A stretch of 64,000 nucleotides of DNA from Candidatus Multivoradales bacterium. Its GTDB lineage: Bacteria; Acidobacteriota; Thermoanaerobaculia; Multivoradales; JAHEKO01. Positions 1-64,000 of the stretch are shown piece after piece; position 1 is the first letter of the stretch, and the number at the start of each line of letters is the position of its first letter. Location: NCBI GenBank assembly GCA_965223855.1, contig CBDCXM010000009.1, forward strand, positions 2,193,054-2,257,053, in the 5' to 3' direction. Made by a program: the position numbers and the translations under genes. The notes beneath the pieces were generated by a model. That model saw nothing but the letters and a program-made list of their open reading frames with translations, was not told the origin of the DNA and did not search any database.

Positions 1-1344
1 CTGCTTTTCGACGTCCACCGCCTCGGGCTCGAACCACCGCCAGCGGCGGCAGCGGCACGGGCAGCTCGGGTCCTCGAACAGGTCGGAGCGGTCGCCTGGG
101 CGGCAGAACTCCTCGGCCGGGACGAAGCCGCCCTCGAGGCGACGACCCGTTACCTCGAGTCCTCCGGGCCGTGGCAGGAGCGTCTGGGCGCGCTGGCGGA
201 GGTGCTCGCTCCCGATGCCCGGGTCTCCTGGCGGGATGATGAGCGGGAGATCGTCCTCGTGGACGGGCCGGGAGGAGGCCAGGTGCTCGAGGAGTCGTGT
301 CATGGCGGCCGCGCCCGCGTCGCCTCGCCATGGGCCGGAGTCGCCGAGCGGCTGCTCGTCGCCGTCACGGCGCGCGATCTGCCGCAGAACCTGGTCGCCG
401 CTCCCCGCCGCGACGCCGGTCGCAGTCGTCATCGCAGCGCGATCCTCGGCACGAGCACCGTCCTGACGGCGGCCCTGGAGCGACTCGACCTGCTGGCCGG
501 GCGCGAGCTTCCGGTGCTGATTCTCGGCGAGACCGGGACCGGCAAGGAACTCGCTGCCCGCCGCCTCCACGGTGCGTCGAGCCGCTCCTCGGGGCCGTTC
601 GTTGCGGTCAACTGCGCCGAGCTCTCCGAGAACCTCCTCGTGTCGGAGCTCTTCGGCCATGTGCGCGGCGCCTTCACCGGTGCCGATCGCGATCGCGCGG
701 GGATCTTCGAGACCGCCGCCGGCGGGGTGGTGTTCCTCGACGAGATCGGCGACCTGCCGCTGACGGCGCAGGGCAAGTTGCTGCGGGTACTCCAGGAGCG
801 GGAGGTGCGGCGGGTGGGAGAGAGCGCGGCGCGGCCCGTGGACACCAGAGTCGTGGCCGCCACCCATCGCGACCTCGAGCGGCGGGTGGCGGAAAGGACG
901 TTCCGCCAGGATCTGTGGTTTCGGCTCGGCGCCGGTGTCGTCACGCTTCCTCCGTTGAGAGAGCGTGGCGAGGATCTGTTCATCCTGGCGGAACACTTCC
1001 TCGCCGAGGAGACGGTCGCCGGCGGCCTGACCGCTGAGGCGCGTCGGGCGCTCGGTGCCCACAACTGGCCGGGGAACGTCCGCGAGCTTCGCAACGTGCT
1101 GGCGGTTGCAGCGGCGCTTTCCCGCGGTGAAACGATCGAGGTGGAGCATCTGGGTCTGGCTCCTGCGCCGGCGACCCCCGGTGGCGGGTACCATGAGCAG
1201 GTCGAGGCGCTGCGGCGCCGGCTGGTTCGCGAGGCGCTCCAGAGGGCGTCCGGGAATCAGGCGGCGGCGGCTCGCGATCTCGGGTTGAGCCGCCAGGCGA
1301 TGTCCTATCTGGTGCGCCAGCTCGACATCGCACCGGAGTCGTGA
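1..1344 (+). CDS. Sigma-54-dependent transcriptional activator (NtrC/Fis family), 5'-partial. The reading frame is open from base 1.
   Basis: AAA+ sigma-54 interaction domain with Walker A 'ILGETGTGKELAARRLH', the 'GAFTGA'-like loop 'GAFTGADRDRAGIFE', and a C-terminal Fis-type HTH 'AAAARDLGLSRQAMSYLVRQL'. There is no stop between position 1 and the first ATG at 202, so the N-terminus lies upstream of the window. Confidence 0.85.
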   Translation: MLFDVHRLGLEPPPAAAAARAARVLEQVGAVAWAAELLGRDEAALEATTRYLESSGPWQERLGALAEVLAPDARVSWRDDEREIVLVDGPGGGQVLEESCHGGRARVASPWAGVAERLLVAVTARDLPQNLVAAPRRDAGRSRHRSAILGTSTVLTAALERLDLLAGRELPVLILGETGTGKELAARRLHGASSRSSGPFVAVNCAELSENLLVSELFGHVRGAFTGADRDRAGIFETAAGGVVFLDEIGDLPLTAQGKLLRVLQEREVRRVGESAARPVDTRVVAATHRDLERRVAERTFRQDLWFRLGAGVVTLPPLRERGEDLFILAEHFLAEETVAGGLTAEARRALGAHNWPGNVRELRNVLAVAAALSRGETIEVEHLGLAPAPATPGGGYHEQVEALRRRLVREALQRASGNQAAAARDLGLSRQAMSYLVRQLDIAPES

Positions 1345-1407
1345 AGACGTCCCAGCCGCGCTGAGCTCCGACACCGCACCGACCCCCCCAGAAGGCAACC
1401 GCCTCCG

Positions 1408-2328
1408 ATGCTGCGCTACGCGATCGCCCGCCTTGCCCAGACCGCACCGCTGGCGCTCGTCGTCTGCGCCCTCGTCTTCTCGTTGCTGCACCTGATCCCG
1501 GGTGACCCGGTCGAGATCATGCTCGGCGACGGGGCGCGGCCGGCCCAGGTCGAGGCTCTCCGCGCCGAGCTCGGCCTCGACCGCCCGTTCTACGTGCAGT
1601 TCGTGGACTACTTCGCCGGGCTCCTGCGGCTCGATCTGGGTGAGTCACTCAGGTTCCGGCGTCCGGTGACGACGCTGCTGCTGGAGCACTATCCGGCTAC
1701 GCTCGCCCTCGCCGCTGCCAGCATGGTCGCGGCGTTGCTGCTGGCCGTCCCGCTGGGGATCGTGGCGGCCCTCAGGAGAGGGCGGGCGATCGATCACGCC
1801 TCGCGGATCGCGGCGCTCATGGGGGTGTCGATCCCGAACTTCTGGCTCGGTCCGATGCTCATCTGGTGGTTCGCCATCCAGCTCGACTGGTTGCCGGTCT
1901 CGGGGCGCGGCGACTGGCGCCATCTGGTGCTTCCGGCGATCACGCTCGGGACGGCACTCGCCGGCCTGCTGACCCGCATGGTGCGCTCGTCGCTGGCGCA
2001 GGAGCTTACGGCTCCCTATCTGGTCGCCGCCCGGGCGAAGGGGCTGAGCCGCTCCGCGGCGGTGGCACGACACGGTCTGCGCAATGCGGCGATACCGGTC
2101 GTCACTGTCGTCGGACTCCAGTTCGGCGCGCTGCTGACCGGTGCGATCATCACCGAAACGATCTTCTCCTGGCCCGGCCTCGGGCGCCTGATCGTGCAGG
2201 CGATCCAGGCGCGCGACTATCCCCTGGTGCAGGGGGGCGTCCTCGCGATCGCCCTGAGCTATCTGCTGATCAACCTGCTGACCGACCTGACCTACGCGGT
2301 GCTCGATGCGCGAATCAGGCTGCGATGA
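1408..2328 (+). CDS. dppB: ABC transporter permease, DppB/OppB family
   Basis: N-terminus 'MLRYAIARLAQTAPLALVVCALVFSLLHLIPGDPVEIMLGD' is typical of DppB/OppB. Multi-TM protein with the EAA-like region 'AARAKGLSRSAAVARHGLRNAAIPV'. Confidence 0.85.
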   Translation: MLRYAIARLAQTAPLALVVCALVFSLLHLIPGDPVEIMLGDGARPAQVEALRAELGLDRPFYVQFVDYFAGLLRLDLGESLRFRRPVTTLLLEHYPATLALAAASMVAALLLAVPLGIVAALRRGRAIDHASRIAALMGVSIPNFWLGPMLIWWFAIQLDWLPVSGRGDWRHLVLPAITLGTALAGLLTRMVRSSLAQELTAPYLVAARAKGLSRSAAVARHGLRNAAIPVVTVVGLQFGALLTGAIITETIFSWPGLGRLIVQAIQARDYPLVQGGVLAIALSYLLINLLTDLTYAVLDARIRLR

Positions 2329-2794
2329 CCGCCGGAGCGAAGCGCGCCACCAGCGCCTCGAGGCGGCGCACGTCGGTTTCGTCGAAGGCCGCCGGCTGAT
2401 GAGAATCGACGTCGAGTACGGCTACGACCGCCCCCTGTCCGTCGCGGATCGGCACCACGACCTCCGAGCGCGCTGCCGCGTCGCAAGCTATATGCCCGGG
2501 AAAGGCGTGCACGTCGGGTACGAGCTGGCTTTTGCCGCTGGTGGCGGCAGCGCCGCAGACGCCTCGCTCGAACGGGATGTCGACGCAGGCCACCGGGCCC
2601 TGGAACGGCCCGACTCTCAGCAGCTCCGGCGCGACGACACGGTAGAAGCCGGTCCAGCTCGCGTAGGGGAGCGCCGCGTGAATCGCTGCGGCCACGTTGG
2701 CCATCGTCGCCACTGGATCTCCCGGCCCGGTCAGCAGGCCCTCGATCTCGAGCGCCAGAGTGTCGTAGAGCGAGTCCTTTTCCTCCGGGCTCAT
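2315..2794 (-). CDS. GAF-domain protein, free methionine-(R)-sulfoxide reductase (fRMsr/MsrC)-like
   Basis: 159 aa. 'GFYRV...VGPFQGPVACVDIPFERGVCGAAATSGKSQLVPDVHAFPGHIACDAAARSEVVVPI' matches the fRMsr GAF fold, with conserved cysteines around the active site. Overlaps the 3' end of dppB by 14 nt on the opposite strand. Confidence 0.7.
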   Translation of the reverse strand: MSPEEKDSLYDTLALEIEGLLTGPGDPVATMANVAAAIHAALPYASWTGFYRVVAPELLRVGPFQGPVACVDIPFERGVCGAAATSGKSQLVPDVHAFPGHIACDAAARSEVVVPIRDGQGAVVAVLDVDSHQPAAFDETDVRRLEALVARFAPAVIAA

Positions 2795-2820
2795 GCGCCG
2801 ATTCTAGTGCGAGCGCGAGG

Positions 2821-3687
2821 ATGAGAGCTCTCCTGCGATCGGGTACGAGGGAAGGGGGTCCACGTCGGCGACCGGTCGGCCTGTGGATCGGCGGCGGGCT
2901 CGCCCTGGTCGTCACTCTGGTGGCCCTGCTCGCGCCCTGGTTCCTCCCGGGCGACGGCGGCGAGCAACGGCTCGACCGGCGGCTCGAAGGGCCGAGCCGG
3001 GAGCATCCCCTCGGTCTCGACGAGCTCGGTCGCGACATCCTCTCCCGGCTTCTCGAGGGGACGCGCGTCTCGTTCGGTGTCGGCCTTGCGGTCGTCCTGC
3101 TGGCAGGAGGGTTGGGGACTCTGGTCGGAGCGGTCGCCGGCTACTTCGGAGGCCGGGTCGACGCGGCGCTGATGCGGCTGACCGATGTCTTCATGTCTTT
3201 CCCCGGGATCCTCCTCGCGATCGCCCTCGTCGCGGTGCTCGGTCCGGCGCTGCGCCACGTGGTGCTTGCGCTGGTCGTGATCGGTTGGGTCGGCTACGCA
3301 CGTCTGGTCCGAGGGCAGGCGCTCAAGCTCAGGGAGACCGAGTTCGTCCTCTCTGCCCGCGCGGCCGGCCTGTCCGCCCCGGCGATCCTCGCCCGCCACG
3401 TCCTACCGAACATTCTCCCGCTGCTCGTCGTTCAGGCGAGCCTCGGAATGGCCGGGGCGATCCTGTCGGAGGCGAGCCTCTCGTTCCTCGGTCTCGGCAT
3501 CCAGCCGCCGACGCCGTCGTGGGGCGCGATGATCAACGCCGGTCGCAGCCACCTGATCGGCGCACCCCATCTGGCGCTGTTCCCCGGCCTCGCCATCCTG
3601 GCGACGGTGATGGGGCTCAACTTCCTGGGGGACGCCCTCGTCGAATGGCTGGAGCCGGAGCGCGATCCGGCGGAGTCGGGGCCCTGA
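2821..3687 (+). CDS. dppC: ABC transporter permease, DppC/OppC family
   Basis: 'LGTDELGRDILSRLLEG' N-terminal signature of OppC/DppC, 6 TM segments, EAA motif 'SARAAGLSAPAILARHVLPN'. Confidence 0.85.
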   Translation: MRALLRSGTREGGPRRRPVGLWIGGGLALVVTLVALLAPWFLPGDGGEQRLDRRLEGPSREHPLGLDELGRDILSRLLEGTRVSFGVGLAVVLLAGGLGTLVGAVAGYFGGRVDAALMRLTDVFMSFPGILLAIALVAVLGPALRHVVLALVVIGWVGYARLVRGQALKLRETEFVLSARAAGLSAPAILARHVLPNILPLLVVQASLGMAGAILSEASLSFLGLGIQPPTPSWGAMINAGRSHLIGAPHLALFPGLAILATVMGLNFLGDALVEWLEPERDPAESGP

Positions 3688-4173
3688 CCACGAGGCTCCG
3701 GCTCCTTCCAGGCGAGGTTCGAGGGCCAGGCGAGGCCCGGGGGCTCCTGCCGAGTCGTTCGCATTCTGTGGGAGGTTGCGACCTTCGTCGTCCGGCAGAC
3801 GGGCGCTAGAGGGTCCTCGACGCTGGACCGGAACCACCCCCACGAACGGCCCTGGGAGTGACCGCACTCGGTCGGCAGGTGGGGTTGCTCTCTTCCGGTC
3901 AGGCCGGTGAGCCGGTCGCCGGAGCCGGTTGTCGGAGCCGGGCCGGACGAGGACCGTCTCCTGCCTCAGCCTGCCCGCCTGCGTCTGCTCCCGGACGGGT
4001 GCGTCGGGAGTACCTGCCGCCACATGGGCCTACGCCGTCCTACCTGGAGCCTTCGCGAACGGCGCGGGCATTCGACTTCGGTCCTTCTTCGGAATTGCAA
4101 GACCCGATCCCCTCGCATCCGGTCCGCTCCCGCGATCGAAAAGTCAAGCAGCAAGGTGCGAGATTCTGCATTT

Positions 4174-4206
4174 GACCGACCACATCCTTTACACAACAAT
4201 CGAAAC
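4174..4206 (+). promoter_or_regulatory. Candidate sigma70-like promoter for the basic DNA-binding protein gene
   Basis: 'TTGACC' followed about 17 nt later by the A/T-rich 'AACAAT'. It lies in a locally AT-richer stretch ('tttgaccgaccacatcctttacacaacaatcg') about 60 nt upstream of the ATG at 4264. Confidence 0.3.
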
Positions 4207-4263
4207 GGCTCGAAGAACCCCGAACAGGAGGGCGGTTGACGCGCCTTCCGAGAAAGGAGTGAC

Positions 4264-4971
4264 ATGGCAGCAAGAAAGTCGAGCGGGTCGAAGGCCCGCG
4301 CTGGCAGCAAGAAGAAAGCGGCGCGCAAGAGCGCAAAGAAAACCGCGGCAAAGCGCGGCAGGCCTCCCAAGCTTTATACCCTCACCGAGATCGGGAAGCT
4401 GGCGGGCATTTCCATGCCGACGCTGCAGAAGTACAAGCGCGAGTATCAGGACCGCATTCCGTCGGTGGGCGAAGGGCGCAAGCAGCGCTATCCGAAGAGC
4501 GCGATCAAGGCTCTCCAGAAGATCAAGCAGGAGAATCTCGCCAAGAGAGGGCGCCCGCCGCGCGCGAAGACCGGTGGCTCGCGAGCCGGCGGCCCAAAGG
4601 CTGGTGGCTCGGGCCGCAAGCGGGCTGCCAGGTCGGCGGCGACTGCCGCGGGACTGCTGACGCTCAAGGAGGTGCAGCGCCGGACCGGAATCTCCTACCC
4701 GACGCTGTCGCGCTACGTGAAGCTGTTTCTCGACCGCATTCCGCACGAGGGGAGCGGTCGGACCCGCCGTTTCCCCGAAGAGGCAGTCGACGTCTTCCGG
4801 CAGATTCGCAGCGAAAGCAAGCCTGGCCGGCCCGCCGGGAAGTCCTCGGCGAAGGGTGGCGGTGAGACCGATCGCGATCTGGCGACTCGGATCCGCCGGC
4901 TCGAGAAGGCGGTGGCCGATCTCGTCGTCAGCCTCAAGAAGCCGATTCAGGTCACGATCAAGGGTCGCTGA
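4264..4971 (+). CDS. Basic histone-like DNA-binding protein with AT-hooks and two HTH_17 (excisionase/MerR-like) domains
   Basis: K/A/R-rich N-terminus 'MAARKSSGSKARAGSKKKAARKSAKKTAAK', like a histone H1 tail. AT-hook cores 'KRGRPPK' (aa 30-36), 'KRGRPPRAK' (aa 94-102) and 'KPGRPAGK' (aa 187-194). Two related HTH_17-like segments: 'YTLTEIGKLAGISMPTLQKYKREYQDRIPSVGEGRKQRYPKSAIKAL' and 'LTLKEVQRRTGISYPTLSRYVKLFLDRIPHEGSGRTRRFPEEAVDVF'. Good SD 'gaaaggag' before the ATG. Confidence 0.6.
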   Translation: MAARKSSGSKARAGSKKKAARKSAKKTAAKRGRPPKLYTLTEIGKLAGISMPTLQKYKREYQDRIPSVGEGRKQRYPKSAIKALQKIKQENLAKRGRPPRAKTGGSRAGGPKAGGSGRKRAARSAATAAGLLTLKEVQRRTGISYPTLSRYVKLFLDRIPHEGSGRTRRFPEEAVDVFRQIRSESKPGRPAGKSSAKGGGETDRDLATRIRRLEKAVADLVVSLKKPIQVTIKGR

Positions 4972-5962
4972 CGTCGGCGAAGTGGTCCCACCCGCTGATT
5001 GGCAGCGGGTGGCGACCGTCGCCGTCGATCACCTCCAGGCGGTCGCCCGGCTGGGTGAAGCCGATGGCGGTCGCATCGAACCGGTCGGGGACGCGCACCG
5101 TGGGCGGAAGGGCGAACAGCAGAACGTAGTCTTCGCCGCCGCCCAGAGCGACGTCGATCGGCTCGATCCCGAGTCGCCGCTCGAGGGGAGCGAGGCTGCG
5201 GTCGAGCGGCAGCCGGTCGATCTGCACGACCGCTCCCACGCCGCTCTCGCGGGTCAGCCGGGCGAGGTCGATCGCCAGGCCGTCCGAGACGTCGATGACG
5301 GCGCATCTGCGTCGCATCGCGAGCCAGGCTCCGAGGTCGAGCTGCGGTTCGGGGGCGAGGTGGCGCCGAACCGCGCGCTTTGCTGCCCGGGCGAGGGAGC
5401 CGTCCGCCTCGAGTTCCGTCGGTAGCGCGACGCGATTTCCCGCCAGCCTCGCTCCCCGGGCGACACAGGCCTGGCCGAGTGCAGAGGCGCCGAGCGTGCC
5501 GCCGACCCACAGGGTGTCCCCGGGGATCGCACCCCGACGACGCACCCAGCGGCCTCTAGCCTGTCTCCGGCCGCTCAGTACGAGCGAGGTGACGGCTGTC
5601 GGAGCCGTCGCCATGTCGCCACCTGCGAGAGCGATCTGCTGCCGCTCGCAGGCGAGGACCATGGCGTCGAGGAACCTGCGTCTGTCGAAGTCGGCGGGGA
5701 TCGCCAGGGTGAGCAGGGCCGCTTCCGGAACGGCCCCCATCGCGGCCAGGTCGGAGAGGTTGACGGCCAGCAGACGACGCGCCCACACCGCCTCATCCAG
5801 ATCTTCCGGCACGTGCACGCCGGCGACCTGCTGATCGACGGTCCAGGCTCGCTCGGCGCTGCCGCGGCCCAGGATCGCAGCGTCGTCGCCCGGCCGATCG
5901 TCACCGGCGGGAAGCCTCCGTCGCAACCAGGCGACGAGACCGTCTTCGCGGTGCCCGCTCAA
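4958..5962 (-). CDS. thiL: Thiamine-monophosphate kinase
   Basis: AIR-synthase-related fold. 'GDDAAILG', 'LAVNLSDLAAMGAVP' and 'IALAGGDMA' are characteristic of ThiL. Confidence 0.8.
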   Translation of the reverse strand: MSGHREDGLVAWLRRRLPAGDDRPGDDAAILGRGSAERAWTVDQQVAGVHVPEDLDEAVWARRLLAVNLSDLAAMGAVPEAALLTLAIPADFDRRRFLDAMVLACERQQIALAGGDMATAPTAVTSLVLSGRRQARGRWVRRRGAIPGDTLWVGGTLGASALGQACVARGARLAGNRVALPTELEADGSLARAAKRAVRRHLAPEPQLDLGAWLAMRRRCAVIDVSDGLAIDLARLTRESGVGAVVQIDRLPLDRSLAPLERRLGIEPIDVALGGGEDYVLLFALPPTVRVPDRFDATAIGFTQPGDRLEVIDGDGRHPLPISGWDHFADVSDP

Positions 5963-5975
5963 GCTCCCGGCCCGG

Positions 5976-8354
5976 TCATCGGTCGAGCGCGATGTCGAGG
6001 ACTTCCGACATGTGCTCGACGTGATGGAACTCGAGCCCTTCCACGACGTCCTCCGCGATCTCGGCGAGGTCGCGGAGGTTGAGCTTCGGAATCACGATCT
6101 GGCGGATGCCGGCGGCGCGGGCTGCCAGCACCTTCTCCTTGAGCCCGCCGATCGGCAGCACGTCACCTCGCAGGGTGATTTCTCCGGTCATCGCGACGCG
6201 TCGTCGCACCGGCCTTTCCTCGAGCACGGAGAGGATGGCCGCGGCGATCGTAATGCCGGCCGACGGGCCGTCCTTGGGCACCGAGCCGGCGGGCACGTGG
6301 ACGTGGAGGTCGTGCTTCGCGAAGTAGTCCGTCGGAAGCTCGCTGTCGGCGGCGCGGGCGCGGGCAAAGCTCAGCGCCGCCTGTGCCGACTCCTTCATCA
6401 CGTCGCCGAGCTGTCCGGTGAGATGCAGCTTGCCGCTACCCGGTACCGGGACCACCTCGATGAACAGCAGGTCGCCGCCGACCTCTGTCCATGCGAGTCC
6501 GGTGGCGACGCCGATTCGATCGCGATCGAGCAGTTCCTCGCTGAAGTGGCGGCGGGGGCCCAGCAGGTCGGCGATCGAGTCGACGCTCAGCGACACCTTC
6601 GTGGCGGTCCCTCCGGCGATCCGGACCGCCGCCTTCCGGCAGACTCTGGCGATCTCGCGCTCGAGGTTGCGAAGGCCGGCCTCACGCGTGTAGTGCTCGA
6701 CGATCCTCCGCAGCGCCGCGTCCGTGAATCCGAGTTGCGACTTCCTGAGCCCGTGCTGTTCGAGTTGTCGGGGGACGAGATGGCGGCGGGCGATCTCCAC
6801 CTTCTCGTCGACGGTGTATCCGGAGAGACGCAGTACCTCCATCCGGTCGCGAAAGGCGGGTTGGATCGGCTCGAGGAGGTTGGCCGTCGTGAGGAAGAGC
6901 ACCTTGGAAAGATCGTAGGGGACGCCGAGGTAATGGTCGCTGAACTCGGAGTTCTGCTCCGGGTCGAGCACCTCGAGCAGTGCCGAGGAGGGGTCACCGC
7001 GGAAGTCGGCGCCGATCTTGTCGATCTCGTCGAGCATGAACACCGGGTTGGAGGTTCCCGCGCGTTCGATCGCCTGCAGGATCCGCCCCGGCATCGCGCC
7101 GACATAGGTTCGTCTGTGGCCGCGAATCTCCGCCTCGTCTCTCACACCGCCCAGAGAGAGCCGGCAGAACTCCCGCCCCAGCGCGCGGGCGATGGCTCGG
7201 CCGAGTGAGGTCTTGCCGACCCCGGGAGGACCGACGAGACAGAGGATCGGGCCCTTCTGGGCAGGGTTGAGTCGTCGCACCGCGAGGTGCTCGATCACCC
7301 TTTCCTTGACCCGCTCCAGTCCATGATGGTCCTCGTCGAGAACGTCGCGGGCGCGATCGAGGTCGAGGTTGTCCTCGCTGACATGCCCCCATGGCAGGCC
7401 CGTGAGGGTCTCGAGGTAGGTGCGCAGTACCGAGGTTTCCGCGCTCTCGGGATGGGTCCGCTCGAGACGCTGGCACTGACGCTCCAACTCATCGACCGCC
7501 TCCTGTGGCATCGCGCGCTCCTGCGCGGCCGCGCGGTAGCCGGCGATCTCCTCGGTCAGCTCGGCGCCGTCTCCGAGTTCGTCCTGGATCGCCTTGAGCT
7601 GCTGGCGGAGGTAGTACTCCCGCTGGCTCTTCTCCATCTCGTCGCGTGCCTGCAACGAGATCTGCTGCTGCATGTCGAGCAGCTCGACCTCCCGGGCGAG
7701 CAGCCGGTGCACCCGGTCGAGCCGGGCGGCCGGATCGAGGGTGGCGAGAATCTCCTGCGCCTCGCTGCCGACAAGCTCGAGGTTGCTTGCCGCGAGGTCG
7801 GCGAGCCGGCCCGGGTCCTCGAGGTTGGCGGCGAGGATCATGACCTCCGGCGAGATCTGCTTGCCGAGATGAACGACCCGCTCGAGGTTCTCCTTGACCG
7901 AGCGCACCCGCGCTTCGACTTCCAGCGCCTCCTCGTGGTCGGGGGGCGTTGCGTCGAGGGCCTCGTCCGGGCCGCCCTCGGGCAGTTGGGTGATCTTCGC
8001 CTGGAGGTAGGGCTCGGTCTGGCTGAAGTGCTCGACGCGCACCCGTGACAGGCCCTGCACGAGGATCCGGATCCTCCCGTCCGGCAGCTTGAGCATTCGC
8101 ATGATGAGGGCCGCGGTGCCGAGCTTGTGAAGCTCGTCCGGTGTCGGCTGCTCGGAGTGAGGGTCGACCTGTGTCGACAGAAGGATCAGCCGATCCTCGG
8201 CCAGCGCTCGATCGACGGCGGCGAGGCTCGCTTCGCGGCCGACCGAGAGCGGCAGGATGATGTAGGGGAAGAGGACGGTGTTCTTGAGCGGCAGGACCGG
8301 CAGCACGTCCGGCAATCGGACCGACTCCTCGGTCTGTGGGGGCAGCTGAGTCAC
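5976..8354 (-). CDS. lon: ATP-dependent Lon protease
   Basis: N-terminal LON substrate-binding domain '[24 protein letters not shown]', AAA+ Walker A '[15 protein letters not shown]', S16 catalytic serine motif '[17 protein letters not shown]', 792 aa. Confidence 0.95.
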
Positions 8355-8361
8355 TCGGCCG

Positions 8362-8820
8362 TCAGCTTCGCTGAGTCACGAGGTTGCGGACCTCGTCCAT
8401 GAACGCTTCGATGTCCTCGAACTGCCGGTAGACCGAGGCGAAACGGACGTAGGCGACCTGGTCGAGCTCCTTGAGGCCCTTCATCAGAACGGCGCCGATC
8501 TCGGTCGTCGAGATCTCGCGGTCCTCGCTCTCGCTCAGCCTCAGCTCGACGTCGTTGACGATTTCCTCGAGGTCGCGCGTGGCGACCGGTCGCTTCTCGC
8601 ACGCCTTGCGCAGTCCGGTCATCAGCTTGCCGCGGTCGAACTCGGCCCGCGAGCCGTCGCGCTTGACGACCATGTAGGGGATGTCTTCGAGCCGCTCGTA
8701 CGACGTGAAACGCCTGCCGCAGGCGAGGCACTCCCGGCGTCTCCGAATCGCCAGTCCGTCACGGTTCTCGCGCGAATCGACGACGCGGTCGTCGTTCGCC
8801 GAACAGTAGGGACACTTCAT
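8362..8820 (-). CDS. nrdR: Transcriptional repressor NrdR
   Basis: 'MKCPYCSANDDRVVDSRENRDGLAIRRRRECLACGRRFTSYERLE', a zinc ribbon plus ATP-cone, with a very typical NrdR N-terminus. Confidence 0.9.
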   Translation of the reverse strand: MKCPYCSANDDRVVDSRENRDGLAIRRRRECLACGRRFTSYERLEDIPYMVVKRDGSRAEFDRGKLMTGLRKACEKRPVATRDLEEIVNDVELRLSESEDREISTTEIGAVLMKGLKELDQVAYVRFASVYRQFEDIEAFMDEVRNLVTQRS

Positions 8821-8829
8821 CTCGAGGCG

Positions 8830-10689
8830 TCAGTCGGAAGCGGACTCGGCGTCTTCCTGTTCCAGCTCGATGCGCAGGTGGAGGAGCACGTCCTGAAGGC
8901 GATCGATCGCCTCCAGGCTCCACTGAATGTCGCGCTGCTGGTGGAGAACCCGGTTGCGCTCGTCGCGGACCTGGAGGTCGAGAGAGATCTGCCGGGCGCG
9001 GGAAAGATCGTCGCCGGCCAGAGCGACCACCAGATCCTGGTCGATGTGACGTCGGCCGTTGGTCGCCGCGAGCTCCTCGACGGCTTCTGCGGTCGCCTCG
9101 TCGGGCACGTCCTGTGCCTCGTCTTCGTCCTCGGACGCGGCAGGCTCTTCGTCCGGCGAGTCCTGCGCCGCGGCGGTGGCACGCTCCTCTGCGTCGTCTC
9201 GCGCTTTCTCGTCCGCCTCGGCGAGAGCTGCCTCCACCGGGGCGTCCTCCGGGGCGTCGTCCGCGGCCGACTCTTCGGTCTGCTCGGGCTTGCCGGCCTC
9301 GTCCGCAGCCGTCTCCTCGCTCGCAGCCTCCACCGAGTCGGCCTCGTCTTCGACCGGGTCGGAGGAGGGCTCCGCGTCGACCTCCGCCTCTTCCGCGGCC
9401 TCTTCCTGAACCGCGGCGAGCCGCTCGTCCTCAGGGACGACGGCGTCTTCGGCCGCGCTCTCGCTCTCGGCCGGCTCGCCTTCTTCCGGCTCACCTTCTG
9501 CGAACTCGGCCTCGGGCTCCTCGTCGGGCTTGGCGTCGACCAGTTCGGTTTCCACGCGCGGACGTGACGGTGGTGCACCGCCATCGAGAGCGTCCAGCGC
9601 CATGTCCTCGATTTCGTCGTCGGTCGGGGTTTCGTCGGCCGCCTCTGCCGCCGTCTCCTCAGCTTCGCCGTCGGCGGAATCCTCCGGAGCGGTTGCGATC
9701 GACTCGGGCTCGGATCGGGCCTCGGGCTCGGACTGAGACTCGGGCTCGGGCTGGGACTCGGGCTCGGAATCGGACGAAGCGACCTCTGCCGTTTCCTCCT
9801 CGGCTGCAGGCTCCTCGGCCGCCGTGTCCGCTTCGACTTCGGGCGTCGCCGACACAGCGGCCTCTGCCGGGAAGTCCGCTTCGGCCGCGGTCGTCTCGTC
9901 GAGCGCTTCCGGTACCGGCTCGGGCGTCGGTTCTACGATCGTCGGCCCCGGCGGGGTCAGTGTCTCGGGAACCCCGTCCTCGAGCTGCTGCTTGAGCGAG
10001 ATGAGGGTCAGCTTGGAGATCTCGCGCAGCACCTCGAAGATGCCTTCGCCCGAGATCGCCGAGGTCTCGAACTCCGGCCAGCCATTGCTGTTCAGGGCCT
10101 CCCGCAGTTCGGCGACCGAGCAGACCTCCGGCAGGTCACGCTTGTTGTACTGCAGGACGAGCGGGATCTCGTCGATGTCGATGCCGAGTTCCTCGAGATT
10201 CACCTCGAGGTTGCGGAACGACTCGACGTTCGACGGCAGCATCGCCGGCTGAGAGTCGGCGACGAAGACGATGCCGTCCACTCCCTTGAGAACCAGCCGC
10301 CTCGTGCTGTTGTAGAAGACCTGGCCGGGCACCGTGTAGAGCTGTATGCGGGTGTGAAAGCCCGCTACGGTGCCGACTTCGAGCGGCAGGAGATCGAAGA
10401 AGAGCGTCCGGTCGGTCTCGGTCGCGAGCGAGACCATCTTGCCCCGTGCGTCGGGCCGGGTGTGGTGGAAGACGTACTTGAGGCTGGTCGTCTTGCCACA
10501 CAGGCCAGGCCCGTAATAGACGACTTTCGCCGACATCTGGCGAGTGCTGAAATTGAACGATGCCATCGGTGTTCCTGTCCGACGTAGGTAGCGGCGCGAA
10601 CCGACACGCCTCCTCGCCGTCCTCCCAAAAGGACGTCCGGCCGAGGATGGTAGCACTGTTGAGGCTCGTGCACGCGTGGAAACGAGCAC
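8830..10689 (-). CDS. mglA: MglA-family Ras-like small GTPase fused to a long acidic low-complexity C-terminal extension
   Basis: The N-terminal 200 aa align to MglA: 'MASFNFSTRQMSAKVVYYGPGLCGKTT' (P-loop), 'ETDRTLFFD' (intrinsic Arg finger/switch I), 'TVPGQ' (switch II), 'NKRDL' (G4). This is followed, in the same frame with no stop, by about 420 aa that are E/A/D/P-rich ('PESQPEPESQSEPEARSEPES...') and end in a non-repetitive segment '...QISLDLQVRDERNRVLHQQRDIQWSLEAIDRLQDVLLHLRIELEQE'. The stop is 10 nt before nrdR. Confidence 0.8.
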   Translation of the reverse strand: MLVSTRARASTVLPSSAGRPFGRTARRRVGSRRYLRRTGTPMASFNFSTRQMSAKVVYYGPGLCGKTTSLKYVFHHTRPDARGKMVSLATETDRTLFFDLLPLEVGTVAGFHTRIQLYTVPGQVFYNSTRRLVLKGVDGIVFVADSQPAMLPSNVESFRNLEVNLEELGIDIDEIPLVLQYNKRDLPEVCSVAELREALNSNGWPEFETSAISGEGIFEVLREISKLTLISLKQQLEDGVPETLTPPGPTIVEPTPEPVPEALDETTAAEADFPAEAAVSATPEVEADTAAEEPAAEEETAEVASSDSEPESQPEPESQSEPEARSEPESIATAPEDSADGEAEETAAEAADETPTDDEIEDMALDALDGGAPPSRPRVETELVDAKPDEEPEAEFAEGEPEEGEPAESESAAEDAVVPEDERLAAVQEEAAEEAEVDAEPSSDPVEDEADSVEAASEETAADEAGKPEQTEESAADDAPEDAPVEAALAEADEKARDDAEERATAAAQDSPDEEPAASEDEDEAQDVPDEATAEAVEELAATNGRRHIDQDLVVALAGDDLSRARQISLDLQVRDERNRVLHQQRDIQWSLEAIDRLQDVLLHLRIELEQEDAESASD

Positions 10690-10795
10690 GTTCCTCGCGG
10701 CGACCCGCCGCCGTGAAAACGGTTACAATCCCTGGTTGCTCGCCGCGGTCGCGCCGTCCGCGCGCCCGCGAGCGGGCACAGCCTCCGGAGCTTCC

Positions 10796-11869
10796 GTGCC
10801 CGACTCCACTGCAGCGACCGCCAAGCCACTTTCGCCGAGGGACGAAGAGATCCTCAAGGACGTCGTGCGCGAGTTCATCGTGCGCGGTGCCCCGGTGAGC
10901 TCGCGAACGGTGGCGAAGGATCCGCGCCTCGGGCTTTCCGCAGCGACCGTTCGCAACACGATGGCCGACCTGGAGGAGGCGGGGTACCTGTTGCAGCCTC
11001 ACACGTCGGCCGGCAGGGTGCCGACGGAGGCGGGCTATCACGCCTACATCGACTCGCTTCCGGGCAGGGAGGGCATCGCCGAGGAGGAGCGTCGGCGGAT
11101 CGATCGCGAACTGCCGGAGAACTCCGATGGCGAGGAGCTGGTCGAGAGGGCGGGACAGATGCTCTCCGAACTGACCGATCAGATCGGCATCGTCCTGACT
11201 CCGGCGATGGGAGAGACGGTGCTGCGCGAAGTGTCGCTGGTCGGTCTCTCGGAGGCGCGCGTTCTGTGTGTGGTCGTCTCCGCCGACGGTTTCGTCGATC
11301 ACAAGATCGTCCAGCTCGAAGGCGCGGCGACGCGCGAGGAGCTGGTCGAGGCTTCGAACTACCTCAACAGCACGTTCGCCGGAATGACCCTCGGCGAAGC
11401 GCGGGAGCGGCTGCTGCGGAGGATGGCGGAAGAACGGGCGCAGGTCGATCGCCTGCTCGGGCGGACCCTGGCGGTAGCCCATCAGGCACTGGCGGACAGC
11501 GATGCACACGACGTCGTCGTGCAGGGGACTTCCGTGGTGCTGACCCGGCCCGAACTCGCGGACGTCGAGCGGGTGCGGCGGCTGGTCGACAAGTTCGACG
11601 ATCGGGCGCGACTGGTGTCGCTCCTGAATCAACTCATCGACGGACGGGGGGTGAGGGTCGTGATCGGGGACGAGAGCGACCTGACCTCGGACGTCGATTT
11701 CAGTCTCGTCTCGAGGACCTACCGGGCGGGGAATCGCAGTGTTGGTAGCGTGGGCGTCTTCGGCCCATCGCGGATGGAGTACGGAAAGGTCATCCCGCTG
11801 GTCGACTATCTCGGGGAGCGGCTCAGCCGCGCCCTGCAGTCGCCGGGAGAGGCCGGATCCCGCCTGTGA
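10796..11869 (+). CDS. hrcA: Heat-inducible transcription repressor HrcA
   Basis: 'LSPRDEEILKDVVREFIVRGAPVSSRTVAKDPRLGLSAATVRNTMADLEEAGYLLQPHTSAGRVPTEAGY' is the HrcA winged-HTH N-terminus. The tool ORF begins at GTG 10676, but that start overlaps mglA. An in-frame GTG at 10796 with the SD 'GGAG' 7 nt upstream is the more likely start. Confidence 0.8.
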   Translation: MPDSTAATAKPLSPRDEEILKDVVREFIVRGAPVSSRTVAKDPRLGLSAATVRNTMADLEEAGYLLQPHTSAGRVPTEAGYHAYIDSLPGREGIAEEERRRIDRELPENSDGEELVERAGQMLSELTDQIGIVLTPAMGETVLREVSLVGLSEARVLCVVVSADGFVDHKIVQLEGAATREELVEASNYLNSTFAGMTLGEARERLLRRMAEERAQVDRLLGRTLAVAHQALADSDAHDVVVQGTSVVLTRPELADVERVRRLVDKFDDRARLVSLLNQLIDGRGVRVVIGDESDLTSDVDFSLVSRTYRAGNRSVGSVGVFGPSRMEYGKVIPLVDYLGERLSRALQSPGEAGSRL

Positions 11870-11879
11870 GGGAGGAGTC

Positions 11880-12542
11880 ATGACGGAAGAACCGAGAGAG
11901 GCAGCAGAGGGTGGCGCGGCAGAGGAAGAGCCTCTCGAACTCGACACCAACACTTCGGACGAACTGGACGAGGTGATGAGAGAGGCGTTGGAAGCGGTCG
12001 AGTCGAGCGGCGATCGCGCGACCGCCGTGGCGACACGGGAGCTCGCCGAGGCCGAAGAGGCGGCCGAGGCCGCTTCGGAGGAGCACGACTATCGGGCGCT
12101 CGCCGCCGAGTATCGGGAGCGGTCGCTGCGTACGCTGGCCGACTTCGAGAACTTCCGGAAGAGGGTGCAGCGGGAAAGGCAGGATGCGGCGAAGTTCCGG
12201 ACCTTCGAGGCGATGAGGGACTTTCTCGCCGTCGTCGACAATCTCGAGAGGGCGCTGGCGGCTCCGGGCGACGTCGAAGACCTGAAGCAGGGAGTCGGAA
12301 TGATCCTCAAGCAGATGGAGGGTCTCCTGCGTGAGAACGCCGTGGTGAGGGTCGAGTCGGAGGGCAAGCCGTTCGATCCGAGCGTGCACGACGCCGTCTC
12401 CCGGCACGAGACTCCCGAAGTGAGCGAGCCGACCGTGAGCGAGGAACTCCAGGCCGGCTACACCATGCACGAACGGCTGATTCGCCCCGCGCGGGTCAAG
12501 GTGGCGATGCCGGCGGGCGGCCGCCGGTCGGAGGAGGCCTGA
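11880..12542 (+). CDS. grpE: Nucleotide exchange factor GrpE
   Basis: 'RTLADFENFRKRVQRERQDAAKF', 'GVGMILKQMEGLLRENAVVRVESEGKPFDPSVHDAV'. ATG at 11880 preceded by the SD 'gagggaggag'. Confidence 0.9.
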   Translation: MTEEPREAAEGGAAEEEPLELDTNTSDELDEVMREALEAVESSGDRATAVATRELAEAEEAAEAASEEHDYRALAAEYRERSLRTLADFENFRKRVQRERQDAAKFRTFEAMRDFLAVVDNLERALAAPGDVEDLKQGVGMILKQMEGLLRENAVVRVESEGKPFDPSVHDAVSRHETPEVSEPTVSEELQAGYTMHERLIRPARVKVAMPAGGRRSEEA

Positions 12543-12586
12543 TGATCGTCGGGGCGGCTCGAACACCGGGGAGGGAGGGCGACTAG

Positions 12587-14422
12587 ATGGGTAAGGTTCT
12601 GGGCATCGACCTCGGAACGACCTACTGCTGCGCTGCGGTCGTGGACGTGGCGGCACCTCGGGTGCTGTCGAACCGCGAGGGGACCCGCACCACAGCGTCG
12701 ATCGTCGCCTTCACGGACGAAGACGATCGCCTGGTCGGACAGATCGCGAAGCGGCAGGCGATCACCAATCCGCAGCACACGGTCTACGCGGTCAAGCGGC
12801 TGATCGGGCGCAAGTTCGCCGACCCCGAGGTCCAGCGGGCTCGCGAGCTGTTGCCCTATCCGCTGGTGGAGTCCGAGAACGGCGACGTCAAGATCCAGGT
12901 TCGCGACCACCAGTACAGCCCGGAGGAGATCTCCGCCTTCATCCTGCGCGAGATCAAGGGGTTCGCCGAGGAAGTGCTCGGCGAGTCGGTGGAAGAGGCG
13001 ATCATCACCGTGCCCGCCTACTTCAACGACTCCCAGCGCCAGGCCACGCGCGACGCAGGCAGGGTCGCCGGCCTCGAGGTGCTTCGGATCATCAACGAGC
13101 CGACCGCAGCGGCGCTCGCCTACGGGGTCGAACGGCAGGGGCCGGATCGCACCATCGCCGTCTACGACCTGGGCGGCGGCACGTTCGACATCTCGATTCT
13201 CGAGATGTCGCAGGGGATCTTCGAAGTCAAGGCGACGTCGGGTGACACCTTCCTCGGAGGTGAGGACTTCGACCAGCTCATCATGGACCACCTGATCTCG
13301 CAGTTTCAGGACGACACCGGGATCGATATCCGCACCGACCGCATGGCGCTGCAGCGCCTCAAAGAGGCGGCGGAGAGAGCGAAGTGCGAACTCTCGGTGG
13401 CCGAAGAGGCGCCGATCAACCTGCCGTTCATCTCGGCCGGCAAGGAAGGCCCGGTGCACCTGTCCACGGCGATCACCCGCGAGAAGTTCGAGGAACTCGT
13501 CGGTCCGCTCGTGGCGCGCACCGAGGAGCCGTGCCGGGAAGCGCTCAAGTCGGCCGGGTTGCGCAAGGAGGAGATCGACGAAGTGCTCCTCGTCGGCGGT
13601 CAGACGCGCAGCCCGATCGTGGCGCGCACGGTGGAGAGGATCTTCGGCAAGCCGCCGAACCGCGACATCAATCCCGACGAGGTCGTGGCGATGGGCGCCG
13701 CCATCCAGGGCGGCATCCTCAAGGGGGACATCAAGGACATCATCCTGCTCGACGTCACACCGCTGTCGCTCGGCGTCGAGACTCACGGCGGTCTGTTCAC
13801 CAAGCTGATCGAGCGCAACTCGACGATCCCGACCCGCGCGACGCAGATCTTCACCACCGTTGTCGACAACCAGGACACCGTGGAGATTCACGTCCTCCAG
13901 GGCGAGCGCGACATCGCCAACGAGAACAAGTCTCTCGGCCGTTTCGAGTTGGTCGGTGTGCCCCCGGCGCCTCGCGGCGTGCCCCAGATCGAGGTCAACT
14001 TCGCCATCGACTCGAACGGCATCGTCGCCGTCTCGGCACGCGATCTGGCGACCAACAAGTCGCAGAGCGTGCAGATCAATCCCGCCGGAGGGCTCAGCCG
14101 CGACGAGATCGACCGCCTGGTCGAGGAGGCGGAGGAGCATTCCGCCGCCGACAACCAGCGTCGTCAGGTGCGGAGGCTTCGCAACCGTCTCGAGGGCCTG
14201 ATCTACGTCAACGAGAAGGTGTTCGAGCGCTTTCAGGAGGTCCTCAACGCCGAAGATCGCCGTCGGGTCCGTGAGAAGGTGAACAAGGCGCGGGCAGCGC
14301 TCACGAGCGATGACCGCGCCGACCTGGAGGCGTCGATCTTCGACCTCAACTCGATCTCCAGCGACCTGTCCGATCTGATGCTCGGACAAGGCGGCAAGGA
14401 CGAGATCGAAGTTTCGGAATAG
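12587..14422 (+). CDS. dnaK: Chaperone DnaK (Hsp70)
   Basis: '[20 protein letters not shown]', '[12 protein letters not shown]', '[13 protein letters not shown]', 611 aa. Confidence 0.97.
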
Positions 14423-14425
14423 CCG

Positions 14426-15538
14426 GTGAGCGCGAGGGACTACTACGAGGTGCTCGGCGTCGAGCGGGACGCCGATGCGCGAGCGATCAAGGCGGCCTAC
14501 CGCAAGCTCGCCGTGCGGTTCCACCCGGATCGCAATCCCGGCGATGCCGAGGCGGAGGCGAAGTTCAAGGAGGCGTCCGAGGCGTACGCCGTGCTCTCCG
14601 ATGCCGACAAGCGCGCCCGCTACGATCGATTCGGCCATCGGTCGGGCGGCGGTCCGGCCGGCTTCGACCCGGAGACGTTCAGCGATTTCGCCGACATCCT
14701 CGGCGACTTCTTCGGCTCCGGTTTCGCCGACCTCTTCGGCGGCCGTCGCGCCCGCCGCGGCCCACGGCCCGGGGCGGACCTGCGCTACGAGCTGCTGCTG
14801 ACCCTCGAGGAGGCGGCGTTCGGAGTCGAGCGCACCCTGGAGATTCCCCGTCTCGAGACCTGCGGATCGTGTACCGGCAGCGGCGCCGGCGAAGGGAGCC
14901 GCCCCCAGCAGTGCTCGGCCTGCGGCGGCCGAGGACAGGTGCGCGTGACTCAGGGGTTCTTCGCCGTCGCCCGGACCTGCCCGCAGTGCCGCGGCGAGGG
15001 CGAGGTGATCACCGACCCGTGTCGCGACTGCAAGGGACGTGGACGGGTCGAGCAGGTACGGCAGGTCGGCATCAGTGTACCGGCCGGAGTCGACACCGGC
15101 ACTCGCCTGCGCCGTGCCGGAGAAGGGGAGCACGGGCCTCGAAACGGTCCGCCGGGCGACCTCTACATCGACGTCATCGTCGAACCGCACGATCGCTTCG
15201 AGCGTCACGGCAACGACATCCTCGGGTCTGTCGAGGTGAGCTTTCCCGAGGCGGTGCTGGGCGCGAAGGTCGAGGTGGAGACGCTTCACGGTACGGAGAG
15301 CCTCGAGATTCCGGCGGGCAGCCGTCATGGAGCTCACTTCAGGTTGCGCGGCAAGGGGGTCGACCAGCTCGGCGGACGGGGGCGCGGCGATCACGTCGTC
15401 TCCCTCGAGCTCGCCGTGCCGCGGCCGAAGGATCTCGACGACGAGCGACTCGAAGTGCTCCAGAAGTGGGCCGACGAGGACGGCAGCGAGATCCGCGAGC
15501 GCCGGGTGCTCGACCGGGTGAAGGACCTCTTCGGTTGA
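14426..15538 (+). CDS. dnaJ: Chaperone DnaJ
   Basis: J-domain 'DYYEVLGVERDADARAIKAAYRKLAVRFHPDRNPGD', G/F region, four CxxCxGxG zinc-finger repeats ('CGSCTGSG', 'CSACGGRG', 'CPQCRGEG', 'CRDCKGRG'). Confidence 0.95.
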   Translation: MSARDYYEVLGVERDADARAIKAAYRKLAVRFHPDRNPGDAEAEAKFKEASEAYAVLSDADKRARYDRFGHRSGGGPAGFDPETFSDFADILGDFFGSGFADLFGGRRARRGPRPGADLRYELLLTLEEAAFGVERTLEIPRLETCGSCTGSGAGEGSRPQQCSACGGRGQVRVTQGFFAVARTCPQCRGEGEVITDPCRDCKGRGRVEQVRQVGISVPAGVDTGTRLRRAGEGEHGPRNGPPGDLYIDVIVEPHDRFERHGNDILGSVEVSFPEAVLGAKVEVETLHGTESLEIPAGSRHGAHFRLRGKGVDQLGGRGRGDHVVSLELAVPRPKDLDDERLEVLQKWADEDGSEIRERRVLDRVKDLFG

Positions 15539-16257
15539 CGCGGGCTTCGGCGGGGCGCTTGCGGGCGACCGTCGTGGTCGATCCGGATCGCTTCGGCCGT
15601 TCGTCGATCGAGGTCGAGGGCGACCTGTATCGCCACCTCTTCCGAGCTCGAAGGCTCGCCGTGGGAGACGGGCTGCGGGTGGTCGATGGTGCCGGGCGAG
15701 CGAAGGCGGCGGTCGTCGCCGACGTCTCCCGCGACAGCGCGCTCCTGGAACTGGGGGAGACGCTCGCTTCGCCCGAGCCGCGCCATGACCTCGAGCTGTG
15801 GGTCGCGCCGCCGAAGCCGGAGCGAGCCGCCTGGCTCGTCGAGAAGGCGACCGAACTCGGCGTGAGCGCGGTCCGCTGGCTGCGAACGGAGAGAAGCGGT
15901 CCCGGTTACCGCGAAGGAGCGCTCGAACGCCAGCGCAGAGTCGCGATCGCGGCCCTCCAGCAGTGCGGTGGAGCCCGGCTGCCGGAACTCTCCGGGCCTC
16001 ACTCGTTCGAGAACCGCCCCGAGTCGGCCGGCCAGCTTCTGGTGCTCGATCCCGACGGTGCGCCGCTCGCCGCTGCGCCGAGCGGCGCGGCGACGATCGT
16101 GGTCGGCCCCGAGGGTGGTTTCGTCCAGGCGGAGCTCGACGCCCTCGGGGCGGCGGGAGCGAGCCGTTGGAGGCTCGGTGCCCGCACGCTGAGGGTCGAA
16201 ACTGCAGCCGTCGTCGCCGCCGGCCGCCTGCTCACCGGCACCGGAGCCCCGGCTTGA
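15535..16257 (+). CDS. rsmE: 16S rRNA (uracil1498-N3)-methyltransferase RsmE
   Basis: C-terminal part of tool ORF 14869..16257: 'RLAVGDGLRVVDGAGRAKAAVVADVSRD...LVEKATELGVSAVRWLRTERS...IVVGPEGGFVQAELDALGAAGASRWRLGARTLRVETAAVVAAG' is RsmE-like. The likely TTG start overlaps the dnaJ stop ('TTGA'). Confidence 0.75.
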   Translation: MTRASAGRLRATVVVDPDRFGRSSIEVEGDLYRHLFRARRLAVGDGLRVVDGAGRAKAAVVADVSRDSALLELGETLASPEPRHDLELWVAPPKPERAAWLVEKATELGVSAVRWLRTERSGPGYREGALERQRRVAIAALQQCGGARLPELSGPHSFENRPESAGQLLVLDPDGAPLAAAPSGAATIVVGPEGGFVQAELDALGAAGASRWRLGARTLRVETAAVVAAGRLLTGTGAPA

Positions 16258-16316
16258 TCCCGGAGCGGCTCTCACGCTGGCGCTCGGCCGGTCGTCGACT
16301 CGTCCGCGGCCGACCG

Positions 16317-17597
16317 GTGCTGGAAGCGGTCGCCTCGGGCGCGATGGCGCTCGGCAGGGCGCTCGTCGCCGGCTTCTACCGGGTCGCCCTGAGCCCGTTC
16401 GGCAGGGTGCGGCGGAGGGCCGACGCCGCGGTGCAGGCGGAAATCGAGGCTCGCACCGATGCGTACAACGAGGCGGCCGAGGACTACTTTCGCGACTTCC
16501 ACGACCCGGGATTTCTGCGCAACAAGCCGTTCTCGGAGGCGGACGGCTTCGCCGATCGGCTGTTCAACCTGGGCGTGCTCTTCCGCGGCGCCCGGTTGCG
16601 CCCGGGGGACGTCGTTCTCGACTTCGGCGCCGGCAGCTGCTGGATGTCGCACTTCCTTCACCGCTACGGCTGCAAGACCTACTCGGTCGACGTCTCGGAG
16701 ACGGCGCTCGCCCTCGGTCGCCGACTGTTCGAGGAGGACTCGAACACCGACTGGGCCCTCGAGCCGGAGTTCGTCCTCTACGACGGGCACTCGATCCCGC
16801 TGCCGGACGACTGTTGCGACAAGATCCTCGTCAACGACGCCTTCCACCACGTCCCCAATCAGCGTCGGATCCTCACCGAGTTCGCCCGCCTGCTGCGGCC
16901 GGACGGCATCGTGGCGATGCGCGAGCCGGGCCAGGAGCACACGGCGAACCCCGAGACGGTCGAGGAGGCGAAGCTGGGAGTGCTCGAGAACGACATCTTC
17001 GTCGAGGATCTGGCGCTGCTGGCCGCTGAGTGCGGTCTCGCGGGGGCGACGCTCATCCCGGCGAGTGCCGATGCGCTGATCGAGATCGACGCCGCCGACC
17101 TCGGGCCGTTCATGCGGGGCAAGGGGTTTCCCCACTACTGGTGGACTCTGTGCCGAACGCTCGAGCACGGACATTTCCTCTTCCTGCGGCCTTCACGGGT
17201 ACCGACGACTCGTGCGCCGCGGCTGCTGAGCGCCGAGATCTGGGTGCTCGGGAGTTCCACGCTCCACGCCCGGCCCGGCGAGGCACTGCCGGTGCGTGTC
17301 GCCGTCCGCAACTGTGGCGACACGACCTGGCTTGGAGCCGACTCCCACGGGACGCCCGGCTGGACCCGACTCGGAGTCCATCTCGAGGGGGCGGGGCGAT
17401 CCGACTACGACTGGCTGCGCGCCGAGCTGCCGCGCGACATGCCGCCGCTCGACAGGGTGGAGCTCGAACTGGAGCTGCCGCCCCTGGAGCGCCCGGGCGA
17501 CTACCGCGTCAGCTTCGAAATGGTGATCGAAGGGCGGCAGTGGTTCGCCACTCCCGGTGAAGATCTCTTCGAGGTGTCGCTGGTCGTCGGCGAGTGA
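16317..17597 (+). CDS. Class I SAM-dependent methyltransferase with a C-terminal uncharacterised domain
   Basis: Motif I 'VVLDFGAGSCWMSHFL', 'LLRPDGIVAMREP'. About 200 aa of C-terminal extension with no recognisable motif. Start taken at in-frame GTG 16317 (ATG at 16344 is also possible), after the rsmE stop. Confidence 0.7.
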   Translation: MLEAVASGAMALGRALVAGFYRVALSPFGRVRRRADAAVQAEIEARTDAYNEAAEDYFRDFHDPGFLRNKPFSEADGFADRLFNLGVLFRGARLRPGDVVLDFGAGSCWMSHFLHRYGCKTYSVDVSETALALGRRLFEEDSNTDWALEPEFVLYDGHSIPLPDDCCDKILVNDAFHHVPNQRRILTEFARLLRPDGIVAMREPGQEHTANPETVEEAKLGVLENDIFVEDLALLAAECGLAGATLIPASADALIEIDAADLGPFMRGKGFPHYWWTLCRTLEHGHFLFLRPSRVPTTRAPRLLSAEIWVLGSSTLHARPGEALPVRVAVRNCGDTTWLGADSHGTPGWTRLGVHLEGAGRSDYDWLRAELPRDMPPLDRVELELELPPLERPGDYRVSFEMVIEGRQWFATPGEDLFEVSLVVGE

Positions 17598-17736
17598 ACC
17601 GCGCCGGGTGCCGCCGCTGCAACGGTTTGCGTTGGCCCGTAACCTACCGTCCTGCTAGGCTTTTCGGTCAACGAACCGAGTGTCGAGGCTCGACCGGCCG
17701 CCGCCGGTCGGTCGCCGAGCACAACGAGAGGCTGCC

Positions 17737-18900
17737 ATGAGCATCAACGACCTTCTCAAAGTCGCCGTCGAGCGCGAGGCGTCGGACCTTCACCTGAAGG
17801 TCGGCAATCACCCGGTGCTGCGCATCAACGGGCGGCTCCACCCGATGCTGGAGATCAACCGCCTGATGCAGGACGACACGGCGGCCATGGCGTTCTCGAT
17901 CATGAACGCCCGCCAGAAGCAGCGCTTCAAGGAGGACCTCGAGATCGACATCGGCTACTCGGTCCCGGGGCTCGGGCGCTTCCGCTGCAACGTCTTCCAG
18001 CAGCGCGGCGCGGTCGGACTGGTGCTGCGTGTCATCCCGACCACCATCCTCGGGGTCCGGGAACTCATGCTGCCGCCGGTGATCGAGAAGATCGCCGAAG
18101 AGCAGCGCGGTCTGGTGCTCGTGACCGGCACTACCGGCTCGGGTAAGTCGACGACACTCGCCGCGATGATCGACCACATCAACGAGCGCCGCACCGAGCA
18201 CGTCGTGACGATCGAGGATCCGATCGAGTTCATCCATCAGGACAAGAAGTCGCTCGTCAATCAGCGTGAACTCGACGTCGACACGCGCGGCTTCGCGCCG
18301 GCGCTGCGATCCGCATTGCGTCAGGACCCCGACGTCATCCTCGTCGGTGAGATGCGCGACTACGAGACGATCGAGACCGCGCTGCTGGCGGCCGAGACCG
18401 GCCATCTGGTGCTCTCGACCCTCCATACCCTCGACGCCACCGAGACGGTCAACCGCATCATCGCCGTCTTCCCGCCGCATCAGCAGAAGCAGATCCGCAT
18501 CCAGCTCTCGCAGGTACTCAAGGCGATCATCTCTCAGCGCCTGATGCCGCGAGCGGACGGGGTCGGCCGGGTGCCGGCGGCCGAGATCCTGCTGGCGACC
18601 GCCTACATCCGCGACTGCATCGAGAACAAGGAAAAGACCAAGTACATCCGCGAGCAGATCGCCCTCGGCACGAGCCAGTACGGCATGCAGACCTTCGACC
18701 AGTCGCTCTACCACCTCTACGAGAGCGGTCTCATCACCTTCGACGAGGCTCTGCGCAGGGCGTCGAACCCGGACGAGTTCAAGCTCAAGGTCCAGGGTGT
18801 TCAGTTCACCTCCGACGCGGCTCGCGAGCAGATGGAGTCGTCGCTCGAGATGTCGAGCGGCTTCGGCGGCGGTGGCATCGACGATGCCGTCGAGCCCTGA
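17737..18900 (+). CDS. pilT: Type IV pilus retraction ATPase PilT
   Basis: 'MSINDLLKVAVEREASDLHLKVGNHPVLRINGRL', Walker A 'GTTGSGKSTTLAAMIDHIN', 'VGEMRDYETIETALLAAETGHLVLSTLHT', 387 aa. ATG at 17737 with the SD 'gagagg'. Confidence 0.9.
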   Translation: MSINDLLKVAVEREASDLHLKVGNHPVLRINGRLHPMLEINRLMQDDTAAMAFSIMNARQKQRFKEDLEIDIGYSVPGLGRFRCNVFQQRGAVGLVLRVIPTTILGVRELMLPPVIEKIAEEQRGLVLVTGTTGSGKSTTLAAMIDHINERRTEHVVTIEDPIEFIHQDKKSLVNQRELDVDTRGFAPALRSALRQDPDVILVGEMRDYETIETALLAAETGHLVLSTLHTLDATETVNRIIAVFPPHQQKQIRIQLSQVLKAIISQRLMPRADGVGRVPAAEILLATAYIRDCIENKEKTKYIREQIALGTSQYGMQTFDQSLYHLYESGLITFDEALRRASNPDEFKLKVQGVQFTSDAAREQMESSLEMSSGFGGGGIDDAVEP

Positions 18901-19399
18901 GGGGGACGAGCAGGAACCGCGCGCCGAGGGGGATCGAACCGCCGAAGCGCGCGCCAAGGCGCTCGACCTGCTGGCGTCACGACCCCACTTCCGAGCCGAA
19001 CTGGCGGTCAAGCTCGGACGGCGGGGTTTCGAGCCCGGAGTCGTCGAGGCCTGCCTCGACCGCCTCGAGGAGAGCGGCTACCTGGATGACCGCGAAGCGG
19101 CTCTGGGGTTCGCCCGCGGCCGTGCGAGCCGCGGTCACTGGGGCCCGGCGCGGCTGAGAGCCGAGCTTCGCGGCCGTGGAGTCGGGGACTCGATCGCCGA
19201 CGAGGTGGTCCGCGAGCAGTTCGCCGACGGTGAGCGCGAGGCGATCGAGGCGGCCGCCGAGGCGTGGCGGCGCCGCGGCCGGGGAGGGCGCGACGCGCTG
19301 GCCCGCTTTCTCGACCGGCGGGGGTTCTCAAAGGGCGCGATCGTTGAGATATTGACCCTCTTCGCCGAGCCGGGAGAGAGCGATCATGAAGAGTTCTGA
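18884..19399 (+). CDS. recX: Recombination regulator RecX
   Basis: 'AKALDLLASRPHFRAELAVKLGRRGFEPGVVEACLDRLEESGYLDDREAALGFARGR' shows the RecX three-helix repeats. It overlaps the pilT 3' end and sits in the conserved recX-alaS context. Confidence 0.8.
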   Translation: MPSSPEGDEQEPRAEGDRTAEARAKALDLLASRPHFRAELAVKLGRRGFEPGVVEACLDRLEESGYLDDREAALGFARGRASRGHWGPARLRAELRGRGVGDSIADEVVREQFADGEREAIEAAAEAWRRRGRGGRDALARFLDRRGFSKGAIVEILTLFAEPGESDHEEF

Positions 19400-22070
19400 C
19401 GTCCGCCAGGGGTTTCTCGACTACTTTGCCGAGCGGGGCCACGCCGCTCTGCCGAGCGGGCCGCTCGTTCCCGCCGGCGACGCGACGCTGCTCTTCACCA
19501 ACGCCGGCATGGTGCAGTTCAAGGATCATTTCCTCGGCCGCGTGACTGTCGATCCGCCGCGCGCGGTGACCTCCCAGAAGTGCATGCGGGTCTCGGGCAA
19601 GCACAACGACCTCGAGAACGTCGGCCCCAGTCCCCGCCACCACACGTTCTTCGAGATGCTCGGCAACTTCTCGTTCGGCGACTACTTCAAGGCCGAGGCG
19701 ATCGAGTTCGCCTGGGAGCTGGTGACAAAGGTCTGGGGGCTGCCTCCGGAGCGCCTCTTTGCCACCGTGTTCGAGGAGGACGACGAGGCCGAGGAGCTGT
19801 GGAAAAAGGTCTCCGGCCTCGATCCGCGACGGATCTACCGCTGCGGCGCTAAGGACAACTTCTGGGCGATGGGCGACACCGGTCCGTGCGGACCGTGCAG
19901 CGAGATCTTCGTCGACCTTCAGCCGGACCGGCCGCAGATCGACTTCCACGAGGGCTCCGAGAACGGTCGCTACCTCGAGATCTGGAATCTCGTCTTCATG
20001 CAGTTCGACCGCGGCGAGGACGGCGAGACCGTGCCGTTGCCGAACCCGTCGATCGACACCGGCGCCGGCCTCGAACGGGTCGCCGCAGTGCTCCAGGGGG
20101 TGGGGTCCAACTACGACAGCGACCTCTTCCAGCCGATCCTCGCGGCAGCGGCGGCGCTCGCCGATCGGACCTACGGCGAGGATGCGTCGGCCGACGTCTC
20201 CATGCGGGTGATCGCCGATCACCTGCGGGCGGTGACCTTCCTGCTGGCCGACGGCGTCATCCCGAGCAACGAGGGTCGCGGCTATGTGCTCCGCCGCATC
20301 CTGCGCCGCGCGGTGCGCCACGGGATGAATCTCGGCTTCGAGGAGCCGTTCCTGCACCGGCTGGTGCCGGTGGTCGGCGAGGTGCTCGGCGAGCACTACG
20401 AAGAGCTCGGCGCCACGCGGAGCGCGTCACAGAAGACCGTCGAGGCGGAGGAGCAGAAGTTCCTCTCGACCGTTGCCACCGCCTCCGGGCGGGTGCAGAA
20501 GGCGATCGAAGAGGCGAAGGCGGCGGGGAGGAGCGAGCTCGACGGCGCGAGTGTGTTCCGGTTCTACGACACGTTCGGGCTGCCGGCGGAGGTGATTCGC
20601 GAGATCGCCGAAGAGGAGCGGTTCGGGGTCGATGAGAAGGGCTTCCAGGTAGAGCTCGAGAAGCAGCGGTCGAGGTCGAGGGATGCGGCTGGTGGTTCGG
20701 GGAAGATCGAGGAGGCGGACTTCGGCTACACGGGTACACCGCCCGAGACCCGTTTCGTGGGGTACGGCAAGGGTGCACGACGGGAACAGCAAGCGGGAAT
20801 CAGGGCTCTCGCGGGAAGAGGGCCGGCCGGCGATTGGCAGTTCACCGACCGTCTCGACACCGGGATGGAAGGACTGGTCGTGCTCGATCCGACTCCGTTC
20901 TACGCCGAGGCGGGCGGCCAGGTCGGTGACCGTGGCTTCCTTACCTGGAAGGGTGGGAGGGCGGTCGTCGTCGATACTCGCAAGGTCAACTCGGGCAAGG
21001 TCCATGCCCAGCGCGTGAGGGTCGAAGAGGGGAGTCTTGTCGGTCCCTGGATAGAGGACGGAGTCACCCGGCTCATCAGGGCCGAGGTAGATCTCGATCA
21101 TCGGGTTCCCACGGAACGCAACCACACCGGCACCCATCTGCTCCATGCCGCCCTGCGCCACGTTCTGGGGGACGGGGTCCGCCAGGCCGGTTCGCTGGTC
21201 GCTCCCGACCGGCTCCGCTTCGACTTCACCTACGGTCAGCCGGTCACCGACGACGAGTTGCGAGAGATCGAGTCGATCGTCAACCGCTGGGTCCTGGAGA
21301 GTCGCACGGTCGAAATCGAGGAGGGCCGCGACTTCGAAGAGGCACGGGCTGCCGGTGCGATGGCGCTCTTCGGCGAGAAGTACGGCGACACGGTTCGCAC
21401 GGTCGAGGTGCCGGGCGGTGTCGGCAGCCTCGAGCTGTGCGGAGGCTGCCACGTCTCCAACACCGGAGAGATTGGTCCGTTCCTGATCGTCGCCGAGCGC
21501 GGCGTCGCCTCCGGGGTGCGCCGCATCGAGGCGCTCACCGGCGAGGGGGCGCTCGAGGAGATCGACCGCCGCCGCCGGCTGCTCGCCCGGCTCGGCGAGG
21601 TCGCCGGAGTGCCGGAGGATCGGCTGGTCGATGAGATCGAGCAGCGATCCCTGCGCGCCAGGGATCTCGAGCGGGAGCTTTCGAGCCTGCGCATGAAGAT
21701 GGTCTCGGGCGCCGGCGGCGACGAAGACGATGGGGTGGATGTCGACGGCCTCAGGGTCGTGGCGAAGGAGGTGCCGATGGCACCCGCCAACGACCTGCGC
21801 AGCATGGCCGACGTGCTGCGCAACAGGATCGGCAGCGGAGTGGTGGTGCTGGGCGCGCGCGCCGACGGCAAGGTCCAGCTGATCGTCGCCGTCTCGCCCG
21901 ATGCCACCGATCGCGTGCGAGCCGGCGATGTGGTCAAGGAGCTGGCGGCCCGGGTCGGTGGCGGAGGAGGCGGGCGGCCCGACTTCGCACAGGCCGGAGG
22001 GCGCGATCCCGAGGCGCTGGACGAGGCGCTCGCGGCCGCAGCCGACGTCGTTCGGGAGAAGTTGGCGTAA
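19386..22070 (+). CDS. alaS: Alanine--tRNA ligase
   Basis: 'MKSSDVRQGFLDYFAERGHAALPSGPLVPAGDATLLFTNAGMVQFKD', editing-domain 'HTGTHLLHAAL' and 'CGGCHV', 894 aa. Confidence 0.97.
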   Translation: MKSSDVRQGFLDYFAERGHAALPSGPLVPAGDATLLFTNAGMVQFKDHFLGRVTVDPPRAVTSQKCMRVSGKHNDLENVGPSPRHHTFFEMLGNFSFGDYFKAEAIEFAWELVTKVWGLPPERLFATVFEEDDEAEELWKKVSGLDPRRIYRCGAKDNFWAMGDTGPCGPCSEIFVDLQPDRPQIDFHEGSENGRYLEIWNLVFMQFDRGEDGETVPLPNPSIDTGAGLERVAAVLQGVGSNYDSDLFQPILAAAAALADRTYGEDASADVSMRVIADHLRAVTFLLADGVIPSNEGRGYVLRRILRRAVRHGMNLGFEEPFLHRLVPVVGEVLGEHYEELGATRSASQKTVEAEEQKFLSTVATASGRVQKAIEEAKAAGRSELDGASVFRFYDTFGLPAEVIREIAEEERFGVDEKGFQVELEKQRSRSRDAAGGSGKIEEADFGYTGTPPETRFVGYGKGARREQQAGIRALAGRGPAGDWQFTDRLDTGMEGLVVLDPTPFYAEAGGQVGDRGFLTWKGGRAVVVDTRKVNSGKVHAQRVRVEEGSLVGPWIEDGVTRLIRAEVDLDHRVPTERNHTGTHLLHAALRHVLGDGVRQAGSLVAPDRLRFDFTYGQPVTDDELREIESIVNRWVLESRTVEIEEGRDFEEARAAGAMALFGEKYGDTVRTVEVPGGVGSLELCGGCHVSNTGEIGPFLIVAERGVASGVRRIEALTGEGALEEIDRRRRLLARLGEVAGVPEDRLVDEIEQRSLRARDLERELSSLRMKMVSGAGGDEDDGVDVDGLRVVAKEVPMAPANDLRSMADVLRNRIGSGVVVLGARADGKVQLIVAVSPDATDRVRAGDVVKELAARVGGGGGGRPDFAQAGGRDPEALDEALAAAADVVREKLA

Positions 22071-22075
22071 ACTCG

Positions 22076-22774
22076 ATGGTTATGCGACGAATCGCGGCCG
22101 GCTTGGCCGGCTTTCTCGTCGTGGGTGCCGCGATCGCCGACGTCGAGGTGCACACGGGAGCCGACGGACGGAAGGTGTTCACGAACACCCCGTCCGTACG
22201 GGTTGCGAGTCGACCGGCAACGGCTCGCTCGACCCCCTCGACCCGGCCGGCCCGCTCGGCTTCGCCCGCAGCGATCGCCCTCGTGTCGCGCGACGAGCTC
22301 GACTCGCTGATCGAGGAGCATTCCGGCCGTAATCGTCTCGACCCCGATCTGGTGCGGGCGGTCATTCGCGCCGAGTCCGGCTTCAACCCGCGCGCCGTCT
22401 CGTCCAAGGGGGCAATGGGGTTGATGCAGTTGATGCCGGCGACGGCGGCCGACCTCGATGTCGACGACGCGTTCGATCCGGAGTCGAACATCGACGGAGG
22501 CACCCGTTACCTGCGGCAGATGTTCGACGAGTTCGAGGGGCAGATCGAGCTCGCTCTGGCGGGCTACAACGCCGGCCCCAATGCGGTGCGCCACTACGGC
22601 GGTATTCCGCCGTTCGCAGAGACCCGCAGGTACGTCGAGCGGGTGCTGCGGGACTACCGCGATGATTTCGGCTACCGGCTGCCGACGACCGCCGCCTCGA
22701 GCGGAGGGCGCAAGGTCTACATGTCGCGCGACTCCTCGGGCAAGCTCGTTCTCTCGACCTTCGGCGACGGCTGA
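22076..22774 (+). CDS. Lytic transglycosylase (SLT domain), secreted
   Basis: Signal peptide 'MVMRRIAAGLAGFLVVGAAIA'. SLT catalytic region 'VRAVIRAESGFNPRAVSSKGAMGLMQLMPATAADL...AGYNAGPNAVRHYGGIPPFAETRRYV'. Confidence 0.8.
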   Translation: MVMRRIAAGLAGFLVVGAAIADVEVHTGADGRKVFTNTPSVRVASRPATARSTPSTRPARSASPAAIALVSRDELDSLIEEHSGRNRLDPDLVRAVIRAESGFNPRAVSSKGAMGLMQLMPATAADLDVDDAFDPESNIDGGTRYLRQMFDEFEGQIELALAGYNAGPNAVRHYGGIPPFAETRRYVERVLRDYRDDFGYRLPTTAASSGGRKVYMSRDSSGKLVLSTFGDG

Positions 22775-22851
22775 AGCCGGGCCCGCGGCCGCCTCCTCAC
22801 CTCCCAGCATCGTCCGACTCGCGCTCTCTCGCTGCGATACCCTCACCTGCC

Positions 22852-23409
22852 GTGGCTCCTCGCATCTTCACCGTTCCGAACGCGCTGACGCTCTTCCGCA
22901 TCCTGCTGGTGCCGCTCCTGGTCGTGGTGCTTCTCACGAAGTTCGAGGGCAAGGAGATGGTCGGTCTCGGCGTCTTCCTGCTCGCCTCGCTGACCGATTT
23001 CCTCGACGGTTTCCTCGCCCGCCGGCGGCAGGAGGTGACCAAGCTCGGCAAGTTGCTCGATCCGGCGGCCGACAAAATCCTCGTCTCCGCGGCGCTGATC
23101 TCGCTCATCGAGCTCGACGTCGCACCCGCCTGGATCGTGATGGTGATCCTCGCGCGCGAGTTCCTGATGTCGGCCTTTCGCAGTCTCGCCGCCGGAGAGG
23201 GGATCGTCCTCGCCGCTTCCTGGCTCGGCAAGCTCAAGACGACGACGCAGATCATCGCGATCTCGCTCCTGATCATCTACGAGCACCTCGGTGAGTTCGA
23301 GCATCTGGCGCCGGCGATGCTGTGGATCGCCATGATCACGACCCTCGTCTCCGGGCTCGAATACCTGATCCGCTACGGCCCCCAGGTGGTCGGCGTGGAC
23401 CGGCCCTGA
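22852..23409 (+). CDS. pgsA: CDP-diacylglycerol--glycerol-3-phosphate 3-phosphatidyltransferase
   Basis: CDP-alcohol phosphatidyltransferase motif 'DFLDGFLARRRQEVTKLGKLLDPAADKILV', N-terminus 'PNALTLFRILLVPLLVV'. Confidence 0.85.
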   Translation: MAPRIFTVPNALTLFRILLVPLLVVVLLTKFEGKEMVGLGVFLLASLTDFLDGFLARRRQEVTKLGKLLDPAADKILVSAALISLIELDVAPAWIVMVILAREFLMSAFRSLAAGEGIVLAASWLGKLKTTTQIIAISLLIIYEHLGEFEHLAPAMLWIAMITTLVSGLEYLIRYGPQVVGVDRP

Positions 23410-23431
23410 CGGGAGCGTCGAGAGCGGTCCG

Positions 23432-26026
23432 ATGCCCCGTCGCCTTCTCCAGCGCGTAGCGCTCTTTGCCCGCCGCCGGTATCGGTGGATCTTCACCACC
23501 ACGGCGCTCCTGGTCGTGACCTCGATCGGGCTCGCCAGCAGGCTGCATTTCGACACCGACTTCCTCAACCTGCTGCCGCAGAACGCGGAGGAGGTCAGGA
23601 CCTTCCGGAGAAATCTGGAGGAGTTCGGCAGCGTCGACTACCTGCTGGTGGTCGTTCGCATCCCCGAGGGTGCCGTCGTCGAGCCGTTCGAGAACCTCGC
23701 CGACCGGCTCGGCGAGCGGATGAAGGGGCTCGAGGAGTTCGAGTCGGTCGAGTACAAGCTCGGCGAGCTCGACGAGCTGCTCGAGACGTTCCTGCCTCAG
23801 GCATTGCTGTTCCTGGGAGACGAGGAGCGCGCCGCGGTGCTCGAGAAGGTATCGCCCGAGGCGCTCGAACGGCGGGCTCGCGAGGTGCGCCGCCTGCTGG
23901 CCACGCCGCAGGCGCTGACCCTCAAGCGGCTCGTCACACTCGATCCGTTCGGGCTGTCGGAGATCTTCCTGGAGCGCCTCAACACAGCGCGAGGCGGCCT
24001 CTCTCTCGACTGGTCGAGCGGCTACCTTCTGTCGACCGACCAGCGGATGCTGCTGCTCCTAGGCAAGCCGGCCAAGCCGCCGCAGGACGTGCAGTTCAAC
24101 CGTCGATTGGTCGAAGTGATGGAAGGCGAGATCGAGGCGTTACGCCCCGAATGGCCCGATCTCTCGCAGGGAACCGACCTCGACTTCCCCGAAGTGGCCC
24201 TGGGGGGCCGCTACGTCATCGCACTCGGTGACGAGGAGCTGATCCGTCGCGATGCGATCAGCAACTTCCTGACGTCCTTCTTCGGGGTCCTGCTGCTGTT
24301 CCTCTTCGCCTTCCGCCGCTTCGGAGTGCTGCTCTACGCCTTCGTGCCGCTGGCCACCGGGCTCATGCTGACCTTCGGGTTCTCGTACCTCGCCTTCGGG
24401 GTGCTGAACTCGGCCACCAGCGGCGTGGCGGCGCTCCTGATCGGGCTCGGTATCGACTTCGTCATCGTCTCCTACGGCCGCTTCGTCGAGGAACGCCACG
24501 AGGGGAAGGGATTCGAGGAAGCGCTGGCGAAGATGAACGGCTCGTCGGGTCGCGCCGTCATTATCGGGGCGGTGACGAGCGCGGCGACCTTCTACGCCTT
24601 TGCCATCACCCAGTTCAAGGGGCTCTCGCAGATGGGGCTGCTCACCGGTACCGGCATCCTCTTCTGCATGCTGGCGGTCCTCTTCCTGCTGCCGTCGCTG
24701 CTTGCCTGGAGCCACGATCGCCACGAGCGCCGCCGAACCGACCAGCGACTGTTTCTCCACGACCTCGGCTCGACGGCGTTGATTCGCTATTCGCTGCGAC
24801 GGCCGATCGTCGTGCTGGTGGCCGGGGCCCTGATCACCGTCGTCGCCGCGCTGTCGGCGAGCCGCCTGACCTTCGAGGACAGCGTCAAGTCGATGCGGCC
24901 TGCCGGCAACCCGGGCACCGAAGTCTGGGAAGAGGTGGCGTCGCGTTTCGGCTCCGGTTTCGAGCAGATGAGCTTCGTCGCCTCGGCTCCCGATCTCGAG
25001 GGGGTGCTCGAACGCGCTGCCGCTGCCTCCGAGGAGGCGGCGGCGCTGGTCGAAGCCGAAGTGCTGCGCGGCTACGACGGCATTCACACCGTGATCCCAC
25101 CGCGCAGCCGCCAGCAGGCCGCCCTCGAATGGCTTGACGAGCAGCGTGCAGGGGCGCTCGACATGGCTCGGATCCGCGCGGATTTCGAAAGCGCTCTCAC
25201 CGCGGCCGGCCTGCGCGCCGCGCCGTTCGAGCGCGGCCTGTCCCTCTTCGGGGCGGCGGTGGCGCGCGATCAGCCGATCGGCCTCGAGGACTTCCGCCAG
25301 TCGGGGCAGGCGAGCCGTTTGCTCGACCGCTACCTCGTCCAGTCCGGGGATGGGTGGCGCAGCGCCGTCTACCTCTATCCGCCGCCCCGCGTCTGGGCAC
25401 GCGAGGCGCCGCCGGAGGCCCACGCGGCGGCCGAGCGGCTCGGCTCCGACATCGAGCTGACGGGAGCCAACGTGCTCAACGCCTTCCTGCGCGAGCGGGT
25501 GCTCTCCGATGCGGTGATCGCCGCCGTCATCGGCTTCGTGCTCGTCGGCTTCCTCCTGTGGCTCGACTTCCGAAACCTGCGCGACACAGTGTTGTCGCTC
25601 GCCCCGCTGTCGGTCGGCATCGTCTGGATGCTCGGTGCGATGGCGGCGATGGGCGTGGCGATGAACTTCATGAACATCTTCGTGACGACCATGATCATCG
25701 GCATCGGGGTCGACTACGGAGTGCACATGCTGCACCGCTATCGCGAGCTGGCGGGAGCGGACGACGAGGCCTACGCAGTCGGCCTTTCCGAGACCGGCAA
25801 AGCGATCGTGCTGGCGGCGCTGTCGACGATCGTCGGCTTCGGCTCGCTGTCGCTGTCGCACTATCCCGGCCTGCAGTCGATGGGCAAGGTGTCGATTCTC
25901 GGCGCCGTCTCGACCGCGCTGGTGGCGATCAGCGTCCTGCCGGCCTACATGGGGCGGCGGATCGCCCGCCATCGACCGGGTGGAGCCGCTCACGGAGCGC
26001 CCGCCGCGGGCGAGGGAGAGGACTGA
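23432..26026 (+). CDS. RND-superfamily MMPL/HAE3-type exporter (two 6-TM bundles, SSD-like)
   Basis: 864 aa. Two hydrophobic 6-TM domains ('...SFFGVLLLFLFAFRRFGVLLYAFVPLATGLMLTFGFSYLAFGVLNS...' and '...SLAPLSVGIVWMLGAMAAMGVAMNFMNIFVTTMIIGIGVDYGVHML...') separated by large periplasmic loops. This matches MMPL/HpnN-like lipid exporters. Confidence 0.75.
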   Translation: MPRRLLQRVALFARRRYRWIFTTTALLVVTSIGLASRLHFDTDFLNLLPQNAEEVRTFRRNLEEFGSVDYLLVVVRIPEGAVVEPFENLADRLGERMKGLEEFESVEYKLGELDELLETFLPQALLFLGDEERAAVLEKVSPEALERRAREVRRLLATPQALTLKRLVTLDPFGLSEIFLERLNTARGGLSLDWSSGYLLSTDQRMLLLLGKPAKPPQDVQFNRRLVEVMEGEIEALRPEWPDLSQGTDLDFPEVALGGRYVIALGDEELIRRDAISNFLTSFFGVLLLFLFAFRRFGVLLYAFVPLATGLMLTFGFSYLAFGVLNSATSGVAALLIGLGIDFVIVSYGRFVEERHEGKGFEEALAKMNGSSGRAVIIGAVTSAATFYAFAITQFKGLSQMGLLTGTGILFCMLAVLFLLPSLLAWSHDRHERRRTDQRLFLHDLGSTALIRYSLRRPIVVLVAGALITVVAALSASRLTFEDSVKSMRPAGNPGTEVWEEVASRFGSGFEQMSFVASAPDLEGVLERAAAASEEAAALVEAEVLRGYDGIHTVIPPRSRQQAALEWLDEQRAGALDMARIRADFESALTAAGLRAAPFERGLSLFGAAVARDQPIGLEDFRQSGQASRLLDRYLVQSGDGWRSAVYLYPPPRVWAREAPPEAHAAAERLGSDIELTGANVLNAFLRERVLSDAVIAAVIGFVLVGFLLWLDFRNLRDTVLSLAPLSVGIVWMLGAMAAMGVAMNFMNIFVTTMIIGIGVDYGVHMLHRYRELAGADDEAYAVGLSETGKAIVLAALSTIVGFGSLSLSHYPGLQSMGKVSILGAVSTALVAISVLPAYMGRRIARHRPGGAAHGAPAAGEGED

Positions 26027-26045
26027 TGGGAGTGACGACCGACTG

Positions 26046-27365
26046 ATGTTCGACGGACTGCAGGACAAGCTGCAGGGGGTCTTCCGGCGCCTCAAGGGTG
26101 AGGGTCGGGTCTCCGAGGAGGTGCTCAAGGCGGCGCTGCGCGAGATCAGGCTGGCGCTGCTCGAAGCCGACGTCCACTTCCGGGTGGTCAAGCCGTTCAT
26201 CGCGCGGGTCAGCGAGCGGGCGCTCGGGAGCGACGTGCTCGAGAGCCTGACGCCGGCGCAGCAGGTGATCAAGATCGTCAAGGACGAGCTGGTCACCCTG
26301 CTCGGCGAGGACGGCTCGGAGCTCGAGCTCGCCCGCCGCCCGGCCGTCGTCCTGCTGTGCGGTCTCCAGGGGTCGGGAAAGACGACGACGGCGGGGAAGC
26401 TCGCCCTGAGGCTGCGCAATCGCGGCCGCCGGCCGCTCCTCGTCGCCGGCGACCTGCAACGCGCTGCGGCGGTCGATCAGCTCCGCCAGGTCGGGGCCGC
26501 CGTCGAAGTGGAGGTCCTGACGCCGGGCGAGGGGGAGGGTGTGGTCGCGCTCGCCGGGCGGGCGCTCAAGGAGGCGAAGTCCCGGCTCTTCGACACGGTG
26601 ATCTTCGATACCGCCGGGCGGCTGCACGTCGACGAGCAGCTGATGGAGGAGCTCAAGGCGGTCGCGGGAGTCCTCGATCCCGAGGAGACGCTGTTCGTCG
26701 CCGACTCGATGACCGGGCAGGACGCCGTCAAGAGCGCCGCCGAGTTCTCGGCCGCGATGGAACTCACCGGCGTCATCCTGACGAAACTCGACGGCGACAC
26801 ACGCGGCGGCGCGGCGCTTTCGCTGAGGACCGTCGCGGCGGTGCCGATCCGCTTCCTCGGCGTCGGTGAGAAGCCGGAGGAACTGGAGCTCTTCCGCGGC
26901 GAGAGGATGGCCTCGCGCATCCTCGGCATGGGCGACGTGCTGTCGCTGATCGAGAAGGCCGAGCAGGGATTGGACTCGGCTGAGACCGAGCGCCTTGCGA
27001 GAAGGATGGCAAAGCGCCAGTTCACCCTGGAGGATCTGCGCGACCAGTTGCGCCAGATCAAGCGCCTCGGCCCGCTCTCCCAGGTGCTCGAGATGCTCCC
27101 CAAGGCGGGGCCGCTGGCGAAGATGGACCCCTCGCAGGTCGACGACCGCGAGCTGGTCAAGGTCGAGGCGATCCTCAGCTCGATGACCGCCAAGGAGCGC
27201 CGCTACCCGAAGATCCTCGATGCCAGTCGCAAGCGCCGCATCGCGCGCGGTTCCGGCACCCGGGTGCAGGACGTCAACCAGATCCTGAAGCAGCACCGGA
27301 TGATGCAGAAGATGATGAAGGGGATGAAGGGCAACTGGCTGAAGCGCGCCATGGGAGGGCGGTGA
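26046..27365 (+). CDS. ffh: Signal recognition particle protein Ffh
   Basis: 'MFDGLQDKLQGVFRRLKG...', NG-domain 'LCGLQGSGKTTTAGKLA', 'TKLDGDTRGGAALS', methionine-rich M-domain 'KQHRMMQKMMKGMKG'. Confidence 0.95.
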   Translation: MFDGLQDKLQGVFRRLKGEGRVSEEVLKAALREIRLALLEADVHFRVVKPFIARVSERALGSDVLESLTPAQQVIKIVKDELVTLLGEDGSELELARRPAVVLLCGLQGSGKTTTAGKLALRLRNRGRRPLLVAGDLQRAAAVDQLRQVGAAVEVEVLTPGEGEGVVALAGRALKEAKSRLFDTVIFDTAGRLHVDEQLMEELKAVAGVLDPEETLFVADSMTGQDAVKSAAEFSAAMELTGVILTKLDGDTRGGAALSLRTVAAVPIRFLGVGEKPEELELFRGERMASRILGMGDVLSLIEKAEQGLDSAETERLARRMAKRQFTLEDLRDQLRQIKRLGPLSQVLEMLPKAGPLAKMDPSQVDDRELVKVEAILSSMTAKERRYPKILDASRKRRIARGSGTRVQDVNQILKQHRMMQKMMKGMKGNWLKRAMGGR

Positions 27366-27549
27366 CGTCGGTTCGTCGAGCCTGCGGTGACACCTATTTC
27401 GCTTCCTGCTACACTTCGCCGGCTTCCCGGACCGGGTGCACTAGCTCCGAAGCTCGTTTCGATCCGAAGATGCCCGGTTGCCCTCGCCGCGCGGGAGGTC
27501 CAACTCGACAGACTCGCCAGTTTCCAGAGGTTCGTTGGAGGTTTTACCC

Positions 27550-27795
27550 ATGTTGAAGATCAGGTTGCGCCGTATGGGCAGCACGCACACTCCGTTCTAC
27601 CGCGTCGTCGTGTCGGACTCGCGCCTCACGCCGCGTGCGGCGGTGATCGAGGAGGTCGGTCACTACAACCCGGTCTCCGAGCCGCCGCTGATCGAGATCG
27701 ACGGCGATCGCGTGGACCACTGGGTCGGCAACGGCGCCCAGATGTCGCCGACCGTCAAGCGTCTCCTCAAGACTCAGCGCCGCGCGGCTTCCTGA
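27550..27795 (+). CDS. rpsP: 30S ribosomal protein S16
   Basis: 'MLKIRLRRMGSTHTPFYRVVVSDSRLTPRAAVIEEVGHYNP'. Confidence 0.9.
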   Translation: MLKIRLRRMGSTHTPFYRVVVSDSRLTPRAAVIEEVGHYNPVSEPPLIEIDGDRVDHWVGNGAQMSPTVKRLLKTQRRAAS

Positions 27796-28031
27796 TGCCA
27801 AGGCGGCAGCTCGAAGGGTTGATCCGGCGGATCGTCGATCAGCCCGACCAGGTCCGGGTCGACGTCTACGAAGCCCCTGATGCGACGGTCTTCGAGGCGG
27901 AGGTGGCTCCCGCCGACTTGGGCAAGGTGATCGGCCGGCAGGGCCGGACGGCGCGAGCGTTTCGCAATCTCCTCGAAGAGAGGGGGGCGCGCGACGGCGA
28001 GCGCTATGAGTTCGAGATTCTCGACGACTGA
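27795..28031 (+). CDS. KH-domain RNA-binding protein (YlqC/UPF0109 family)
   Basis: 'VDVYEAPDATVFEAEVAPADLGKVIGRQGRTARAFRNLL' with the GxxG KH motif. The start overlaps the rpsP stop (ATGA). Sits in the conserved rpsP-KH-rimM-trmD context. Confidence 0.75.
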   Translation: MPRRQLEGLIRRIVDQPDQVRVDVYEAPDATVFEAEVAPADLGKVIGRQGRTARAFRNLLEERGARDGERYEFEILDD

Positions 28032-28566
28032 TCCGCGCATCGACGCGCCGATCTCGGTCGGGAAGATTCACAAGCCGCACGGCGTGCGCGGCGAGGTGGT
28101 GGTCGAGTCGTTCTCGGACCTTCCCGCCCGCTACGAGAAGGGCTCGGTGCTCACGGCTCGGCCCCCCGAGGCGCGACCGCGTCGGTTGACGGTGGCGTCC
28201 GCGCGCCCCCACCGCCGTGGGCTGCTGGTGCGCTTCGACGAGTTCGAGGACCGAGACGTCGCCGAAGAGCTTCGGGGCGCCGTCCTGACGATCGATGCAC
28301 ACGAGGCGACTCAGGCTCCCGAGGGCGGCTACTTCCACTACCAGCTACTGGGATGTACGTGCTCGGATCGCTCGCACGGGCCGATGGGGACGGTGACCGA
28401 AGTGCTCGACGACGGCGGCGGCCAGATCCTCGTCGTCGGCGACGACAGCGGCGACTGGCTCGTGCCGTTCGTCAAGGCCTATCTCGTCGCCGTCGATCCG
28501 GAAGCGAAGACGATCACCTTCGACCTGCCGGAGGGGCTGCTCGAAGCATGCAGATCCGGATCCTGA
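28006..28566 (+). CDS. rimM: Ribosome maturation factor RimM
   Basis: 'ISVGKIHKPHGVRGEVVVESFSD' plus a PRC-barrel C-terminus. Start position is uncertain by a few codons. Confidence 0.8.
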   Translation: MSSRFSTTDPRIDAPISVGKIHKPHGVRGEVVVESFSDLPARYEKGSVLTARPPEARPRRLTVASARPHRRGLLVRFDEFEDRDVAEELRGAVLTIDAHEATQAPEGGYFHYQLLGCTCSDRSHGPMGTVTEVLDDGGGQILVVGDDSGDWLVPFVKAYLVAVDPEAKTITFDLPEGLLEACRSGS

Positions 28567-29282
28567 CGATCTTCCCGGAACTGATCGACGCCTTCCTCTC
28601 CGCGTCGCTGATCGGAAAAGCGATCGAGGCGGGACGCCTGGAGGTCACGGCGATCGACGTGCGCGACTTCGCGACCGATCGTCACCGCACCGTCGACGAC
28701 GTTCCCTACGGCGGCGGAGGAGGGATGGTGATGAAAGCCGAACCGTGGCTGGCGGCGGTGCGAACCTCGGCAGGAGAGGGCGCCCATCGAGTGCTGCTGT
28801 CGCCCCAGGGGACCCGCCTCGACGAGGGTGTCGTGCGTCGTCTCGCCTCGATCGACGAGCTCGTTCTGCTGTGCGGCCGCTACGAAGGGATCGACGAGCG
28901 TGTACGCGAGGCGGTGGTCGACGAGGAGCTGTCGATCGGCGACTTCGTTCTGTCGGGCGGGGAGGTCGCGGCGATGGCGGTGGTCGAGACGATCTCGAGA
29001 CAGATCCCGGGGGTCGTGGGGCTGGCGGACTCGGTCGAACAGGACAGCTTTCGCCACGGACTGCTCGATCATCCGCACTACACCCGGCCGCGCGAGGTGG
29101 AAGGGCGTCCGGTGCCGGAGGTGCTGCTCTCCGGTGACCACGAGGCGGTGAGGCGGTGGCGCAGGGAGGCGGCGCTCCGGGCGACCTGGGAGAAGCGACC
29201 CGATCTGCTCGACGAAGCAGGTCTGTCGGCCGAGGACCGCGCCTTCCTCGAACGGCTCGAGGGAGCGGATTCCGGAGGGTGA
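28548..29282 (+). CDS. trmD: tRNA (guanine37-N1)-methyltransferase TrmD
   Basis: 'MQIRILTIFPELIDAFLSASLIGKAIEAG', 'DDVPYGGGGGMVM', 'LLCGRYEGIDERV' (SPOUT knot). Confidence 0.9.
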   Translation: MQIRILTIFPELIDAFLSASLIGKAIEAGRLEVTAIDVRDFATDRHRTVDDVPYGGGGGMVMKAEPWLAAVRTSAGEGAHRVLLSPQGTRLDEGVVRRLASIDELVLLCGRYEGIDERVREAVVDEELSIGDFVLSGGEVAAMAVVETISRQIPGVVGLADSVEQDSFRHGLLDHPHYTRPREVEGRPVPEVLLSGDHEAVRRWRREAALRATWEKRPDLLDEAGLSAEDRAFLERLEGADSGG

Positions 29283-29313
29283 TACCCGGCCGGCAGCTCC
29301 CTGCCGAAGAGGC

Positions 29314-29342
29314 TTGCCAAAGCGGGCGATCGGCCCGATAAT
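29314..29342 (+). promoter_or_regulatory. Near-consensus sigma70 promoter inside the ribosomal cluster, upstream of rplS
   Basis: 'TTGCCA' (29314-29319), a 17-nt spacer, then 'GATAAT' (29337-29342). It is followed by a GC-rich, roughly 100-nt leader containing the hairpin 'CGCCCGCGTGCGAACGCGGGG'. Confidence 0.5.
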
Positions 29343-29447
29343 AGGCGGCTCGCCCGCGTGCGAACGCGGGGAGGAGTCCGTGCCGGGAGAGCCAGCCGCT
29401 GAAGGCGTCTCCGCACAGGGCGGACTCGCTACCAGCAGGGGATCGTC

Positions 29448-29861
29448 ATGAACAAGTTGCAAGAGATCGAAAGCGCGTATCTGCGCACCGACATTCCGGA
29501 CTTTCGCGCCGGTGACACGCTCAAGGTTCACGTCAAGGTGCGCGAGGGCGGCAAGGAGCGGATCCAGATCTTCCAGGGGGTCGTGATCGGCCGCAAGGGC
29601 GACGGCACCCGGGAAAGCTTCACGGTGCGCAAGATCTCCGGCGGCATCGGCGTCGAGAGGGTCTTTCCCCTCAACTCGCCGATGATCGACAAGGTCGAGG
29701 TCGTTCGCTTCGGCCAGGTTCGCAGGGCGAAGCTCTTCTACCTCCGCTCGCTGCGGGGCAAGAAGGCGCGCATCGAAGAGCGGCGGGTCGATCCGGCGAA
29801 GCTGGCGGCGGCGAAGGTCGCGCCGGTCGTGGTCGCCGACGACAGCTCGGAAGAAGAGTAG
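29448..29861 (+). CDS. rplS: 50S ribosomal protein L19
   Basis: '[51 protein letters not shown]...', with a short K/A/E-rich C-terminal tail. Confidence 0.9.
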
Positions 29862-29909
29862 CGGCAGCCTCGGAAAGCCCCCGTCCGAGCGCTTCGCACG
29901 GAGAGTGAC

Positions 29910-30563
29910 GTGGCCACCATGGGACAGCTTCTGGCGGAAACCTGCCGGCTCAGCCTGCTCACGGGGGTCGATCAACTGTTCCTCGACTTCGGCTTCGAGG
30001 CGTGCGCGGGCGTCGACGAGGCGGGGCGCGGCGCGCTGGCGGGGCCGGTGGTCGCCGCGGCCGTCGTCGTCGATCCTGCGGTGACGGTGCCGGGCGTCGA
30101 CGACAGCAAGGTGCTCTCGGCCGAGGAACGGGCTCGACTCGCCACGGCGATCCGGCGCTCGGCGCGCGGATCGGCGGTCGTCGCGGTCTCCGCGGCGCGC
30201 ATCGAGCAGGTGAACATCCTCGAGGCGACGAAGCTGGCGATGTCCCGCGCCCTGGCCGAGGTCAGGCCGCGGCCCGACTGCGCCCTCGTCGATGCGGTGC
30301 GGCTGGAGACCGACTTCCCGGCTCTGGGCCTCGTGCGCGGCGACGGGGTCAGCTACAGCGTGGCGAGTGCCTCCATCCTCGCCAAGTACGAGCGGGATCG
30401 ACGGATGATCGAGCTCGACGAGCGCTACCCGGTGTATGGGTTCGCGCGCCACAAGGGGTATGCGGCGGCGGAGCATCTCGAGGCGCTGCGGCGCTACGGC
30501 CCCTGTCCTGAGCATCGCCTGACGTTCCGGTCGGTGCTGCCGCGCGAAGGGGAGGTGAACTGA
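29910..30563 (+). CDS. rnhB: Ribonuclease HII
   Basis: 'CAGVDEAGRGALAGPVVAAAVVV', 'DDSKVLSAEERARL', 'VDAVRL...GDGVSYSVASASILAKYERDRRM'. Confidence 0.9.
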   Translation: MATMGQLLAETCRLSLLTGVDQLFLDFGFEACAGVDEAGRGALAGPVVAAAVVVDPAVTVPGVDDSKVLSAEERARLATAIRRSARGSAVVAVSAARIEQVNILEATKLAMSRALAEVRPRPDCALVDAVRLETDFPALGLVRGDGVSYSVASASILAKYERDRRMIELDERYPVYGFARHKGYAAAEHLEALRRYGPCPEHRLTFRSVLPREGEVN

Positions 30564-33328
30564 TGGCAAGTCGGCAGAGAGTGATCCAGAGCGCCGAGAA
30601 GCTGGTGGCTCGCGGACGGATCCAGGCGGCGATCGACGAGTACCGCAAGGTGCTCGACCGGCATCCGAACGACACCAGCACCCTCAATCGGGTCGGCGAT
30701 CTCTACGCCCGCCTCAACCGGATGCCCAAAGCGATCGAGCTGTTCCAGCAGACCGCGGAGAGCTTCGCCCGCCAGGGCTTCTTCGTGAAGGCGATCGCGA
30801 TCTACAAGAAGATCATCCGCCTCGATCCGGGGCAGATCCGCGCTTACGAGAGTCTGGCGGATCTCTACCATCGCCAGGGGCTGACCAACGACTCGATCGC
30901 GCAGTACCAGGTGGTCGCCGACTACTACGAGAAGCATGCCGATACCGAGGCGGCGATCGACGTCTACTACAACATGGTGACGATCGAGCCGGGCAACCCG
31001 ACCCGCCGCCTCCAACTCGCCGGCATGCTGGATCGCGCCGACCGCAAGCCGCAGGCGTTGGAGCAGTACTACGAGATCGGCTCACTGATGCTCGAGCACT
31101 CGCGTGGCGATGACGCACTTCGGGTCTTCAAGGAGGCCCTCGAGGTCGATGCGTCCAACCTCGACTTCGTGCGCAAGGCGATGGGGGCGCTCGCCGGCGA
31201 GGGCTTCGACGCACTGAGCCGGGCGCTGCTCGAGGCGGCGATCGAGAAGAACCCGCAGGCCAAGGCGCTGAGGATCGAACAGCTCGATCCGAGTCCCGAG
31301 GTGGCAGCGTCGGCGCCTCAGCCGAGCGAGGTGGCGAGCGTCGAGGAGCCCGCCGCCGAGGAGCCGGCGGTCGACGAGACGATCGACGAGGTCGCCGAGG
31401 ACGAAGCGGAGCCTGCTCGCGAGCCGCGTGAGGAGGCGCCGGAGACCGTCGGGGACGAGGCGGCCGAGGAGGAGACGCCGGACGCGGCGATCGAGGAAGA
31501 CGCGGAGGTCGTCGCTAGCGAAGAGACCTCGATCGAGGAGCCCGAAGACACACCGGCGGCGCTCTCCGAGCCCGTCGAGACAGCGAGTGACGACGGTGCC
31601 GCCGATCTCGAGTTCGACCTTTCCGAGATCGCCGACCTCGCGGGCGGGATCGATCCGATCGTCGAGCCGGCGACGAAGGAGGAGACCACGGCTCCCGCCG
31701 CCGAGGCAACCGAGGAAGAGGCGGGCCTCGTTCTCGATCTCGACGAGGCCGAAGCAGGAGGGTTCGAACTCGAGGACGAGACGGAAGAGGAACGGTCGTC
31801 TGCAGCCGCGGAGGACAGCTCGCCGGCAGTCGAGGACGCCTCCCGAGAGGCGCCCCTCACCGCGCTCGAACTGGAGCTCGCCAACGAGCTGGAGGCGGTG
31901 AGGGAGGAGCTGCGGCCGGCGGCCGGAGCGGAGACGATTCGTGGCGCTGGTGACGATGCCGCCGCAGAGCAGAGCGAGGCCGCCGAGACCGTGGCCGAGA
32001 AGATCGTCTCCGAGGACATCGTTTCCGAGGACGAGGAGAAGGTGCGCAAGCAACTCGTCGAAGCGGAGGTGCTGTCGCGCTACGGCATGGACGTGATGGC
32101 GGTCACGGTGCTCGAGAAGATTCTCAAGGACGAGCCTGCCCATCGCGAGGCGCTGGCGCGGACCGTGCTCCTCCAGGTGAAGCTCGACCGGATGGACGAG
32201 GCTCTCGTAGGAGCCAACCAGCTCGCCGATCTGGTTGCGGCCGAAGGGGAGACCGAGACCTGGGGGGCGCTGTGCCACGTCCTGGACGAGAAGGGCTTCC
32301 GGCTGGAGGAGGGGCGGTTCGTAGGCGAGGTCGTCGAGGTAGCGGAACCGGAGCCCGAAGCCGAGGTCGAGCCCGAAGCTCGGGCCGAACCGGAAGAGCA
32401 GCCCGCCGCTCGAGAAGAGTTCTCGCTCGACCAGATCGTCGAGGAGGTAGAGGTCGAGGCGCGCGAGTCGCGCAAGCCGGTTCAGTCGTTGGACGTGCTC
32501 GCCGAGGTGATCCAGGAGATCGAAGGCGAGTCCGACTCAAAGGGCGCCGACGAGGACGAGCGCTGGTTGGAAGAACTCGATGCGGAGGAGGCCGCCGTCT
32601 CGGACGAAGACGCGACGTCCAGGGTGGCCGACGACGAGCGTGCAGCCGAAGTGGCGCCTGCCGCCGATTCCGGGTCGGCGGAGTCACTGGCCGAAACCCC
32701 GGCATCCGAGGCCTCGCCTCCGGCCGAGGAAGCCGCACCGCCGGCGGTACCGCAGTCGCCGTCCGTGCCGACGATCGACCTGCCTCCCGGGATCGAGGCG
32801 CCGAGCCCCGACGAGGGTTTCGTGGACCTGGCGGGCGAGCTCGAACAGGAGCTGGCGAGAGAGGTCGGCGAACTCAGCGATGAACTCGAGTCCGGCATGC
32901 GGGAGCAGTCGCTCGAGGACATCGTCGAGGGGTTCCGCCAGGGGATGGCGGAAACGCTGTCCGACGAGGACTTCGACACCCATTTCAACCTCGGCGTTGC
33001 CTACAGCGAGATGGGGCTGACCGACGAGGCGATCGGCGAGTTCCAGATGGCCGCCAAGGATCCTCGTTACCTGGTTCAGAGCTGCTCGCTGCTCGCGAGC
33101 TGCTTCGTCGAGAAAGGCTTCAACGATCTCGCCATTCAGTCCTACGAGACCGGCCTCGCCTCTCCGGTGCTGGAGGAGGACGAGCGCCTCGGGCTCCTCT
33201 ACGAACTCGGCTCCCTGCTGGTGGCGACGGGTGAGCCCGAGGCCGCCCGCGAGAAGTTCCTCGAGATCTACGGCACGAACTCCAACTACCGCGACGTCGT
33301 CGCCCGTCTCGAAGAGCTGCGGGAGTAG
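30563..33328 (+). CDS. TPR-repeat protein with a roughly 500-aa acidic low-complexity central linker
   Basis: N-terminal TPR-like helices over about 230 aa ('AIELFQQTAESFARQGFFVKAIAIYKKIIRLDPGQIRAYESLADLYHRQG...'). An E/A/P/D-rich region runs about 31.27-32.85 kb. The C-terminal TPRs are 'HFNLGVAYSEMGLTDEAIGEFQMAAKDPRYLVQSCSLLASCFVEKGFNDLAIQSYETGLA'. The start overlaps the rnhB stop (ATGA). Confidence 0.7.
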   Translation: MASRQRVIQSAEKLVARGRIQAAIDEYRKVLDRHPNDTSTLNRVGDLYARLNRMPKAIELFQQTAESFARQGFFVKAIAIYKKIIRLDPGQIRAYESLADLYHRQGLTNDSIAQYQVVADYYEKHADTEAAIDVYYNMVTIEPGNPTRRLQLAGMLDRADRKPQALEQYYEIGSLMLEHSRGDDALRVFKEALEVDASNLDFVRKAMGALAGEGFDALSRALLEAAIEKNPQAKALRIEQLDPSPEVAASAPQPSEVASVEEPAAEEPAVDETIDEVAEDEAEPAREPREEAPETVGDEAAEEETPDAAIEEDAEVVASEETSIEEPEDTPAALSEPVETASDDGAADLEFDLSEIADLAGGIDPIVEPATKEETTAPAAEATEEEAGLVLDLDEAEAGGFELEDETEEERSSAAAEDSSPAVEDASREAPLTALELELANELEAVREELRPAAGAETIRGAGDDAAAEQSEAAETVAEKIVSEDIVSEDEEKVRKQLVEAEVLSRYGMDVMAVTVLEKILKDEPAHREALARTVLLQVKLDRMDEALVGANQLADLVAAEGETETWGALCHVLDEKGFRLEEGRFVGEVVEVAEPEPEAEVEPEARAEPEEQPAAREEFSLDQIVEEVEVEARESRKPVQSLDVLAEVIQEIEGESDSKGADEDERWLEELDAEEAAVSDEDATSRVADDERAAEVAPAADSGSAESLAETPASEASPPAEEAAPPAVPQSPSVPTIDLPPGIEAPSPDEGFVDLAGELEQELAREVGELSDELESGMREQSLEDIVEGFRQGMAETLSDEDFDTHFNLGVAYSEMGLTDEAIGEFQMAAKDPRYLVQSCSLLASCFVEKGFNDLAIQSYETGLASPVLEEDERLGLLYELGSLLVATGEPEAAREKFLEIYGTNSNYRDVVARLEELRE

Positions 33329-33336
33329 CGCCTGGC

Positions 33337-34452
33337 GTGATTGAAGATCGCAAGGTCGCGTGGGCGGTCGCGGCCGGGATCGCACTGTTCCTCATCGCCC
33401 TCCTGTTCTCCGAGAAGGTGCAGCGGGAGCTGCGGCCGGAGCTCGTCGGTGCGCACGTCGGTATCGAGATCGAGGGCAGCGGCGTGGCGCGCGTCGGGAC
33501 GGTCGAGGTCACTGCGGGCACGGCGGCGACTCTTCACGCCGTCCTCGAGGGACGGAAGCGCTCGGGAGAGGCGATCTACTACAGCGAAGCCTCGGCGATC
33601 GAGCTCGACGGCAAGCGGGTGGAAGAGTCGTCGATCGAGCCGTGGCCGGGGCCCGAGGAGGTGCGGATCCTCTGGTTCTCGGTCGAGGGTCCGCGGCCGC
33701 TCGTGGAGCTGCGCGGGGAAGATGGTCTCGAGCGGGTTCGCTTTCAGGAGGTCTACCGCTCCGACTGGCCGCGCGGGTGGTCGATTCCCGCGAGTCTCAA
33801 GCCGGCGCGCGCCAACTGGACGGCGGAGGTCCGTGCTCTGCGCGGAGATCCGTTCGGCACCCAGCGCTACCAGGTCCGGGTCGAACTCTTCGGCCAGGCG
33901 AGCCAGCTCGTGCCGCTCGCGAGCTTCGATTCTGCGGGGGTCGACGAGGTCATCACGCTGGGACGAGCCTTCCCGACCCTCGTCGCGACGCTCCCGGAGC
34001 GCCTCGCTCTGGCGTCTCGTGTCTTCGGGCTGACCCAGGTCCGCTGGGGTGATTCGCCCCCCGAAGCCGCCGTCACGGTCCTCCAGTCGTGGTTCGAGAG
34101 CGATCTCGCCTACTCGCGCGTCCTGCTGCTTCGGCGGATGCTCGATCGGGCGGGAGCGCGTCTGGAGTCGCTCGAGTGGACCGCCGTCGACCTCGCGGCG
34201 GGACCCGACTGGAATCCCGACGGGGAACAGGGCGCGGTGGGCCCCGGGGACCTTCTGCGCGCCGGAGACCGCGTGGTCGTCCTGTTCGAGGACCGGGGAA
34301 CCGCCGGCCGGCTCGATCTCGATGACCTCTGTTTCGACTTCGAGGACGGCGCCGATGTCGTTCGACTGGGCGAGATATTCTCCGGCGAAGGTCTGGTGGA
34401 GCATGCGGCGTTGCAGCCGTCGGCGGCCCGGACGGGCGAGGAGGACGTGTGA
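33337..34452 (+). CDS. Hypothetical protein with an N-terminal membrane anchor
   Basis: 371 aa. N-terminal TM 'VAWAVAAGIALFLIALLFS'. No motif recognised in the remainder. It lies 9 nt after the TPR gene and overlaps the next gene start (GTGA), which suggests co-transcription. Confidence 0.5.
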   Translation: MIEDRKVAWAVAAGIALFLIALLFSEKVQRELRPELVGAHVGIEIEGSGVARVGTVEVTAGTAATLHAVLEGRKRSGEAIYYSEASAIELDGKRVEESSIEPWPGPEEVRILWFSVEGPRPLVELRGEDGLERVRFQEVYRSDWPRGWSIPASLKPARANWTAEVRALRGDPFGTQRYQVRVELFGQASQLVPLASFDSAGVDEVITLGRAFPTLVATLPERLALASRVFGLTQVRWGDSPPEAAVTVLQSWFESDLAYSRVLLLRRMLDRAGARLESLEWTAVDLAAGPDWNPDGEQGAVGPGDLLRAGDRVVVLFEDRGTAGRLDLDDLCFDFEDGADVVRLGEIFSGEGLVEHAALQPSAARTGEEDV

Positions 34453-35453
34453 GCACGACAGTGACGCTGATCGAGGGTGACGGCATCGGGCCGGAGGTGA
34501 CGGGAGCGGCGGTCCGGGTGGTCGAGGCCACCGGGGCACGGATCGAATGGGAACCTCACGTCGCCGGAGTGGAGGCGATGGAGAAGCATGGCGAGCCGTT
34601 GCCGCAGACCGTGCTCGATTCGATCGTCCGCAACAAGGTGGCGCTCAAGGGACCGGTGACGACACCGGTCGGCAAGGGATTCCGCTCGGTCAATGTGCAG
34701 TTGCGCAAGGCGCTCGAGCTGTTCGCCAATCTGCGGCCGGTCGAGACGCTCCCCAACGTTCCGTCGCGCTACCAGGACGTCGATCTGGTGGTGGTGAGGG
34801 AGAACACCGAGGGCCTCTACAGCGGCATCGAGCACACCGTCGTCGACGGTGTCGTCGAGAGCCTCAAGATTGTCACCCGCAAGGCGTCGACGCGGATCGC
34901 GAAGTTCGCCTTTGACTATGCCCGTGCCAACGGCCGCAAGCGGGTGACCTCGGTCCACAAGGCCAACATCATGAAGCTCTCGGACGGCCTCTTCCTCCAG
35001 TGTTGCCGGGAGGTGGGGGAGGGCTACGACGACGTCGAGTTCGACGACCGGATCATCGACGCCTGCTGCATGCAGCTCGTCACCCGACCCGAGACCTTCG
35101 ACGTTCTGGTGCTGCCGAACCTCTACGGCGACATCGTCTCCGACCTGGCGGCCGGGCTGGTCGGCGGCCTCGGAATGACTCCGGGGGCGAACCTCGGCGA
35201 GGAGCTGGCGGTGTTCGAGGCGGTCCACGGCAGCGCACCCGACATCGCCGGGCAGAACCTCGCCAACCCGTCGGCCGTCCTGCAGTCGGCGGCGCTCATG
35301 CTCGAGCACCTGGCGATGCGGCAGGAGGCGGCGCGGTTGCGCGGGGCGCTACGCTCGGTCCTCGCCTCGGGAGTGCGGACCGGCGATCTCGGCGGCGAGG
35401 CGAGCACGACCGAGTTCACCGACGCGCTGGTGCGCGAGATCGAGTCGAGCTGA
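34449..35453 (+). CDS. NAD-type isocitrate dehydrogenase / isopropylmalate-dehydrogenase family (334 aa)
   Basis: '[13 protein letters not shown]', 'VRENTEGLYSGIEH', 'NLYGDIVSDLAAGLVGGLGMTPGANLG'. Its size and motifs fit the short NAD-dependent IDH/IPMDH/HICDH subfamily. Substrate specificity cannot be assigned by eye. Confidence 0.75.
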   Translation: MSTTVTLIEGDGIGPEVTGAAVRVVEATGARIEWEPHVAGVEAMEKHGEPLPQTVLDSIVRNKVALKGPVTTPVGKGFRSVNVQLRKALELFANLRPVETLPNVPSRYQDVDLVVVRENTEGLYSGIEHTVVDGVVESLKIVTRKASTRIAKFAFDYARANGRKRVTSVHKANIMKLSDGLFLQCCREVGEGYDDVEFDDRIIDACCMQLVTRPETFDVLVLPNLYGDIVSDLAAGLVGGLGMTPGANLGEELAVFEAVHGSAPDIAGQNLANPSAVLQSAALMLEHLAMRQEAARLRGALRSVLASGVRTGDLGGEASTTEFTDALVREIESS

Positions 35454-35462
35454 CGGCCGCAG

Positions 35463-36530
35463 CTACTGCTGAATCAGGTGGCGGCTCGCCGTCGGCAGGG
35501 CCAGTCGCACCCCGGCTGCGTCGAGGCGCCGCTTGATCCCCATGTGGGTCTCGTGGACCCGCTGCATCCAGTTGCCGAGATCGGTGATCCAGTAGACCAC
35601 CTCGATCTCGAGCGAGTACTCACCGAAGCGGACGAAGCGCACCAGGATGTTGTCGCTGTCGGTCCCTTCCTGGTCGCGCAACGCCTGGTAGAGGGTCTCG
35701 ATCGCGGTATCGACCTCGTCGGCGCTGGAGTGGAACGGCAGGCCGAGGACGAAGCTGCGGCGACGGGCGACGCGGCTCGAGAAGTTCTCGATCGAGCTGT
35801 CGGCGACGGTGCTGTTCGGAATCGTCACGACCGTCCCCTGCTCGGTCTTGAGCCGGGTGCTGCGCAGCCCGATCTCGACCACCTCGCCGGAGTGCCCGGC
35901 GACGGCGACCCAGTCCTCGAGCTGGAACGGCTTGTCCCAGAAGAGGGTGATGCCGGCGATGACGTTCTTGAGCGCGTCCTGGGCCGCGAGAGCGATCGCG
36001 AGACCGCCGATGCCCAGCCCGGCGAGCACCGAGAGAATGTCGTAGCCCATGTTCGAGAGGACGACGATCGTCGCCAGGAGCGCGACGATCCCCTTCACCA
36101 GCTTGCGCAGGATCGGCAGGAGCTGGTCGTCGAGCTTGCTGTCGGTCCCCTGGACTCGCGGCTCGAGGTAGCGGCGGGTGAAGATGTCGATCACCCTCAG
36201 GACCAGCCAGGTGACGGCGAAGGTGACGATCACCAGAGAACCGGCGCGCAGCGCCTTGTCCGCCTCCGGTGCGAGCGTGAGGAACGCCTTGCCGAAGTGG
36301 AGGGCGGCGCCGAACAGCGCCAGGACGAACGGCTCCCGCGCGCCGCCGACGAGGTCGTCGTCCAGCTCGGTCTCGGTGCGCTCGGCCGCGCGCTGGATCT
36401 GGTGGCGGAAGAGGAAGTGGACCAGCTTGCCGAGGATGACGGCCGCGGCGAGCGTGCCGAAGAAGTAGAGGTACTGCAGCAGGGTGTTGCCGAAGTAGGT
36501 CCGCTCGAGGAGCTCGCGCAACTCGTCCAT
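35463..36530 (-). CDS. Small-conductance mechanosensitive channel (MscS family)
   Basis: TM helices plus the MscS beta-domain 'GITLFWDKPFQLEDWVAVAGHSGEVVEIGLRSTRLKTEQGTVVTIPNSTV'. Confidence 0.85.
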   Translation of the reverse strand: MDELRELLERTYFGNTLLQYLYFFGTLAAAVILGKLVHFLFRHQIQRAAERTETELDDDLVGGAREPFVLALFGAALHFGKAFLTLAPEADKALRAGSLVIVTFAVTWLVLRVIDIFTRRYLEPRVQGTDSKLDDQLLPILRKLVKGIVALLATIVVLSNMGYDILSVLAGLGIGGLAIALAAQDALKNVIAGITLFWDKPFQLEDWVAVAGHSGEVVEIGLRSTRLKTEQGTVVTIPNSTVADSSIENFSSRVARRRSFVLGLPFHSSADEVDTAIETLYQALRDQEGTDSDNILVRFVRFGEYSLEIEVVYWITDLGNWMQRVHETHMGIKRRLDAAGVRLALPTASRHLIQQ

Positions 36531-36631
36531 ATCGCCTCCAGTCAGGGGGGTCGCTCAGTCGGGATCGGCGGTGACGCTACCAGATCGCCAGCGCCACCAG
36601 ATCGCCACTACCACCGGATCGCTGGAGTGGC

Positions 36632-38167
36632 TCAGCCCGGCTCGCGGTCGAGAGAGTAGGGCACGTGCCGCGCGACCTCGGCGAGCGAGGTCACTCCGCG
36701 CTCGACCTTGACCAGCGCGTCGTCGAGCAGGGTCCGCATGCCGCCGCTCTGGGCCTCGCGCCGCAGGACGTGGGGCGGTCGGCCGCGCGCCATCCGGTGC
36801 GCGGCGGCTCCGTCGATGGTGAAGAGCTCGAAAACGCCGACCCGCCCCCGGTAGCCGTCGAGGCAGGCGTCGCAGCCGACCGGCTCGAACGCTTCGAGCT
36901 CACGTCCCTCGAGTCCCAGGCGGCGCAGCAGCGCCGCATCGGCAGGAGCCGGCCGCCGGCACTCGACGCACAGTCGGCGCAGGAGGCGCTGCGCGAGCAC
37001 CGCCAGCAGGGCGTCGGCCATCATCGCCCGCTCGACGGCGAGCGTTTCGAGCCTCGGTACCGCACCGACCGCGTCACGGGTGTGCAGGGTGCTCAAGACG
37101 AGATGCCCGGTCTGTGCCGCGCGCACCGCCAGCGCTGCGGTCTCCTCGTCGCGGATCTCGCCGATCATGAGGATGTCGGGATCCTGCCGCAGGAACGCGC
37201 GAGCGTAGTCGGAGAAGCCCATGGTCGGGCCGACCTGCTTCTGGTTGGCCTTGGGGAGTTCGTACTCGATCGGGTTCTCGACCGTCAGCAGCTTGTTGCC
37301 GTCGTGGTTGACGGTGCGGATCGCTGCGTAGAGGGTGGTCGTTTTGCCGCTGCCGGTCGGTCCTGTGATCAGGACCATCCCCTCCGGTGAGGCGACCGCG
37401 TCGCCGAACGCCCGAGCGGTGTCGGCCTCCATGCCGAGGGCGTCGAAGCCGAGGTCGGGCGCACCTGAGTCGAGCACCCGCACGACCGCGTCCTCGCCGT
37501 GGGGGCCAGGGAGGACCGATAGGCGCAGGTCGATTTCCCGGGGGTCCCGATCCGGCTCTTCGAAGATCGCCAGCACCCGTCCGTCCTGCGCCCGGCGGCG
37601 CTCGGCGATGTCGAGCCCGGCGAGCACCTTGAGGTACGAGATCGCAGCCGGCACGTGTTCGGACGAGATCGGGGTCGAGACCTGCCGCAGCACGCCGTCG
37701 ACCCGGAGCCGCACATCGACGTCACCGCGATAGCTCTCGAAGTGGACGTCGCTCGCACCGAGAGTGATCGCCTGAGCGATCGCCTCGTGCACGAGGCGTC
37801 GCACGGCACGATCCGGCTGGTAGGAGATCCGGTGCACCGGCTGGAGGCGCAGCGGCTCGTCTCCGGTCCCGCGGTGCCGCCCGGTGGGGTAGCCGACAGC
37901 GACCGCCGTTTCGACCTCGTGCTGGTGGAGGCGGACCACTTCGATCGGCCGCCTCAGCGCGTCTTCGACCGCCTCGACGGTCGCGGCGTCTCCGGGTCGG
38001 ACCAGGCCGACAGTCACCGCGTCGCTGTCCTCGGCAGGCACCGACCCGAGCACGACGACCCCACGACGAAGACAGAACTCGCGGCCCAGCAGGCGCACCG
38101 CTTCGGCATCGATCTCGAAGTGCGACAGCTCGGTGAACTGGTGAGGGTCGGGCTCGTTCCGGCTCAT
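36632..38167 (-). CDS. GspE/PilB-family secretion ATPase (T2SS/T4P assembly ATPase-like), orphan
   Basis: N1-like domain, Walker A 'GPTGSGKTTTLYAAI', 'IGEIRDEETAALAVRAAQTGHLVLSTLHT', and a C-terminal tetracysteine 'CVECRR...GCDACLDG'. No GspF/PilC platform gene is adjacent. Confidence 0.85.
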   Translation of the reverse strand: MSRNEPDPHQFTELSHFEIDAEAVRLLGREFCLRRGVVVLGSVPAEDSDAVTVGLVRPGDAATVEAVEDALRRPIEVVRLHQHEVETAVAVGYPTGRHRGTGDEPLRLQPVHRISYQPDRAVRRLVHEAIAQAITLGASDVHFESYRGDVDVRLRVDGVLRQVSTPISSEHVPAAISYLKVLAGLDIAERRRAQDGRVLAIFEEPDRDPREIDLRLSVLPGPHGEDAVVRVLDSGAPDLGFDALGMEADTARAFGDAVASPEGMVLITGPTGSGKTTTLYAAIRTVNHDGNKLLTVENPIEYELPKANQKQVGPTMGFSDYARAFLRQDPDILMIGEIRDEETAALAVRAAQTGHLVLSTLHTRDAVGAVPRLETLAVERAMMADALLAVLAQRLLRRLCVECRRPAPADAALLRRLGLEGRELEAFEPVGCDACLDGYRGRVGVFELFTIDGAAAHRMARGRPPHVLRREAQSGGMRTLLDDALVKVERGVTSLAEVARHVPYSLDREPG

Positions 38168-38202
38168 CCGGGAAGTCTCTCATCCGGCGCACTCCGAAGA
38201 CC

Positions 38203-38244
38203 TACGAACATCTTCGTTGACAACTACGAAGACTTTCGTGTAAT
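38203..38244 (+). promoter_or_regulatory. Tandem dyad operators overlapping a consensus -35/-10 promoter upstream of blaI (candidate BlaI autoregulatory site)
   Basis: Two inverted repeats 'TACGAA-N4-TTCGT' (38203-38218 and 38225-38239), centre-to-centre about 22 bp. They overlap 'TTGACA' (38217-38222), a 16-nt spacer and 'TGTAAT' (38239-38244). The -10 element ends only about 8 nt before the blaI ATG (38253), which implies a leaderless or near-leaderless transcript. Confidence 0.6.
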
Positions 38245-38252
38245 CTGCCCGC

Positions 38253-38642
38253 ATGAACGAGATCCGCCGCAAACCGACCGAGTCCGAGCTGCGCATCCTG
38301 CGAGTGCTGTGGAGGCAGGGACCTTCCTCGGTGCGCGACGTCCACGAGGCCCTGCGCGCCGAGCACGAGGTCGGCTATACGACCGTCCTCAAGCTGCTCC
38401 AGATCATGGCGGAGAAGGGGTCGGTGACCCGCGACGACAGCCGGCGGGCCCACATCTACGCGGCCGCCGAGCCTGCCGATGCCACCAAGCGGCGGTTGGC
38501 GGGCGACCTCGTCGAGCGGGTGTTCGAGGGATCGGCGCGCGATCTGCTCCTGCACGCCCTCGGCTCGAGCGAGCCGTCGGCCGAGGAGCTCGAGGCGATG
38601 CGCGATCTGATCGACCGCTTCGAGAAGGGGGAGACGTCATGA
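38253..38642 (+). CDS. blaI: BlaI/MecI/CopY-family transcriptional repressor
   Basis: 'MNEIRRKPTESELRILRVLWRQGPSSVRDVHEALRAEHEVGYTTVLKLLQIMAEKGSVTRDDSRRAHIYAA' shows the Penicillinase_R winged helix. The stop overlaps the next start (ATGA). Confidence 0.85.
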   Translation: MNEIRRKPTESELRILRVLWRQGPSSVRDVHEALRAEHEVGYTTVLKLLQIMAEKGSVTRDDSRRAHIYAAAEPADATKRRLAGDLVERVFEGSARDLLLHALGSSEPSAEELEAMRDLIDRFEKGETS

Positions 38643-40492
38643 TGCCCACGGACGGCACGATCGAGGCGCTCGGTTGGGCGCTTCTGCACTCCGTGTGGCA
38701 GATCGCCGCACTCGCCCTCGTGGCGGCCGTCTCGCTCTCGTTCCTGCGTCGACCTGCGACGCGGTATCTCTTCGGCGTCGGAATCCTGGTGCTGATGCTC
38801 GCGGTCCCGATGGCGACCTTCGTCGCCGGTCTCGACGGCGCCTCCGCACCTGCCGTTGGGATGGTGGCAGACGCCGGGTCGGCATCCGAGGCTACGGCGT
38901 CGACGCCGCTCTCCCGAAGAGTCGAGCCGCCCAGCCCCGGCCTGGTACGGGGCCTGATGCCCGGCCTGATGTCGGCGCGAGTGCTCACCACGGCAGTGCT
39001 CGTCTGGTGCTGTGGAGTCGCGCTCCTCGGCCTGCGCGCGCTCGGAGCGCTGTGGTGGGTTCGCAGGCTCGAGCGGGCCTCGGCCGAGCTGCCGAGGCGC
39101 GCTCTCGAGCTGTGTCGTGACGTCGAGCACCGGCTCGGTCTGCGGCGTGCGGTGCACTACGCCGCGAGCAGGGAGGGAGAGGGGCCGGCGGTGATCGGAG
39201 TGCTGCGCCCGATGGTCCTGCTGCCGATGGCGGCGCTGGCGGGCCTGCCCCCAGAGCAGTTGCGGCTCATCGTCGCTCACGAGCTGGCTCATATCCGACG
39301 CTGGGACTCGCTCGTCAACCTCGGTCAGGTGGTCGTCGAAACGCTCCTCTTCTACCATCCGGGCGTCTGGTGGCTGAGTCGGAGGGTTCGCGGCGAGCGG
39401 GAGCTCGCCTGCGACGACCTGGTGCTCCACGGCGGCGGGCGGGAGCGTGCCGTGGACTACGCTCGGGCGCTCAGCTCGCTGGCCGCCCTGCCCCGCACTC
39501 CCGTCCTCGCGCCCGGGGCCCGAGGCGGCTCGCTGACGAGCCGCGTCGAGCGCATTCTCGGCGTCGATCGGGGCGGTTCCGGTGCGCGTGGGCTGAGGCT
39601 GGTCGCGGCCGCTGCCGGGCTGGTGGTGGCGCTCTTCGCCACGTCCGGCCTCGCGACGCCCCAGAACCCTCTGCCTGCGGACCGGCACCCCGCCGTCTCG
39701 CTGACGCCCTCGGGTGGAGAAGAGGTGCGCTTCGAGGCCGCGACGGCCTCGTCGGCCAGGAGCGACGAGGAGCCGGGCGCAGAGGCTACGCGCGAGGAGC
39801 CTCGTGAGCGACCGGCAGACGGCGAGCGGAGGGATCGCGACGCGGCGCGCCGCGCCTCCGCGGAGTCCCGCCCCGACGGCGCCACGAGCTACATCGACGA
39901 GCTCCGCGCCGCCGGACTCGATCCCGACGTCGATCAACTCATCGCCCTCAAGGTGAACGGCGTCACCGGCCGGTACGTGAGGGCGCTCGCGGCGGCCGGA
40001 TTCCGGCCGGGCCCGGACGACCTGATCGCCATGCGGGTACATGGTGTCGATCCCGAGTTCGTCGCGGCCGTGCGGGACGCCGGCTACCAGCCGTCGAAGG
40101 ACGATCTGGTGGCGCTGCGGGTCCACGGCGTCGATCCGGCTACCGCCACGACGCTGCGGGCCGCAGGATTCGAACCGACTCTCGACGATCTGGTCGCGCT
40201 GAGGGTCCACGGTGTGGATCCGGCGACCGCGACGGCCCTTCGAGCCGCCGGATTCGAACCGACCCTCGACGACCTCGTCGCGCTCCGCGTCCATGGCATC
40301 TCACCGTCTCTCGCCGCGGCGCTCGCGACCGCCGGTCTGGCAGAGGACCTCGATGACGTAGTCGCCGCCGGCATTCACGGCGTGACCCCTGAGTTCGTCG
40401 ACCTCGCCCGCAGTCACGGCTTCGACGACCTCGATCTCGATCAACTGATCCAACTCCGCCGCCTCGGTGTCCTCGACACCGGCGACCGGTGA
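38639..40492 (+). CDS. BlaR1/MecR1-like signal-transducing peptidase (M56) whose extracytoplasmic sensor is replaced by a novel 28-aa tandem repeat domain
   Basis: N-terminal TMs, HEXXH 'IVAHELAHIRRWD' and 'ETLLFYHPGVWW' typical of Peptidase_M56. A further TM 'LRLVAAAAGLVVALFATSGL' follows. The extracytoplasmic region then carries about 7 repeats such as 'DDLVALRVHGVDPATATTLRAAGFEPTL'. There is no penicillin-binding (SxxK) sensor domain. Confidence 0.8.
   Translation: MMPTDGTIEALGWALLHSVWQIAALALVAAVSLSFLRRPATRYLFGVGILVLMLAVPMATFVAGLDGASAPAVGMVADAGSASEATASTPLSRRVEPPSPGLVRGLMPGLMSARVLTTAVLVWCCGVALLGLRALGALWWVRRLERASAELPRRALELCRDVEHRLGLRRAVHYAASREGEGPAVIGVLRPMVLLPMAALAGLPPEQLRLIVAHELAHIRRWDSLVNLGQVVVETLLFYHPGVWWLSRRVRGERELACDDLVLHGGGRERAVDYARALSSLAALPRTPVLAPGARGGSLTSRVERILGVDRGGSGARGLRLVAAAAGLVVALFATSGLATPQNPLPADRHPAVSLTPSGGEEVRFEAATASSARSDEEPGAEATREEPRERPADGERRDRDAARRASAESRPDGATSYIDELRAAGLDPDVDQLIALKVNGVTGRYVRALAAAGFRPGPDDLIAMRVHGVDPEFVAAVRDAGYQPSKDDLVALRVHGVDPATATTLRAAGFEPTLDDLVALRVHGVDPATATALRAAGFEPTLDDLVALRVHGISPSLAAALATAGLAEDLDDVVAAGIHGVTPEFVDLARSHGFDDLDLDQLIQLRRLGVLDTGDR
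39932..40460 (+). repeat. In-frame 84-nt tandem coding repeats (28-aa units) within the BlaR1-like gene
   Basis: Units start at 39932, 40016, 40100, 40184, 40268... Units 3 and 4 encode identical peptides but differ at many synonymous positions. Confidence 0.8.
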
Positions 40493-40503
40493 AAGGAACC
40501 CCG

Positions 40504-41523
40504 ATGACCCGCCTCTCCGCCTCGCTCGCCGCTGCCCTTCTGATTCTCGCTACCCTCCCGCTCGCCGCAGACCACGACTGGTCGAGCGGCTCCTGGGAGC
40601 TCGAGCCCGACGAGCCGGGCGAGGTGCGGCTCGAGCTGACCTCCGGTCGGGCCGGCCACCGTTCGCACTGGAACTCCGACATCGAGGTCGCTGCGTTCAC
40701 CGGCCTCGACCTCTCGGTCTCAGGCCGCCGCGACGTCGTTTTCACCCTCGCGCGCGACGCCGGCACGGTCGAGTTCCGCGGTGAGATGCGGGGCGAGCGT
40801 GGGGAGGGGAGCTACAGCTTCTCGCCCGACGAGGGCTACGAAGAGAGGATGGCGAGCCTCGGTTTCCGCATCGACGACGACGACCTCTTCGCCTACGCGC
40901 TGCACGACGTCTCGCTCGACTTCGCCCGCCGGATGCAGGAGGCGGACATTCGCGGTCTCGACGGCGACGCGCTGCTGGCGTTCCGCATCCACGGCGTGGA
41001 CGGGGCCTATGTCGACGGCATCCGCTCCGCCGGGCAGGCGGTCGACGACAGCGACTCCTGGATCGCCTTCCGGATTCACGGCGTCTCCGCCGAGATGATC
41101 CGCCGGCTGAGAGCCTCGGGCTACGATCCCGACGACGACGACCTCATCGCGCTGCGGATTCACGGCGCGAGCCCGGAGTGGGTGAGCGAGCTCGCCGCGC
41201 ACGGCTACGATCATCTCGATCTCGACGACATGGTCGCGTTCCGCATCCACGGCGTGACGCCGGAGTTCATCGGCCGGATCCGCCAACTCGGCTATGAAGG
41301 GCCTGCGGCCGACCAGCTCGTCGCGATGCGGATCCACGGCGTTACCGCCGACTTCATCGATCAGATCCAGAAACTCGGCTTCGACCGTCCCGGCACCGAC
41401 CAACTCGTCGCCATGCGGATTCACGGCGTGACTCCCGACTACATCAGCGACCTGCGCGGTCGTGGGCTCGAGAATCTGTCGATCGAGAAGCTGATCGAGC
41501 TGAGGATTCACGGGATCGACTGA
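40504..41523 (+). CDS. Secreted protein carrying the same 'RIHGV' 28-30-aa tandem repeats as the BlaR1-like sensor
   Basis: Signal peptide 'MTRLSASLAAALLILATLPLAADHD' (ATG 40504 with the SD 'AAGGAA'; the tool ORF starts at GTG 40489, overlapping the blaR stop). About 7 repeats: 'DDDLIALRIHGASPEWVSELAAHGYDHL', 'DLDDMVAFRIHGVTPEFIGRIRQLGYEGP', 'ADQLVAMRIHGVTADFIDQIQKLGFDRPG', 'TDQLVAMRIHGVTPDYISDLRGRGLENL'... Confidence 0.7.
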   Translation: MTRLSASLAAALLILATLPLAADHDWSSGSWELEPDEPGEVRLELTSGRAGHRSHWNSDIEVAAFTGLDLSVSGRRDVVFTLARDAGTVEFRGEMRGERGEGSYSFSPDEGYEERMASLGFRIDDDDLFAYALHDVSLDFARRMQEADIRGLDGDALLAFRIHGVDGAYVDGIRSAGQAVDDSDSWIAFRIHGVSAEMIRRLRASGYDPDDDDLIALRIHGASPEWVSELAAHGYDHLDLDDMVAFRIHGVTPEFIGRIRQLGYEGPAADQLVAMRIHGVTADFIDQIQKLGFDRPGTDQLVAMRIHGVTPDYISDLRGRGLENLSIEKLIELRIHGID

Positions 41524-41844
41524 GGGTCTCTACACCCGAAGCTGTCGACACCCCCGAACCTTCCCGGCGCCGCGCCGTAGTCAGTAGCAGAGTCGTTGCC
41601 TGCGGTCTGCGGGTGCGAAGGGCTCCAGGTCCCCCGGCGGCAGTGGGGCTGAAGCGCGAGGCGAGCGGCGATCCCGGCAGATGCGGAACAAGAGAGGGCG
41701 CAACACTACGGCTCCCGGTAAGGCTATGGCTCCCGGCGGGGAGGCTCGTCGCCGGGGAGACGGCTTCCTGCTCGAAGCGTTCTTCGGCCTCGGCGCACTC
41801 GCCCTGATCGCCGTCCTCGCGCGCCGGGAGGCCGGCCGCGTTGC

Positions 41845-44373
41845 CTACCCCTCTGTGCCGCCGCCTCCGCCCTCGTCCGGTGCCGGGCGCACGAAGCGCT
41901 CGAACAGCTCGTAGATCCGCCGGTACTCGTTGAGCCAGCTGCTCGGCTCGCGAAAGCCGTGCGGCTCGACCGGGAAGAGCGCCGTCTCGAAGCCGGTCTT
42001 CTCGAGCTCGATCAGCCGCTGCACCAGGCGCACGGTGTCCTGGAAGAAGACGTTGTCGTCGAGCATCGGGGCGCAGATCAGCAACGGCCTCTCGAGCCCG
42101 TCGGCGAACTCGATCGGCGACGAGCGCTCGTAGGCCTCCGGATCGACTTCCGGCGTGTTGAGGATGTTCGAGGTGTAGGGGTGGTTGTAGTGCGCCCAGT
42201 CGGTAACCGGTCGCAGCGCCGCACCGGCGGCGAAGAGATCAGGGTCCTTGAAGAGCGCCATCATGGTCATGAAGCCGCCGTAGGAGCCGCCGTAGACGCC
42301 GACACGCGCCGGGTCGACCCCCTCGTTCTCCACCAGCCAGGCGACGCCGTCCTGCAGATCCTCGAGCTCCGGCGTGCCCATGCGGCGGTAGATGGCGGTC
42401 CGCCAGTCGCGCCCGTAGCCGGCCGAGGCGCGGTAGTCCATGTCGAGCACGACGTAGCCCCGCCGGGTGAGCAGGGTGTGGAACATGAACTCGCGGAAAT
42501 AGCCCGACCACCCCTTGTGGGCGTTCTGCAGATACCCGGCGCCGTGGACGAAGACGACCGCTGGGCGCTTCCCGCCGGGCGCGTCGCCGGTGGGCCGGTA
42601 GAGGCGCGAGTAGATCGGCCGGTCGACGTAGGACGACGGCACTTCGACGATCTCGGGTTCGTTCCAGTTCACCTCGAGGAAGGCGTCGCTGATCGTCCGG
42701 GTCACCCGGCCGGCCGGCGCGCCGGGGGCGGCGTCCTGCACGTAGAGTTCGGGCGGCCGCGTGAGGCTCGAGTGCTCGATCAGCAGCCGCTCACCGGTCG
42801 GTGACAGCCGCGCCGAGTTGAGCCCGCCGAGCCGGGTGAGCTGCTCGGTCGCTCCACCCTCGACGGCCACCCGGTAGATCTCGTAGTCGCCCGGGTGATC
42901 GACGTTGGCGCGGAAGTAGATCTGCGAACCGTCGGGCGAGACCGCCGGCTCCGAGACCGCGAACTCGCCGGCGGCGAGGGTGCGGCGATCGCTGCCGTCG
43001 GCGCGGACCGTGTAGAGGCCCGACCATCCGTCCTCCTCGGAGAGGTAGTAAAGCGTCTCGTCGTCGGGCAGCCAGCCGAGCTCGTTGTAGCGCCAGTTGA
43101 TCCAGCCGGGGTCGGTCAGCCGGTGGAGCAGCCGGAGCGTCGGCTCGCCCTCCCCGTCTCCCTCGGCCGGGGGATCGACCGTGACGATCCAGCGGTCCTT
43201 GTTGTCGTAGGCGCGCAGCGCGATCGCGACATGCTCGCCGTCGTCGCTCCAGGCGAGTGTCCAGACGTAGTTGGCGCGCGGCTCCGGCTGCTTCGGCTCA
43301 TCGTCGTCGGAGGCCTTGCCCCCGTCGTCGCCGTCTCCCTTGTCGCTGCCGTCCTCGCCGTCCTCCGCGGCGTCCTTGCGCGCCTCGGCCGCCGCCTTGA
43401 GGTCGGCGAGCGGATCGTCGCGCATGCCGTCGAGGTCGCCGCGATCCAGCTCCCAGTGGCGATTCTGCTCGAGGTCGACCAGCAGCAGCCGCTCGTCGAA
43501 CGGTTCGGCGCTGCCGACCTTGGGGCGTACGTCGCGCGTCTCGATGTGCCCGGAGTCGGTGACCCACACCGGCATCGGCGTCCGTTCACCACGATCGAGC
43601 GTGTCGGACACCACGCCGACGATCAGCCAACGGCCGTTGGGAGAGAGCAGGCTGGTCTCGATCTCGAGCCCCTTGCCGAGATAGGTCGGCAGCGGCGCGC
43701 GGGTCGGGTCGTCGCGTTGCTCGGTCTCGGCGCGCTCCTCGGCGTCTTCACGCTTCTGCTTCTGCTCGCTCAGGTAGGTGAAGAGTCGCTGCTGCTGCGC
43801 CTCGAGGTAGGAGGGATCCTCCTCTTCGACGTTCGGGTCGTCCTCCAGCCGCAGATCGGTCAGCTGGATCTCGAGACCGTCGGCGAGGCGGCGCAGGAAG
43901 TAGTTGTCCCCTTTGCGGTAGATCACGCCGTTGCCGTCGGCGTGAAAGCAGGGGTGCGTCTCGGCCTCCGCGGTGCGGGTGAGCTGGCGGATCGTGCCGG
44001 CGGCGAGATCCCGGACGTAAAGATCGCCGTGCCGCGCGTAGACCTTGAGATTCCGGTCGGGAGAGAGCCGGTCACCGTCGACATCCACGGCGCCCCGCTC
44101 GGCGTCCTCGATCCTGCGCACCTCGCTGCCGTCGAGACTCGAGTGGAAGAGGTCGATCGCCTCGGAGCCCTCGCGCTTGCGGTGGTAGTAGAACGACTCA
44201 CCGTCGTCCGCCCAGTAGGCGTTCTCGGGGGCGCGGCCCAGCCAGTCCGGATGGGCCATGATCTTCTCGAGGCTGACGACGTCCTCGGCGCCCGCCGGCG
44301 CGGCGAGGAAGCCGGTCGAGCCCAGGGCGAGAGGGACGGCGAGAAGGAGGGCGGTGGTGAGAGTGCGCTTCAT
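41845..44373 (-). CDS. Secreted S9-family serine peptidase (prolyl oligopeptidase/dipeptidyl peptidase-like) with an N-terminal beta-propeller
   Basis: Signal peptide 'MKRTLTTALLLAVPLALGSTGFLAAPAGA'. Propeller repeats. C-terminal alpha/beta hydrolase with nucleophile elbow 'GGSYGGFMT', 'VVFVHGAGY', 'PMLDDNVFFQD'. Internal acidic insert 'DGEDGSDKGDGDDGGKASDDDEPKQPEP'. Confidence 0.85.
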   Translation of the reverse strand: MKRTLTTALLLAVPLALGSTGFLAAPAGAEDVVSLEKIMAHPDWLGRAPENAYWADDGESFYYHRKREGSEAIDLFHSSLDGSEVRRIEDAERGAVDVDGDRLSPDRNLKVYARHGDLYVRDLAAGTIRQLTRTAEAETHPCFHADGNGVIYRKGDNYFLRRLADGLEIQLTDLRLEDDPNVEEEDPSYLEAQQQRLFTYLSEQKQKREDAEERAETEQRDDPTRAPLPTYLGKGLEIETSLLSPNGRWLIVGVVSDTLDRGERTPMPVWVTDSGHIETRDVRPKVGSAEPFDERLLLVDLEQNRHWELDRGDLDGMRDDPLADLKAAAEARKDAAEDGEDGSDKGDGDDGGKASDDDEPKQPEPRANYVWTLAWSDDGEHVAIALRAYDNKDRWIVTVDPPAEGDGEGEPTLRLLHRLTDPGWINWRYNELGWLPDDETLYYLSEEDGWSGLYTVRADGSDRRTLAAGEFAVSEPAVSPDGSQIYFRANVDHPGDYEIYRVAVEGGATEQLTRLGGLNSARLSPTGERLLIEHSSLTRPPELYVQDAAPGAPAGRVTRTISDAFLEVNWNEPEIVEVPSSYVDRPIYSRLYRPTGDAPGGKRPAVVFVHGAGYLQNAHKGWSGYFREFMFHTLLTRRGYVVLDMDYRASAGYGRDWRTAIYRRMGTPELEDLQDGVAWLVENEGVDPARVGVYGGSYGGFMTMMALFKDPDLFAAGAALRPVTDWAHYNHPYTSNILNTPEVDPEAYERSSPIEFADGLERPLLICAPMLDDNVFFQDTVRLVQRLIELEKTGFETALFPVEPHGFREPSSWLNEYRRIYELFERFVRPAPDEGGGGGTEG

Positions 44374-44535
44374 GGTCGAACTCCTGTCGCGAACCTGGAG
44401 CGGCTCGCCGGGGAGGCCGAGCCCGTGGGTTGGTGTCGTCGGTGGAGGGGTGCGGTCGAGATCGCTACGATGCCACAGGACGGGGATCGCGGGTTTCAGT
44501 CCCGAGCGATTCGTTCCCGGAATCTACGCCACGCC

Positions 44536-45324
44536 ATGACCGACAGCCTCGACTTCAGCGATCACTTCTCCGGCCACGCCGAGCGCTACGCGCGCCACCG
44601 GCCGACCTATCCCGAGCCACTCTTCCGCTGGCTCGCCTCCCTCGCTCCGGCGTGCGGCCTCGCCTGGGACTGCGCGACCGGCAACGGTCAATGTGCCGTG
44701 GCACTCGTCGGGCACTTCGCCCGTGTCGTGGCGACCGATGCCAGCGAGAAGCAGCTCGCCGAGGCGACTCCCGTCGAAGGCGTCGAGTACAGGGTCGAAG
44801 CCGCCGAGCGGACCTCGCTCGACGACGGCAGCGTCGACCTGGTCACCGTCGCCCAGGCGCTCCACTGGTTCGACGTCGAGGCGTTCGGCAGGGAATTCCT
44901 CCGGGTCGCCCGCCCGGGGGCCGTCCTCGCCACCTGGAGCTACGGCCGCATGCGGGTCACGCCCGAGGTCGATCGAATCGTCGGCCGGCTCATGTACGAG
45001 CGCCTGGCCGGCGACTGGCCTCCCGAGCGTTCCCACGTCGAGAACGGCTACCGCGACCTCGCCCTGCCGATCGAGCCGATCGCCGCGCCGAACTTCGAGA
45101 TGACCGCCGAATGGAGCTCCCGCCAGGCGCTCGACTACATCGGCACCTGGTCGGCGGCGCGCCGGTTCGCGACTCGCGAGGGCTTCGATGCGGTGGAGGA
45201 GGTGGAAAGCGAGTTGCGGAGAGCCTGGGGAGACGGCCTCAGGACGGTGCGCTGGCCGTTGGCGTTCCGGGTGGGAGCCGCAGCGCGGCCCGGCGCTACG
45301 GCGTCGCCGGCTCGATCGGGATGA
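44536..45324 (+). CDS. Class I SAM-dependent methyltransferase (Methyltransf_11-like)
   Basis: 'LAWDCATGNGQCAVALVGHFARVVATDASEKQL', 'VDLVTVAQALHWFD', 'PGAVLATWSY'. This is the C-terminal part of tool ORF 42895..45324; the real ATG is at 44536. Confidence 0.75.
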   Translation: MTDSLDFSDHFSGHAERYARHRPTYPEPLFRWLASLAPACGLAWDCATGNGQCAVALVGHFARVVATDASEKQLAEATPVEGVEYRVEAAERTSLDDGSVDLVTVAQALHWFDVEAFGREFLRVARPGAVLATWSYGRMRVTPEVDRIVGRLMYERLAGDWPPERSHVENGYRDLALPIEPIAAPNFEMTAEWSSRQALDYIGTWSAARRFATREGFDAVEEVESELRRAWGDGLRTVRWPLAFRVGAAARPGATASPARSG

Positions 45325-46231
45325 GTCCGGCCGCCCACCTGCCGACGGCGGCGAGGACCGCCTCGTCCTCGGGGCGGATCGAGTCGAAGTACGCCGGCGC
45401 CTCGTAGTAGGCCGCGAGGACCAACGGGGCACGCTCAGGCGGCCAGACGACGGCGACATCGTTGTACTTGTTCGTCATCGTCTCGGCGACGCCCGTGCCG
45501 GTCTTGTCGCCGCTTCGCCACTCCTCAGGTAGTCCGGCCCGCAGGCGCCGACGGCCGGTACGAGTGGCGACCATCCACTCGGCGAGGGTCTCCCGTGAGG
45601 TGGAGGAGAGCAGGTCGCCGGTGACGAACCGGGCGACCGAGTGCGCCATGGCGTGCGGCGTCGTGGTGTCCCGGACTTCGCCGGCCGGGACGAGGTTCAT
45701 CTCCGGTTCGTAGCGGTCGAGGCGGGTGGTGTCGTCGCCGCTCTCGCGCAGCAGGCGGGTGAAGCCCTCGGGGCCGCCCAGGAGCTCGAGCAACAGGTTG
45801 GCGGCGACGTTGTCGCTCGTCACCTGGGTCGCCTCCGCCAGCTCGAGGACGGTCATGCTTCCCTGCTCGAGATGCTCGCTGGTGACCGGGGCGTAGAAGA
45901 CCATGTCGCCGTCGTCGAACGGCACCGCCCGGTCGCCCGCGAGCCGTCCGGCGTCGATCTCGCGCAGGACCGCGCCGGCGAGGAGCACCTTGAAGGTCGA
46001 GCACATGCCGAAGCGGCGGTGGGCGCGATGGGTCGCCGTCTCTCCGGTGGCGGTGTCGAGCAGGCAGACTCCGAGCTTGCCGCCGGCCTTGGCTTCGAGC
46101 TCGGCCGGGGTCCGAGCGGGGGTCGGTGTGACGGTTTCGCCGAGGAGCCGGCTGGTCAGGGGCAGGCCGATGAGGCCCGAGACGAGAGCGCGGCGGGTGA
46201 GTTTCACGGCGTGCGGACGCGCGCGCTGCAC
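45296..46231 (-). CDS. bla: Class A beta-lactamase, with a Tat-like signal
   Basis: 'STFK' (S70-K73) in 'GMCSTFKVLLAGAVL', 'SDN' in 'VTSDNVAANLL', omega-loop 'RYEPEMN' (E166-N170), 'KTGTG' (K234-T-G). N-terminus 'MQRARPHAVKLTRRALVSGLIGLPL' has a twin-arginine-like 'TRRALV'. Confidence 0.9.
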   Translation of the reverse strand: MQRARPHAVKLTRRALVSGLIGLPLTSRLLGETVTPTPARTPAELEAKAGGKLGVCLLDTATGETATHRAHRRFGMCSTFKVLLAGAVLREIDAGRLAGDRAVPFDDGDMVFYAPVTSEHLEQGSMTVLELAEATQVTSDNVAANLLLELLGGPEGFTRLLRESGDDTTRLDRYEPEMNLVPAGEVRDTTTPHAMAHSVARFVTGDLLSSTSRETLAEWMVATRTGRRRLRAGLPEEWRSGDKTGTGVAETMTNKYNDVAVVWPPERAPLVLAAYYEAPAYFDSIRPEDEAVLAAVGRWAAGLIPIEPATP

Positions 46232-46232
46232 C

Positions 46233-48029
46233 TCACGAGGCGGCCTCTTCGAGCGCCGCGACGACGCCGTCCTTCGTCAGCAGCTCGCCCAGCACCAGCG
46301 GCTCTCTGCCGGGGCGGTAGAGGAGGTAGAACGGGATGCCGTAGCGACCGTGGTCGGCGAGGAACTGCGCGATCGCGTCGTCGCGGTTGGTCCAGTCGGC
46401 CTTCATCGCCACCACGCCGTGGCGCTCGAAGGCGGCATCGATCTCCTCGGTCTCGAGCACCAGCCGCTCGTTGACCTTGCAGGTGAAGCACCAGTCGGCG
46501 GTGACGTCGACGAACACCAGCCGCCCTTCGGCGGCGAGCGCCTCCGCCTCGGCGCGGTCGAAGGTCACCCAGTCGAGCAGGGCGACCGTCTCAGCCGCGG
46601 CGAGCTTGCGGCCGGCGTCGCGGCCGGAGGCGGCGAAGTAGAGCGCCGCGACGATCGCCAGCAGGGTGCCGACATGGGCGAACCGGCGACGCCCGCCCGG
46701 CCGGTTGGCGAGCCAGACGAAGAGCGCCATCGCCAGCAGCGCCAGTTGCAGGAAGGCGAGCCGCTCCGGCGGCAGCTGCGCGGCGAGCACGTAGAAGAGC
46801 CACACCGCGGCGGCGGCGAGCAGGAAGCCCATCACCGTCCTGAGCGTCGCCATCCAGGCTCCGGGCTTCGGCAGCACTCGCGCCGCGCCGGGGAACGCGG
46901 CCAGCAGCAGGTAGGGGAGCGCCATGCCGACGCCGACCGCCGTGAAGACGGCGAAGATCACCGCCGGAGGCTGCGCGAGGCCGAAGGCGACGGCGGTGCC
47001 GAGGAACGGCGCCGAGCACGGCGTCGCCATCAGGGTGGCGAAGAAGCCGGAGGCGAGGTGTCCGGCGAGGCCCTCGCCGCCCCCGCCCCCACCGCGGGCC
47101 AGCCACGAGGGGAGCGGGATCTCGAACAGCCCCCACAGGTTGAGCGTGAAGAGGACGACGATGATCGCCAGCGCCGCGACGAAGGTCGGCTCCTGGAACT
47201 GCACCCCCCAGCCGACCGCCGCGCCTGCCGACTTGGCGAGCACGGCGGCGGCGGCGAGCGCCCAGAACGACAGCAGGATGCCGAGCGCGGTCGACAGAGC
47301 TCCCAGGGTGACGTGGCGCCGCCCGTCGCCGGCGCTCTTCACCAGCCCGAGGACCTTGAGCGACAGCACAGGCAGCACGCACGGCATCGCGTTGAGGATC
47401 AGGCCGCCGAGGACCGCCAGCATCAGGATCCAGCCGAGGCTGGGGTCGGACCCTCCGGAACCGCCGGAGGCTGCGACCGGGGAGGCATCCGCAGCGCGCG
47501 GCAGCGCTCCCTCGATGGGAGTGCCGCCCGCGCCCACCGTCAGTGCGACGCTCTGTCGGCTGGTCACCGGCGCGAGGCAGGAGCGGTCGTCGCACGCCTG
47601 GTAGGTGAGGGCGACCGCGGCCTCGTAGTCGCCGTTGGTGGCGGTCGGCGGCACGGTGAAGCGGACGAGGATCGCCACCTCCCCCTCGTAGACCGACAGC
47701 GGCTGCTCTTCGAAAGCGAAGGTGGCGAGCTTGCCCGGCGGGTAGTCGATGCCGTCGAGGGTCCACCCTTCCGGCAGATCGACCCTGGCCTCGGTCGGGA
47801 TGAGGTACTCGAAGGTCGGCTGGTGGCTGTTGGTGTGCCAACCCTCCTCGATCGTCATCCAGACGCCGATCGCGCCGGAGCTGCCGGCGTCGAAGGCGGT
47901 CGCCTCGGGAGCCGCACGCACCGTCGCCTTCTCGACGAGGAAACTCTGCGCTCCCAGCAGGGTCGCGACGAGGGTGAGGGGGACGAGCGCGAGGGCTCGG
48001 GCGAGCAGGCGGCGGAGCACGGCGGACAT
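46233..48029 (-). CDS. dsbD: Thiol:disulfide interchange protein DsbD
   Basis: Signal peptide plus DsbD-alpha ('LTYQACDDRSCLAP'), CcdA-like membrane core ('LNAMPCVLPVLSLK', 'ATPCSAPFL'), C-terminal thioredoxin 'DWCFTCK'. The real ATG is at 48029; the tool ORF extends artefactually to 49193, antisense to the aminotransferase. Confidence 0.85.
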   Translation of the reverse strand: MSAVLRRLLARALALVPLTLVATLLGAQSFLVEKATVRAAPEATAFDAGSSGAIGVWMTIEEGWHTNSHQPTFEYLIPTEARVDLPEGWTLDGIDYPPGKLATFAFEEQPLSVYEGEVAILVRFTVPPTATNGDYEAAVALTYQACDDRSCLAPVTSRQSVALTVGAGGTPIEGALPRAADASPVAASGGSGGSDPSLGWILMLAVLGGLILNAMPCVLPVLSLKVLGLVKSAGDGRRHVTLGALSTALGILLSFWALAAAAVLAKSAGAAVGWGVQFQEPTFVAALAIIVVLFTLNLWGLFEIPLPSWLARGGGGGGEGLAGHLASGFFATLMATPCSAPFLGTAVAFGLAQPPAVIFAVFTAVGVGMALPYLLLAAFPGAARVLPKPGAWMATLRTVMGFLLAAAAVWLFYVLAAQLPPERLAFLQLALLAMALFVWLANRPGGRRRFAHVGTLLAIVAALYFAASGRDAGRKLAAAETVALLDWVTFDRAEAEALAAEGRLVFVDVTADWCFTCKVNERLVLETEEIDAAFERHGVVAMKADWTNRDDAIAQFLADHGRYGIPFYLLYRPGREPLVLGELLTKDGVVAALEEAAS

Positions 48030-48083
48030 CGGCGGGGAGGATCGTAGCAGGGCGGAGTCGTTGTATTCTCCCCGCTCGGCCCC

Positions 48084-49295
48084 GTGCCGCCCCTCCTCAT
48101 GAGACTTTCCCGACGCGCCCGAGGAATCGGTGAATCCGCCACGCTGGGAGTGGCCCGCAAGGCGCGTGAGCTGCGGCAGCGCGGCGAGCCGGTGATCGAC
48201 CTGAGCGCGGGCGAACCCGACTTCCCGTCGCCGCCGGTGGCGGTCGAGGCCGCCCGGCAGGCGCTGGCGGACGGCTTCACCCGCTACACGCCGGCCGCCG
48301 GCATCCCGGCGTTGCGCGAGGCGCTCGCCTCCAGATACCGCGATGACTTCCGGGCGCCGTGGAAGGCAGAGGACGTGATGGTCTCGGTGGGCGGCAAGGG
48401 GGCGCTGTTCGAGCTGGCACTCGCCATCCTCGACGACGGCGACGAGGTCGTGCTCCCTTCGCCTTACTGGGTCAGCTTCCCCGAGCACATCCGCTTCTGC
48501 GGCGCAGTGCCGGTGACCGTCCCCACCCGCGTGGAGGACGGCTTCCGCATCCACGCGGCGCCGATCGTCGAGGCGCTCGGTGAGCGCACCCGCATGGTGC
48601 TCCTCAACTCGCCGTGCAACCCGACCGGCGGCATCGTCGGCGCCGAGGAGCTGAGGACGATCGTCTCGGCGGCGGCTGAGCGCGGCATCCTCGTCCTCGC
48701 CGACGAGACCTACGAACACTTCGTCTACGGCGACGAGCCGTTCGCCAGCGCCGCCGCGCTGGCGGCCGAGTTTCCCGAGACGGTGATCCTGTGCGGCTCG
48801 TTCTCGAAGACCTACGCCATGACCGGCTGGCGGCTCGGCTACGCCTTCGCTCCGCCGGAGGTGCTCGGCGCGGCGCTCGACATCCAGAGCCACGCCACGT
48901 CCAATCCGACCTCGTTCGCGATGGTCGGCGCGGTGGCGGCGCTCGAGTCGGCGGGGCCGGACGTCGAGGCGATGGTGGCCGAGTTCCGGGAGCGTCGCGC
49001 ACTCGTCAGTACGGCGCTCGACGAGATGCCCGGGGTCGCCTGTCGTCCGCCGGACGGAGCCTTCTACGTCTTTCCCGACGTCGCCGACTGTTTCGCTCCA
49101 GGGCGGAACGGCTCGGTGGAGCTGTCTGAGTACCTGCTGGAAGAGGCCAGGGTCGCCGTAGTGCCAGGAGTCGCCTTCGGTGCCGACGAGCACATCCGCC
49201 TGTCGATCGCCGCTTCGCGCGACGATCTGCGCGAGGGGCTCGACCGGATCGCCGGAGCCCTCAGCCGCCAGAGACCCGAGCCCCTGAGTCGCTGA
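48084..49295 (+). CDS. aspC: Aspartate/aromatic aminotransferase (class I PLP)
   Basis: 'IDLSAGEPDFPSP', 'LPSPYWVSFPE', PLP-lysine region 'SFSKTYAMTGWRLGY', 403 aa. Confidence 0.9.
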   Translation: MPPLLMRLSRRARGIGESATLGVARKARELRQRGEPVIDLSAGEPDFPSPPVAVEAARQALADGFTRYTPAAGIPALREALASRYRDDFRAPWKAEDVMVSVGGKGALFELALAILDDGDEVVLPSPYWVSFPEHIRFCGAVPVTVPTRVEDGFRIHAAPIVEALGERTRMVLLNSPCNPTGGIVGAEELRTIVSAAAERGILVLADETYEHFVYGDEPFASAAALAAEFPETVILCGSFSKTYAMTGWRLGYAFAPPEVLGAALDIQSHATSNPTSFAMVGAVAALESAGPDVEAMVAEFRERRALVSTALDEMPGVACRPPDGAFYVFPDVADCFAPGRNGSVELSEYLLEEARVAVVPGVAFGADEHIRLSIAASRDDLREGLDRIAGALSRQRPEPLSR

Positions 49296-49333
49296 AGCCC
49301 ATCAACTCGAAGATCGCTGTCGGAGGAATCCAC

Positions 49334-51157
49334 ATGCCCAGACCTCTCATGACCCGCCTCGCAGGGTGCCTGACCGCACTGTGCTTCAGCTTTCCAGGCT
49401 TGACCGCCCCCCTCGCGGCGTCCGACGACGCTCCGACCGCCGAAGAGGCTCGCGCCTTCGTCGAGGAGGCCAACCGGCGCCTCGCCGAGGTCTCCGAAGA
49501 GGCGGCGCGTGCCGCCTGGGTGCAGTCGAACTTCATCACCGGCGACACCGAGATCCTCGCCGCGCTCGCCAACGAGCGGGCGATCGCGGCGGCGATGGAG
49601 TACGCCACCGGCGCGGCGCGCTTCAACGACCTCGAGCTCGACGGCGAGACCCGCCGTCAGCTCGACCTGCTGCGGCTGGCGCTGACGATGCCGGCGCCCC
49701 GCGATCCCGAGGCGCTCAAGGAGCTGACGCAGATCGCCGCTTCGCTCGAGAGCCGCTACGGCGCGGGTCGCTACTGTCCCGACGGCGACGACTCCTGCCG
49801 CGACCTCGGTCAACTGTCGCAGACGATCGGTGAGAGCCGGGAGGTCGAGGAGCTGTTGGAGGCGTGGAGCGGGTGGCGGACGGTGTCGCCGGCGATGCGC
49901 GCCGACTACGAGCGCTTCGTCGAACTGTCGAACGCCGGCGCCCGCGAACTGGGGTTCGCCGACACCGGGGCGATGTGGCGTTCGAAGTACGACATGGACC
50001 CCGACGCCTTCGCAGCCGAGCTCGATCGCCTCTGGGCGCAGGTGAAGCCGCTCTACGACGAGCTCCACTGCTACGTCCGAGGGCTCCTCCGGGAGACCTA
50101 CGGCGACGCGGTCGATCCCGAGGGGCCGATCCCCGCGCATCTGCTGGGCAACATGTGGGCGCAGTCGTGGGGCAACGTCTACGATCTCGTCGCGCCGCCG
50201 GAGGAGGGGGAGGGCTTCGACCTGACGGCGGCGCTCCAGGCGAAGGGGGTCGACGCCCGCGGGATGGTGCGCTACGGCGAGGGCTTCTTCACCTCGCTCG
50301 GCCTCGACCCGCTGCCCGAGACCTTCTGGGAGCGGTCGCTTTTCACCCAGCCGCGGGATCGCGACGTCGTCTGCCACGCGAGCGCGTGGAACGTCGACAA
50401 CGTCGACGACATCCGCATCAAGATGTGCATCAAGATCGACGCCGAGGACTTCTCGACCGTCCATCACGAGCTCGGCCACAGCTTCTACCAGCGCGCCTAC
50501 AACACTCTGCCGTTCCTCTACCGCGACTCGGCCAACGACGGTTTCCACGAAGGGGTCGGCGACACCGTGGCGCTTTCGGTCACGCCGAGCTATCTCGTCG
50601 AGGTCGGGCTGCTCGACGAGGAACCTTCGGCCGACGCCGACCTCGGCGTCCTGATGCAGATGGCGCTCGACAAGGTCGCGTTCCTGCCGTTCGGCCTGCT
50701 GGTCGATCAGTGGCGCTGGAAGGTGTTCTCCGGCGAGATCGGGCCGGACGCCTACAACGCCGGCTGGTGGGAGCTGCGTGAGCGCTACCAGGGTGTCGCG
50801 GCGCCGACCGCCCGCAACGAAGAGCAGTTCGATCCCGGAGCGAAGTACCACGTCCCCGGCAACACCCCCTACACCCGCTACTTCCTCGCCCACATTCTCC
50901 AGTTCCAGCTTCACCGCTCGCTGTGCGACGCTGCCGGCTACGAAGGGCCGCTCCATCGCTGCTCGATCTACGGCAACGAGGCGGCGGGCGAGAAACTGAT
51001 CGCACTGCTCGACATGGGCCTCAGCCGCCCGTGGCAGGACGCCCTCGAGGCGACCACCGGACAGCGCGAGATGGACGCCACCGCGATCCTCGACTACTTC
51101 GCTCCGCTGGCGACGTGGCTCGAGGAGCAGAACGACGGCGCTTCGTGCGGCTGGTGA
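49334..51157 (+). CDS. Secreted M2-family zinc peptidyl-dipeptidase (angiotensin-converting-enzyme-like)
   Basis: Signal peptide 'MPRPLMTRLAGCLTALCFSFPGLTAPLAA'. 'HHELGHSFYQRAY' (HEXXH), a downstream 'FHEGVGDTVALSV' (third zinc ligand Glu), 'WRSKYD', and an ACE-like N-terminus 'EEARAFVEEANRRLAEVSEEAARAAWVQSNFITGDT'. Confidence 0.85.
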   Translation: MPRPLMTRLAGCLTALCFSFPGLTAPLAASDDAPTAEEARAFVEEANRRLAEVSEEAARAAWVQSNFITGDTEILAALANERAIAAAMEYATGAARFNDLELDGETRRQLDLLRLALTMPAPRDPEALKELTQIAASLESRYGAGRYCPDGDDSCRDLGQLSQTIGESREVEELLEAWSGWRTVSPAMRADYERFVELSNAGARELGFADTGAMWRSKYDMDPDAFAAELDRLWAQVKPLYDELHCYVRGLLRETYGDAVDPEGPIPAHLLGNMWAQSWGNVYDLVAPPEEGEGFDLTAALQAKGVDARGMVRYGEGFFTSLGLDPLPETFWERSLFTQPRDRDVVCHASAWNVDNVDDIRIKMCIKIDAEDFSTVHHELGHSFYQRAYNTLPFLYRDSANDGFHEGVGDTVALSVTPSYLVEVGLLDEEPSADADLGVLMQMALDKVAFLPFGLLVDQWRWKVFSGEIGPDAYNAGWWELRERYQGVAAPTARNEEQFDPGAKYHVPGNTPYTRYFLAHILQFQLHRSLCDAAGYEGPLHRCSIYGNEAAGEKLIALLDMGLSRPWQDALEATTGQREMDATAILDYFAPLATWLEEQNDGASCGW

Positions 51158-51200
51158 GGGTGACGGGCCTGCCGGACGCTCGACTCCGCGGCGCTGAAGG

Positions 51201-52037
51201 TTGAGCACCACCGGGCCTCGCGGGCCGTCGGGACTGCTGAGGACTGTCAGGCGGGTCGTTCGCGAGTGGCGACAGGGACGGGCGCGACGGCGGTTCCTGA
51301 AGCATCGCGGCAACGATCTCGAGGCTTTGCGCTGCCGCGTGTCCTACAACCGCTACGGCGGGTACTGCGTTCCTGATTCCTCGGCCCATCGCCCCGCGGC
51401 CCGGCGGATCCTGGCGAGCGACGTCTACGAGCCCGACACGATCGAGTACCTGCGCGCCAACTGCGGCCGGGGCGACATCGTTCATGCCGGCACCTACTTC
51501 GGTGACTTCCTGCCCGCTCTCTCGAGCGCGGTCGACGAGGAGGCACTGGTCTGGGCCTTCGAACCGAACCGTGAGAACTATCGCTGCGCGCGCGTGACCC
51601 TCGAGCTCAACGGCATTGGAAACGTGAGGTTGAGGAACGCAGGACTCGGCTCGAGGAGCGAGAGGCGCCCGTTCAGGGTGCGCGACGAGTTCGGTCGATC
51701 GCTCGGAGGTGCCAGCCGCCTTTCAGAGGTCGAGCAGGGCCGGGAACCGGGCACGGAGCTCGTCGAACTCGTCGCCATCGATGACGTCGTGAGCGAAGAC
51801 CGGCACGTCTCGTTGCTGCAGCTCGATGTGGAGGGGCACGAGAGAGAGGCGTTGATCGGCGCCCTGGGCCTCGTGGAACGCTGCCGCCCGGTGCTGGTCC
51901 TCGAGGATTTCCCGGGCAGCGGGCTCTTCGAGGGGGACTGGTTCGCCTCGTCGATCCTCAGCCTCGGCTACCGCCGCGAGCGCCGGCTCCACGGCAACGC
52001 CGTCTTCGCGCCGGAAACACCCGGCCACGCCGGCTGA
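51201..52037 (+). CDS. FkbM-family methyltransferase
   Basis: 'DIVHAGTYFGDFLPALS', 'VWAFEPNRENYRCARVTLELNGIGNVRLRNAGLG', 'SLLQLDVEGHEREALIGA' (FkbM domain). The start codon is uncertain and may be internal. Confidence 0.65.
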   Translation: MSTTGPRGPSGLLRTVRRVVREWRQGRARRRFLKHRGNDLEALRCRVSYNRYGGYCVPDSSAHRPAARRILASDVYEPDTIEYLRANCGRGDIVHAGTYFGDFLPALSSAVDEEALVWAFEPNRENYRCARVTLELNGIGNVRLRNAGLGSRSERRPFRVRDEFGRSLGGASRLSEVEQGREPGTELVELVAIDDVVSEDRHVSLLQLDVEGHEREALIGALGLVERCRPVLVLEDFPGSGLFEGDWFASSILSLGYRRERRLHGNAVFAPETPGHAG

Positions 52038-52043
52038 CCGGGC

Positions 52044-53360
52044 TCAGAGCCGGGTTCGGGTCGCCGCCAGCCCGCCTACCAGCGAGCCGCTGACGGCACC
52101 GTCGGCGGCGCCGAAGACGATCGCCGGCAGCAGGTTGCCCTCGGCGGTTCCGGCGAGGGTCGGGTGCGCGAGATCGACGACGGCGAAGTCCGCCCAGGCG
52201 TCGGGCTCGATGCGCCCCGCTTCCAGCCCCAGCGCGCCGGCGCCGCCACGGGTGGCAATCTCGAGGAGTCGCGGGGCGTTGTCGCGATCCCGGTCGAGCA
52301 CGACGCCACGCTCGCCGCGCCGCAGGCGCTGACCGTACTCGAGCAGTCGCATCTCCTCGAGCATCGAGATGCGGGCGTTCGAGTCGGTGCCGAGACACAG
52401 CGCCGCCTCCGGGTGTTCGAGGCTTTCGAACGCCGGCAGGCCGTCCCCGAGGTTGGCTTCGGTCAGAGGGCACAGACAGATGTGAGCCCCCGCAGCGGCG
52501 AAGCGCCTCACGTCCGCACTCGTCGAGTGGGTGGCATGGACGGCACAGAACTCCGGGCCCGGCTCGAGCCGATCGGTGACGAGAGCGAGCGGGCCCACGC
52601 CCCACGCCTCACGGCACTCTTCGATCTCCCGCGGCTGCTCCTCGAGGTGCATGTGGAAGACGAGGCCGCGGTTTTTGGACTCCGTGTGGAGCTCCCGGAT
52701 CTCTCCGGGGTCGGCGGCGCGGATCGAGTGGGCGACGGCGCCGAGCCTGACGGTGCTGCCGTCGGTGAGGCCCTCCAACTCGTCCATGCGGCGCCAGTAG
52801 CTCTCCGGGTCGGGAGTGGCGAACCGTTGCTGCCCGCCGGACAGCTCGGTGCCGATGCCGCCGCTCCGGTAATAAGCGACCAGCAGCGTCAGCCGCAGGC
52901 CGGTCGCGCGCGCCGCCTCGACGACGACCTCGTCGAACGCGTGATCGCGCGCCCCGGGGTCGAGGTGCCGCAGGTAGTGGAACTCGCCGACCGCCGTGAT
53001 GCCGGCGGCGCGCATTTCGCCGAACGCCCGCCGGCACCACTGTCCGAGCGTCGTCTCGTCGAGTTCCTCGACCAGGCCGTACATCGCCTCCCGCCAGCTC
53101 CAGAACGAGCCGGCGCCGGCGGGGAAGTGCTCTCCCCGGCCGCGCAGCCCGCGCTGGAAGGCGTGCGAGTGGGCGTTGACGAAGCCGGGAAGCAGAGCGC
53201 AGCCGTGGAGCCGCTCGTCCGCCTCGACGCCGAGGGCACCGCAGCGGGCGATACGCCCGTCCCCGTCGATCTCGACCTGGAAGTCGCGCTGCCAGCGGCC
53301 GTCCGCCCAGGCGAGCTGAGCTTCGAGGGTTCTCGTCCTGCCGCTTTCCGGCGAGCTCAT
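52044..53360 (-). CDS. Amidohydrolase-superfamily deaminase (formimidoylglutamate deiminase HutF / guanine-deaminase-like)
   Basis: 'LPGFVNAHSHAFQRGLRGRGE' (metal-binding HxH), 'VHATHSTSADV', 'CLCPLTEANLGDG', 'LGTDSNARISMLEEMRLLEY'. The real ATG is at 53360 and overlaps the argE-like stop. Confidence 0.75.
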   Translation of the reverse strand: MSSPESGRTRTLEAQLAWADGRWQRDFQVEIDGDGRIARCGALGVEADERLHGCALLPGFVNAHSHAFQRGLRGRGEHFPAGAGSFWSWREAMYGLVEELDETTLGQWCRRAFGEMRAAGITAVGEFHYLRHLDPGARDHAFDEVVVEAARATGLRLTLLVAYYRSGGIGTELSGGQQRFATPDPESYWRRMDELEGLTDGSTVRLGAVAHSIRAADPGEIRELHTESKNRGLVFHMHLEEQPREIEECREAWGVGPLALVTDRLEPGPEFCAVHATHSTSADVRRFAAAGAHICLCPLTEANLGDGLPAFESLEHPEAALCLGTDSNARISMLEEMRLLEYGQRLRRGERGVVLDRDRDNAPRLLEIATRGGAGALGLEAGRIEPDAWADFAVVDLAHPTLAGTAEGNLLPAIVFGAADGAVSGSLVGGLAATRTRL

Positions 53361-54505
53361 CGCGGCCTGGCTCCGCAGAAGCGCTCGATCAGGTCGTCGA
53401 CCACCGCACCGAGCTTCTCGAATTCGTGCTTCGGCAGGTACTCGTTCGGCTGGTGAGCCACCTCGATCGAGCCGGCGCCGAAGAGCACGCAGTCGAAGCC
53501 CGCCCGCGACAGGGCGCCGGCGTCGCTCGAGAATGACGCCCCCAGATCGCGCGATTCCCCCGATGTTGCCCGGAGCGCCTCGAGCAGCGGTGCGTCGGCC
53601 CGCGTCTCGAGGGCGGGGCTCTCGTTGTCGATCGCGAGCTCCCAGTCGCTCCCTCCGAGCGCCGGCTCGAGGGTTCGGCGCACCCGCTCGGCGACGCTCG
53701 CGCCGTCCATCCCCGGCATCAACCGGACGCCGATCTCGAGCCGGCACCGTTCGGGGATGACGTTGACGGCACTGCCGCCGTCGATCCGCCCGACGTTGAG
53801 GGCGGCGAAAGGCACCTCCGGGAACTGCTCGGCATGGGAGGTCTCGGCGCGCAGACTCGCCGCCAGAACGTCCAGCGCGGTGATCGCGCGGCCGGCGGGA
53901 ACGATGGCGCTTCGCCCTCGATCGGGGTAGCCGCTGTGGGCGCTCCTGCCGGAAATCTCGAGTCCCAGCCGCAGGTGCCCCTTGTGAAGCCGTACCGGCT
54001 GGAGCTCGGTCGGCTCGCCGACCAGAACCTGCCTGGGGATGGGGCGATCGCCGTGCTCGCGCACCCAGTGCTGCGCACCCCTGGAGCCCACCTCCTCGTC
54101 GGAGGTGAGGAGCACTCCCAGCGGAGCCTGGAGTTGCGTGGCATCGAGCCGGCGGAAGCGATCGATCGCCAGGGCGACGAACCCCTTCATGTCGCACGCT
54201 CCGCGCGCCGTCCAGCGATCGCCGCCGTCCGTCAACTCCCAGGGATCACTCTCCCACCCCGGCTCGTCGGCGGGAACGACGTCGAGGTGACCGTTCAGGA
54301 GCAGCCCTGCGCGCTCCGTATCCCGCGGTCCGCGCAGCAGCAGTACGTTGGCCTTGCGGCCGGAGTCGTAGGGCTGAACGGTGGTCTCGTCGTCGGCGGC
54401 TCCGGCTCGGGTGACGACCCATTCGGCCAGCTCCCGGGAGGGAGCCGCGCTCACCGAACGGCAGGCGACGAGGTCGCGAAACAGGGAGACGACGTCGTTC
54501 GCCAC
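53357..54505 (-). CDS. M20-family deacylase (acetylornithine deacetylase ArgE-like)
   Basis: 'LLLNGHLDVVPADEPGWESDPWELTDGGDRWTARGACDMKG', 'LTSDEEVGSRGA', 382 aa. Confidence 0.85.
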   Translation of the reverse strand: MANDVVSLFRDLVACRSVSAAPSRELAEWVVTRAGAADDETTVQPYDSGRKANVLLLRGPRDTERAGLLLNGHLDVVPADEPGWESDPWELTDGGDRWTARGACDMKGFVALAIDRFRRLDATQLQAPLGVLLTSDEEVGSRGAQHWVREHGDRPIPRQVLVGEPTELQPVRLHKGHLRLGLEISGRSAHSGYPDRGRSAIVPAGRAITALDVLAASLRAETSHAEQFPEVPFAALNVGRIDGGSAVNVIPERCRLEIGVRLMPGMDGASVAERVRRTLEPALGGSDWELAIDNESPALETRADAPLLEALRATSGESRDLGASFSSDAGALSRAGFDCVLFGAGSIEVAHQPNEYLPKHEFEKLGAVVDDLIERFCGARPR

Positions 54506-54879
54506 CCGGCTAGGTTAAGCCTCGCGCCGCGAGGGAGCAAGGCAGGGCGGCGAGTTGGCGGCTCGATGTGACTTCTGCGCGGCACGTCGGTCACAAGGGT
54601 TGAAAGCGCCGGTTGCGGCCGGCGCACCCAAGGAGATCGACGGTCGTGACGCCCTCACCAACGTATCGGACGCTATGCGCCCCGGGGCCCCTTTCCTCGG
54701 TTGGTGAACCGGACCGGCTCCCGTGCCCATTCAGCGCGGGGTTCTCTCTCGGTTCTCGCGGGCCCGTCCGCGAGGACCTCTCTCCTCTTGGTGGGTAGCC
54801 CGGTCTCAAAGGCCGGGCTGCCCGCCGATTTTCGAGCGCCCGGGACGTAGCCGGGACGCACCGGCGGCCCCGGTGCCGC

Positions 54880-56937
54880 GTGGTACGATCCCGGCCCGCG
54901 GCGGGCCGACGCCGCCCGCGCGACCCCACCCTGAGATCGACCGTGACGTCCGACAACACCGTTCGGCTGACGCCCGGCAAGAGGGTTCTCTTCCTCACCA
55001 AGGATCCGGAGCTGATCCGGCGCCAGCTCGCCGGCGAGCTCGATCTTTCGATGCGCGACCTGTCAGTCGACGACCTGCTCGACGACATCAACACGGACGC
55101 GATGACCCCTGCCTGGGTCTGCTTCTCGCACCGGCCGGAGGACATCGCCCGGGACGCCTACGCCGGGTTGATCGTCGATGGCGAGCGCCTCTTCGAGCGC
55201 GACGCCCTCGCCAACGGCAACTTCGAGGTGATCGTCTCGGGTTACCGCAAGGGGGTCGGCAGCTCGCGCGAGACGGCCGTGCAGGCGGAGAAGTGGTCCG
55301 GGATCCGGATCGCCGTGGCCGCCTCGTTCGCACCCATCCATGCGGCGAACAACATCAATCAGGGCGTCCTGATGGCCGATCACGCCATGCTCGAGCGGCT
55401 CGAGGGGGGAGAGGAGATCGAGCTCGAGGAGTTCTGCCGTGACTTCGACCCGATCACCCGGCTGATCGTGCATGCGGGGGGGCTTTTCCCGTTCGCTCGC
55501 GCGGTGGCCGACAGCTCGCTCGAGTTGCCGGTGAGCGAGACCGGGGAGCGCCCGATGACGATGGCGGAGAAGATCCTCGCCCGGCACCGCGTCGGCGAGG
55601 GCTCGCGCTGCGTGAAGCCCGGCGACTCGCTGGTCGTGAGCGTCGATGGCGGCTACTCGCACGAGTTCACCACCGCCCAGGTGCATCACTTTCTGCAGCA
55701 GGAGCACGGCGAGGGCTATCGACTTACGGATCCGGAGCGGTTCGCCGTTTTCGAGGATCACCTCATCTACGCCGACGACGTGCCGCGGATGGCTCCCTTC
55801 CTCGACAAGATCGAGACCCTGCGCCGGCTGCAGCGCGAGTTCCAGCGACACACCGGCGTGCAGGATTTCTCGGCGCGCGACGGGGTCTCGCCCGGCATCT
55901 GTCACGAGGTGGCGCGCGACCAGCTCGTCTCGCCGGGGCAGTTCGTGCAGGCGACCGACTCCCACACCTGCATGGGGGGCTGCAACAACGCCCTCACCTG
56001 GGGGGTCGGCGCCACCGAGTACGCGAGTCTCGTCTACTCCGGCTTCACGACGGTCGAGGTCCCCGAGTCGATTCGCTTCGAACTCGTCGGGGAGCTGGCG
56101 GACGGGGTCACCGCCAAGGACCTGATGCTCTACATCCTGCTCGAGTACGCGCGGCCGCAGAAGACGCTCAACCGGGTCATGGAGTTCACCGGGCCCGGCG
56201 TGCGGACGCTATCGATGGACGAGCGGGCGACCCTCACCAACATGGCGACCGAATGTTCGGCGCGCACCGCGATTGTCGAGGCGGACGAAGAGACCTTCGC
56301 CTGGCTGGCGCGGCAGCGGCCCGGGATCGACGTCGACGGGCTGCGCGCCGGTGCGGTTTCGCCCGATGCCGGCGCCGAGTACGCCGGCGGCGTCCACTCG
56401 ATCGACCTGTCGTCGATCCGTCCGATGGTGGCCCACCCCGGCGACCCCGATCGCGGCATCCCGTCCGATCCGACCAACGGCGCCTACGTCGACGATCTGG
56501 GCGAAGTGCCGATCGACATCGCCTACGGCGGGAGTTGCACCGCCGGCAAGATCGACGATCTGCGCTTCTACCACCGCGTCGTGCGCGAGGCGATCGACGC
56601 CGGACGGACGGTGCCCGAGGACGTTCGCTTCCTCATCCAGTTCGGCTCGCGCGACGTCGAGGACTACTGCCGCGAGGCCGGTTTCCTCGAGGACTTCGCC
56701 GCCGCCGGAGTGCAGCTCATCCGTCCCGGCTGCGGAGCCTGCATCGGATGCGGCCCCGGAGTCTCGGAGAACGAGCAGCAGGTCACGGTCTCGGCGATCA
56801 ACCGGAACTACAAGGGGCGCTCCGGCCCCGGCAAGCTCTTCCTCGCTTCCCCTCTGACGGTCGCCGCGAGCGCGTTCGCCGGCCGGATCACGCCGTATCG
56901 CAGCGGCATGTTCGAGAGAGTGACGGCAGCGACTTGA
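54880..56937 (+). CDS. Aconitase-family hydro-lyase with fused small(LeuD-like)-then-large(LeuC-like) domain order
   Basis: N-terminal swivel domain 'VSGYRKGVGSSRETAV' (LeuD GSSRE motif). This is followed by the catalytic domains 'GICHEVARD', 'ATDSHTCMGGCNNALTWGVGATE', and 'GGSCTAGKIDD...CGACIGCGPG' (Fe-S cysteines). Confidence 0.75.
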   Translation: MVRSRPAAGRRRPRDPTLRSTVTSDNTVRLTPGKRVLFLTKDPELIRRQLAGELDLSMRDLSVDDLLDDINTDAMTPAWVCFSHRPEDIARDAYAGLIVDGERLFERDALANGNFEVIVSGYRKGVGSSRETAVQAEKWSGIRIAVAASFAPIHAANNINQGVLMADHAMLERLEGGEEIELEEFCRDFDPITRLIVHAGGLFPFARAVADSSLELPVSETGERPMTMAEKILARHRVGEGSRCVKPGDSLVVSVDGGYSHEFTTAQVHHFLQQEHGEGYRLTDPERFAVFEDHLIYADDVPRMAPFLDKIETLRRLQREFQRHTGVQDFSARDGVSPGICHEVARDQLVSPGQFVQATDSHTCMGGCNNALTWGVGATEYASLVYSGFTTVEVPESIRFELVGELADGVTAKDLMLYILLEYARPQKTLNRVMEFTGPGVRTLSMDERATLTNMATECSARTAIVEADEETFAWLARQRPGIDVDGLRAGAVSPDAGAEYAGGVHSIDLSSIRPMVAHPGDPDRGIPSDPTNGAYVDDLGEVPIDIAYGGSCTAGKIDDLRFYHRVVREAIDAGRTVPEDVRFLIQFGSRDVEDYCREAGFLEDFAAAGVQLIRPGCGACIGCGPGVSENEQQVTVSAINRNYKGRSGPGKLFLASPLTVAASAFAGRITPYRSGMFERVTAAT

Positions 56938-57962
56938 CGTCACAGGGACGTTCCTTCGGGCTTCTGGCGCGGTCGCGGCGCGGAGAGCTCACGGAATCAT
57001 GGCACTTCGGAGCGGTCGCCGTCGTGCGACCCGACGGGGAACTCGAGGCGTCGGTGGGAGACCCCGCCCAACCGGCGTTCCTGCGGTCGGCCGCCAAGCC
57101 GATGCAGGCGGTCGCGATGCTCACGGCGGGCCTCGAGGACGACGGCATCGCCGATGCGGATCTCGCTCTAGCCTGCGCCTCGCACGGCGGTTTCGACGTC
57201 CACGTCGATCGCGTCGCCGCCTGGCTCGGCGAAATGGGTCTCGAGGTCGGAGCGCTCAAGTGCGGAGCCCACCCGCCGCTCGACGAGGCGTCGAAGCGGC
57301 TCCTCGAGGCTTCGGGTGAGGTGGCCACGGCGCTCCACAACAACTGCTCGGGGAAGCATGCGGCGATGCTCCGCACCTGTCAGGTGCGTGGCTGGCCGCT
57401 CGCAGCGTACGTCGACGACTCACATCCCCTCCAGAGCCGCATCGCGGCGGCGGTCGATCGGTTCTGCGGAACGTCGCCCGGCGCCATCGCGAGGGCGACC
57501 GACGGTTGCGGAGTACCGACGTTTCGAGCGCCTCTGGCCGCTGCGGCGACCGCGTACGCGCGCCTCGCCGCACCGGAGTCGTTGGGCGATGAGAACGATC
57601 GACGACTCGCCGATCGTGTCTATGGCGCCATGACCGCGCATCCCGAGAGGGTCGCCGGGCCGGGGAGGTTCAGCACCCGACTCATGGAGGTCGGGGGAGG
57701 AGCCCTGCTGGGTAAGGAAGGGGCGGACGGCTTCTATGCGATCGCGCTGCGCTCGCCCCGCCCGCTGGGCGTGGCGCTCAAGATCGCAGACGGGACCGAG
57801 GTGTGCCGCGACGGCGTGGTGCTCGAGGTCCTCCGTCAACTCGGTGCTCTCGATGCCGCACAACTCGGCGAGCTCGAGGCGTTCCGCGTTCCTGTGCGCA
57901 GGAGCTGCGCCGGAGCTCAGGTCGGAGACGTCCAGCCGGTCGTGGAGTTGAAGCGCTCATGA
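56934..57962 (+). CDS. Asparaginase_II (pfam06089)-family protein
   Basis: 'PAFLRSAAKPMQAVAMLTAGL', 'CASHGGFDVHV', 'LHNNCSGKHAAMLRTC'. The TTG start overlaps the upstream stop. Confidence 0.7.
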   Translation: MTSQGRSFGLLARSRRGELTESWHFGAVAVVRPDGELEASVGDPAQPAFLRSAAKPMQAVAMLTAGLEDDGIADADLALACASHGGFDVHVDRVAAWLGEMGLEVGALKCGAHPPLDEASKRLLEASGEVATALHNNCSGKHAAMLRTCQVRGWPLAAYVDDSHPLQSRIAAAVDRFCGTSPGAIARATDGCGVPTFRAPLAAAATAYARLAAPESLGDENDRRLADRVYGAMTAHPERVAGPGRFSTRLMEVGGGALLGKEGADGFYAIALRSPRPLGVALKIADGTEVCRDGVVLEVLRQLGALDAAQLGELEAFRVPVRRSCAGAQVGDVQPVVELKRS

Positions 57963-58441
57963 ACCGGATCGGGTCGGCCGTCCGCGGTGGCGTCGCCGGG
58001 ATCGCCCTGCTGGCTCTCGCCCTCGCCGGTTCCGCCTGCGCGGGGCGTGGCGAGATCGCTACCGCGGATCTGCCGCTGCGGCTGGTGAAGCCCGGTGTGG
58101 CCTCGGAGATCCTGCTCGACGCGCCGGAAGTGCTGATCCTCGACGTCCGAAGTCCGTCGGAGTTCGCCTCCACCTCGGGGCGTCTGGAGACGGCTCTCAA
58201 CCTGCCGCACTCGGACCTCGAGGCGATGATCACCGATCTGAGCATCGACCCCGAGTCGACGATCCTCGTCTACGGCGGCGACGGCGGCGAGGCCCAGCGC
58301 TCGGCCGCTCGGACGCTCCATGCCATGGGGTTCCGTTTCGTCTTCGTGATCAAGAACGGGCTCGAGGGGTGGCTGAGTGCCGGATTCCCCGTCGAGGTGG
58401 AAGAGACGGGCACGGGCCGCCCGACAGCAGCGGTCGAGTAG
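57959..58441 (+). CDS. Rhodanese-domain (sulfurtransferase-like) lipoprotein/secreted protein
   Basis: Signal/lipobox-like 'IALLALALAGSACAG'. Rhodanese fold 'VLILDVRSPSEF...ILVYGGDGGEAQRSAARTLHAMGF'. A Gly sits where the catalytic Cys would normally be, so it may be non-catalytic. Confidence 0.7.
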   Translation: MNRIGSAVRGGVAGIALLALALAGSACAGRGEIATADLPLRLVKPGVASEILLDAPEVLILDVRSPSEFASTSGRLETALNLPHSDLEAMITDLSIDPESTILVYGGDGGEAQRSAARTLHAMGFRFVFVIKNGLEGWLSAGFPVEVEETGTGRPTAAVE

Positions 58442-58493
58442 GCGGCTTCGACTGCTGCGCCGTGGCCTTCTGCCTGGCGCTCTGAGGGTGGCG

Positions 58494-58847
58494 TCAGGCG
58501 GCGAAGCCGAGCGCGGTCAGGGTTTCGCGGTCGGACGCCGGGACGCGGTCGAACATCAGACCCGCTTCGACCAGTTCGTTCTGAACCGGCCTCTGGTGCA
58601 CCACGGTGGCCTCGGCATGCACGATCTGTGAGCCGAGCGCGAGCTCGAGGTGAAGCTGATCGCCGATCGTCAGGGCACGGTCGGACTCGAGGCGCAGACC
58701 GCCGGCGCCGATGTCGAGGGTTCTTGCGAGCGATGTGAGCGGCTCGGCAGGCACTCCGGAGATCATGCGGGCGAAGCTCAGGATGTGCTGGGCCGGTACC
58801 CGTGGGAACCGGCGCTTCTCGTCCGTGCGAACGGCCTGGGTCGTCAC
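58494..58847 (-). CDS. PilZ-domain (c-di-GMP-binding) protein
   Basis: 'RRFPR' (RxxxR) and 'DIGAGGLRL' (DxSxGG) in 'EKRRFPRVPAQHILSFARMISGVPAEPLTSLARTLDIGAGGLRLESD'. The start is uncertain; the tool ORF extends to 59069 with an implausible R-rich N-terminus. Confidence 0.55.
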   Translation of the reverse strand: MTTQAVRTDEKRRFPRVPAQHILSFARMISGVPAEPLTSLARTLDIGAGGLRLESDRALTIGDQLHLELALGSQIVHAEATVVHQRPVQNELVEAGLMFDRVPASDRETLTALGFAA

Positions 58848-58981
58848 GGAACCACCGTCAGCCAACCCGCCGGGTCGGCTGGCTCTCCCTCGATGTTCAC
58901 GGGACCGGATGGGCACCGGATGAATTGATACATGGCGCTGAGCTGGATTGTAACGCCGTGCCCCCCGGGCGGGGGTGTGAC

Positions 58982-61417
58982 CTATTCCGCAATGGGAGCT
59001 CCGAGCAGCTCCCGCGGGATGCCGAATCCTGCGACGAGATCGGCGGCACCGGGGCGGATCTCGCGGCACAGCCGACGGACCTCCCGCCGCACCGCCTTGG
59101 CCTTGCCGCTCTCGAGGTAGCCGTGCTCCTGAAACCAGCCGCGGTCGGCCTCGATGCGGTGGAGGGCGAAGAGGGTCGCGAGCTTCTCGAGGCTCGCGAC
59201 GATCGCGGGATCACCGGCCTCCGCGAGCCCGTGCCGGAACTGTGTATGCACGTGCCGCTCGACGTGCGCCCGGGCCAGCGAGACGGCGTGGTCCTGACAC
59301 TCGACGAGGGCGGTGAAGCTGTCCACACCCTTCTGGATGCGGCTGCGTAGGCGCCTGCCGAGTGTGCTCAGCAGGTGCTGCTCGCGCCAGGTGAGCGCTT
59401 CCTCGAGGAAGTCGGCGGAGCGCAGGTGCTCCGGTGCGGTGTTGCGGGTAACGATCGGGTTGAGCTCGGCCACGGTGGCGCCGGCGCGCGCCGCGGCGAA
59501 GCGCAGCATGTCGAGGAAGCTCATGTCTCCGAACTGCTTGCGATAGGCGGTGAGCAGCCCCTTGGCGAGGAGCTGCATGAGCACGGTGTTGTCGCCCTCG
59601 AAGGTCGTGAAGACATCGGTGTCCGCCTTGAGCGAGGCGAACCGGTTCTCCGCCAGATAGCCCTGTCCGCCGCACGCCTCGCGACACGCCTGGATGGTGT
59701 CGGTGGCGTGCCAGGTGGCGACCGCCTTGAGACCGGCGGCGAGTCCTTCGAGCTCGCGCCGATCCTCGTTCGCGTCGAGGTAGCGCTGTGCAAGGTCGCG
59801 CAACGCGAAGTGCAGCGCGTAGGTGGTGGCGAGTCGGGGCAGGAGTCTCAGCTGGTGCGTCGTGTAGTCGAGCAGTGTCGTCTCGGCGCCCCCGGCGGGG
59901 CCGAACTGGCGCCGGCGCTCGGCGTAGCGAACGGCGATCGTCATCGCAGACCGGGTGGCGGCGAGCCCGGCCGAGGCAACGCTCACGCGGCCACCGACCA
60001 GGGTGCCAAGCATGGTGAAGAAGCGCTTCGACGGACTCGCGATCGGGCTCGTGTAGTTGCCGTCGGCGTCGACCTGGGCGAAGCGATCGAGCAGGTTCTC
60101 CCGCGGTACGCGGACGTGATCGAACATCAGTCGGCCGTTGTCGACGCCGTTGAGGCCGAGCTTGCGACCGCAGTCGGTGATCTCGATTCCGGGCAGGGCG
60201 GCGCCGTCGTCGTCGCGGATCGGGACGACGAACGCATGCACACCGTAGCCGACGCCGTCGATCTCGAGCTGCGCGAAGACGGTGGCGCATCGTCCGTGCG
60301 CCGCCGCGTTGCCGATGTAGTCCTTGCGCGCCGACGGGGTGGGGGAGTGGAGAACGAACGTGTCACTCTCGCGGTCGAACGTGGCGACGGTCTCGAGCTC
60401 GGCGACGTTCGAGCCGTGACCGGTTTCGGTCATGGCGAAGCAGCCCGGCAGCGCGAGCGTCGATGCCCGCTCGAGGTAGCGCTCGTGGTGCCTCTCGGTG
60501 CCGAGCTGGTGAAGGCTCCCGGCAAAGAGGCCGAACTGGACGCCGAACTTGACGACCAGCGACAGATCGTGGCCGGCGAGAGTCTCGAAGGCGGCGAGGA
60601 AGGCGCCAGGGTCGTCGCCTCCACCGAAGCGGCGCGGAAAGCCGAGGGCACCGTACCCCTCGTCGGCCAGCCGGTGGCACCAGCCGAGCACCCGTTCGCG
60701 CTCCTCGGCCGTCGACAGGTCATAGCGGTAGGCGAACTCGTCGGTCGACAGGAGCCGGCGAAGCTCGCGTCGCAGTTCACCGTAAGGCTCGTCGAGGAAG
60801 CGCCGGAGAGACCCGACGTCGAGCGGCGCCTCTTCCTCTTCCTCTCCAGCTGCGACCCCGTCACCCACCAAGCGCCGGGCCGCCTCGTCACTGACGACGC
60901 CGAGTGCCCCGGCGAGGCGATCGAGCGCCTCGAGCTCTGCGGACGTGGGCTCGTGGCCGTCGGCCCGCGCGAGGCGCTTCCCGAGCTCGTGCAGGCTCAC
61001 CTTTTCGTCTGCCCCCCAGCCGGCTGCGGCACGCTCGATCGTCGTCAACATCGCCCGCAGCTCGACTGCGCTGGGCGGCCTCTCGGGGTCGAGCCAGCGT
61101 CCGAGTCCGGCCTGACAATCGCTATCGAGATGAGGGGCGATAGCGGCACAGATCTCCTCGATCTCCTGGTCCGAGAGATCGCCGTCCGCCCAGGCGACGT
61201 AGATCAGCGGCAGAAAGGTGCGCAGCCGGCTGGGAAGCTGCGCAGGATCTTCGATGTCGGGTGCGCTCATCTCGCTCCTCCGGAGGGGTCCGGGACGATC
61301 GTACATGCCCGTCGAGAGGGCTTCTGGGTCGTCTGGCCTCTGATAGCCTGCGCGCCCTATGAGCGACTCCACTCTCATTCGAATCGCGCACAGTCCGGAC
61401 TCGGATGACGCGTTCAT
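58982..61417 (-). CDS. Acyl-CoA dehydrogenase/oxidase (ACOX-like) with an N-terminal TerB-like extension
   Basis: Central 'GCFAMTETGHGSNV', 'GGRVSVASAGLAATRSAMTIAVRYAERRRQFG', 'YLAENRFASLKADTDVFTTFEGDNTVLMQ' (ACAD fold). C-terminal ACOX-like helical domains. N-terminal 'LIYVAWADGDLSDQEIEEI' resembles a TerB/co-chaperone motif. Confidence 0.8.
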   Translation of the reverse strand: MNASSESGLCAIRMRVESLIGRAGYQRPDDPEALSTGMYDRPGPLRRSEMSAPDIEDPAQLPSRLRTFLPLIYVAWADGDLSDQEIEEICAAIAPHLDSDCQAGLGRWLDPERPPSAVELRAMLTTIERAAAGWGADEKVSLHELGKRLARADGHEPTSAELEALDRLAGALGVVSDEAARRLVGDGVAAGEEEEEAPLDVGSLRRFLDEPYGELRRELRRLLSTDEFAYRYDLSTAEERERVLGWCHRLADEGYGALGFPRRFGGGDDPGAFLAAFETLAGHDLSLVVKFGVQFGLFAGSLHQLGTERHHERYLERASTLALPGCFAMTETGHGSNVAELETVATFDRESDTFVLHSPTPSARKDYIGNAAAHGRCATVFAQLEIDGVGYGVHAFVVPIRDDDGAALPGIEITDCGRKLGLNGVDNGRLMFDHVRVPRENLLDRFAQVDADGNYTSPIASPSKRFFTMLGTLVGGRVSVASAGLAATRSAMTIAVRYAERRRQFGPAGGAETTLLDYTTHQLRLLPRLATTYALHFALRDLAQRYLDANEDRRELEGLAAGLKAVATWHATDTIQACREACGGQGYLAENRFASLKADTDVFTTFEGDNTVLMQLLAKGLLTAYRKQFGDMSFLDMLRFAAARAGATVAELNPIVTRNTAPEHLRSADFLEEALTWREQHLLSTLGRRLRSRIQKGVDSFTALVECQDHAVSLARAHVERHVHTQFRHGLAEAGDPAIVASLEKLATLFALHRIEADRGWFQEHGYLESGKAKAVRREVRRLCREIRPGAADLVAGFGIPRELLGAPIAE

Positions 61418-62233
61418 GTTCTACGCCCTGACACAGGGGCTGCTCGACACCGAAGGGCTCGAGGTCACCCACGTCCTGCGTGACATCGAGACCCTCAACC
61501 AGGCGGCGTTCGAAGGCACCTACGAGATCACGGCGTTGTCGATCCACGGCTACGCCTACCTCGCCGATCGCTACGCCCTGATGCCTTCCGGGGCGAGCTT
61601 CGGCGACGGCTACGGGCCGGTCGTCGTGGCGAGGGAGGGGATGACGCGAGAGGAGCTGGCCGGCCGCGAGGTCGCCATTCCGGGCGAGCTGACGACGGCT
61701 CACCTGGCGCTGCGCCTCTGGCAGCCGGACGTCCGCACGCGGATCGTTCCCTTCGACGAGATCCTCGACGTCGTCGAGGCCGGAGAGGTGCCGGCCGGCG
61801 TCGTCATCCACGAGGGGCAGCTCACCTACCAGGAGCAGGGGCTCACCAAGGTTCTCGACCTCGGAGAGTGGTGGCAGGGTGAGACCGGTGGTCCTCTGCC
61901 GCTCGGCGGCAACGGGATCCGCAAGGATCTCGACCCGGAGCTTCAGCTGCGCCTGTGCTCGCTCCTGCGCCAGAGCATCGACTATGCGCTCGAGCATCGT
62001 GAGGAGGCGCTCGGCTACGCCGTCCGCTACGCCCGGGGCATCGAAGACGATCCGGTCCGCTCGGATCGCTTCGTCGGGATGTACGTCAACGAGTGGACAC
62101 AGGACTACGGCGAGGCCGGTCGCACTGCGGTGCAGCAGCTGCTCGACCGCGGCTTCGAAGCGGGAGTGCTCGATCGCCAGGTCGAGGCCGAGTTCGTCGG
62201 TGTGGCCGAAGCGATGACCGAAGGGAGCCCATC

Positions 62234-62237
<4 letters not shown>
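61359..62237 (+). CDS. MqnA/MqnD-family protein (futalosine menaquinone pathway, periplasmic-binding-protein-like fold)
   Basis: '[18 protein letters not shown]', '[14 protein letters not shown]', 292 aa. The MqnD assignment rests on remembered signatures and is tentative. Confidence 0.6.
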
Positions 62238-63478
<1,241 letters not shown>

Positions 63479-63535
63479 GTCCGGCCGGGTGCAACTCCCG
63501 GCCCGGCCCGGCGTACATGGGGGCAGGGGTTCGCT

Positions 63536-64000
63536 GTGAGTTGGAAAGCACTGATCGGCTGGATTGCGCTGGGGGTGGCGGCTGCCGCCTCCTTCGTCGC
63601 TCTTTTCCCCAGTCTGCTGCCGTTCGAGCCGGCGCGCTGGCAGATCGACAGGTCGACCGCCGAGGCGATCGCCCTCGAGAGAGCCGCGGATCTCGGCGAC
63701 GTGCCGGTCCCGGCGACCGTCGTCGTCACCCGCGAGTCGTGGAACTCGGTCGCCCTGCGGCTTCGTGAGTCGCAGCGCGAGGGAGTGCCGATCGAGCGTC
63801 TTCGAGAGAGTCGCGCCGCCGATCTCGTGCGTGTCTGGCAGGTTTCGGTTCACGACGACGTCTCGCCGAGTTCCCGATGGAGTCATCGAGTGCGTCTTTC
63901 GGCCGAGGGGCAGGTGCTGCAACTCGAGCGGCAGGTGAGCGACTCGGAGGCGCGCGGACTTCTCGATCCGACCCAGGCGCGCGCCCGTGCCGATCGGCTG
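63536..64000 (+). CDS. Hypothetical membrane protein, 3'-partial (open to the end of the window)
   Basis: Open frame from GTG 63536 with no stop before 64000. N-terminal TM 'WKALIGWIALGVAAAASFVALF'. It is absent from the ORF track because no stop codon lies in the window. Confidence 0.35.
   Translation, partial: MSWKALIGWIALGVAAAASFVALFPSLLPFEPARWQIDRSTAEAIALERAADLGDVPVPATVVVTRESWNSVALRLRESQREGVPIERLRESRAADLVRVWQVSVHDDVSPSSRWSHRVRLSAEGQVLQLERQVSDSEARGLLDPTQARARADRL

Follow-up and report, generated by a model that had tools for sequence, protein, structure and literature searches.

Does the long acidic tail of an MglA-type GTPase encoded beside housekeeping genes belong to the protein, and if so, what does it do? 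The question is raised by an open reading frame on the minus strand (8830–10689) of the window, by which we mean the whole 64-kb stretch of DNA that was analysed. In the ORF list the frame is unbroken and counts 619 aa from a GTG at 10689; the original prediction of an uninterrupted frame is thus confirmed, with corrections. Translation almost certainly begins at the ATG at 10566 rather than the GTG: an AGGA lies 6 nt 5' of this ATG, the N terminus of close homologues (MASFNFSTRQM) matches it in the alignment, and the public database holds an identical 578-aa protein (P0001). With this start, the complete coding sequence spans 8830–10566 on the minus strand (578 aa plus stop) and the tail comes to 383 aa, not the ~420 aa first estimated.

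An assembly or sequencing artefact could produce such a protein if a stop was lost, or the frame shifted, after ~195 codons, thereby joining MglA to a downstream ORF. High-GC genomes do yield long spurious ORFs, several of which overlap the extended MglA region, but nothing was found in favour of such an error and we consider it effectively refuted. The 120 nearest relatives, from independent assemblies, all carry the extension with the same C-terminal domain in frame, which also contradicts the idea of a tail encoded by a separate downstream gene. In addition, GC3 stays at 0.80–0.89 in the G domain, linker and C-terminal domain parts of the gene and therefore fits coding in the extended frame throughout. 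Two short matches to the C-terminal domain were traced, one to a contig-end fragment and one, the sole split example (L089), to a stop within the frame of a contig covered at 0.97x; stand-alone C-terminal domains were rejected on these two matches. Because every relative keeps the C-terminal domain in frame despite hypervariable linkers, the sequences identify the extended mglA as a genuine single gene, as had been proposed, and no artefact.

The fusion had been regarded as unusual; it is not an isolated case. The best 120 database relatives are all 344–578 aa long and have the same three parts, an MglA G domain, a disordered linker and the C-terminal domain. The latter recurs in 141 clusters (50% identity; 1.84 billion representatives), always at the extreme C terminus, and every full-length match in these clusters is an MglA, the domain being found on MglA proteins only. 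In a tree of G domains the family forms one clade, apart from the MglB-coupled clade. The window gene belongs to a sizeable Acidobacteriota family of three-part MglAs that is inherited vertically and that we did not find described in the literature searched. The reference survey of prokaryotic small GTPases kept proteins of 150–240 aa only, and three-part and other extended MglAs lie outside it because it discarded proteins >240 aa. Other MglA lineages also carry C-terminal targeting-like elements of different kinds, including basic amphipathic helices and coiled coils.

The G domain occupies aa 1–195 (9982–10566, minus strand). The alignment to M. xanthus MglA (PDB 6h17; 192 residues, E=4.8e-72) covers residues 2–193 with no gap, and that to T. 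thermophilus MglA (3t12; E=3.7e-65) covers residues 1–189. All the hallmarks initially read from the sequence are present. The P-loop GPGLCGKTT fits GxGxxGK(T/S)T and has Gly at position 21, followed by K25/T26; RTLFFD holds the intrinsic arginine finger R53 of switch I; the G3 motif TxxGQ, as defined for MglA (PMC3000849, PMC4316618), reads YTVPGQ, with Thr78 replacing the Ras-type Asp and with the catalytic Gln82; and the G4 motif NKxD is NKRD at 141–144. Canonical MglA, which is group 1 of Wuichet and Sogaard-Andersen 2014 (M. xanthus MXAN_1925, PDB 5YMX/6H17/6IZW; T. thermophilus 3T12), has the same catalytic inventory, and the window protein is collinear with these solved structures. It departs from group 1 in being 578 aa long instead of a single domain of ~195 aa, with 383 extra C-terminal residues, in its place in a separate clade, and in the coupling to mglB (within four genes) expected of group 1, the 64-kb window containing no Roadblock/MglB ORF. 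Among 137 full-length family members the catalytic residues G21, R53, T78 and Q82 are invariant, and the constraint on the MglA core is about that of DnaK or Lon. By sequence, the N-terminal 195 aa make up a complete group-1 MglA switch. Family-specific substitutions relative to MglB-coupled MglAs fall at positions 4, 9–13, 41, 59, 64, 74, 87, 109, 184 and 187, and include an F to L change at the MglB-contacting residue 59 of beta2, the pocket position 64 and residues 184/187 of alpha5; according to the G-domain tree, these substitutions are confounded by shared ancestry.

The tail consists of two very different parts. The first is a low-complexity acidic linker (9061–9981, minus strand; aa 196–502) of 307 aa, predicted to be disordered, with AF2 pLDDT mostly <50 and a composition of 25% E, 22% A, 11% D and 11% P that gives a net charge of -103. 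These values are the extreme of the family, in which linkers range from 70 to 312 aa and from -103 to +14 in net charge, most relatives having Pro/Ala-rich, slightly basic ones. In the nearest relative the G domain is 94% identical and the linker 171 aa shorter. The description of a built-in polyanionic tail is thus accurate for the window and its clade and fails as a family property; the polyanionic character is specific to that clade, and any function that depends on it would be limited at most to the clade because most relatives' linkers are slightly basic. Similarly, the reported PESQ/SEPE periodicity holds only locally. Tandem Repeats Finder detected an array of ~4 copies with a period of 12/18 nt at 9701–9773 (minus strand), which encodes SEPESQPEPESQSEPEARSEPES (~25 aa) and is the sole real periodicity of the tail.

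Three short segments stand out within the linker. The acidic amphipathic helix motif PTDDEIEDMALDALD (9583–9627, minus strand; aa 314–328) is present in the window's clade only, where a DDEIEDxAL helix occurs in 9/11 closest relatives amid otherwise unalignable linkers; AF2 places a helix at 316–327 with a pLDDT of ~70 inside the low-pLDDT linker, and aa 314–328 (DDEIEDMALDAL) thus qualify as a D/E-rich predicted helix on a flexible extension. A second conserved island, TELVDAKPDE (9520–9549, minus strand), was seen by eye 10–15 aa past the first motif and reads LVDAVPxP in relatives (P0003–P0006, P0008, P0010). Finally, AF2 predicts a short helix, AEAVEELAAT (9064–9093, minus strand; aa 492–501), directly N-terminal to the C-terminal domain; in the window's clade it follows E[IV]xx[LI]Ax[TS]NG. 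A DVLxELEKLR helix, less acidic than DDEIEDxAL, is found in 109/137 relatives, and the helix at 492–501 may be its counterpart by homology.

The second part of the tail is a conserved C-terminal domain (8851–9060, minus strand; aa 503–572, NGRRHID...IELEQED). The end of the protein had been described as a ~60-aa, probably helical segment; AF2 instead predicts a conserved folded domain of ~70 aa, rich in beta strand, in which a beta hairpin is flanked by further segments with short helices. Its pLDDT is 82 when modelled alone and 86–93 inside the full-length model, in which residues 1–96 of the G domain are of low confidence and which was not used to judge docking. The residues N, G, D and L are invariant in the alignment of the domain (A3). 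No Pfam or NCBIfam family matched the C-terminal domain or the tail, nor did Pfam match any in 30 members, and a sequence-profile search of the PDB with the domain returned chance-level matches only (E>=0.1).

In agreement with the original prediction that mglB is not adjacent, Pfam on small ORFs, tblastn with M. xanthus MglB and an iterated MglB HMM all came back empty across the 64-kb window; tblastn was equally negative in related loci. The HMM, which was validated on positive controls, supersedes the tblastn result. With it, mglB was found within 1 kb of 24/25 canonical short MglAs (18/18 of those with full flanks), near 0/28 C-domain-type MglAs (21 strict plus 7 weak), and nowhere in 331 kb of C-domain-type loci, window included. 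An mglB could exist elsewhere in the window's genome. Two known systems share part of this arrangement. The orphan MglA of Bdellovibrio bacteriovorus likewise has no mglB, but it is single-domain with S21, where the window protein has G21 and a long tail. The acidobacterium Koribacter versatilis has MglA and RomR and no MglB (PMC3983030); its MglA is 194 aa (supplement of PMC4316618), in contrast to the long-tailed window protein.

Could the C-terminal domain then be a built-in substitute for the MglB Roadblock GAP, one that docks against the flipped beta2 of its own G domain, or of a neighbouring one, so that R53 and Q82 are positioned for hydrolysis? No gene with the domain has mglB next to it, a strict anticorrelation, the intrinsic catalytic residues are all kept, and two conserved strand-like segments left unpaired in the monomer model could pair with another sheet. 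Nevertheless, we regard this as very unlikely, since the domain is without similarity to MglB or Roadblock, its ~70 aa are much below an MglB dimer interface, and a GAP acting in cis needs no linker of 70–312 aa. We had also considered a cryptic or half Roadblock domain, which was rejected because hhalign against the MglB alignment gave a probability of 0.3%. Neither similarity to Robl_LC7/MglB, in hhalign or in Pfam, nor the alpha-beta-beta-alpha-beta-beta-beta fold of ~100–130 aa that marks Roadblock/LC7 proteins was found in the domain.

As a whole, the locus is best explained, if tentatively, by a tethered and partly self-regulated MglA switch. The linker would mainly be a flexible tether from the switch domain to the C-terminal domain, which would anchor the protein to a partner or site or let it oligomerise; this role for the domain is a guess. 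Short amphipathic acidic helices of the tail would fold back onto the G domain of the same protein, into the pocket that alpha5 makes with the beta2-beta3 loop, the candidate helix in the window's clade being DDEIEDMALDAL. An extended MglA of this type would depend less on a neighbouring MglB and would act as a partly self-regulated polarity/motility switch that probably serves type IV pili. In the window, the exceptional length and acidity would represent a lineage-specific exaggeration of the tether, arising in part via the small SEPE microsatellite and answering to no conserved functional requirement. The early suggestion that the tail is a tether, an autoinhibitory element or a partner-binding element stands, by inference, as the best working model.

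The fold-back step has a precedent. M. xanthus MglB uses its acidic C-terminal helix to bind the MglA pocket in trans and so promote nucleotide exchange, and a Glu-rich helix of RomR grafted onto MglB can replace that helix (PMC6785124). The MglB and RomR helices are short, D/E-rich and amphipathic and end a flexible segment; the helix of the window is comparable (TDDEIEDMALDAL versus EITDEDIDNLF in MglB), and the pocket residues are conserved: among 137 family members position 181 is K/R in 133 and position 185 in 134, while positions 64 and 67 are hydrophobic. The difference is that the MglB helix acts in trans, whereas the window helix sits on MglA itself, in one clade, with pocket binding as a prediction only. 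We compared the motif with the MglB C-terminal motif SPFAEITDEDIDxLFSE by means of a PSSM built from 13 distinct MglB C-termini and scored against composition-preserving shuffles, which gave p=0.0165 for the 10-mer core and p=0.47 for the 16-mer; across the clade the 10-mer p ranges from 0.002 to 0.96. The resemblance of DDEIEDxAL to the MglB helix is only suggestive, and homology of DDEIEDMAL to that helix is not claimed, the shuffle support being weak and inconsistent once acidity is controlled. Pocket residues are invariant within the window's clade, and no covariation with the presence of the acidic motif is scorable there.

Two further observations concern the cis helix and its pocket. 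Basic residues at 181 and 185 of alpha5 are also found in canonical M. xanthus MglA and hence are not family-specific; and DDEIEDxAL does not occur beyond the window's clade, DVLxELEKLR being the helix in most of the family. Both count against a cis model.

Another possibility, which we consider unlikely though worth weighing, is that the tail is a passive tether only. The linker would then be an entropic spacer, the short helices and the C-terminal domain would attach to other proteins or to a place in the cell such as the pole or the pilus machinery, and the G domain would be regulated in trans from elsewhere, by MglB or by RomR/RomX-like proteins, as in canonical MglA. Linker length and charge are indeed unconstrained, no other part of the tail is as well conserved as the C-terminal domain, and the targeting-like elements of other MglA lineages fit the same scheme. 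The MglB-contact residues F56 and F57 of beta2 are kept, the F59 to L change is conservative, and the invariant G21 predicts a hydrolysis-competent protein. On the other hand, mglB is adjacent to none of the 28 extended genes, as opposed to nearly all canonical ones, and the conserved acidic linker helices together with the retained basic pocket suggest more than a spacer; neither point is decisive. At the other end lies a single-polypeptide switch whose tail would give the MglB/RomR functions in cis: the acidic helix would drive nucleotide exchange through the allosteric pocket, and the C-terminal domain, as a new fold, would contribute GAP-like positioning or else polar anchoring/oligomerisation. 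This is improbable; if true, cell polarity in a whole lineage of Acidobacteriota would operate with no Roadblock GAP.

MglA is a model for bacterial polarity via a Ras-like switch, and knowledge of it rests on the Myxococcus MglA/MglB/RomR trio. Here, an uncultivated Acidobacteriota lineage combines a conserved MglA core with a hypervariable disordered linker and a conserved terminal domain that matches no recognised fold, the neighbouring GAP gene being missing. If the tail regulates in cis, it would be a compact natural case of intramolecular small-GTPase control, and the allosteric pocket known first from MglB could be approached directly through it. As a tether only, the tail would still introduce a new domain for targeting and show bacteria using a counterpart of the hypervariable region of eukaryotic GTPases. 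In eukaryotes, Ras, Rho and Rab proteins consist of a G domain, then a hypervariable region, then a C-terminal targeting signal. The window protein resembles them in having a conserved G domain, a fast-diverging flexible segment and a conserved terminal element that could set location, but its linker is up to ten times longer, and it ends in a folded domain where they have a lipidation motif; the comparison is an analogy and makes no claim of homology.

The genomic neighbourhood offers another reading. As originally described, the gene comes first in a string with nrdR, lon and thiL, and hrcA diverges from it; its stop (8830–8832) lies close to nrdR, 9 nt from the ATG at 8820. On the minus strand follow nrdR (8362–8820; Pfam Zn_ribbon_NrdR and ATP-cone), lon after 7 nt (5976–8354; LON_substr_bdg, AAA, Lon_C) and, 13 nt further, a thiL-like AIRS gene (4958–5962; AIRS/AIRS_C) whose position is conserved in relatives. 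On the plus strand, hrcA (10676–11869; Pfam HrcA), whose true start is probably downstream of 10676, heads hrcA-grpE-dnaK-dnaJ. In related loci nrdR is directly downstream (<=31 nt) in 10 cases and also in L088, lon is in the same position in L001–L003, L005–L007, L010, L012 and L014, and the divergent hrcA is conserved in L003–L006, L009, L010, L014, L019, L020 and L030. A consensus promoter/terminator scan of 4800–11200 found nothing, so that the operon structure is inferred from gene spacing alone; Rfam and tRNA scans of the window were equally empty, and the divergent promoter region contains no inverted repeat.

These neighbours could mean that the protein serves in stress or proteostasis rather than motility or polarity, for instance as a GTP-sensing regulator, or as a client or adaptor of Lon/DnaK whose disordered acidic tail would be the handle. 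The tight gaps to nrdR, lon and thiL, the recurrence of nrdR and hrcA around G domains only 65–69% identical, and the inserted hsp20 that L003 and L005 carry between nrdR and lon are in its favour. We nonetheless find this reading highly doubtful. About 25 kb are collinear with relatives, including unrelated genes (sigma-54 activator, ABC permeases, GAF, MerR-like, prmA, rsmE, pilT-like), so that the synteny resembles general inertia; mglA and nrdR are separated by other genes in L003 and L004, the context is missing in L016, L024 and L029, no CIRCE element (the HrcA operator) was found in the window with <=3 mismatches, and the MglA-family proteins studied all act in polarity or motility (PMC4316618, PMC3983030). 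Because of this general collinearity, the operon context is weak evidence of function: the housekeeping arrangement first noted is present but does not carry a functional assignment, and the recurrence of mglA-nrdR-lon-thiL beside hrcA-dnaK may reflect inheritance rather than function.

For the tethered, partly self-regulated switch, the surroundings include genes of type IV pili, given here as context only. A PilT-like type IV pilus ATPase (17680–18900, plus strand; Pfam T2SSE) lies ~7 kb off at a distance conserved in relatives: in L004, L010 and L014 its orthologues are 75–78% identical and sit 6.5–9.5 kb upstream, and L005 has a partial match; a PilB-like ATPase is encoded within the 64-kb window too. 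MglB does not stimulate SofG, an M. xanthus paralogue of MglA that is without a known GAP and acts in PilB/PilT positioning (PMC4316618). Compared by description and not by sequence, SofG likewise extends beyond a 195-aa core with an intrinsic arginine; it is 239 aa (PMC4316618) against 578 aa for the window protein, and nothing indicates a C-terminal domain or a long disordered linker in it. The two proteins may share a link to pilus ATPases, in that SofG acts on PilB and PilT, and PilT-like and PilB-like genes accompany the extended mglA in the window.

The minus-strand reading frame at 8830-10689 is uninterrupted and would yield 619 aa from its GTG start. Translation almost certainly begins instead at the ATG of position 10566, as judged from an AGGA 6 nt upstream, the opening MASFNFSTRQM of close relatives and the identical 578-aa protein P0001, already present in the public protein collection; the gene thus spans 8830-10566 and encodes 578 aa, and 383 aa, not the roughly 420 of the original prediction, extend past canonical MglA. 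The longest-frame start (GTG 10689) also overlaps that of the divergent hrcA (GTG 10676; reading frame 10676-11869), whose product is 397 aa long against 352-371 aa in relatives, and both starts are probably over-extended. M. xanthus MglA (PDB 6h17) aligns without gaps to residues 2-193 (E=4.8e-72) and T. thermophilus MglA (3t12) to residues 1-189 (E=3.7e-65); Pfam returned weak Arf/Ras matches and nothing else. As expected, the MglA hallmarks are all found, GPGLCGKTT with G21, R53 in RTLFFD, T78 and Q82 in TVPGQ, and NKRD, and the G domain (aa 1-195) qualifies as group-1 MglA on all sequence criteria. GC content at third codon positions is coding-like in the G domain, the linker (aa 196-502) and the C-terminal domain (aa 503-572) alike.

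The protein is not the isolated oddity that it had seemed. In a search of 5.8 billion proteins, the best 120 matches (344-578 aa) all show the same three-part build: the MglA G domain is followed by low-complexity sequence and, at the extreme C terminus, by a conserved segment some 70 aa long, with the consensus NGRxELSRxIELTLKRxDFxRARRFLxSxQVEDxxxRVxDAVRDLQVDIxDxxxLEKLLLRLNIALxAKE (NGRRHIDQDLVVALAGDDLSRARQISLDLQVRDERNRVLHQQRDIQWSLEAIDRLQDVLLHLRIELEQED in the window protein). Since this terminal domain is kept in frame behind linkers of widely differing length, a frameshift or a lost stop is ruled out and the fusion is a genuine single gene; we assign an assembly or sequencing artefact a negligible probability on the same ground. 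A profile of the C-terminal domain matched 141 of 1.84 billion cluster representatives (E<=1e-3), every time at the extreme C terminus, and every full-length match starts with an MglA N terminus and P-loop. The short matches look like fragments at contig ends, and the domain therefore appears specific to MglA fusions. Of two such matches checked, one begins 52 nt from a contig end and has nrdR downstream; in the other (L089:2-1123), one in-frame stop between G domain and tail parts the latter from an upstream MglA fragment on a contig with 0.97x coverage. This split family member, the sole case of a separate tail gene encountered, is probably the product of a sequencing error. Profile positions 21-59, the hairpin, also matched four to nine repeated units in three large proteins (P0212, P0224 and P0232, 1749-2895 aa; E 4e-8 to 1e-4), probably through the compositional likeness of beta repeats (cadherin-like FDVTVQVDD).

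The linker of the window protein consists of 25% E, 22% A, 11% D and 11% P and has a net charge of -103, the extreme of a range that runs to +14 in 137 full-length relatives, with lengths of 70-312 aa. Most of these linkers are Pro/Ala-rich and slightly basic; consistently acidic ones occur only in the window's clade, its 11 closest relatives (net -12 to -46), besides which a handful of isolated members in other parts of the family carry a net negative charge. In the nearest relative (L006/P0005) the G domain is 94% identical and the linker 171 aa shorter. The polyanion, clade-specific and fast-evolving, is thus less special than first suggested, and the reported PESQ/SEPE periodicity, though real, is confined to a 12/18-nt tandem array at 9701-9773. 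A full-length AlphaFold2 model built on a 74-sequence alignment gave pLDDT <50 almost throughout residues 204-490. It places one short helix at 316-327 (pLDDT about 70) and a second helix at 492-501, and it scores the C-terminal domain at 86-93. Modelled alone, this domain (mean pLDDT 82) is predicted to form a short helix and a long beta hairpin, with two more conserved segments unpaired, instead of the helical segment proposed earlier. In the model md485494b3b1c, G-domain residues 1-96 (P-loop, switch I, beta2-beta3) also fall below 50, with residues 100-190 at 83-94; this could reflect the shallow, near-identical alignment or the two beta2 registers of MglA. Upstream of the C-terminal domain, typically by 20-66 aa, 109 of the 137 relatives carry a D[VIA]LxELE[KR][LI]R motif; the window's clade has instead a helix, E[IV]xx[LI]Ax[TS]NG, that directly abuts the domain. 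Nine of the 11 clade members share (L/M/P)(S/T)DD(D/E)IEDxAL(D/A)xL, which in the window protein (PTDDEIEDMALDALD, aa 314-328) coincides with the predicted helix.

The gene heads a string in which its stop lies 9 nt ahead of nrdR, lon begins 7 nt after nrdR and a thiL-like gene 13 nt after lon; the string is divergent from hrcA. The order hrcA-grpE-dnaK-dnaJ / divergent mglA-nrdR-(hsp20)-lon-thiL, then a MerR-like gene, recurs in relatives, with identities of 65-69% for the G domain, 71-75% for DnaK, 61-70% for Lon and 43-53% for ThiL. In ten loci besides the window, plus the fragment L088, nrdR follows within 31 nt. It is displaced in L003 by a DUF4160/DUF2442 pair (11234-11711) and in L004 by a histidine kinase and two response-regulator genes (11397-17621), so the junction is breakable; L016, L024 and L029 have a different context. 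Collinearity extends over about 25 kb and also takes in a sigma-54 activator, ABC permeases, a GAF protein, prmA, rsmE and a PilT-like ATPase, for which reason we read the order as lineage-wide gene-order inertia with probable co-transcription, and not as evidence of shared function. The housekeeping operon of the original prediction accordingly holds as a tight string and says little about function, and it is improbable that the protein acts in proteostasis or stress together with nrdR-lon-hrcA. No CIRCE operator was found in the window, and no consensus promoter or terminator at 4800-11200. No neighbour is better conserved than the PilT-like ATPase gene (17680-18900, plus strand, 406 aa; 75-78% identity), whose spacing to the MglA gene is maintained in L004, L010 and L014. 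At 36632-38167 (minus strand, 511 aa) the window encodes a PilB/GspE-like ATPase that has an MshEN domain at its N terminus. These type IV pilus ATPases are compatible with, rather than proof of, the usual output of MglA-family switches.

Absence of mglB is established for the locus and the 64-kb window, where an MglB HMM, tblastn and Pfam on small ORFs (no Robl_LC7) were all empty, in line with the original prediction. The tblastn query, M. xanthus MglB (identical to PDB 6h5b_B), had no match in the first related loci either, and the Pfam tables of five related loci, covering 10 kb each side, showed no Robl_LC7. The HMM was built iteratively from a metagenome scan that gave 80 further loci encoding G-domain relatives, and it had zero matches in 331 kb of loci of the C-terminal-domain type, whole window included. 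Canonical MglAs of 215 aa or less have mglB within 1 kb in 24/25 cases (18/18 where both flanks are at least 600 nt), against 0/21 for extended MglAs with a strict C-terminal-domain match, 0/7 with a weak match and 4/26 with other tail types, all four ending in a basic amphipathic helix. The C-terminal domain and adjacent mglB are thus strictly anticorrelated. That the domain is a GAP substitute acting in cis is unlikely. Neighbour-joining on the G domains places the family in one clade, apart from the MglB-coupled clade to which M. xanthus MglA belongs, with other extension types forming their own; it is monophyletic, and its named sources are all Acidobacteriota.

The reference survey of small prokaryotic GTPases left out proteins above 240 aa and lists two Acidobacteria entries, of 194 and 196 aa (PMC4316618); the window protein falls outside both its contextual criteria, a length of 150-240 aa and, for the locus and window, mglB within four genes. 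We found no description of an MglA with a long C-terminal tail in the full-text literature searched, a coverage that takes in few subscription journals. At family level, a conserved new domain and its strict anticorrelation with adjacent mglB go beyond what was first noted. The closest functional parallels are SofG, an extended MglA paralogue not stimulated by MglB, and the orphan MglA of Bdellovibrio; the hypervariable region and targeting signal of eukaryotic Ras/Rho/Rab are comparable to the tail by analogy only.

The protein joins a complete group-1 MglA switch to a hypervariable linker, predicted to be disordered, and a conserved MglA-specific terminal domain, with no adjacent mglB. In M. 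xanthus, the acidic C-terminal helix of MglB (AEISDDDIDNLFSE) docks in an MglA pocket formed by alpha5 (K181, K185), beta2 and the beta2-beta3 loop (L64, I67) (Baranwal et al. 2019, PMC6785124); its binding promotes nucleotide exchange, a Glu-rich helix of RomR grafted onto MglB can replace it, and the Roadblock domain contacts beta2 residues F56, F57 and F59 (PMC6785124). K/R occupies position 181 in 133 of the 137 relatives and position 185 in 134; the residue is V at position 64 and I/V at position 67. Fourteen positions (4, 9-13, 41, 59, 64, 74, 87, 109, 184 and 187) part the family from MglB-coupled canonical MglAs, including 59 (F to L), 64 (L to V) and, on alpha5, 184 and 187; they are suggestive, with shared ancestry as a confounder. 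The clade motif LSDDDIEDSAL (TDDEIEDMAL in the window) strikingly resembles the MglB C-termini encoded beside canonical genes (SPFAEITDEDIDxLFSE). A PSSM was derived from 13 distinct MglB C-termini, and each tail was compared with shuffles of itself that preserve composition. The 16-mer of the window tail gave p=0.47 and its 10-mer core p=0.0165 (register EIEDMALDAL vs EITDEDIDNL); other clade members were inconsistent. With such mixed values the likeness is a lead that does not amount to evidence of homology. We tentatively favour a model in which the linker would tether a targeting or oligomerisation domain and the short acidic or amphipathic tail helices might engage the alpha5/beta2-beta3 pocket in cis; the switch would then regulate itself in part, and the extreme polyanion would be an exaggeration particular to one lineage. 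We consider it somewhat less probable that the linker is nothing but a passive tether and that trans regulators are encoded elsewhere.

In metagenomes, MglAs with C-terminal extensions seem to be widespread. Four genes (L036:2804-4150, L059:9974-11248, L080:186-1397 and L081:439-1650) encode extended MglAs of 343-442 aa whose basic amphipathic ends (KKKKKGFFLFRLFGKK, KKKKRGFFKRLFGIK, RRFFG...FARFFRWIFGR) look like membrane-targeting sequences; unlike the C-terminal-domain type, they have adjacent mglB-like genes. L036 and L059 hold several Roadblock-like ORFs, and in L059 and L080 a PilT-like gene lies about 570 nt downstream. Further lineages, with no adjacent mglB and their own clades in the G-domain tree, comprise L048, L058, L060 and L069 (about 350-376 aa), L047, L068, L073, L075 and L078 (about 306 aa), and L033, L038, L042 and L043 (403-449 aa); their ends include coiled-coil-like (LEQQIESLRAQHRAEL...), short beta-rich (QFQLRVTIDMDAP...KVFVKNVK) and other types. 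Elsewhere in the window, three coding-like ORFs are without a Pfam match at E<=1e-5: 33337-34452 (plus strand, 371 aa), 40489-41523 (plus strand, 344 aa) and 38456-40294 (minus strand, 612 aa), the last of which may be spurious because it overlaps a BlaI-type repressor gene on the opposite strand (38253-38642, plus). A 607-aa protein encoded at 49334-51157 (plus strand) matches Peptidase_M2, the family of angiotensin-converting enzyme, over its full length (E=5e-220), and its gene sits among other peptidase genes (S9/DPP-IV, 41845-44373; M20, 53357-54505).

Follow-up and report, generated by a model that had tools for sequence, protein, structure and literature searches.

Genes and control region of the locus

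Three genes lie at positions 38253-41523 of the window, the whole 64-kb stretch of DNA that was analysed, and encode a BlaI-family repressor (blaI), a BlaR1-type M56 zinc protease (M56) and a signal-peptide protein, here called X. The features of the locus are as follows.

38203..38218, plus strand: candidate operator dyad 1, TACGAAcatcTTCGTt, its 3' end overlapping the -35 hexamer
38217..38222, plus strand: -35 hexamer TTGACA, read from the sequence and kept by almost all 76 homologous promoters listed
38225..38240, plus strand: candidate operator dyad 2, TACGAAgactTTCGTg, 22 bp after dyad 1 and overlapping the -10 region
38239..38246, plus strand: candidate -10, TGTAAT or TAATCT, about 7 nt 5' of the ATG
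38253..38642, plus strand: blaI, BlaI/MecI/CopY-family winged-helix repressor, 129 aa (PF03965)
38639..40492, plus strand: M56 gene
38639..39655, plus strand: membrane zinc protease domain of M56 (BlaR1-type), aa 1-339 (PF05569, phmmer, Foldseek, hydropathy)
39656..39883, plus strand: periplasmic low-complexity, acidic Pro/Ala/Glu/Arg-rich linker of M56, aa 340-415, predicted disordered
39887..40474, plus strand: tethered solenoid of M56, aa 417-612, with a half unit, six full 28-aa two-helix repeats and a terminal half
40504..41523, plus strand: gene of X; a GTG at 40489 is an alternative start
40504..40569, plus strand: signal peptide of X, aa 1-22 (...PLAA/DHD), without a lipobox (hydropathy, sequence)
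40579..40836, plus strand: beta domain of X, aa 26-111, built of five main strands (AF2, conservation)
40837..41520, plus strand: solenoid of X, aa 112-339, ending ...RIHGID, with a half unit, one degenerate and six clean repeats and a terminal half

The ATG of M56 overlaps the TGA of blaI as ATGA, and the alternative start of X overlaps the M56 stop. These overlaps and the ORF coordinates agree with the first-pass annotation, which had described a tightly coupled operon with overlapping stops and starts.

That annotation had also placed a promoter at 38217-38244, which is upheld only in part: its -35 hexamer is perfect, but the -10 is weak and a consensus scanner does not call a promoter. It is taken as real because of its conservation across 76 loci, where it is near-invariant and carries two candidate TACGAA-N4-TTCGTA operators. 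Dyad 1 includes an exact ACGAA-N4-TTCGT at 38204-38217 and recurs at the equivalent position in 74 of 76 homologous promoters; likewise, 74/76 loci carry a pair of dyads at 21-22 bp spacing that overlaps TTGACA and the -10, and these are candidate BlaI operators. The Terriglobia homologues show a dyad spacing of 21 bp and TAGTAT at the candidate -10 position. The short distance between the candidate -10 and the ATG suggests a leaderless or near-leaderless mRNA.

Repressor, protease and the shared repeat module

The blaI product belongs to the PF03965 family (E=3e-25, 89 bits against a cut-off of 22.6, aa 9-121 of 129), and its PDB matches are M. tuberculosis BlaI 2G9W (E=9e-11), MecI and BlaI. 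In the region aligned to the MecI cleavage site N101-F102, the family keeps the motif LAGDxLxRVFEGS.

The M56 protein matches Peptidase_M56 PF05569 (E=9e-32, 111 bits, cut-off 31), as BlaR1-type transducers do. HELAH at aa 214-218 (nt 39278-39292) and ExxxD at aa 255-259 (E255/D259) align to S. aureus BlaR1 and are invariant in 45 homologues. Hydropathy indicates TM1-3, a cytoplasmic gluzincin domain and TM4 at aa 321-339, a topology that places the M56 C-terminus and the signal-peptide protein X in the same compartment. BlaR1 (8EXS/8EXP) was matched by phmmer, and the top five Foldseek hits of the M56 model are all BlaR1 cryo-EM structures (prob 1.00), the TM and protease domain aligning to 8EXR with a TM-score of 0.51 and prob 1.00. 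The BlaR1 architecture proposed earlier is thus confirmed, as is the statement that the sensor is not penicillin-binding: the Pfam scan of the M56 protein returned neither PF00905 nor any beta-lactamase-type match, and NCBIfam blaR1_generic reached 80 bits against a cut-off of 400, over aa 117-278 only.

Beyond TM4, the linker of about 75 aa (pI 4.8) has AF2 pLDDT values below 50 over aa 339-411 and leads to a solenoid whose full 28-aa units span aa 431-598 and are modelled at pLDDT 93-96 with a regular helix-loop-helix pattern. In X, the solenoid, also modelled confidently by AF2, comprises clean units of 28/29 aa at aa 154-326 and a degenerate unit at aa 124-153, for a total of seven or eight, and is preceded by the beta domain with its conserved motifs RDAG and GxGxFxFxP. 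The earlier count of about seven repeats in each protein is therefore fair. Homology between the two repeat regions extends over their whole length (40% identity, E=2e-43), in line with the claim that the gene after M56 encodes a secreted protein of the same repeat, and both solenoids are acidic (pI 4.5-5.4). The repeat regions also show at the DNA level, as tandem repeats of 84 bp (in M56, at 40071-40297) and 87 bp. The first-pass annotation had missed the N-terminal beta domain of X (about 85 aa) and the disordered M56 linker.

The repeat had not been recognised as a described domain, which holds with one qualification. Neither the 28-aa unit nor the beta domain has a significant family-wide match, curated or structural, in Pfam, NCBIfam or PDB, and no Pfam or PDB relative of the X beta domain was found. 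The qualification is Pfam HHH_5 (PF14520), which matches this M56 protein at 48 bits, formally above threshold, but is absent from X; among seven M56 homologues, two lie just above the 27-bit cut-off (P0134 at 30.4 and P0143 at 31.4 bits) and five are sub-threshold or without a match. A PDB sequence search found no helix-hairpin-helix (HhH) protein. The HhH signature is a hairpin hxxhxGhGxxxAxxh with two Gly; the hairpin of the repeat reads HG[VI][TSD]P. HhH homology was rejected as motif-level only, given the lack of matches in X, in most homologues and in the PDB and the acidity of the domains. PF25859 ('MT0599'), seen in precomputed lists, was also set aside as a repeat model, its matches being faint. 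Two-helix repeat solenoids named for comparison are TALE/BurrH, mTERF, HhH arrays and designed helical repeats. The literature searched contained no description of the RIHG repeat or of the blaI-M56-X cassette.

Conservation, fused and split forms

Isocitrate dehydrogenase homologues assign the source of the window to Acidobacteriota, the nearest named hits being 'Acidobacteria bacterium' at 80% and Thermoanaerobaculia at 73%. The cassette is widespread in soil Acidobacteriota, with hosts that are mostly Terriglobia MAGs, and the family comprises over 4,500 cluster representatives and is present in at least 582 species-level genomes. In all 76 testable loci (72 of 80 from the genome collection and the four first context loci), blaI and M56 lie upstream of X, while the flanks are unrelated. 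Among metagenome loci chosen by the M56 motif, without reference to X, those encoding M56 with repeats only have X immediately downstream in 35/35 cases. The soluble repeat paralogue is accordingly kept beside M56 and BlaI, as the first-pass annotation had expected.

Beyond the first-pass annotation, many related M56 proteases were found to carry a whole X-like module, beta domain and repeats, fused C-terminally. The best 150 cluster representatives include 64 long M56+beta+repeats proteins, 26 with M56 and repeats only and 53 soluble X-like proteins. X is adjacent to the fused protease in none of seven loci (0/3 in the motif-chosen sample and 0/4 looked up separately), against 35/35 for the repeat-only form (Fisher p=3.7e-8), and none of these seven fused-type loci has a linked output gene. 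Since 6-8 repeats remain on the split protease itself, fission of the fused protein would not by itself yield the split form. The distribution of fused and split forms makes it most likely that X belongs to the sensor and acts in trans, as a soluble co-receptor. Ligand carrier, decoy and co-receptor had been offered earlier as possible roles for X; the co-receptor is now favoured, since in other lineages the protease itself carries the complete X-like module.

Proposed mechanism, related systems and alternatives

With moderate confidence, the locus is interpreted as an autoregulated proteolytic derepression switch of the BlaI/BlaR1 type, in which a periplasmic beta and RIHG-solenoid module is split between two proteins and X serves as soluble co-receptor. 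A BlaI-like dimer on the two dyads over the -35 and -10 would repress blaI-M56-X, as suggested by the sequence and its near-invariant conservation. M56 would expose its repeat-only solenoid in the periplasm on the disordered tether, and co-transcribed, secreted X would provide the complete beta and solenoid module in trans. Judging by the fused and split distribution, X may dock on the tethered paralogous solenoid or bridge to it via a ligand. By homology with BlaR1/BlaI, the liganded state would then activate the cytoplasmic gluzincin domain, whose catalytic motifs are intact, leading to a cut of BlaI in its dimerisation/linker helix and derepression of the operon. Because X, sensor and repressor would all be induced together, X dosage could feed back on sensitivity.

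Counter-points to the co-receptor role were also noted. The two acidic solenoids offer no obvious charge complementarity, transfer of the signal would have to cross a disordered linker, and the exclusive pattern of X would also be expected from a decoy needed by repeat-only sensors alone.

Inducible beta-lactam resistance through BlaI/BlaR1 is textbook knowledge. Most BlaI/BlaR1 homologues, however, sense something else, and almost none has a known signal or a structured sensor. The present locus resembles BlaI/BlaR1 and MecI/MecR1 of Staphylococcus aureus and Bacillus licheniformis in gene order (repressor, then a four-TM M56 gluzincin with HExxH and ExxxD), in an ectodomain after TM4, in paired palindromic candidate operators overlapping the promoter and in the predicted autoregulation of the operon. 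It differs in that the ectodomain is a tethered alpha-solenoid, not a PBP/class D beta-lactamase fold, in having no linked resistance gene and in a third gene that encodes a soluble paralogue of the ectodomain; as the host is diderm, sensing would also be periplasmic. The proposed logic is shared with LuxP-LuxQ, TorT-TorS and ChvE-VirA, where the signal reaches a membrane sensor through, or is modulated by, a soluble periplasmic protein encoded next to it, and with CpxP, which acts as a feedback inhibitor of CpxA. Their folds are unrelated, however, their transducers are histidine kinases and not a protease, and the partner, unlike X, is not a paralogue of the ectodomain of the sensor.

Among other members of the family, CenIR of C. 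difficile, mycobacterial BlaIR and PvmSR of P. aeruginosa combine M56 and a BlaI-like repressor without beta-lactam sensing or a transpeptidase domain (PMC13081940; bioRxiv 10.64898/2026.08.03.742534). PetR/PetP of Synechocystis is likewise an atypical pair without beta-lactam sensing, and together these pairs present the BlaIR family as a general signalling chassis (PMC13081940; bioRxiv 10.64898/2026.08.03.742534). The ectodomains of CenR, PvmS and mycobacterial BlaR are described as short, unstructured or missing, with no report of a soluble partner encoded alongside (PMC13081940; bioRxiv 10.64898/2026.08.03.742534), whereas the module predicted here is large, confidently folded in the models and found in fused and split versions. 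A 2026 preprint counts a transpeptidase domain in about 6% of some 15,000 M56 proteins (PMC13081940), so a non-penicillin sensor is not unusual in itself. Non-PBP homologues of BlaR are already known as common, and the system described here is a large, coherent and uncharacterised one among them. More tentatively, the beta and RIHG-solenoid module may drive BlaR-type proteases as a new periplasmic receptor class in hundreds of Acidobacteriota species, and the split form would then be the first 'binding-protein-dependent' BlaR system, in which a soluble paralogue docks on a tethered repeat array to gate repressor proteolysis in response to a non-antibiotic soil or envelope signal.

The family, with its confidently predicted yet unclassified receptor fold, provides a large and coherent test case. 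The natural pair of fused and split forms makes the role of the partner directly testable, and the almost invariant double operator offers a ready-made reporter. Discovery of the ligand would show how a protease-type transducer is coupled to a soluble periplasmic partner and, the hosts being abundant but poorly understood soil bacteria, could bring to light a signal, from the environment or the envelope, that matters to them.

The alternative that survives best, though we judge it unlikely, is that X is the output of the switch, a periplasmic sponge or decoy made on induction that captures the ligand of the tethered solenoid or caps that solenoid, thereby protecting the cell and switching the sensor off. 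X is the sole non-regulatory gene of the operon and a paralogue of the sensor solenoid with which it would be induced, and further targets are not apparent: the 64-kb window holds two exact dyads, both at the blaI promoter, and loci totalling 834 kb contain 152 exact dyads, 150 of them within blaI promoters. Analogies are the BlaR1 sensor domain, itself related to the beta-lactam-binding proteins that BlaR1 induces, and CpxP, which feeds back on CpxA. Reading X as the output leaves unexplained, however, the absence of X beside beta-fused proteases (0/7) and why X always has the beta domain missing from the split sensor.

A ligand-specific version of the co-receptor model, by analogy with CopY and PetR/PetP of the same repressor family, would make the module a metal or pH sensor acting through a conserved His in an acidic, His-rich periplasmic protein, and is considered improbable. 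His occupies repeat position 10 in about 80% of units of X and of fused ectodomains, and mature X proteins have 13-17 His and a pI of about 4.7-5.3. The predominance of Terriglobia among the hosts also fits, as Terriglobia favour acidic soils. BlaR1/MecR1-annotated genes have been identified as indicators of low-pH soils (PMC5573673). Against this stands the Terriglobia tethered solenoid, with Gln at position 10 in 96% of units, which fits a hydrogen-bonding or structural role and not metal ligation; Cys/His clusters and known metal motifs are absent.

An arrangement with no signalling at all, in which M56 serves as a protease or scaffold anchored in the membrane and X has a structural role in the periplasm, is very improbable, as the repressor gene is invariant, its promoter bears a double candidate operator and 96% of M56 proteins are linked to BlaI (PMC13081940). 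Similarly improbable is that the repeats are genuine HhH units that sense DNA in the periplasm or outside the cell, as ComEA does, given the rejected homology. Classical regulation of beta-lactam resistance through the class A beta-lactamase at 45296-46231, to which BlaI/BlaR1 homology and a distance of 3.8 kb might point, can practically be dismissed, as M56 has no transpeptidase domain and falls far below the blaR1_generic cut-off, and the beta-lactamase gene has no operator near it, is encoded on the other strand beyond two unrelated genes and has no flanking counterpart in the 80 genome loci and four first context loci. The suggestion that this gene and the nearby secreted peptidases are regulatory targets was likewise dropped, the exact dyads of the window being restricted to the blaI promoter and none of the window neighbours being conserved beside the cassette in those same loci.

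One full dyad outside blaI promoters was recorded, a single case at L058:1046, upstream of a gene for a Kelch-like secreted protein.

A BlaR1-type chassis under a putative paired operator

The cassette consists of three ORFs, whose coordinates agree with their placement in the first-pass annotation:

38253-38642, plus strand: blaI, ORF; Pfam Penicillinase_R, E=3e-25
38639-40492, plus strand: M56 gene, ORF; Pfam Peptidase_M56, E=9e-32, aa 21-289
40504-41523, plus strand: X, ORF from ATG 40504; signal peptide by hydropathy

The blaI TGA and the M56 ATG overlap as ATGA, and the X ATG lies 12 nt past the M56 stop, with a GTG at 40489, overlapping that stop, as an alternative start. Hydropathy assigns TM1-3, the protease loop and a fourth TM (aa 321-339) to M56, and the signal peptide with which X begins is of the classical kind. 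HELAH (aa 214-218) and E255/D259 of M56 align to the HExxH and ExxxD of S. aureus BlaR1, and the top five PDB matches of its AF2 model (Foldseek) are all BlaR1 cryo-EM structures. Together with the Peptidase_M56 match, these features bear out the BlaR1-type architecture proposed from the sequence alone. NCBIfam is consistent with Pfam on the cassette proteins, and its beta-lactam-sensor equivalog scores M56 at 80 bits versus a cut-off of 400, covering aa 117-278 only, in keeping with the earlier suggestion of a sensor other than a penicillin-binding domain. The chassis is assigned, with high confidence, to a BlaI/BlaR1-type proteolytic derepression switch.

The blaI promoter is almost invariant across loci (TACGAAgattTTCGTTGACAnTACGAAnnnnTTCGTAGTAt). 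In 74 of 76 loci, two TACGAA-N4-TTCGTA dyads overlap its -35 and -10, at a dyad-to-dyad distance of 21 bp in homologues and 22 bp in the window. Within 834 kb of loci, 150 of 152 exact dyads fall within blaI promoters, and the 64-kb window holds only two, at 38204-38239. The window -10 is weak, and the promoter was missed by a generic sigma-70 scan. In the stretch 38239-38255, only about 7 nt separate the end of the candidate -10 from the blaI ATG; this leaves no room for a Shine-Dalgarno, and the blaI mRNA is probably leaderless. Only one full dyad was found away from a blaI promoter, at 1043-1060 of the homologous locus L058: a secreted Kelch-like repeat ORF (1191-2156) follows it after about 145 nt, and blaI after 1.45 kb. 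It may mark an added regulon member or be due to chance.

The RIHG solenoid and its beta domain

The 28-aa repeat reported earlier in both M56 and X is real: M56 carries six full units (aa 431-598) with a half unit on each side, X combines six clean units of 28/29 aa with one degenerate unit and half units, and the alignment of the two arrays spans their full length at 40% identity (E=2e-43). M56 homologues contain 4 to 9 units. The AF2 model of X, built on a 42-sequence alignment (pLDDT 89, pTM 0.77), comprises the signal peptide, a beta domain (aa 28-108) and about eight helix-loop-helix units. In the M56 AF2 model, the repeat array reaches pLDDT 93-96, with about 75 residues of pLDDT <50 between TM4 and the array. 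The unit consensus is xDKLIAFRIHGVTPEFIxxLRxxGYxxx in X and, slightly unlike it, ADxLIAMKVQGVTPEYVRxLRxxGLxPD in Terriglobia tethered arrays. Position 10 is His in X, fused ectodomains and the window M56; in tethered arrays of Terriglobia, 96% of the units have Gln there. Positions 8 and 9 differ in parallel with this His/Gln contrast, R/I against K/V (families A1 and A2). Recent duplication of units is suggested by tandem repeats at the DNA level, including the nearly identical R3/R4:

Window 40071-40297: 84-bp DNA tandem repeat in M56; units R3/R4 almost identical as protein
Window 41233-41445: 87-bp DNA tandem repeat in X

The repeat has no family-wide match in Pfam, NCBIfam or the PDB, and X has zero Pfam or NCBIfam matches. 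A PDB profile search returned only a designed helical-repeat protein, and Foldseek against the PDB gave zero matches with E<0.001, upholding the initial impression that the repeat lies outside described domains. The window M56 passes the Pfam HHH_5 threshold with 48 bits, a match treated here as a motif-level coincidence: X has none, most homologues are sub-threshold or negative, no HhH protein occurs among the PDB matches (phmmer), the hairpin is missing its second glycine, and these are acidic periplasmic domains.

Fused and split systems and the role of X

HMMs were built for three parts, the beta domain (N), repeats (C) and M56 (M); run on the best 150 of 4,515 representatives, they yielded 53 soluble X-like proteins (N+C), 26 of the window type (M+C), 64 long proteins with N+C after at least 200 residues, and 7 fragments. 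Since 46 of the 64 long proteins match the M profile, with Pfam M56 in five others scanned, the whole X-like module is a protease ectodomain in many lineages. Gene neighbourhoods complement one another: an X-like ORF is absent at four fused-type loci (BlaI plus M56-N-C), and X stands directly downstream of M+C at two further loci. For an independent sample, 80 metagenome loci were picked by an M56 peptide motif, with X playing no part in the choice; here X is downstream at 35/35 M+C loci, 0/3 M+N+C loci and 0/14 loci of other M56 types, in line with a conserved tie between M+C proteases and a soluble X. The presence and absence of X at M+C versus fused loci (35/0 versus 0/7, the fused set being 3 sampled plus 4 looked up separately) gives a Fisher p=3.7e-8.

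A beta-domain-bearing module occurs exactly once per system, whether in cis or in trans, and for this reason the most economical reading, of the Rosetta-stone type, is that X would belong to the sensor. The input module would be the beta domain plus the RIHG solenoid, with X as a soluble co-receptor, associating with the tethered paralogous solenoid or bridging to it via a ligand. At the homologous locus L095 (3752-5972), two tandem X-like ORFs downstream of the M56 gene represent a duplicated partner.

The main rival makes X an induced decoy or sponge, which would suit the operon's sole non-regulatory gene but accounts neither for fused systems doing without X nor for the beta domain always present in X. 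Within the sensor reading of X, a metal or pH role for its position-10 His is possible, though weakened by the prevalence of Gln in Terriglobia tethered arrays, His prevailing elsewhere. The X domain and the M56 repeat domain are both acidic (pI 4.5-5.4), and DNA sensing is very unlikely. Beta-lactam sensing is likewise very unlikely, as no operator accompanies the class A beta-lactamase gene (45296-46231, minus strand), which also fails to recur beside the cassette in the 84 loci searched; the exact dyad search of the 64-kb window found none there or at the DsbD-type gene. The first-pass proposal that this beta-lactamase and several nearby secreted peptidases could be targets is not supported, given that no window neighbour is conserved. 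The beta-lactamase has an RR-containing leader and lies directly downstream of the DsbD-type thiol:disulfide interchange protein gene (46236-48095, minus strand).

Known systems and spread of the cassette

A 2026 preprint on C. difficile CenIR counts about 15,000 M56 proteins in 254 architectures, with a transpeptidase domain in only about 6%, a BlaI gene near 96%, and a C-terminal domain that is not identifiable in the commonest class (PMC13081940). P. aeruginosa PvmSR and mycobacterial BlaIR have no sensor domain (bioRxiv 10.64898/2026.08.03.742534), whereas the present cassette has a beta+solenoid receptor. PetR/PetP of Synechocystis is another BlaI/M56-related system. Given this survey, PvmSR and mycobacterial BlaIR, a BlaR without a PBP domain is already known. 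The core of the earlier switch interpretation, a BlaI/BlaR1-type module with a non-PBP repeat sensor, stands; its targets do not, and its context proves more ordinary than suggested, non-PBP M56 proteins being common. The literature search gave no description of the beta+solenoid receptor, of its architectures (fused and split) or of an obligatory soluble paralogue, and all three appear undescribed.

The cassette constitutes a large family, and the role of its partner protein X can be put as a clear hypothesis open to testing. Clustering at 90% leaves X with more than 3,193 relatives, and those with a source name are all 'hypothetical protein' except one mislabelled IspH. An exhaustive profile search of 1.84 billion cluster representatives gave 4,515 matches at E<=1e-3, of which 1,328 reach E<=1e-30, and at least 582 matching stretches in a species-representative genome collection encode a relative, the Acidobacteriota class Terriglobia forming the majority among the 80 matches listed. 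blaI and the M56 gene lie upstream of X on the same strand at 76/76 loci with sufficient upstream DNA (76 of 84), so that the soluble paralogue beside M56 and BlaI recurs in other genomes. The isocitrate dehydrogenase encoded in the window shares 80% identity with that of an 'Acidobacteria bacterium' and 73% with that of Thermoanaerobaculia, which places the host in Acidobacteriota. Identity to Terriglobia homologues is 37-41% for the window M56, 43-51% for X and 51-62% for BlaI; with these values and a host among Acidobacteriota outside Terriglobia, the cassette appears common to several Acidobacteriota classes.

Cassette flanks vary between loci, and none of the window's neighbour genes recurs beside the cassette in the 84 loci searched. 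PadR regulator and MacB_PCD/FtsX-type permease genes adjoin it at three unrelated homologous loci (L085, L091 and L092), which may reflect the mere abundance of such genes in Acidobacteriota. Elsewhere in the window, isocitrate dehydrogenase and a large TPR protein (30563-33328) flank a 371-aa ORF without a Pfam match (33337-34452), and 49334-51157 encodes a full-length bacterial angiotensin-converting enzyme homologue (Peptidase_M2, E=5e-220).
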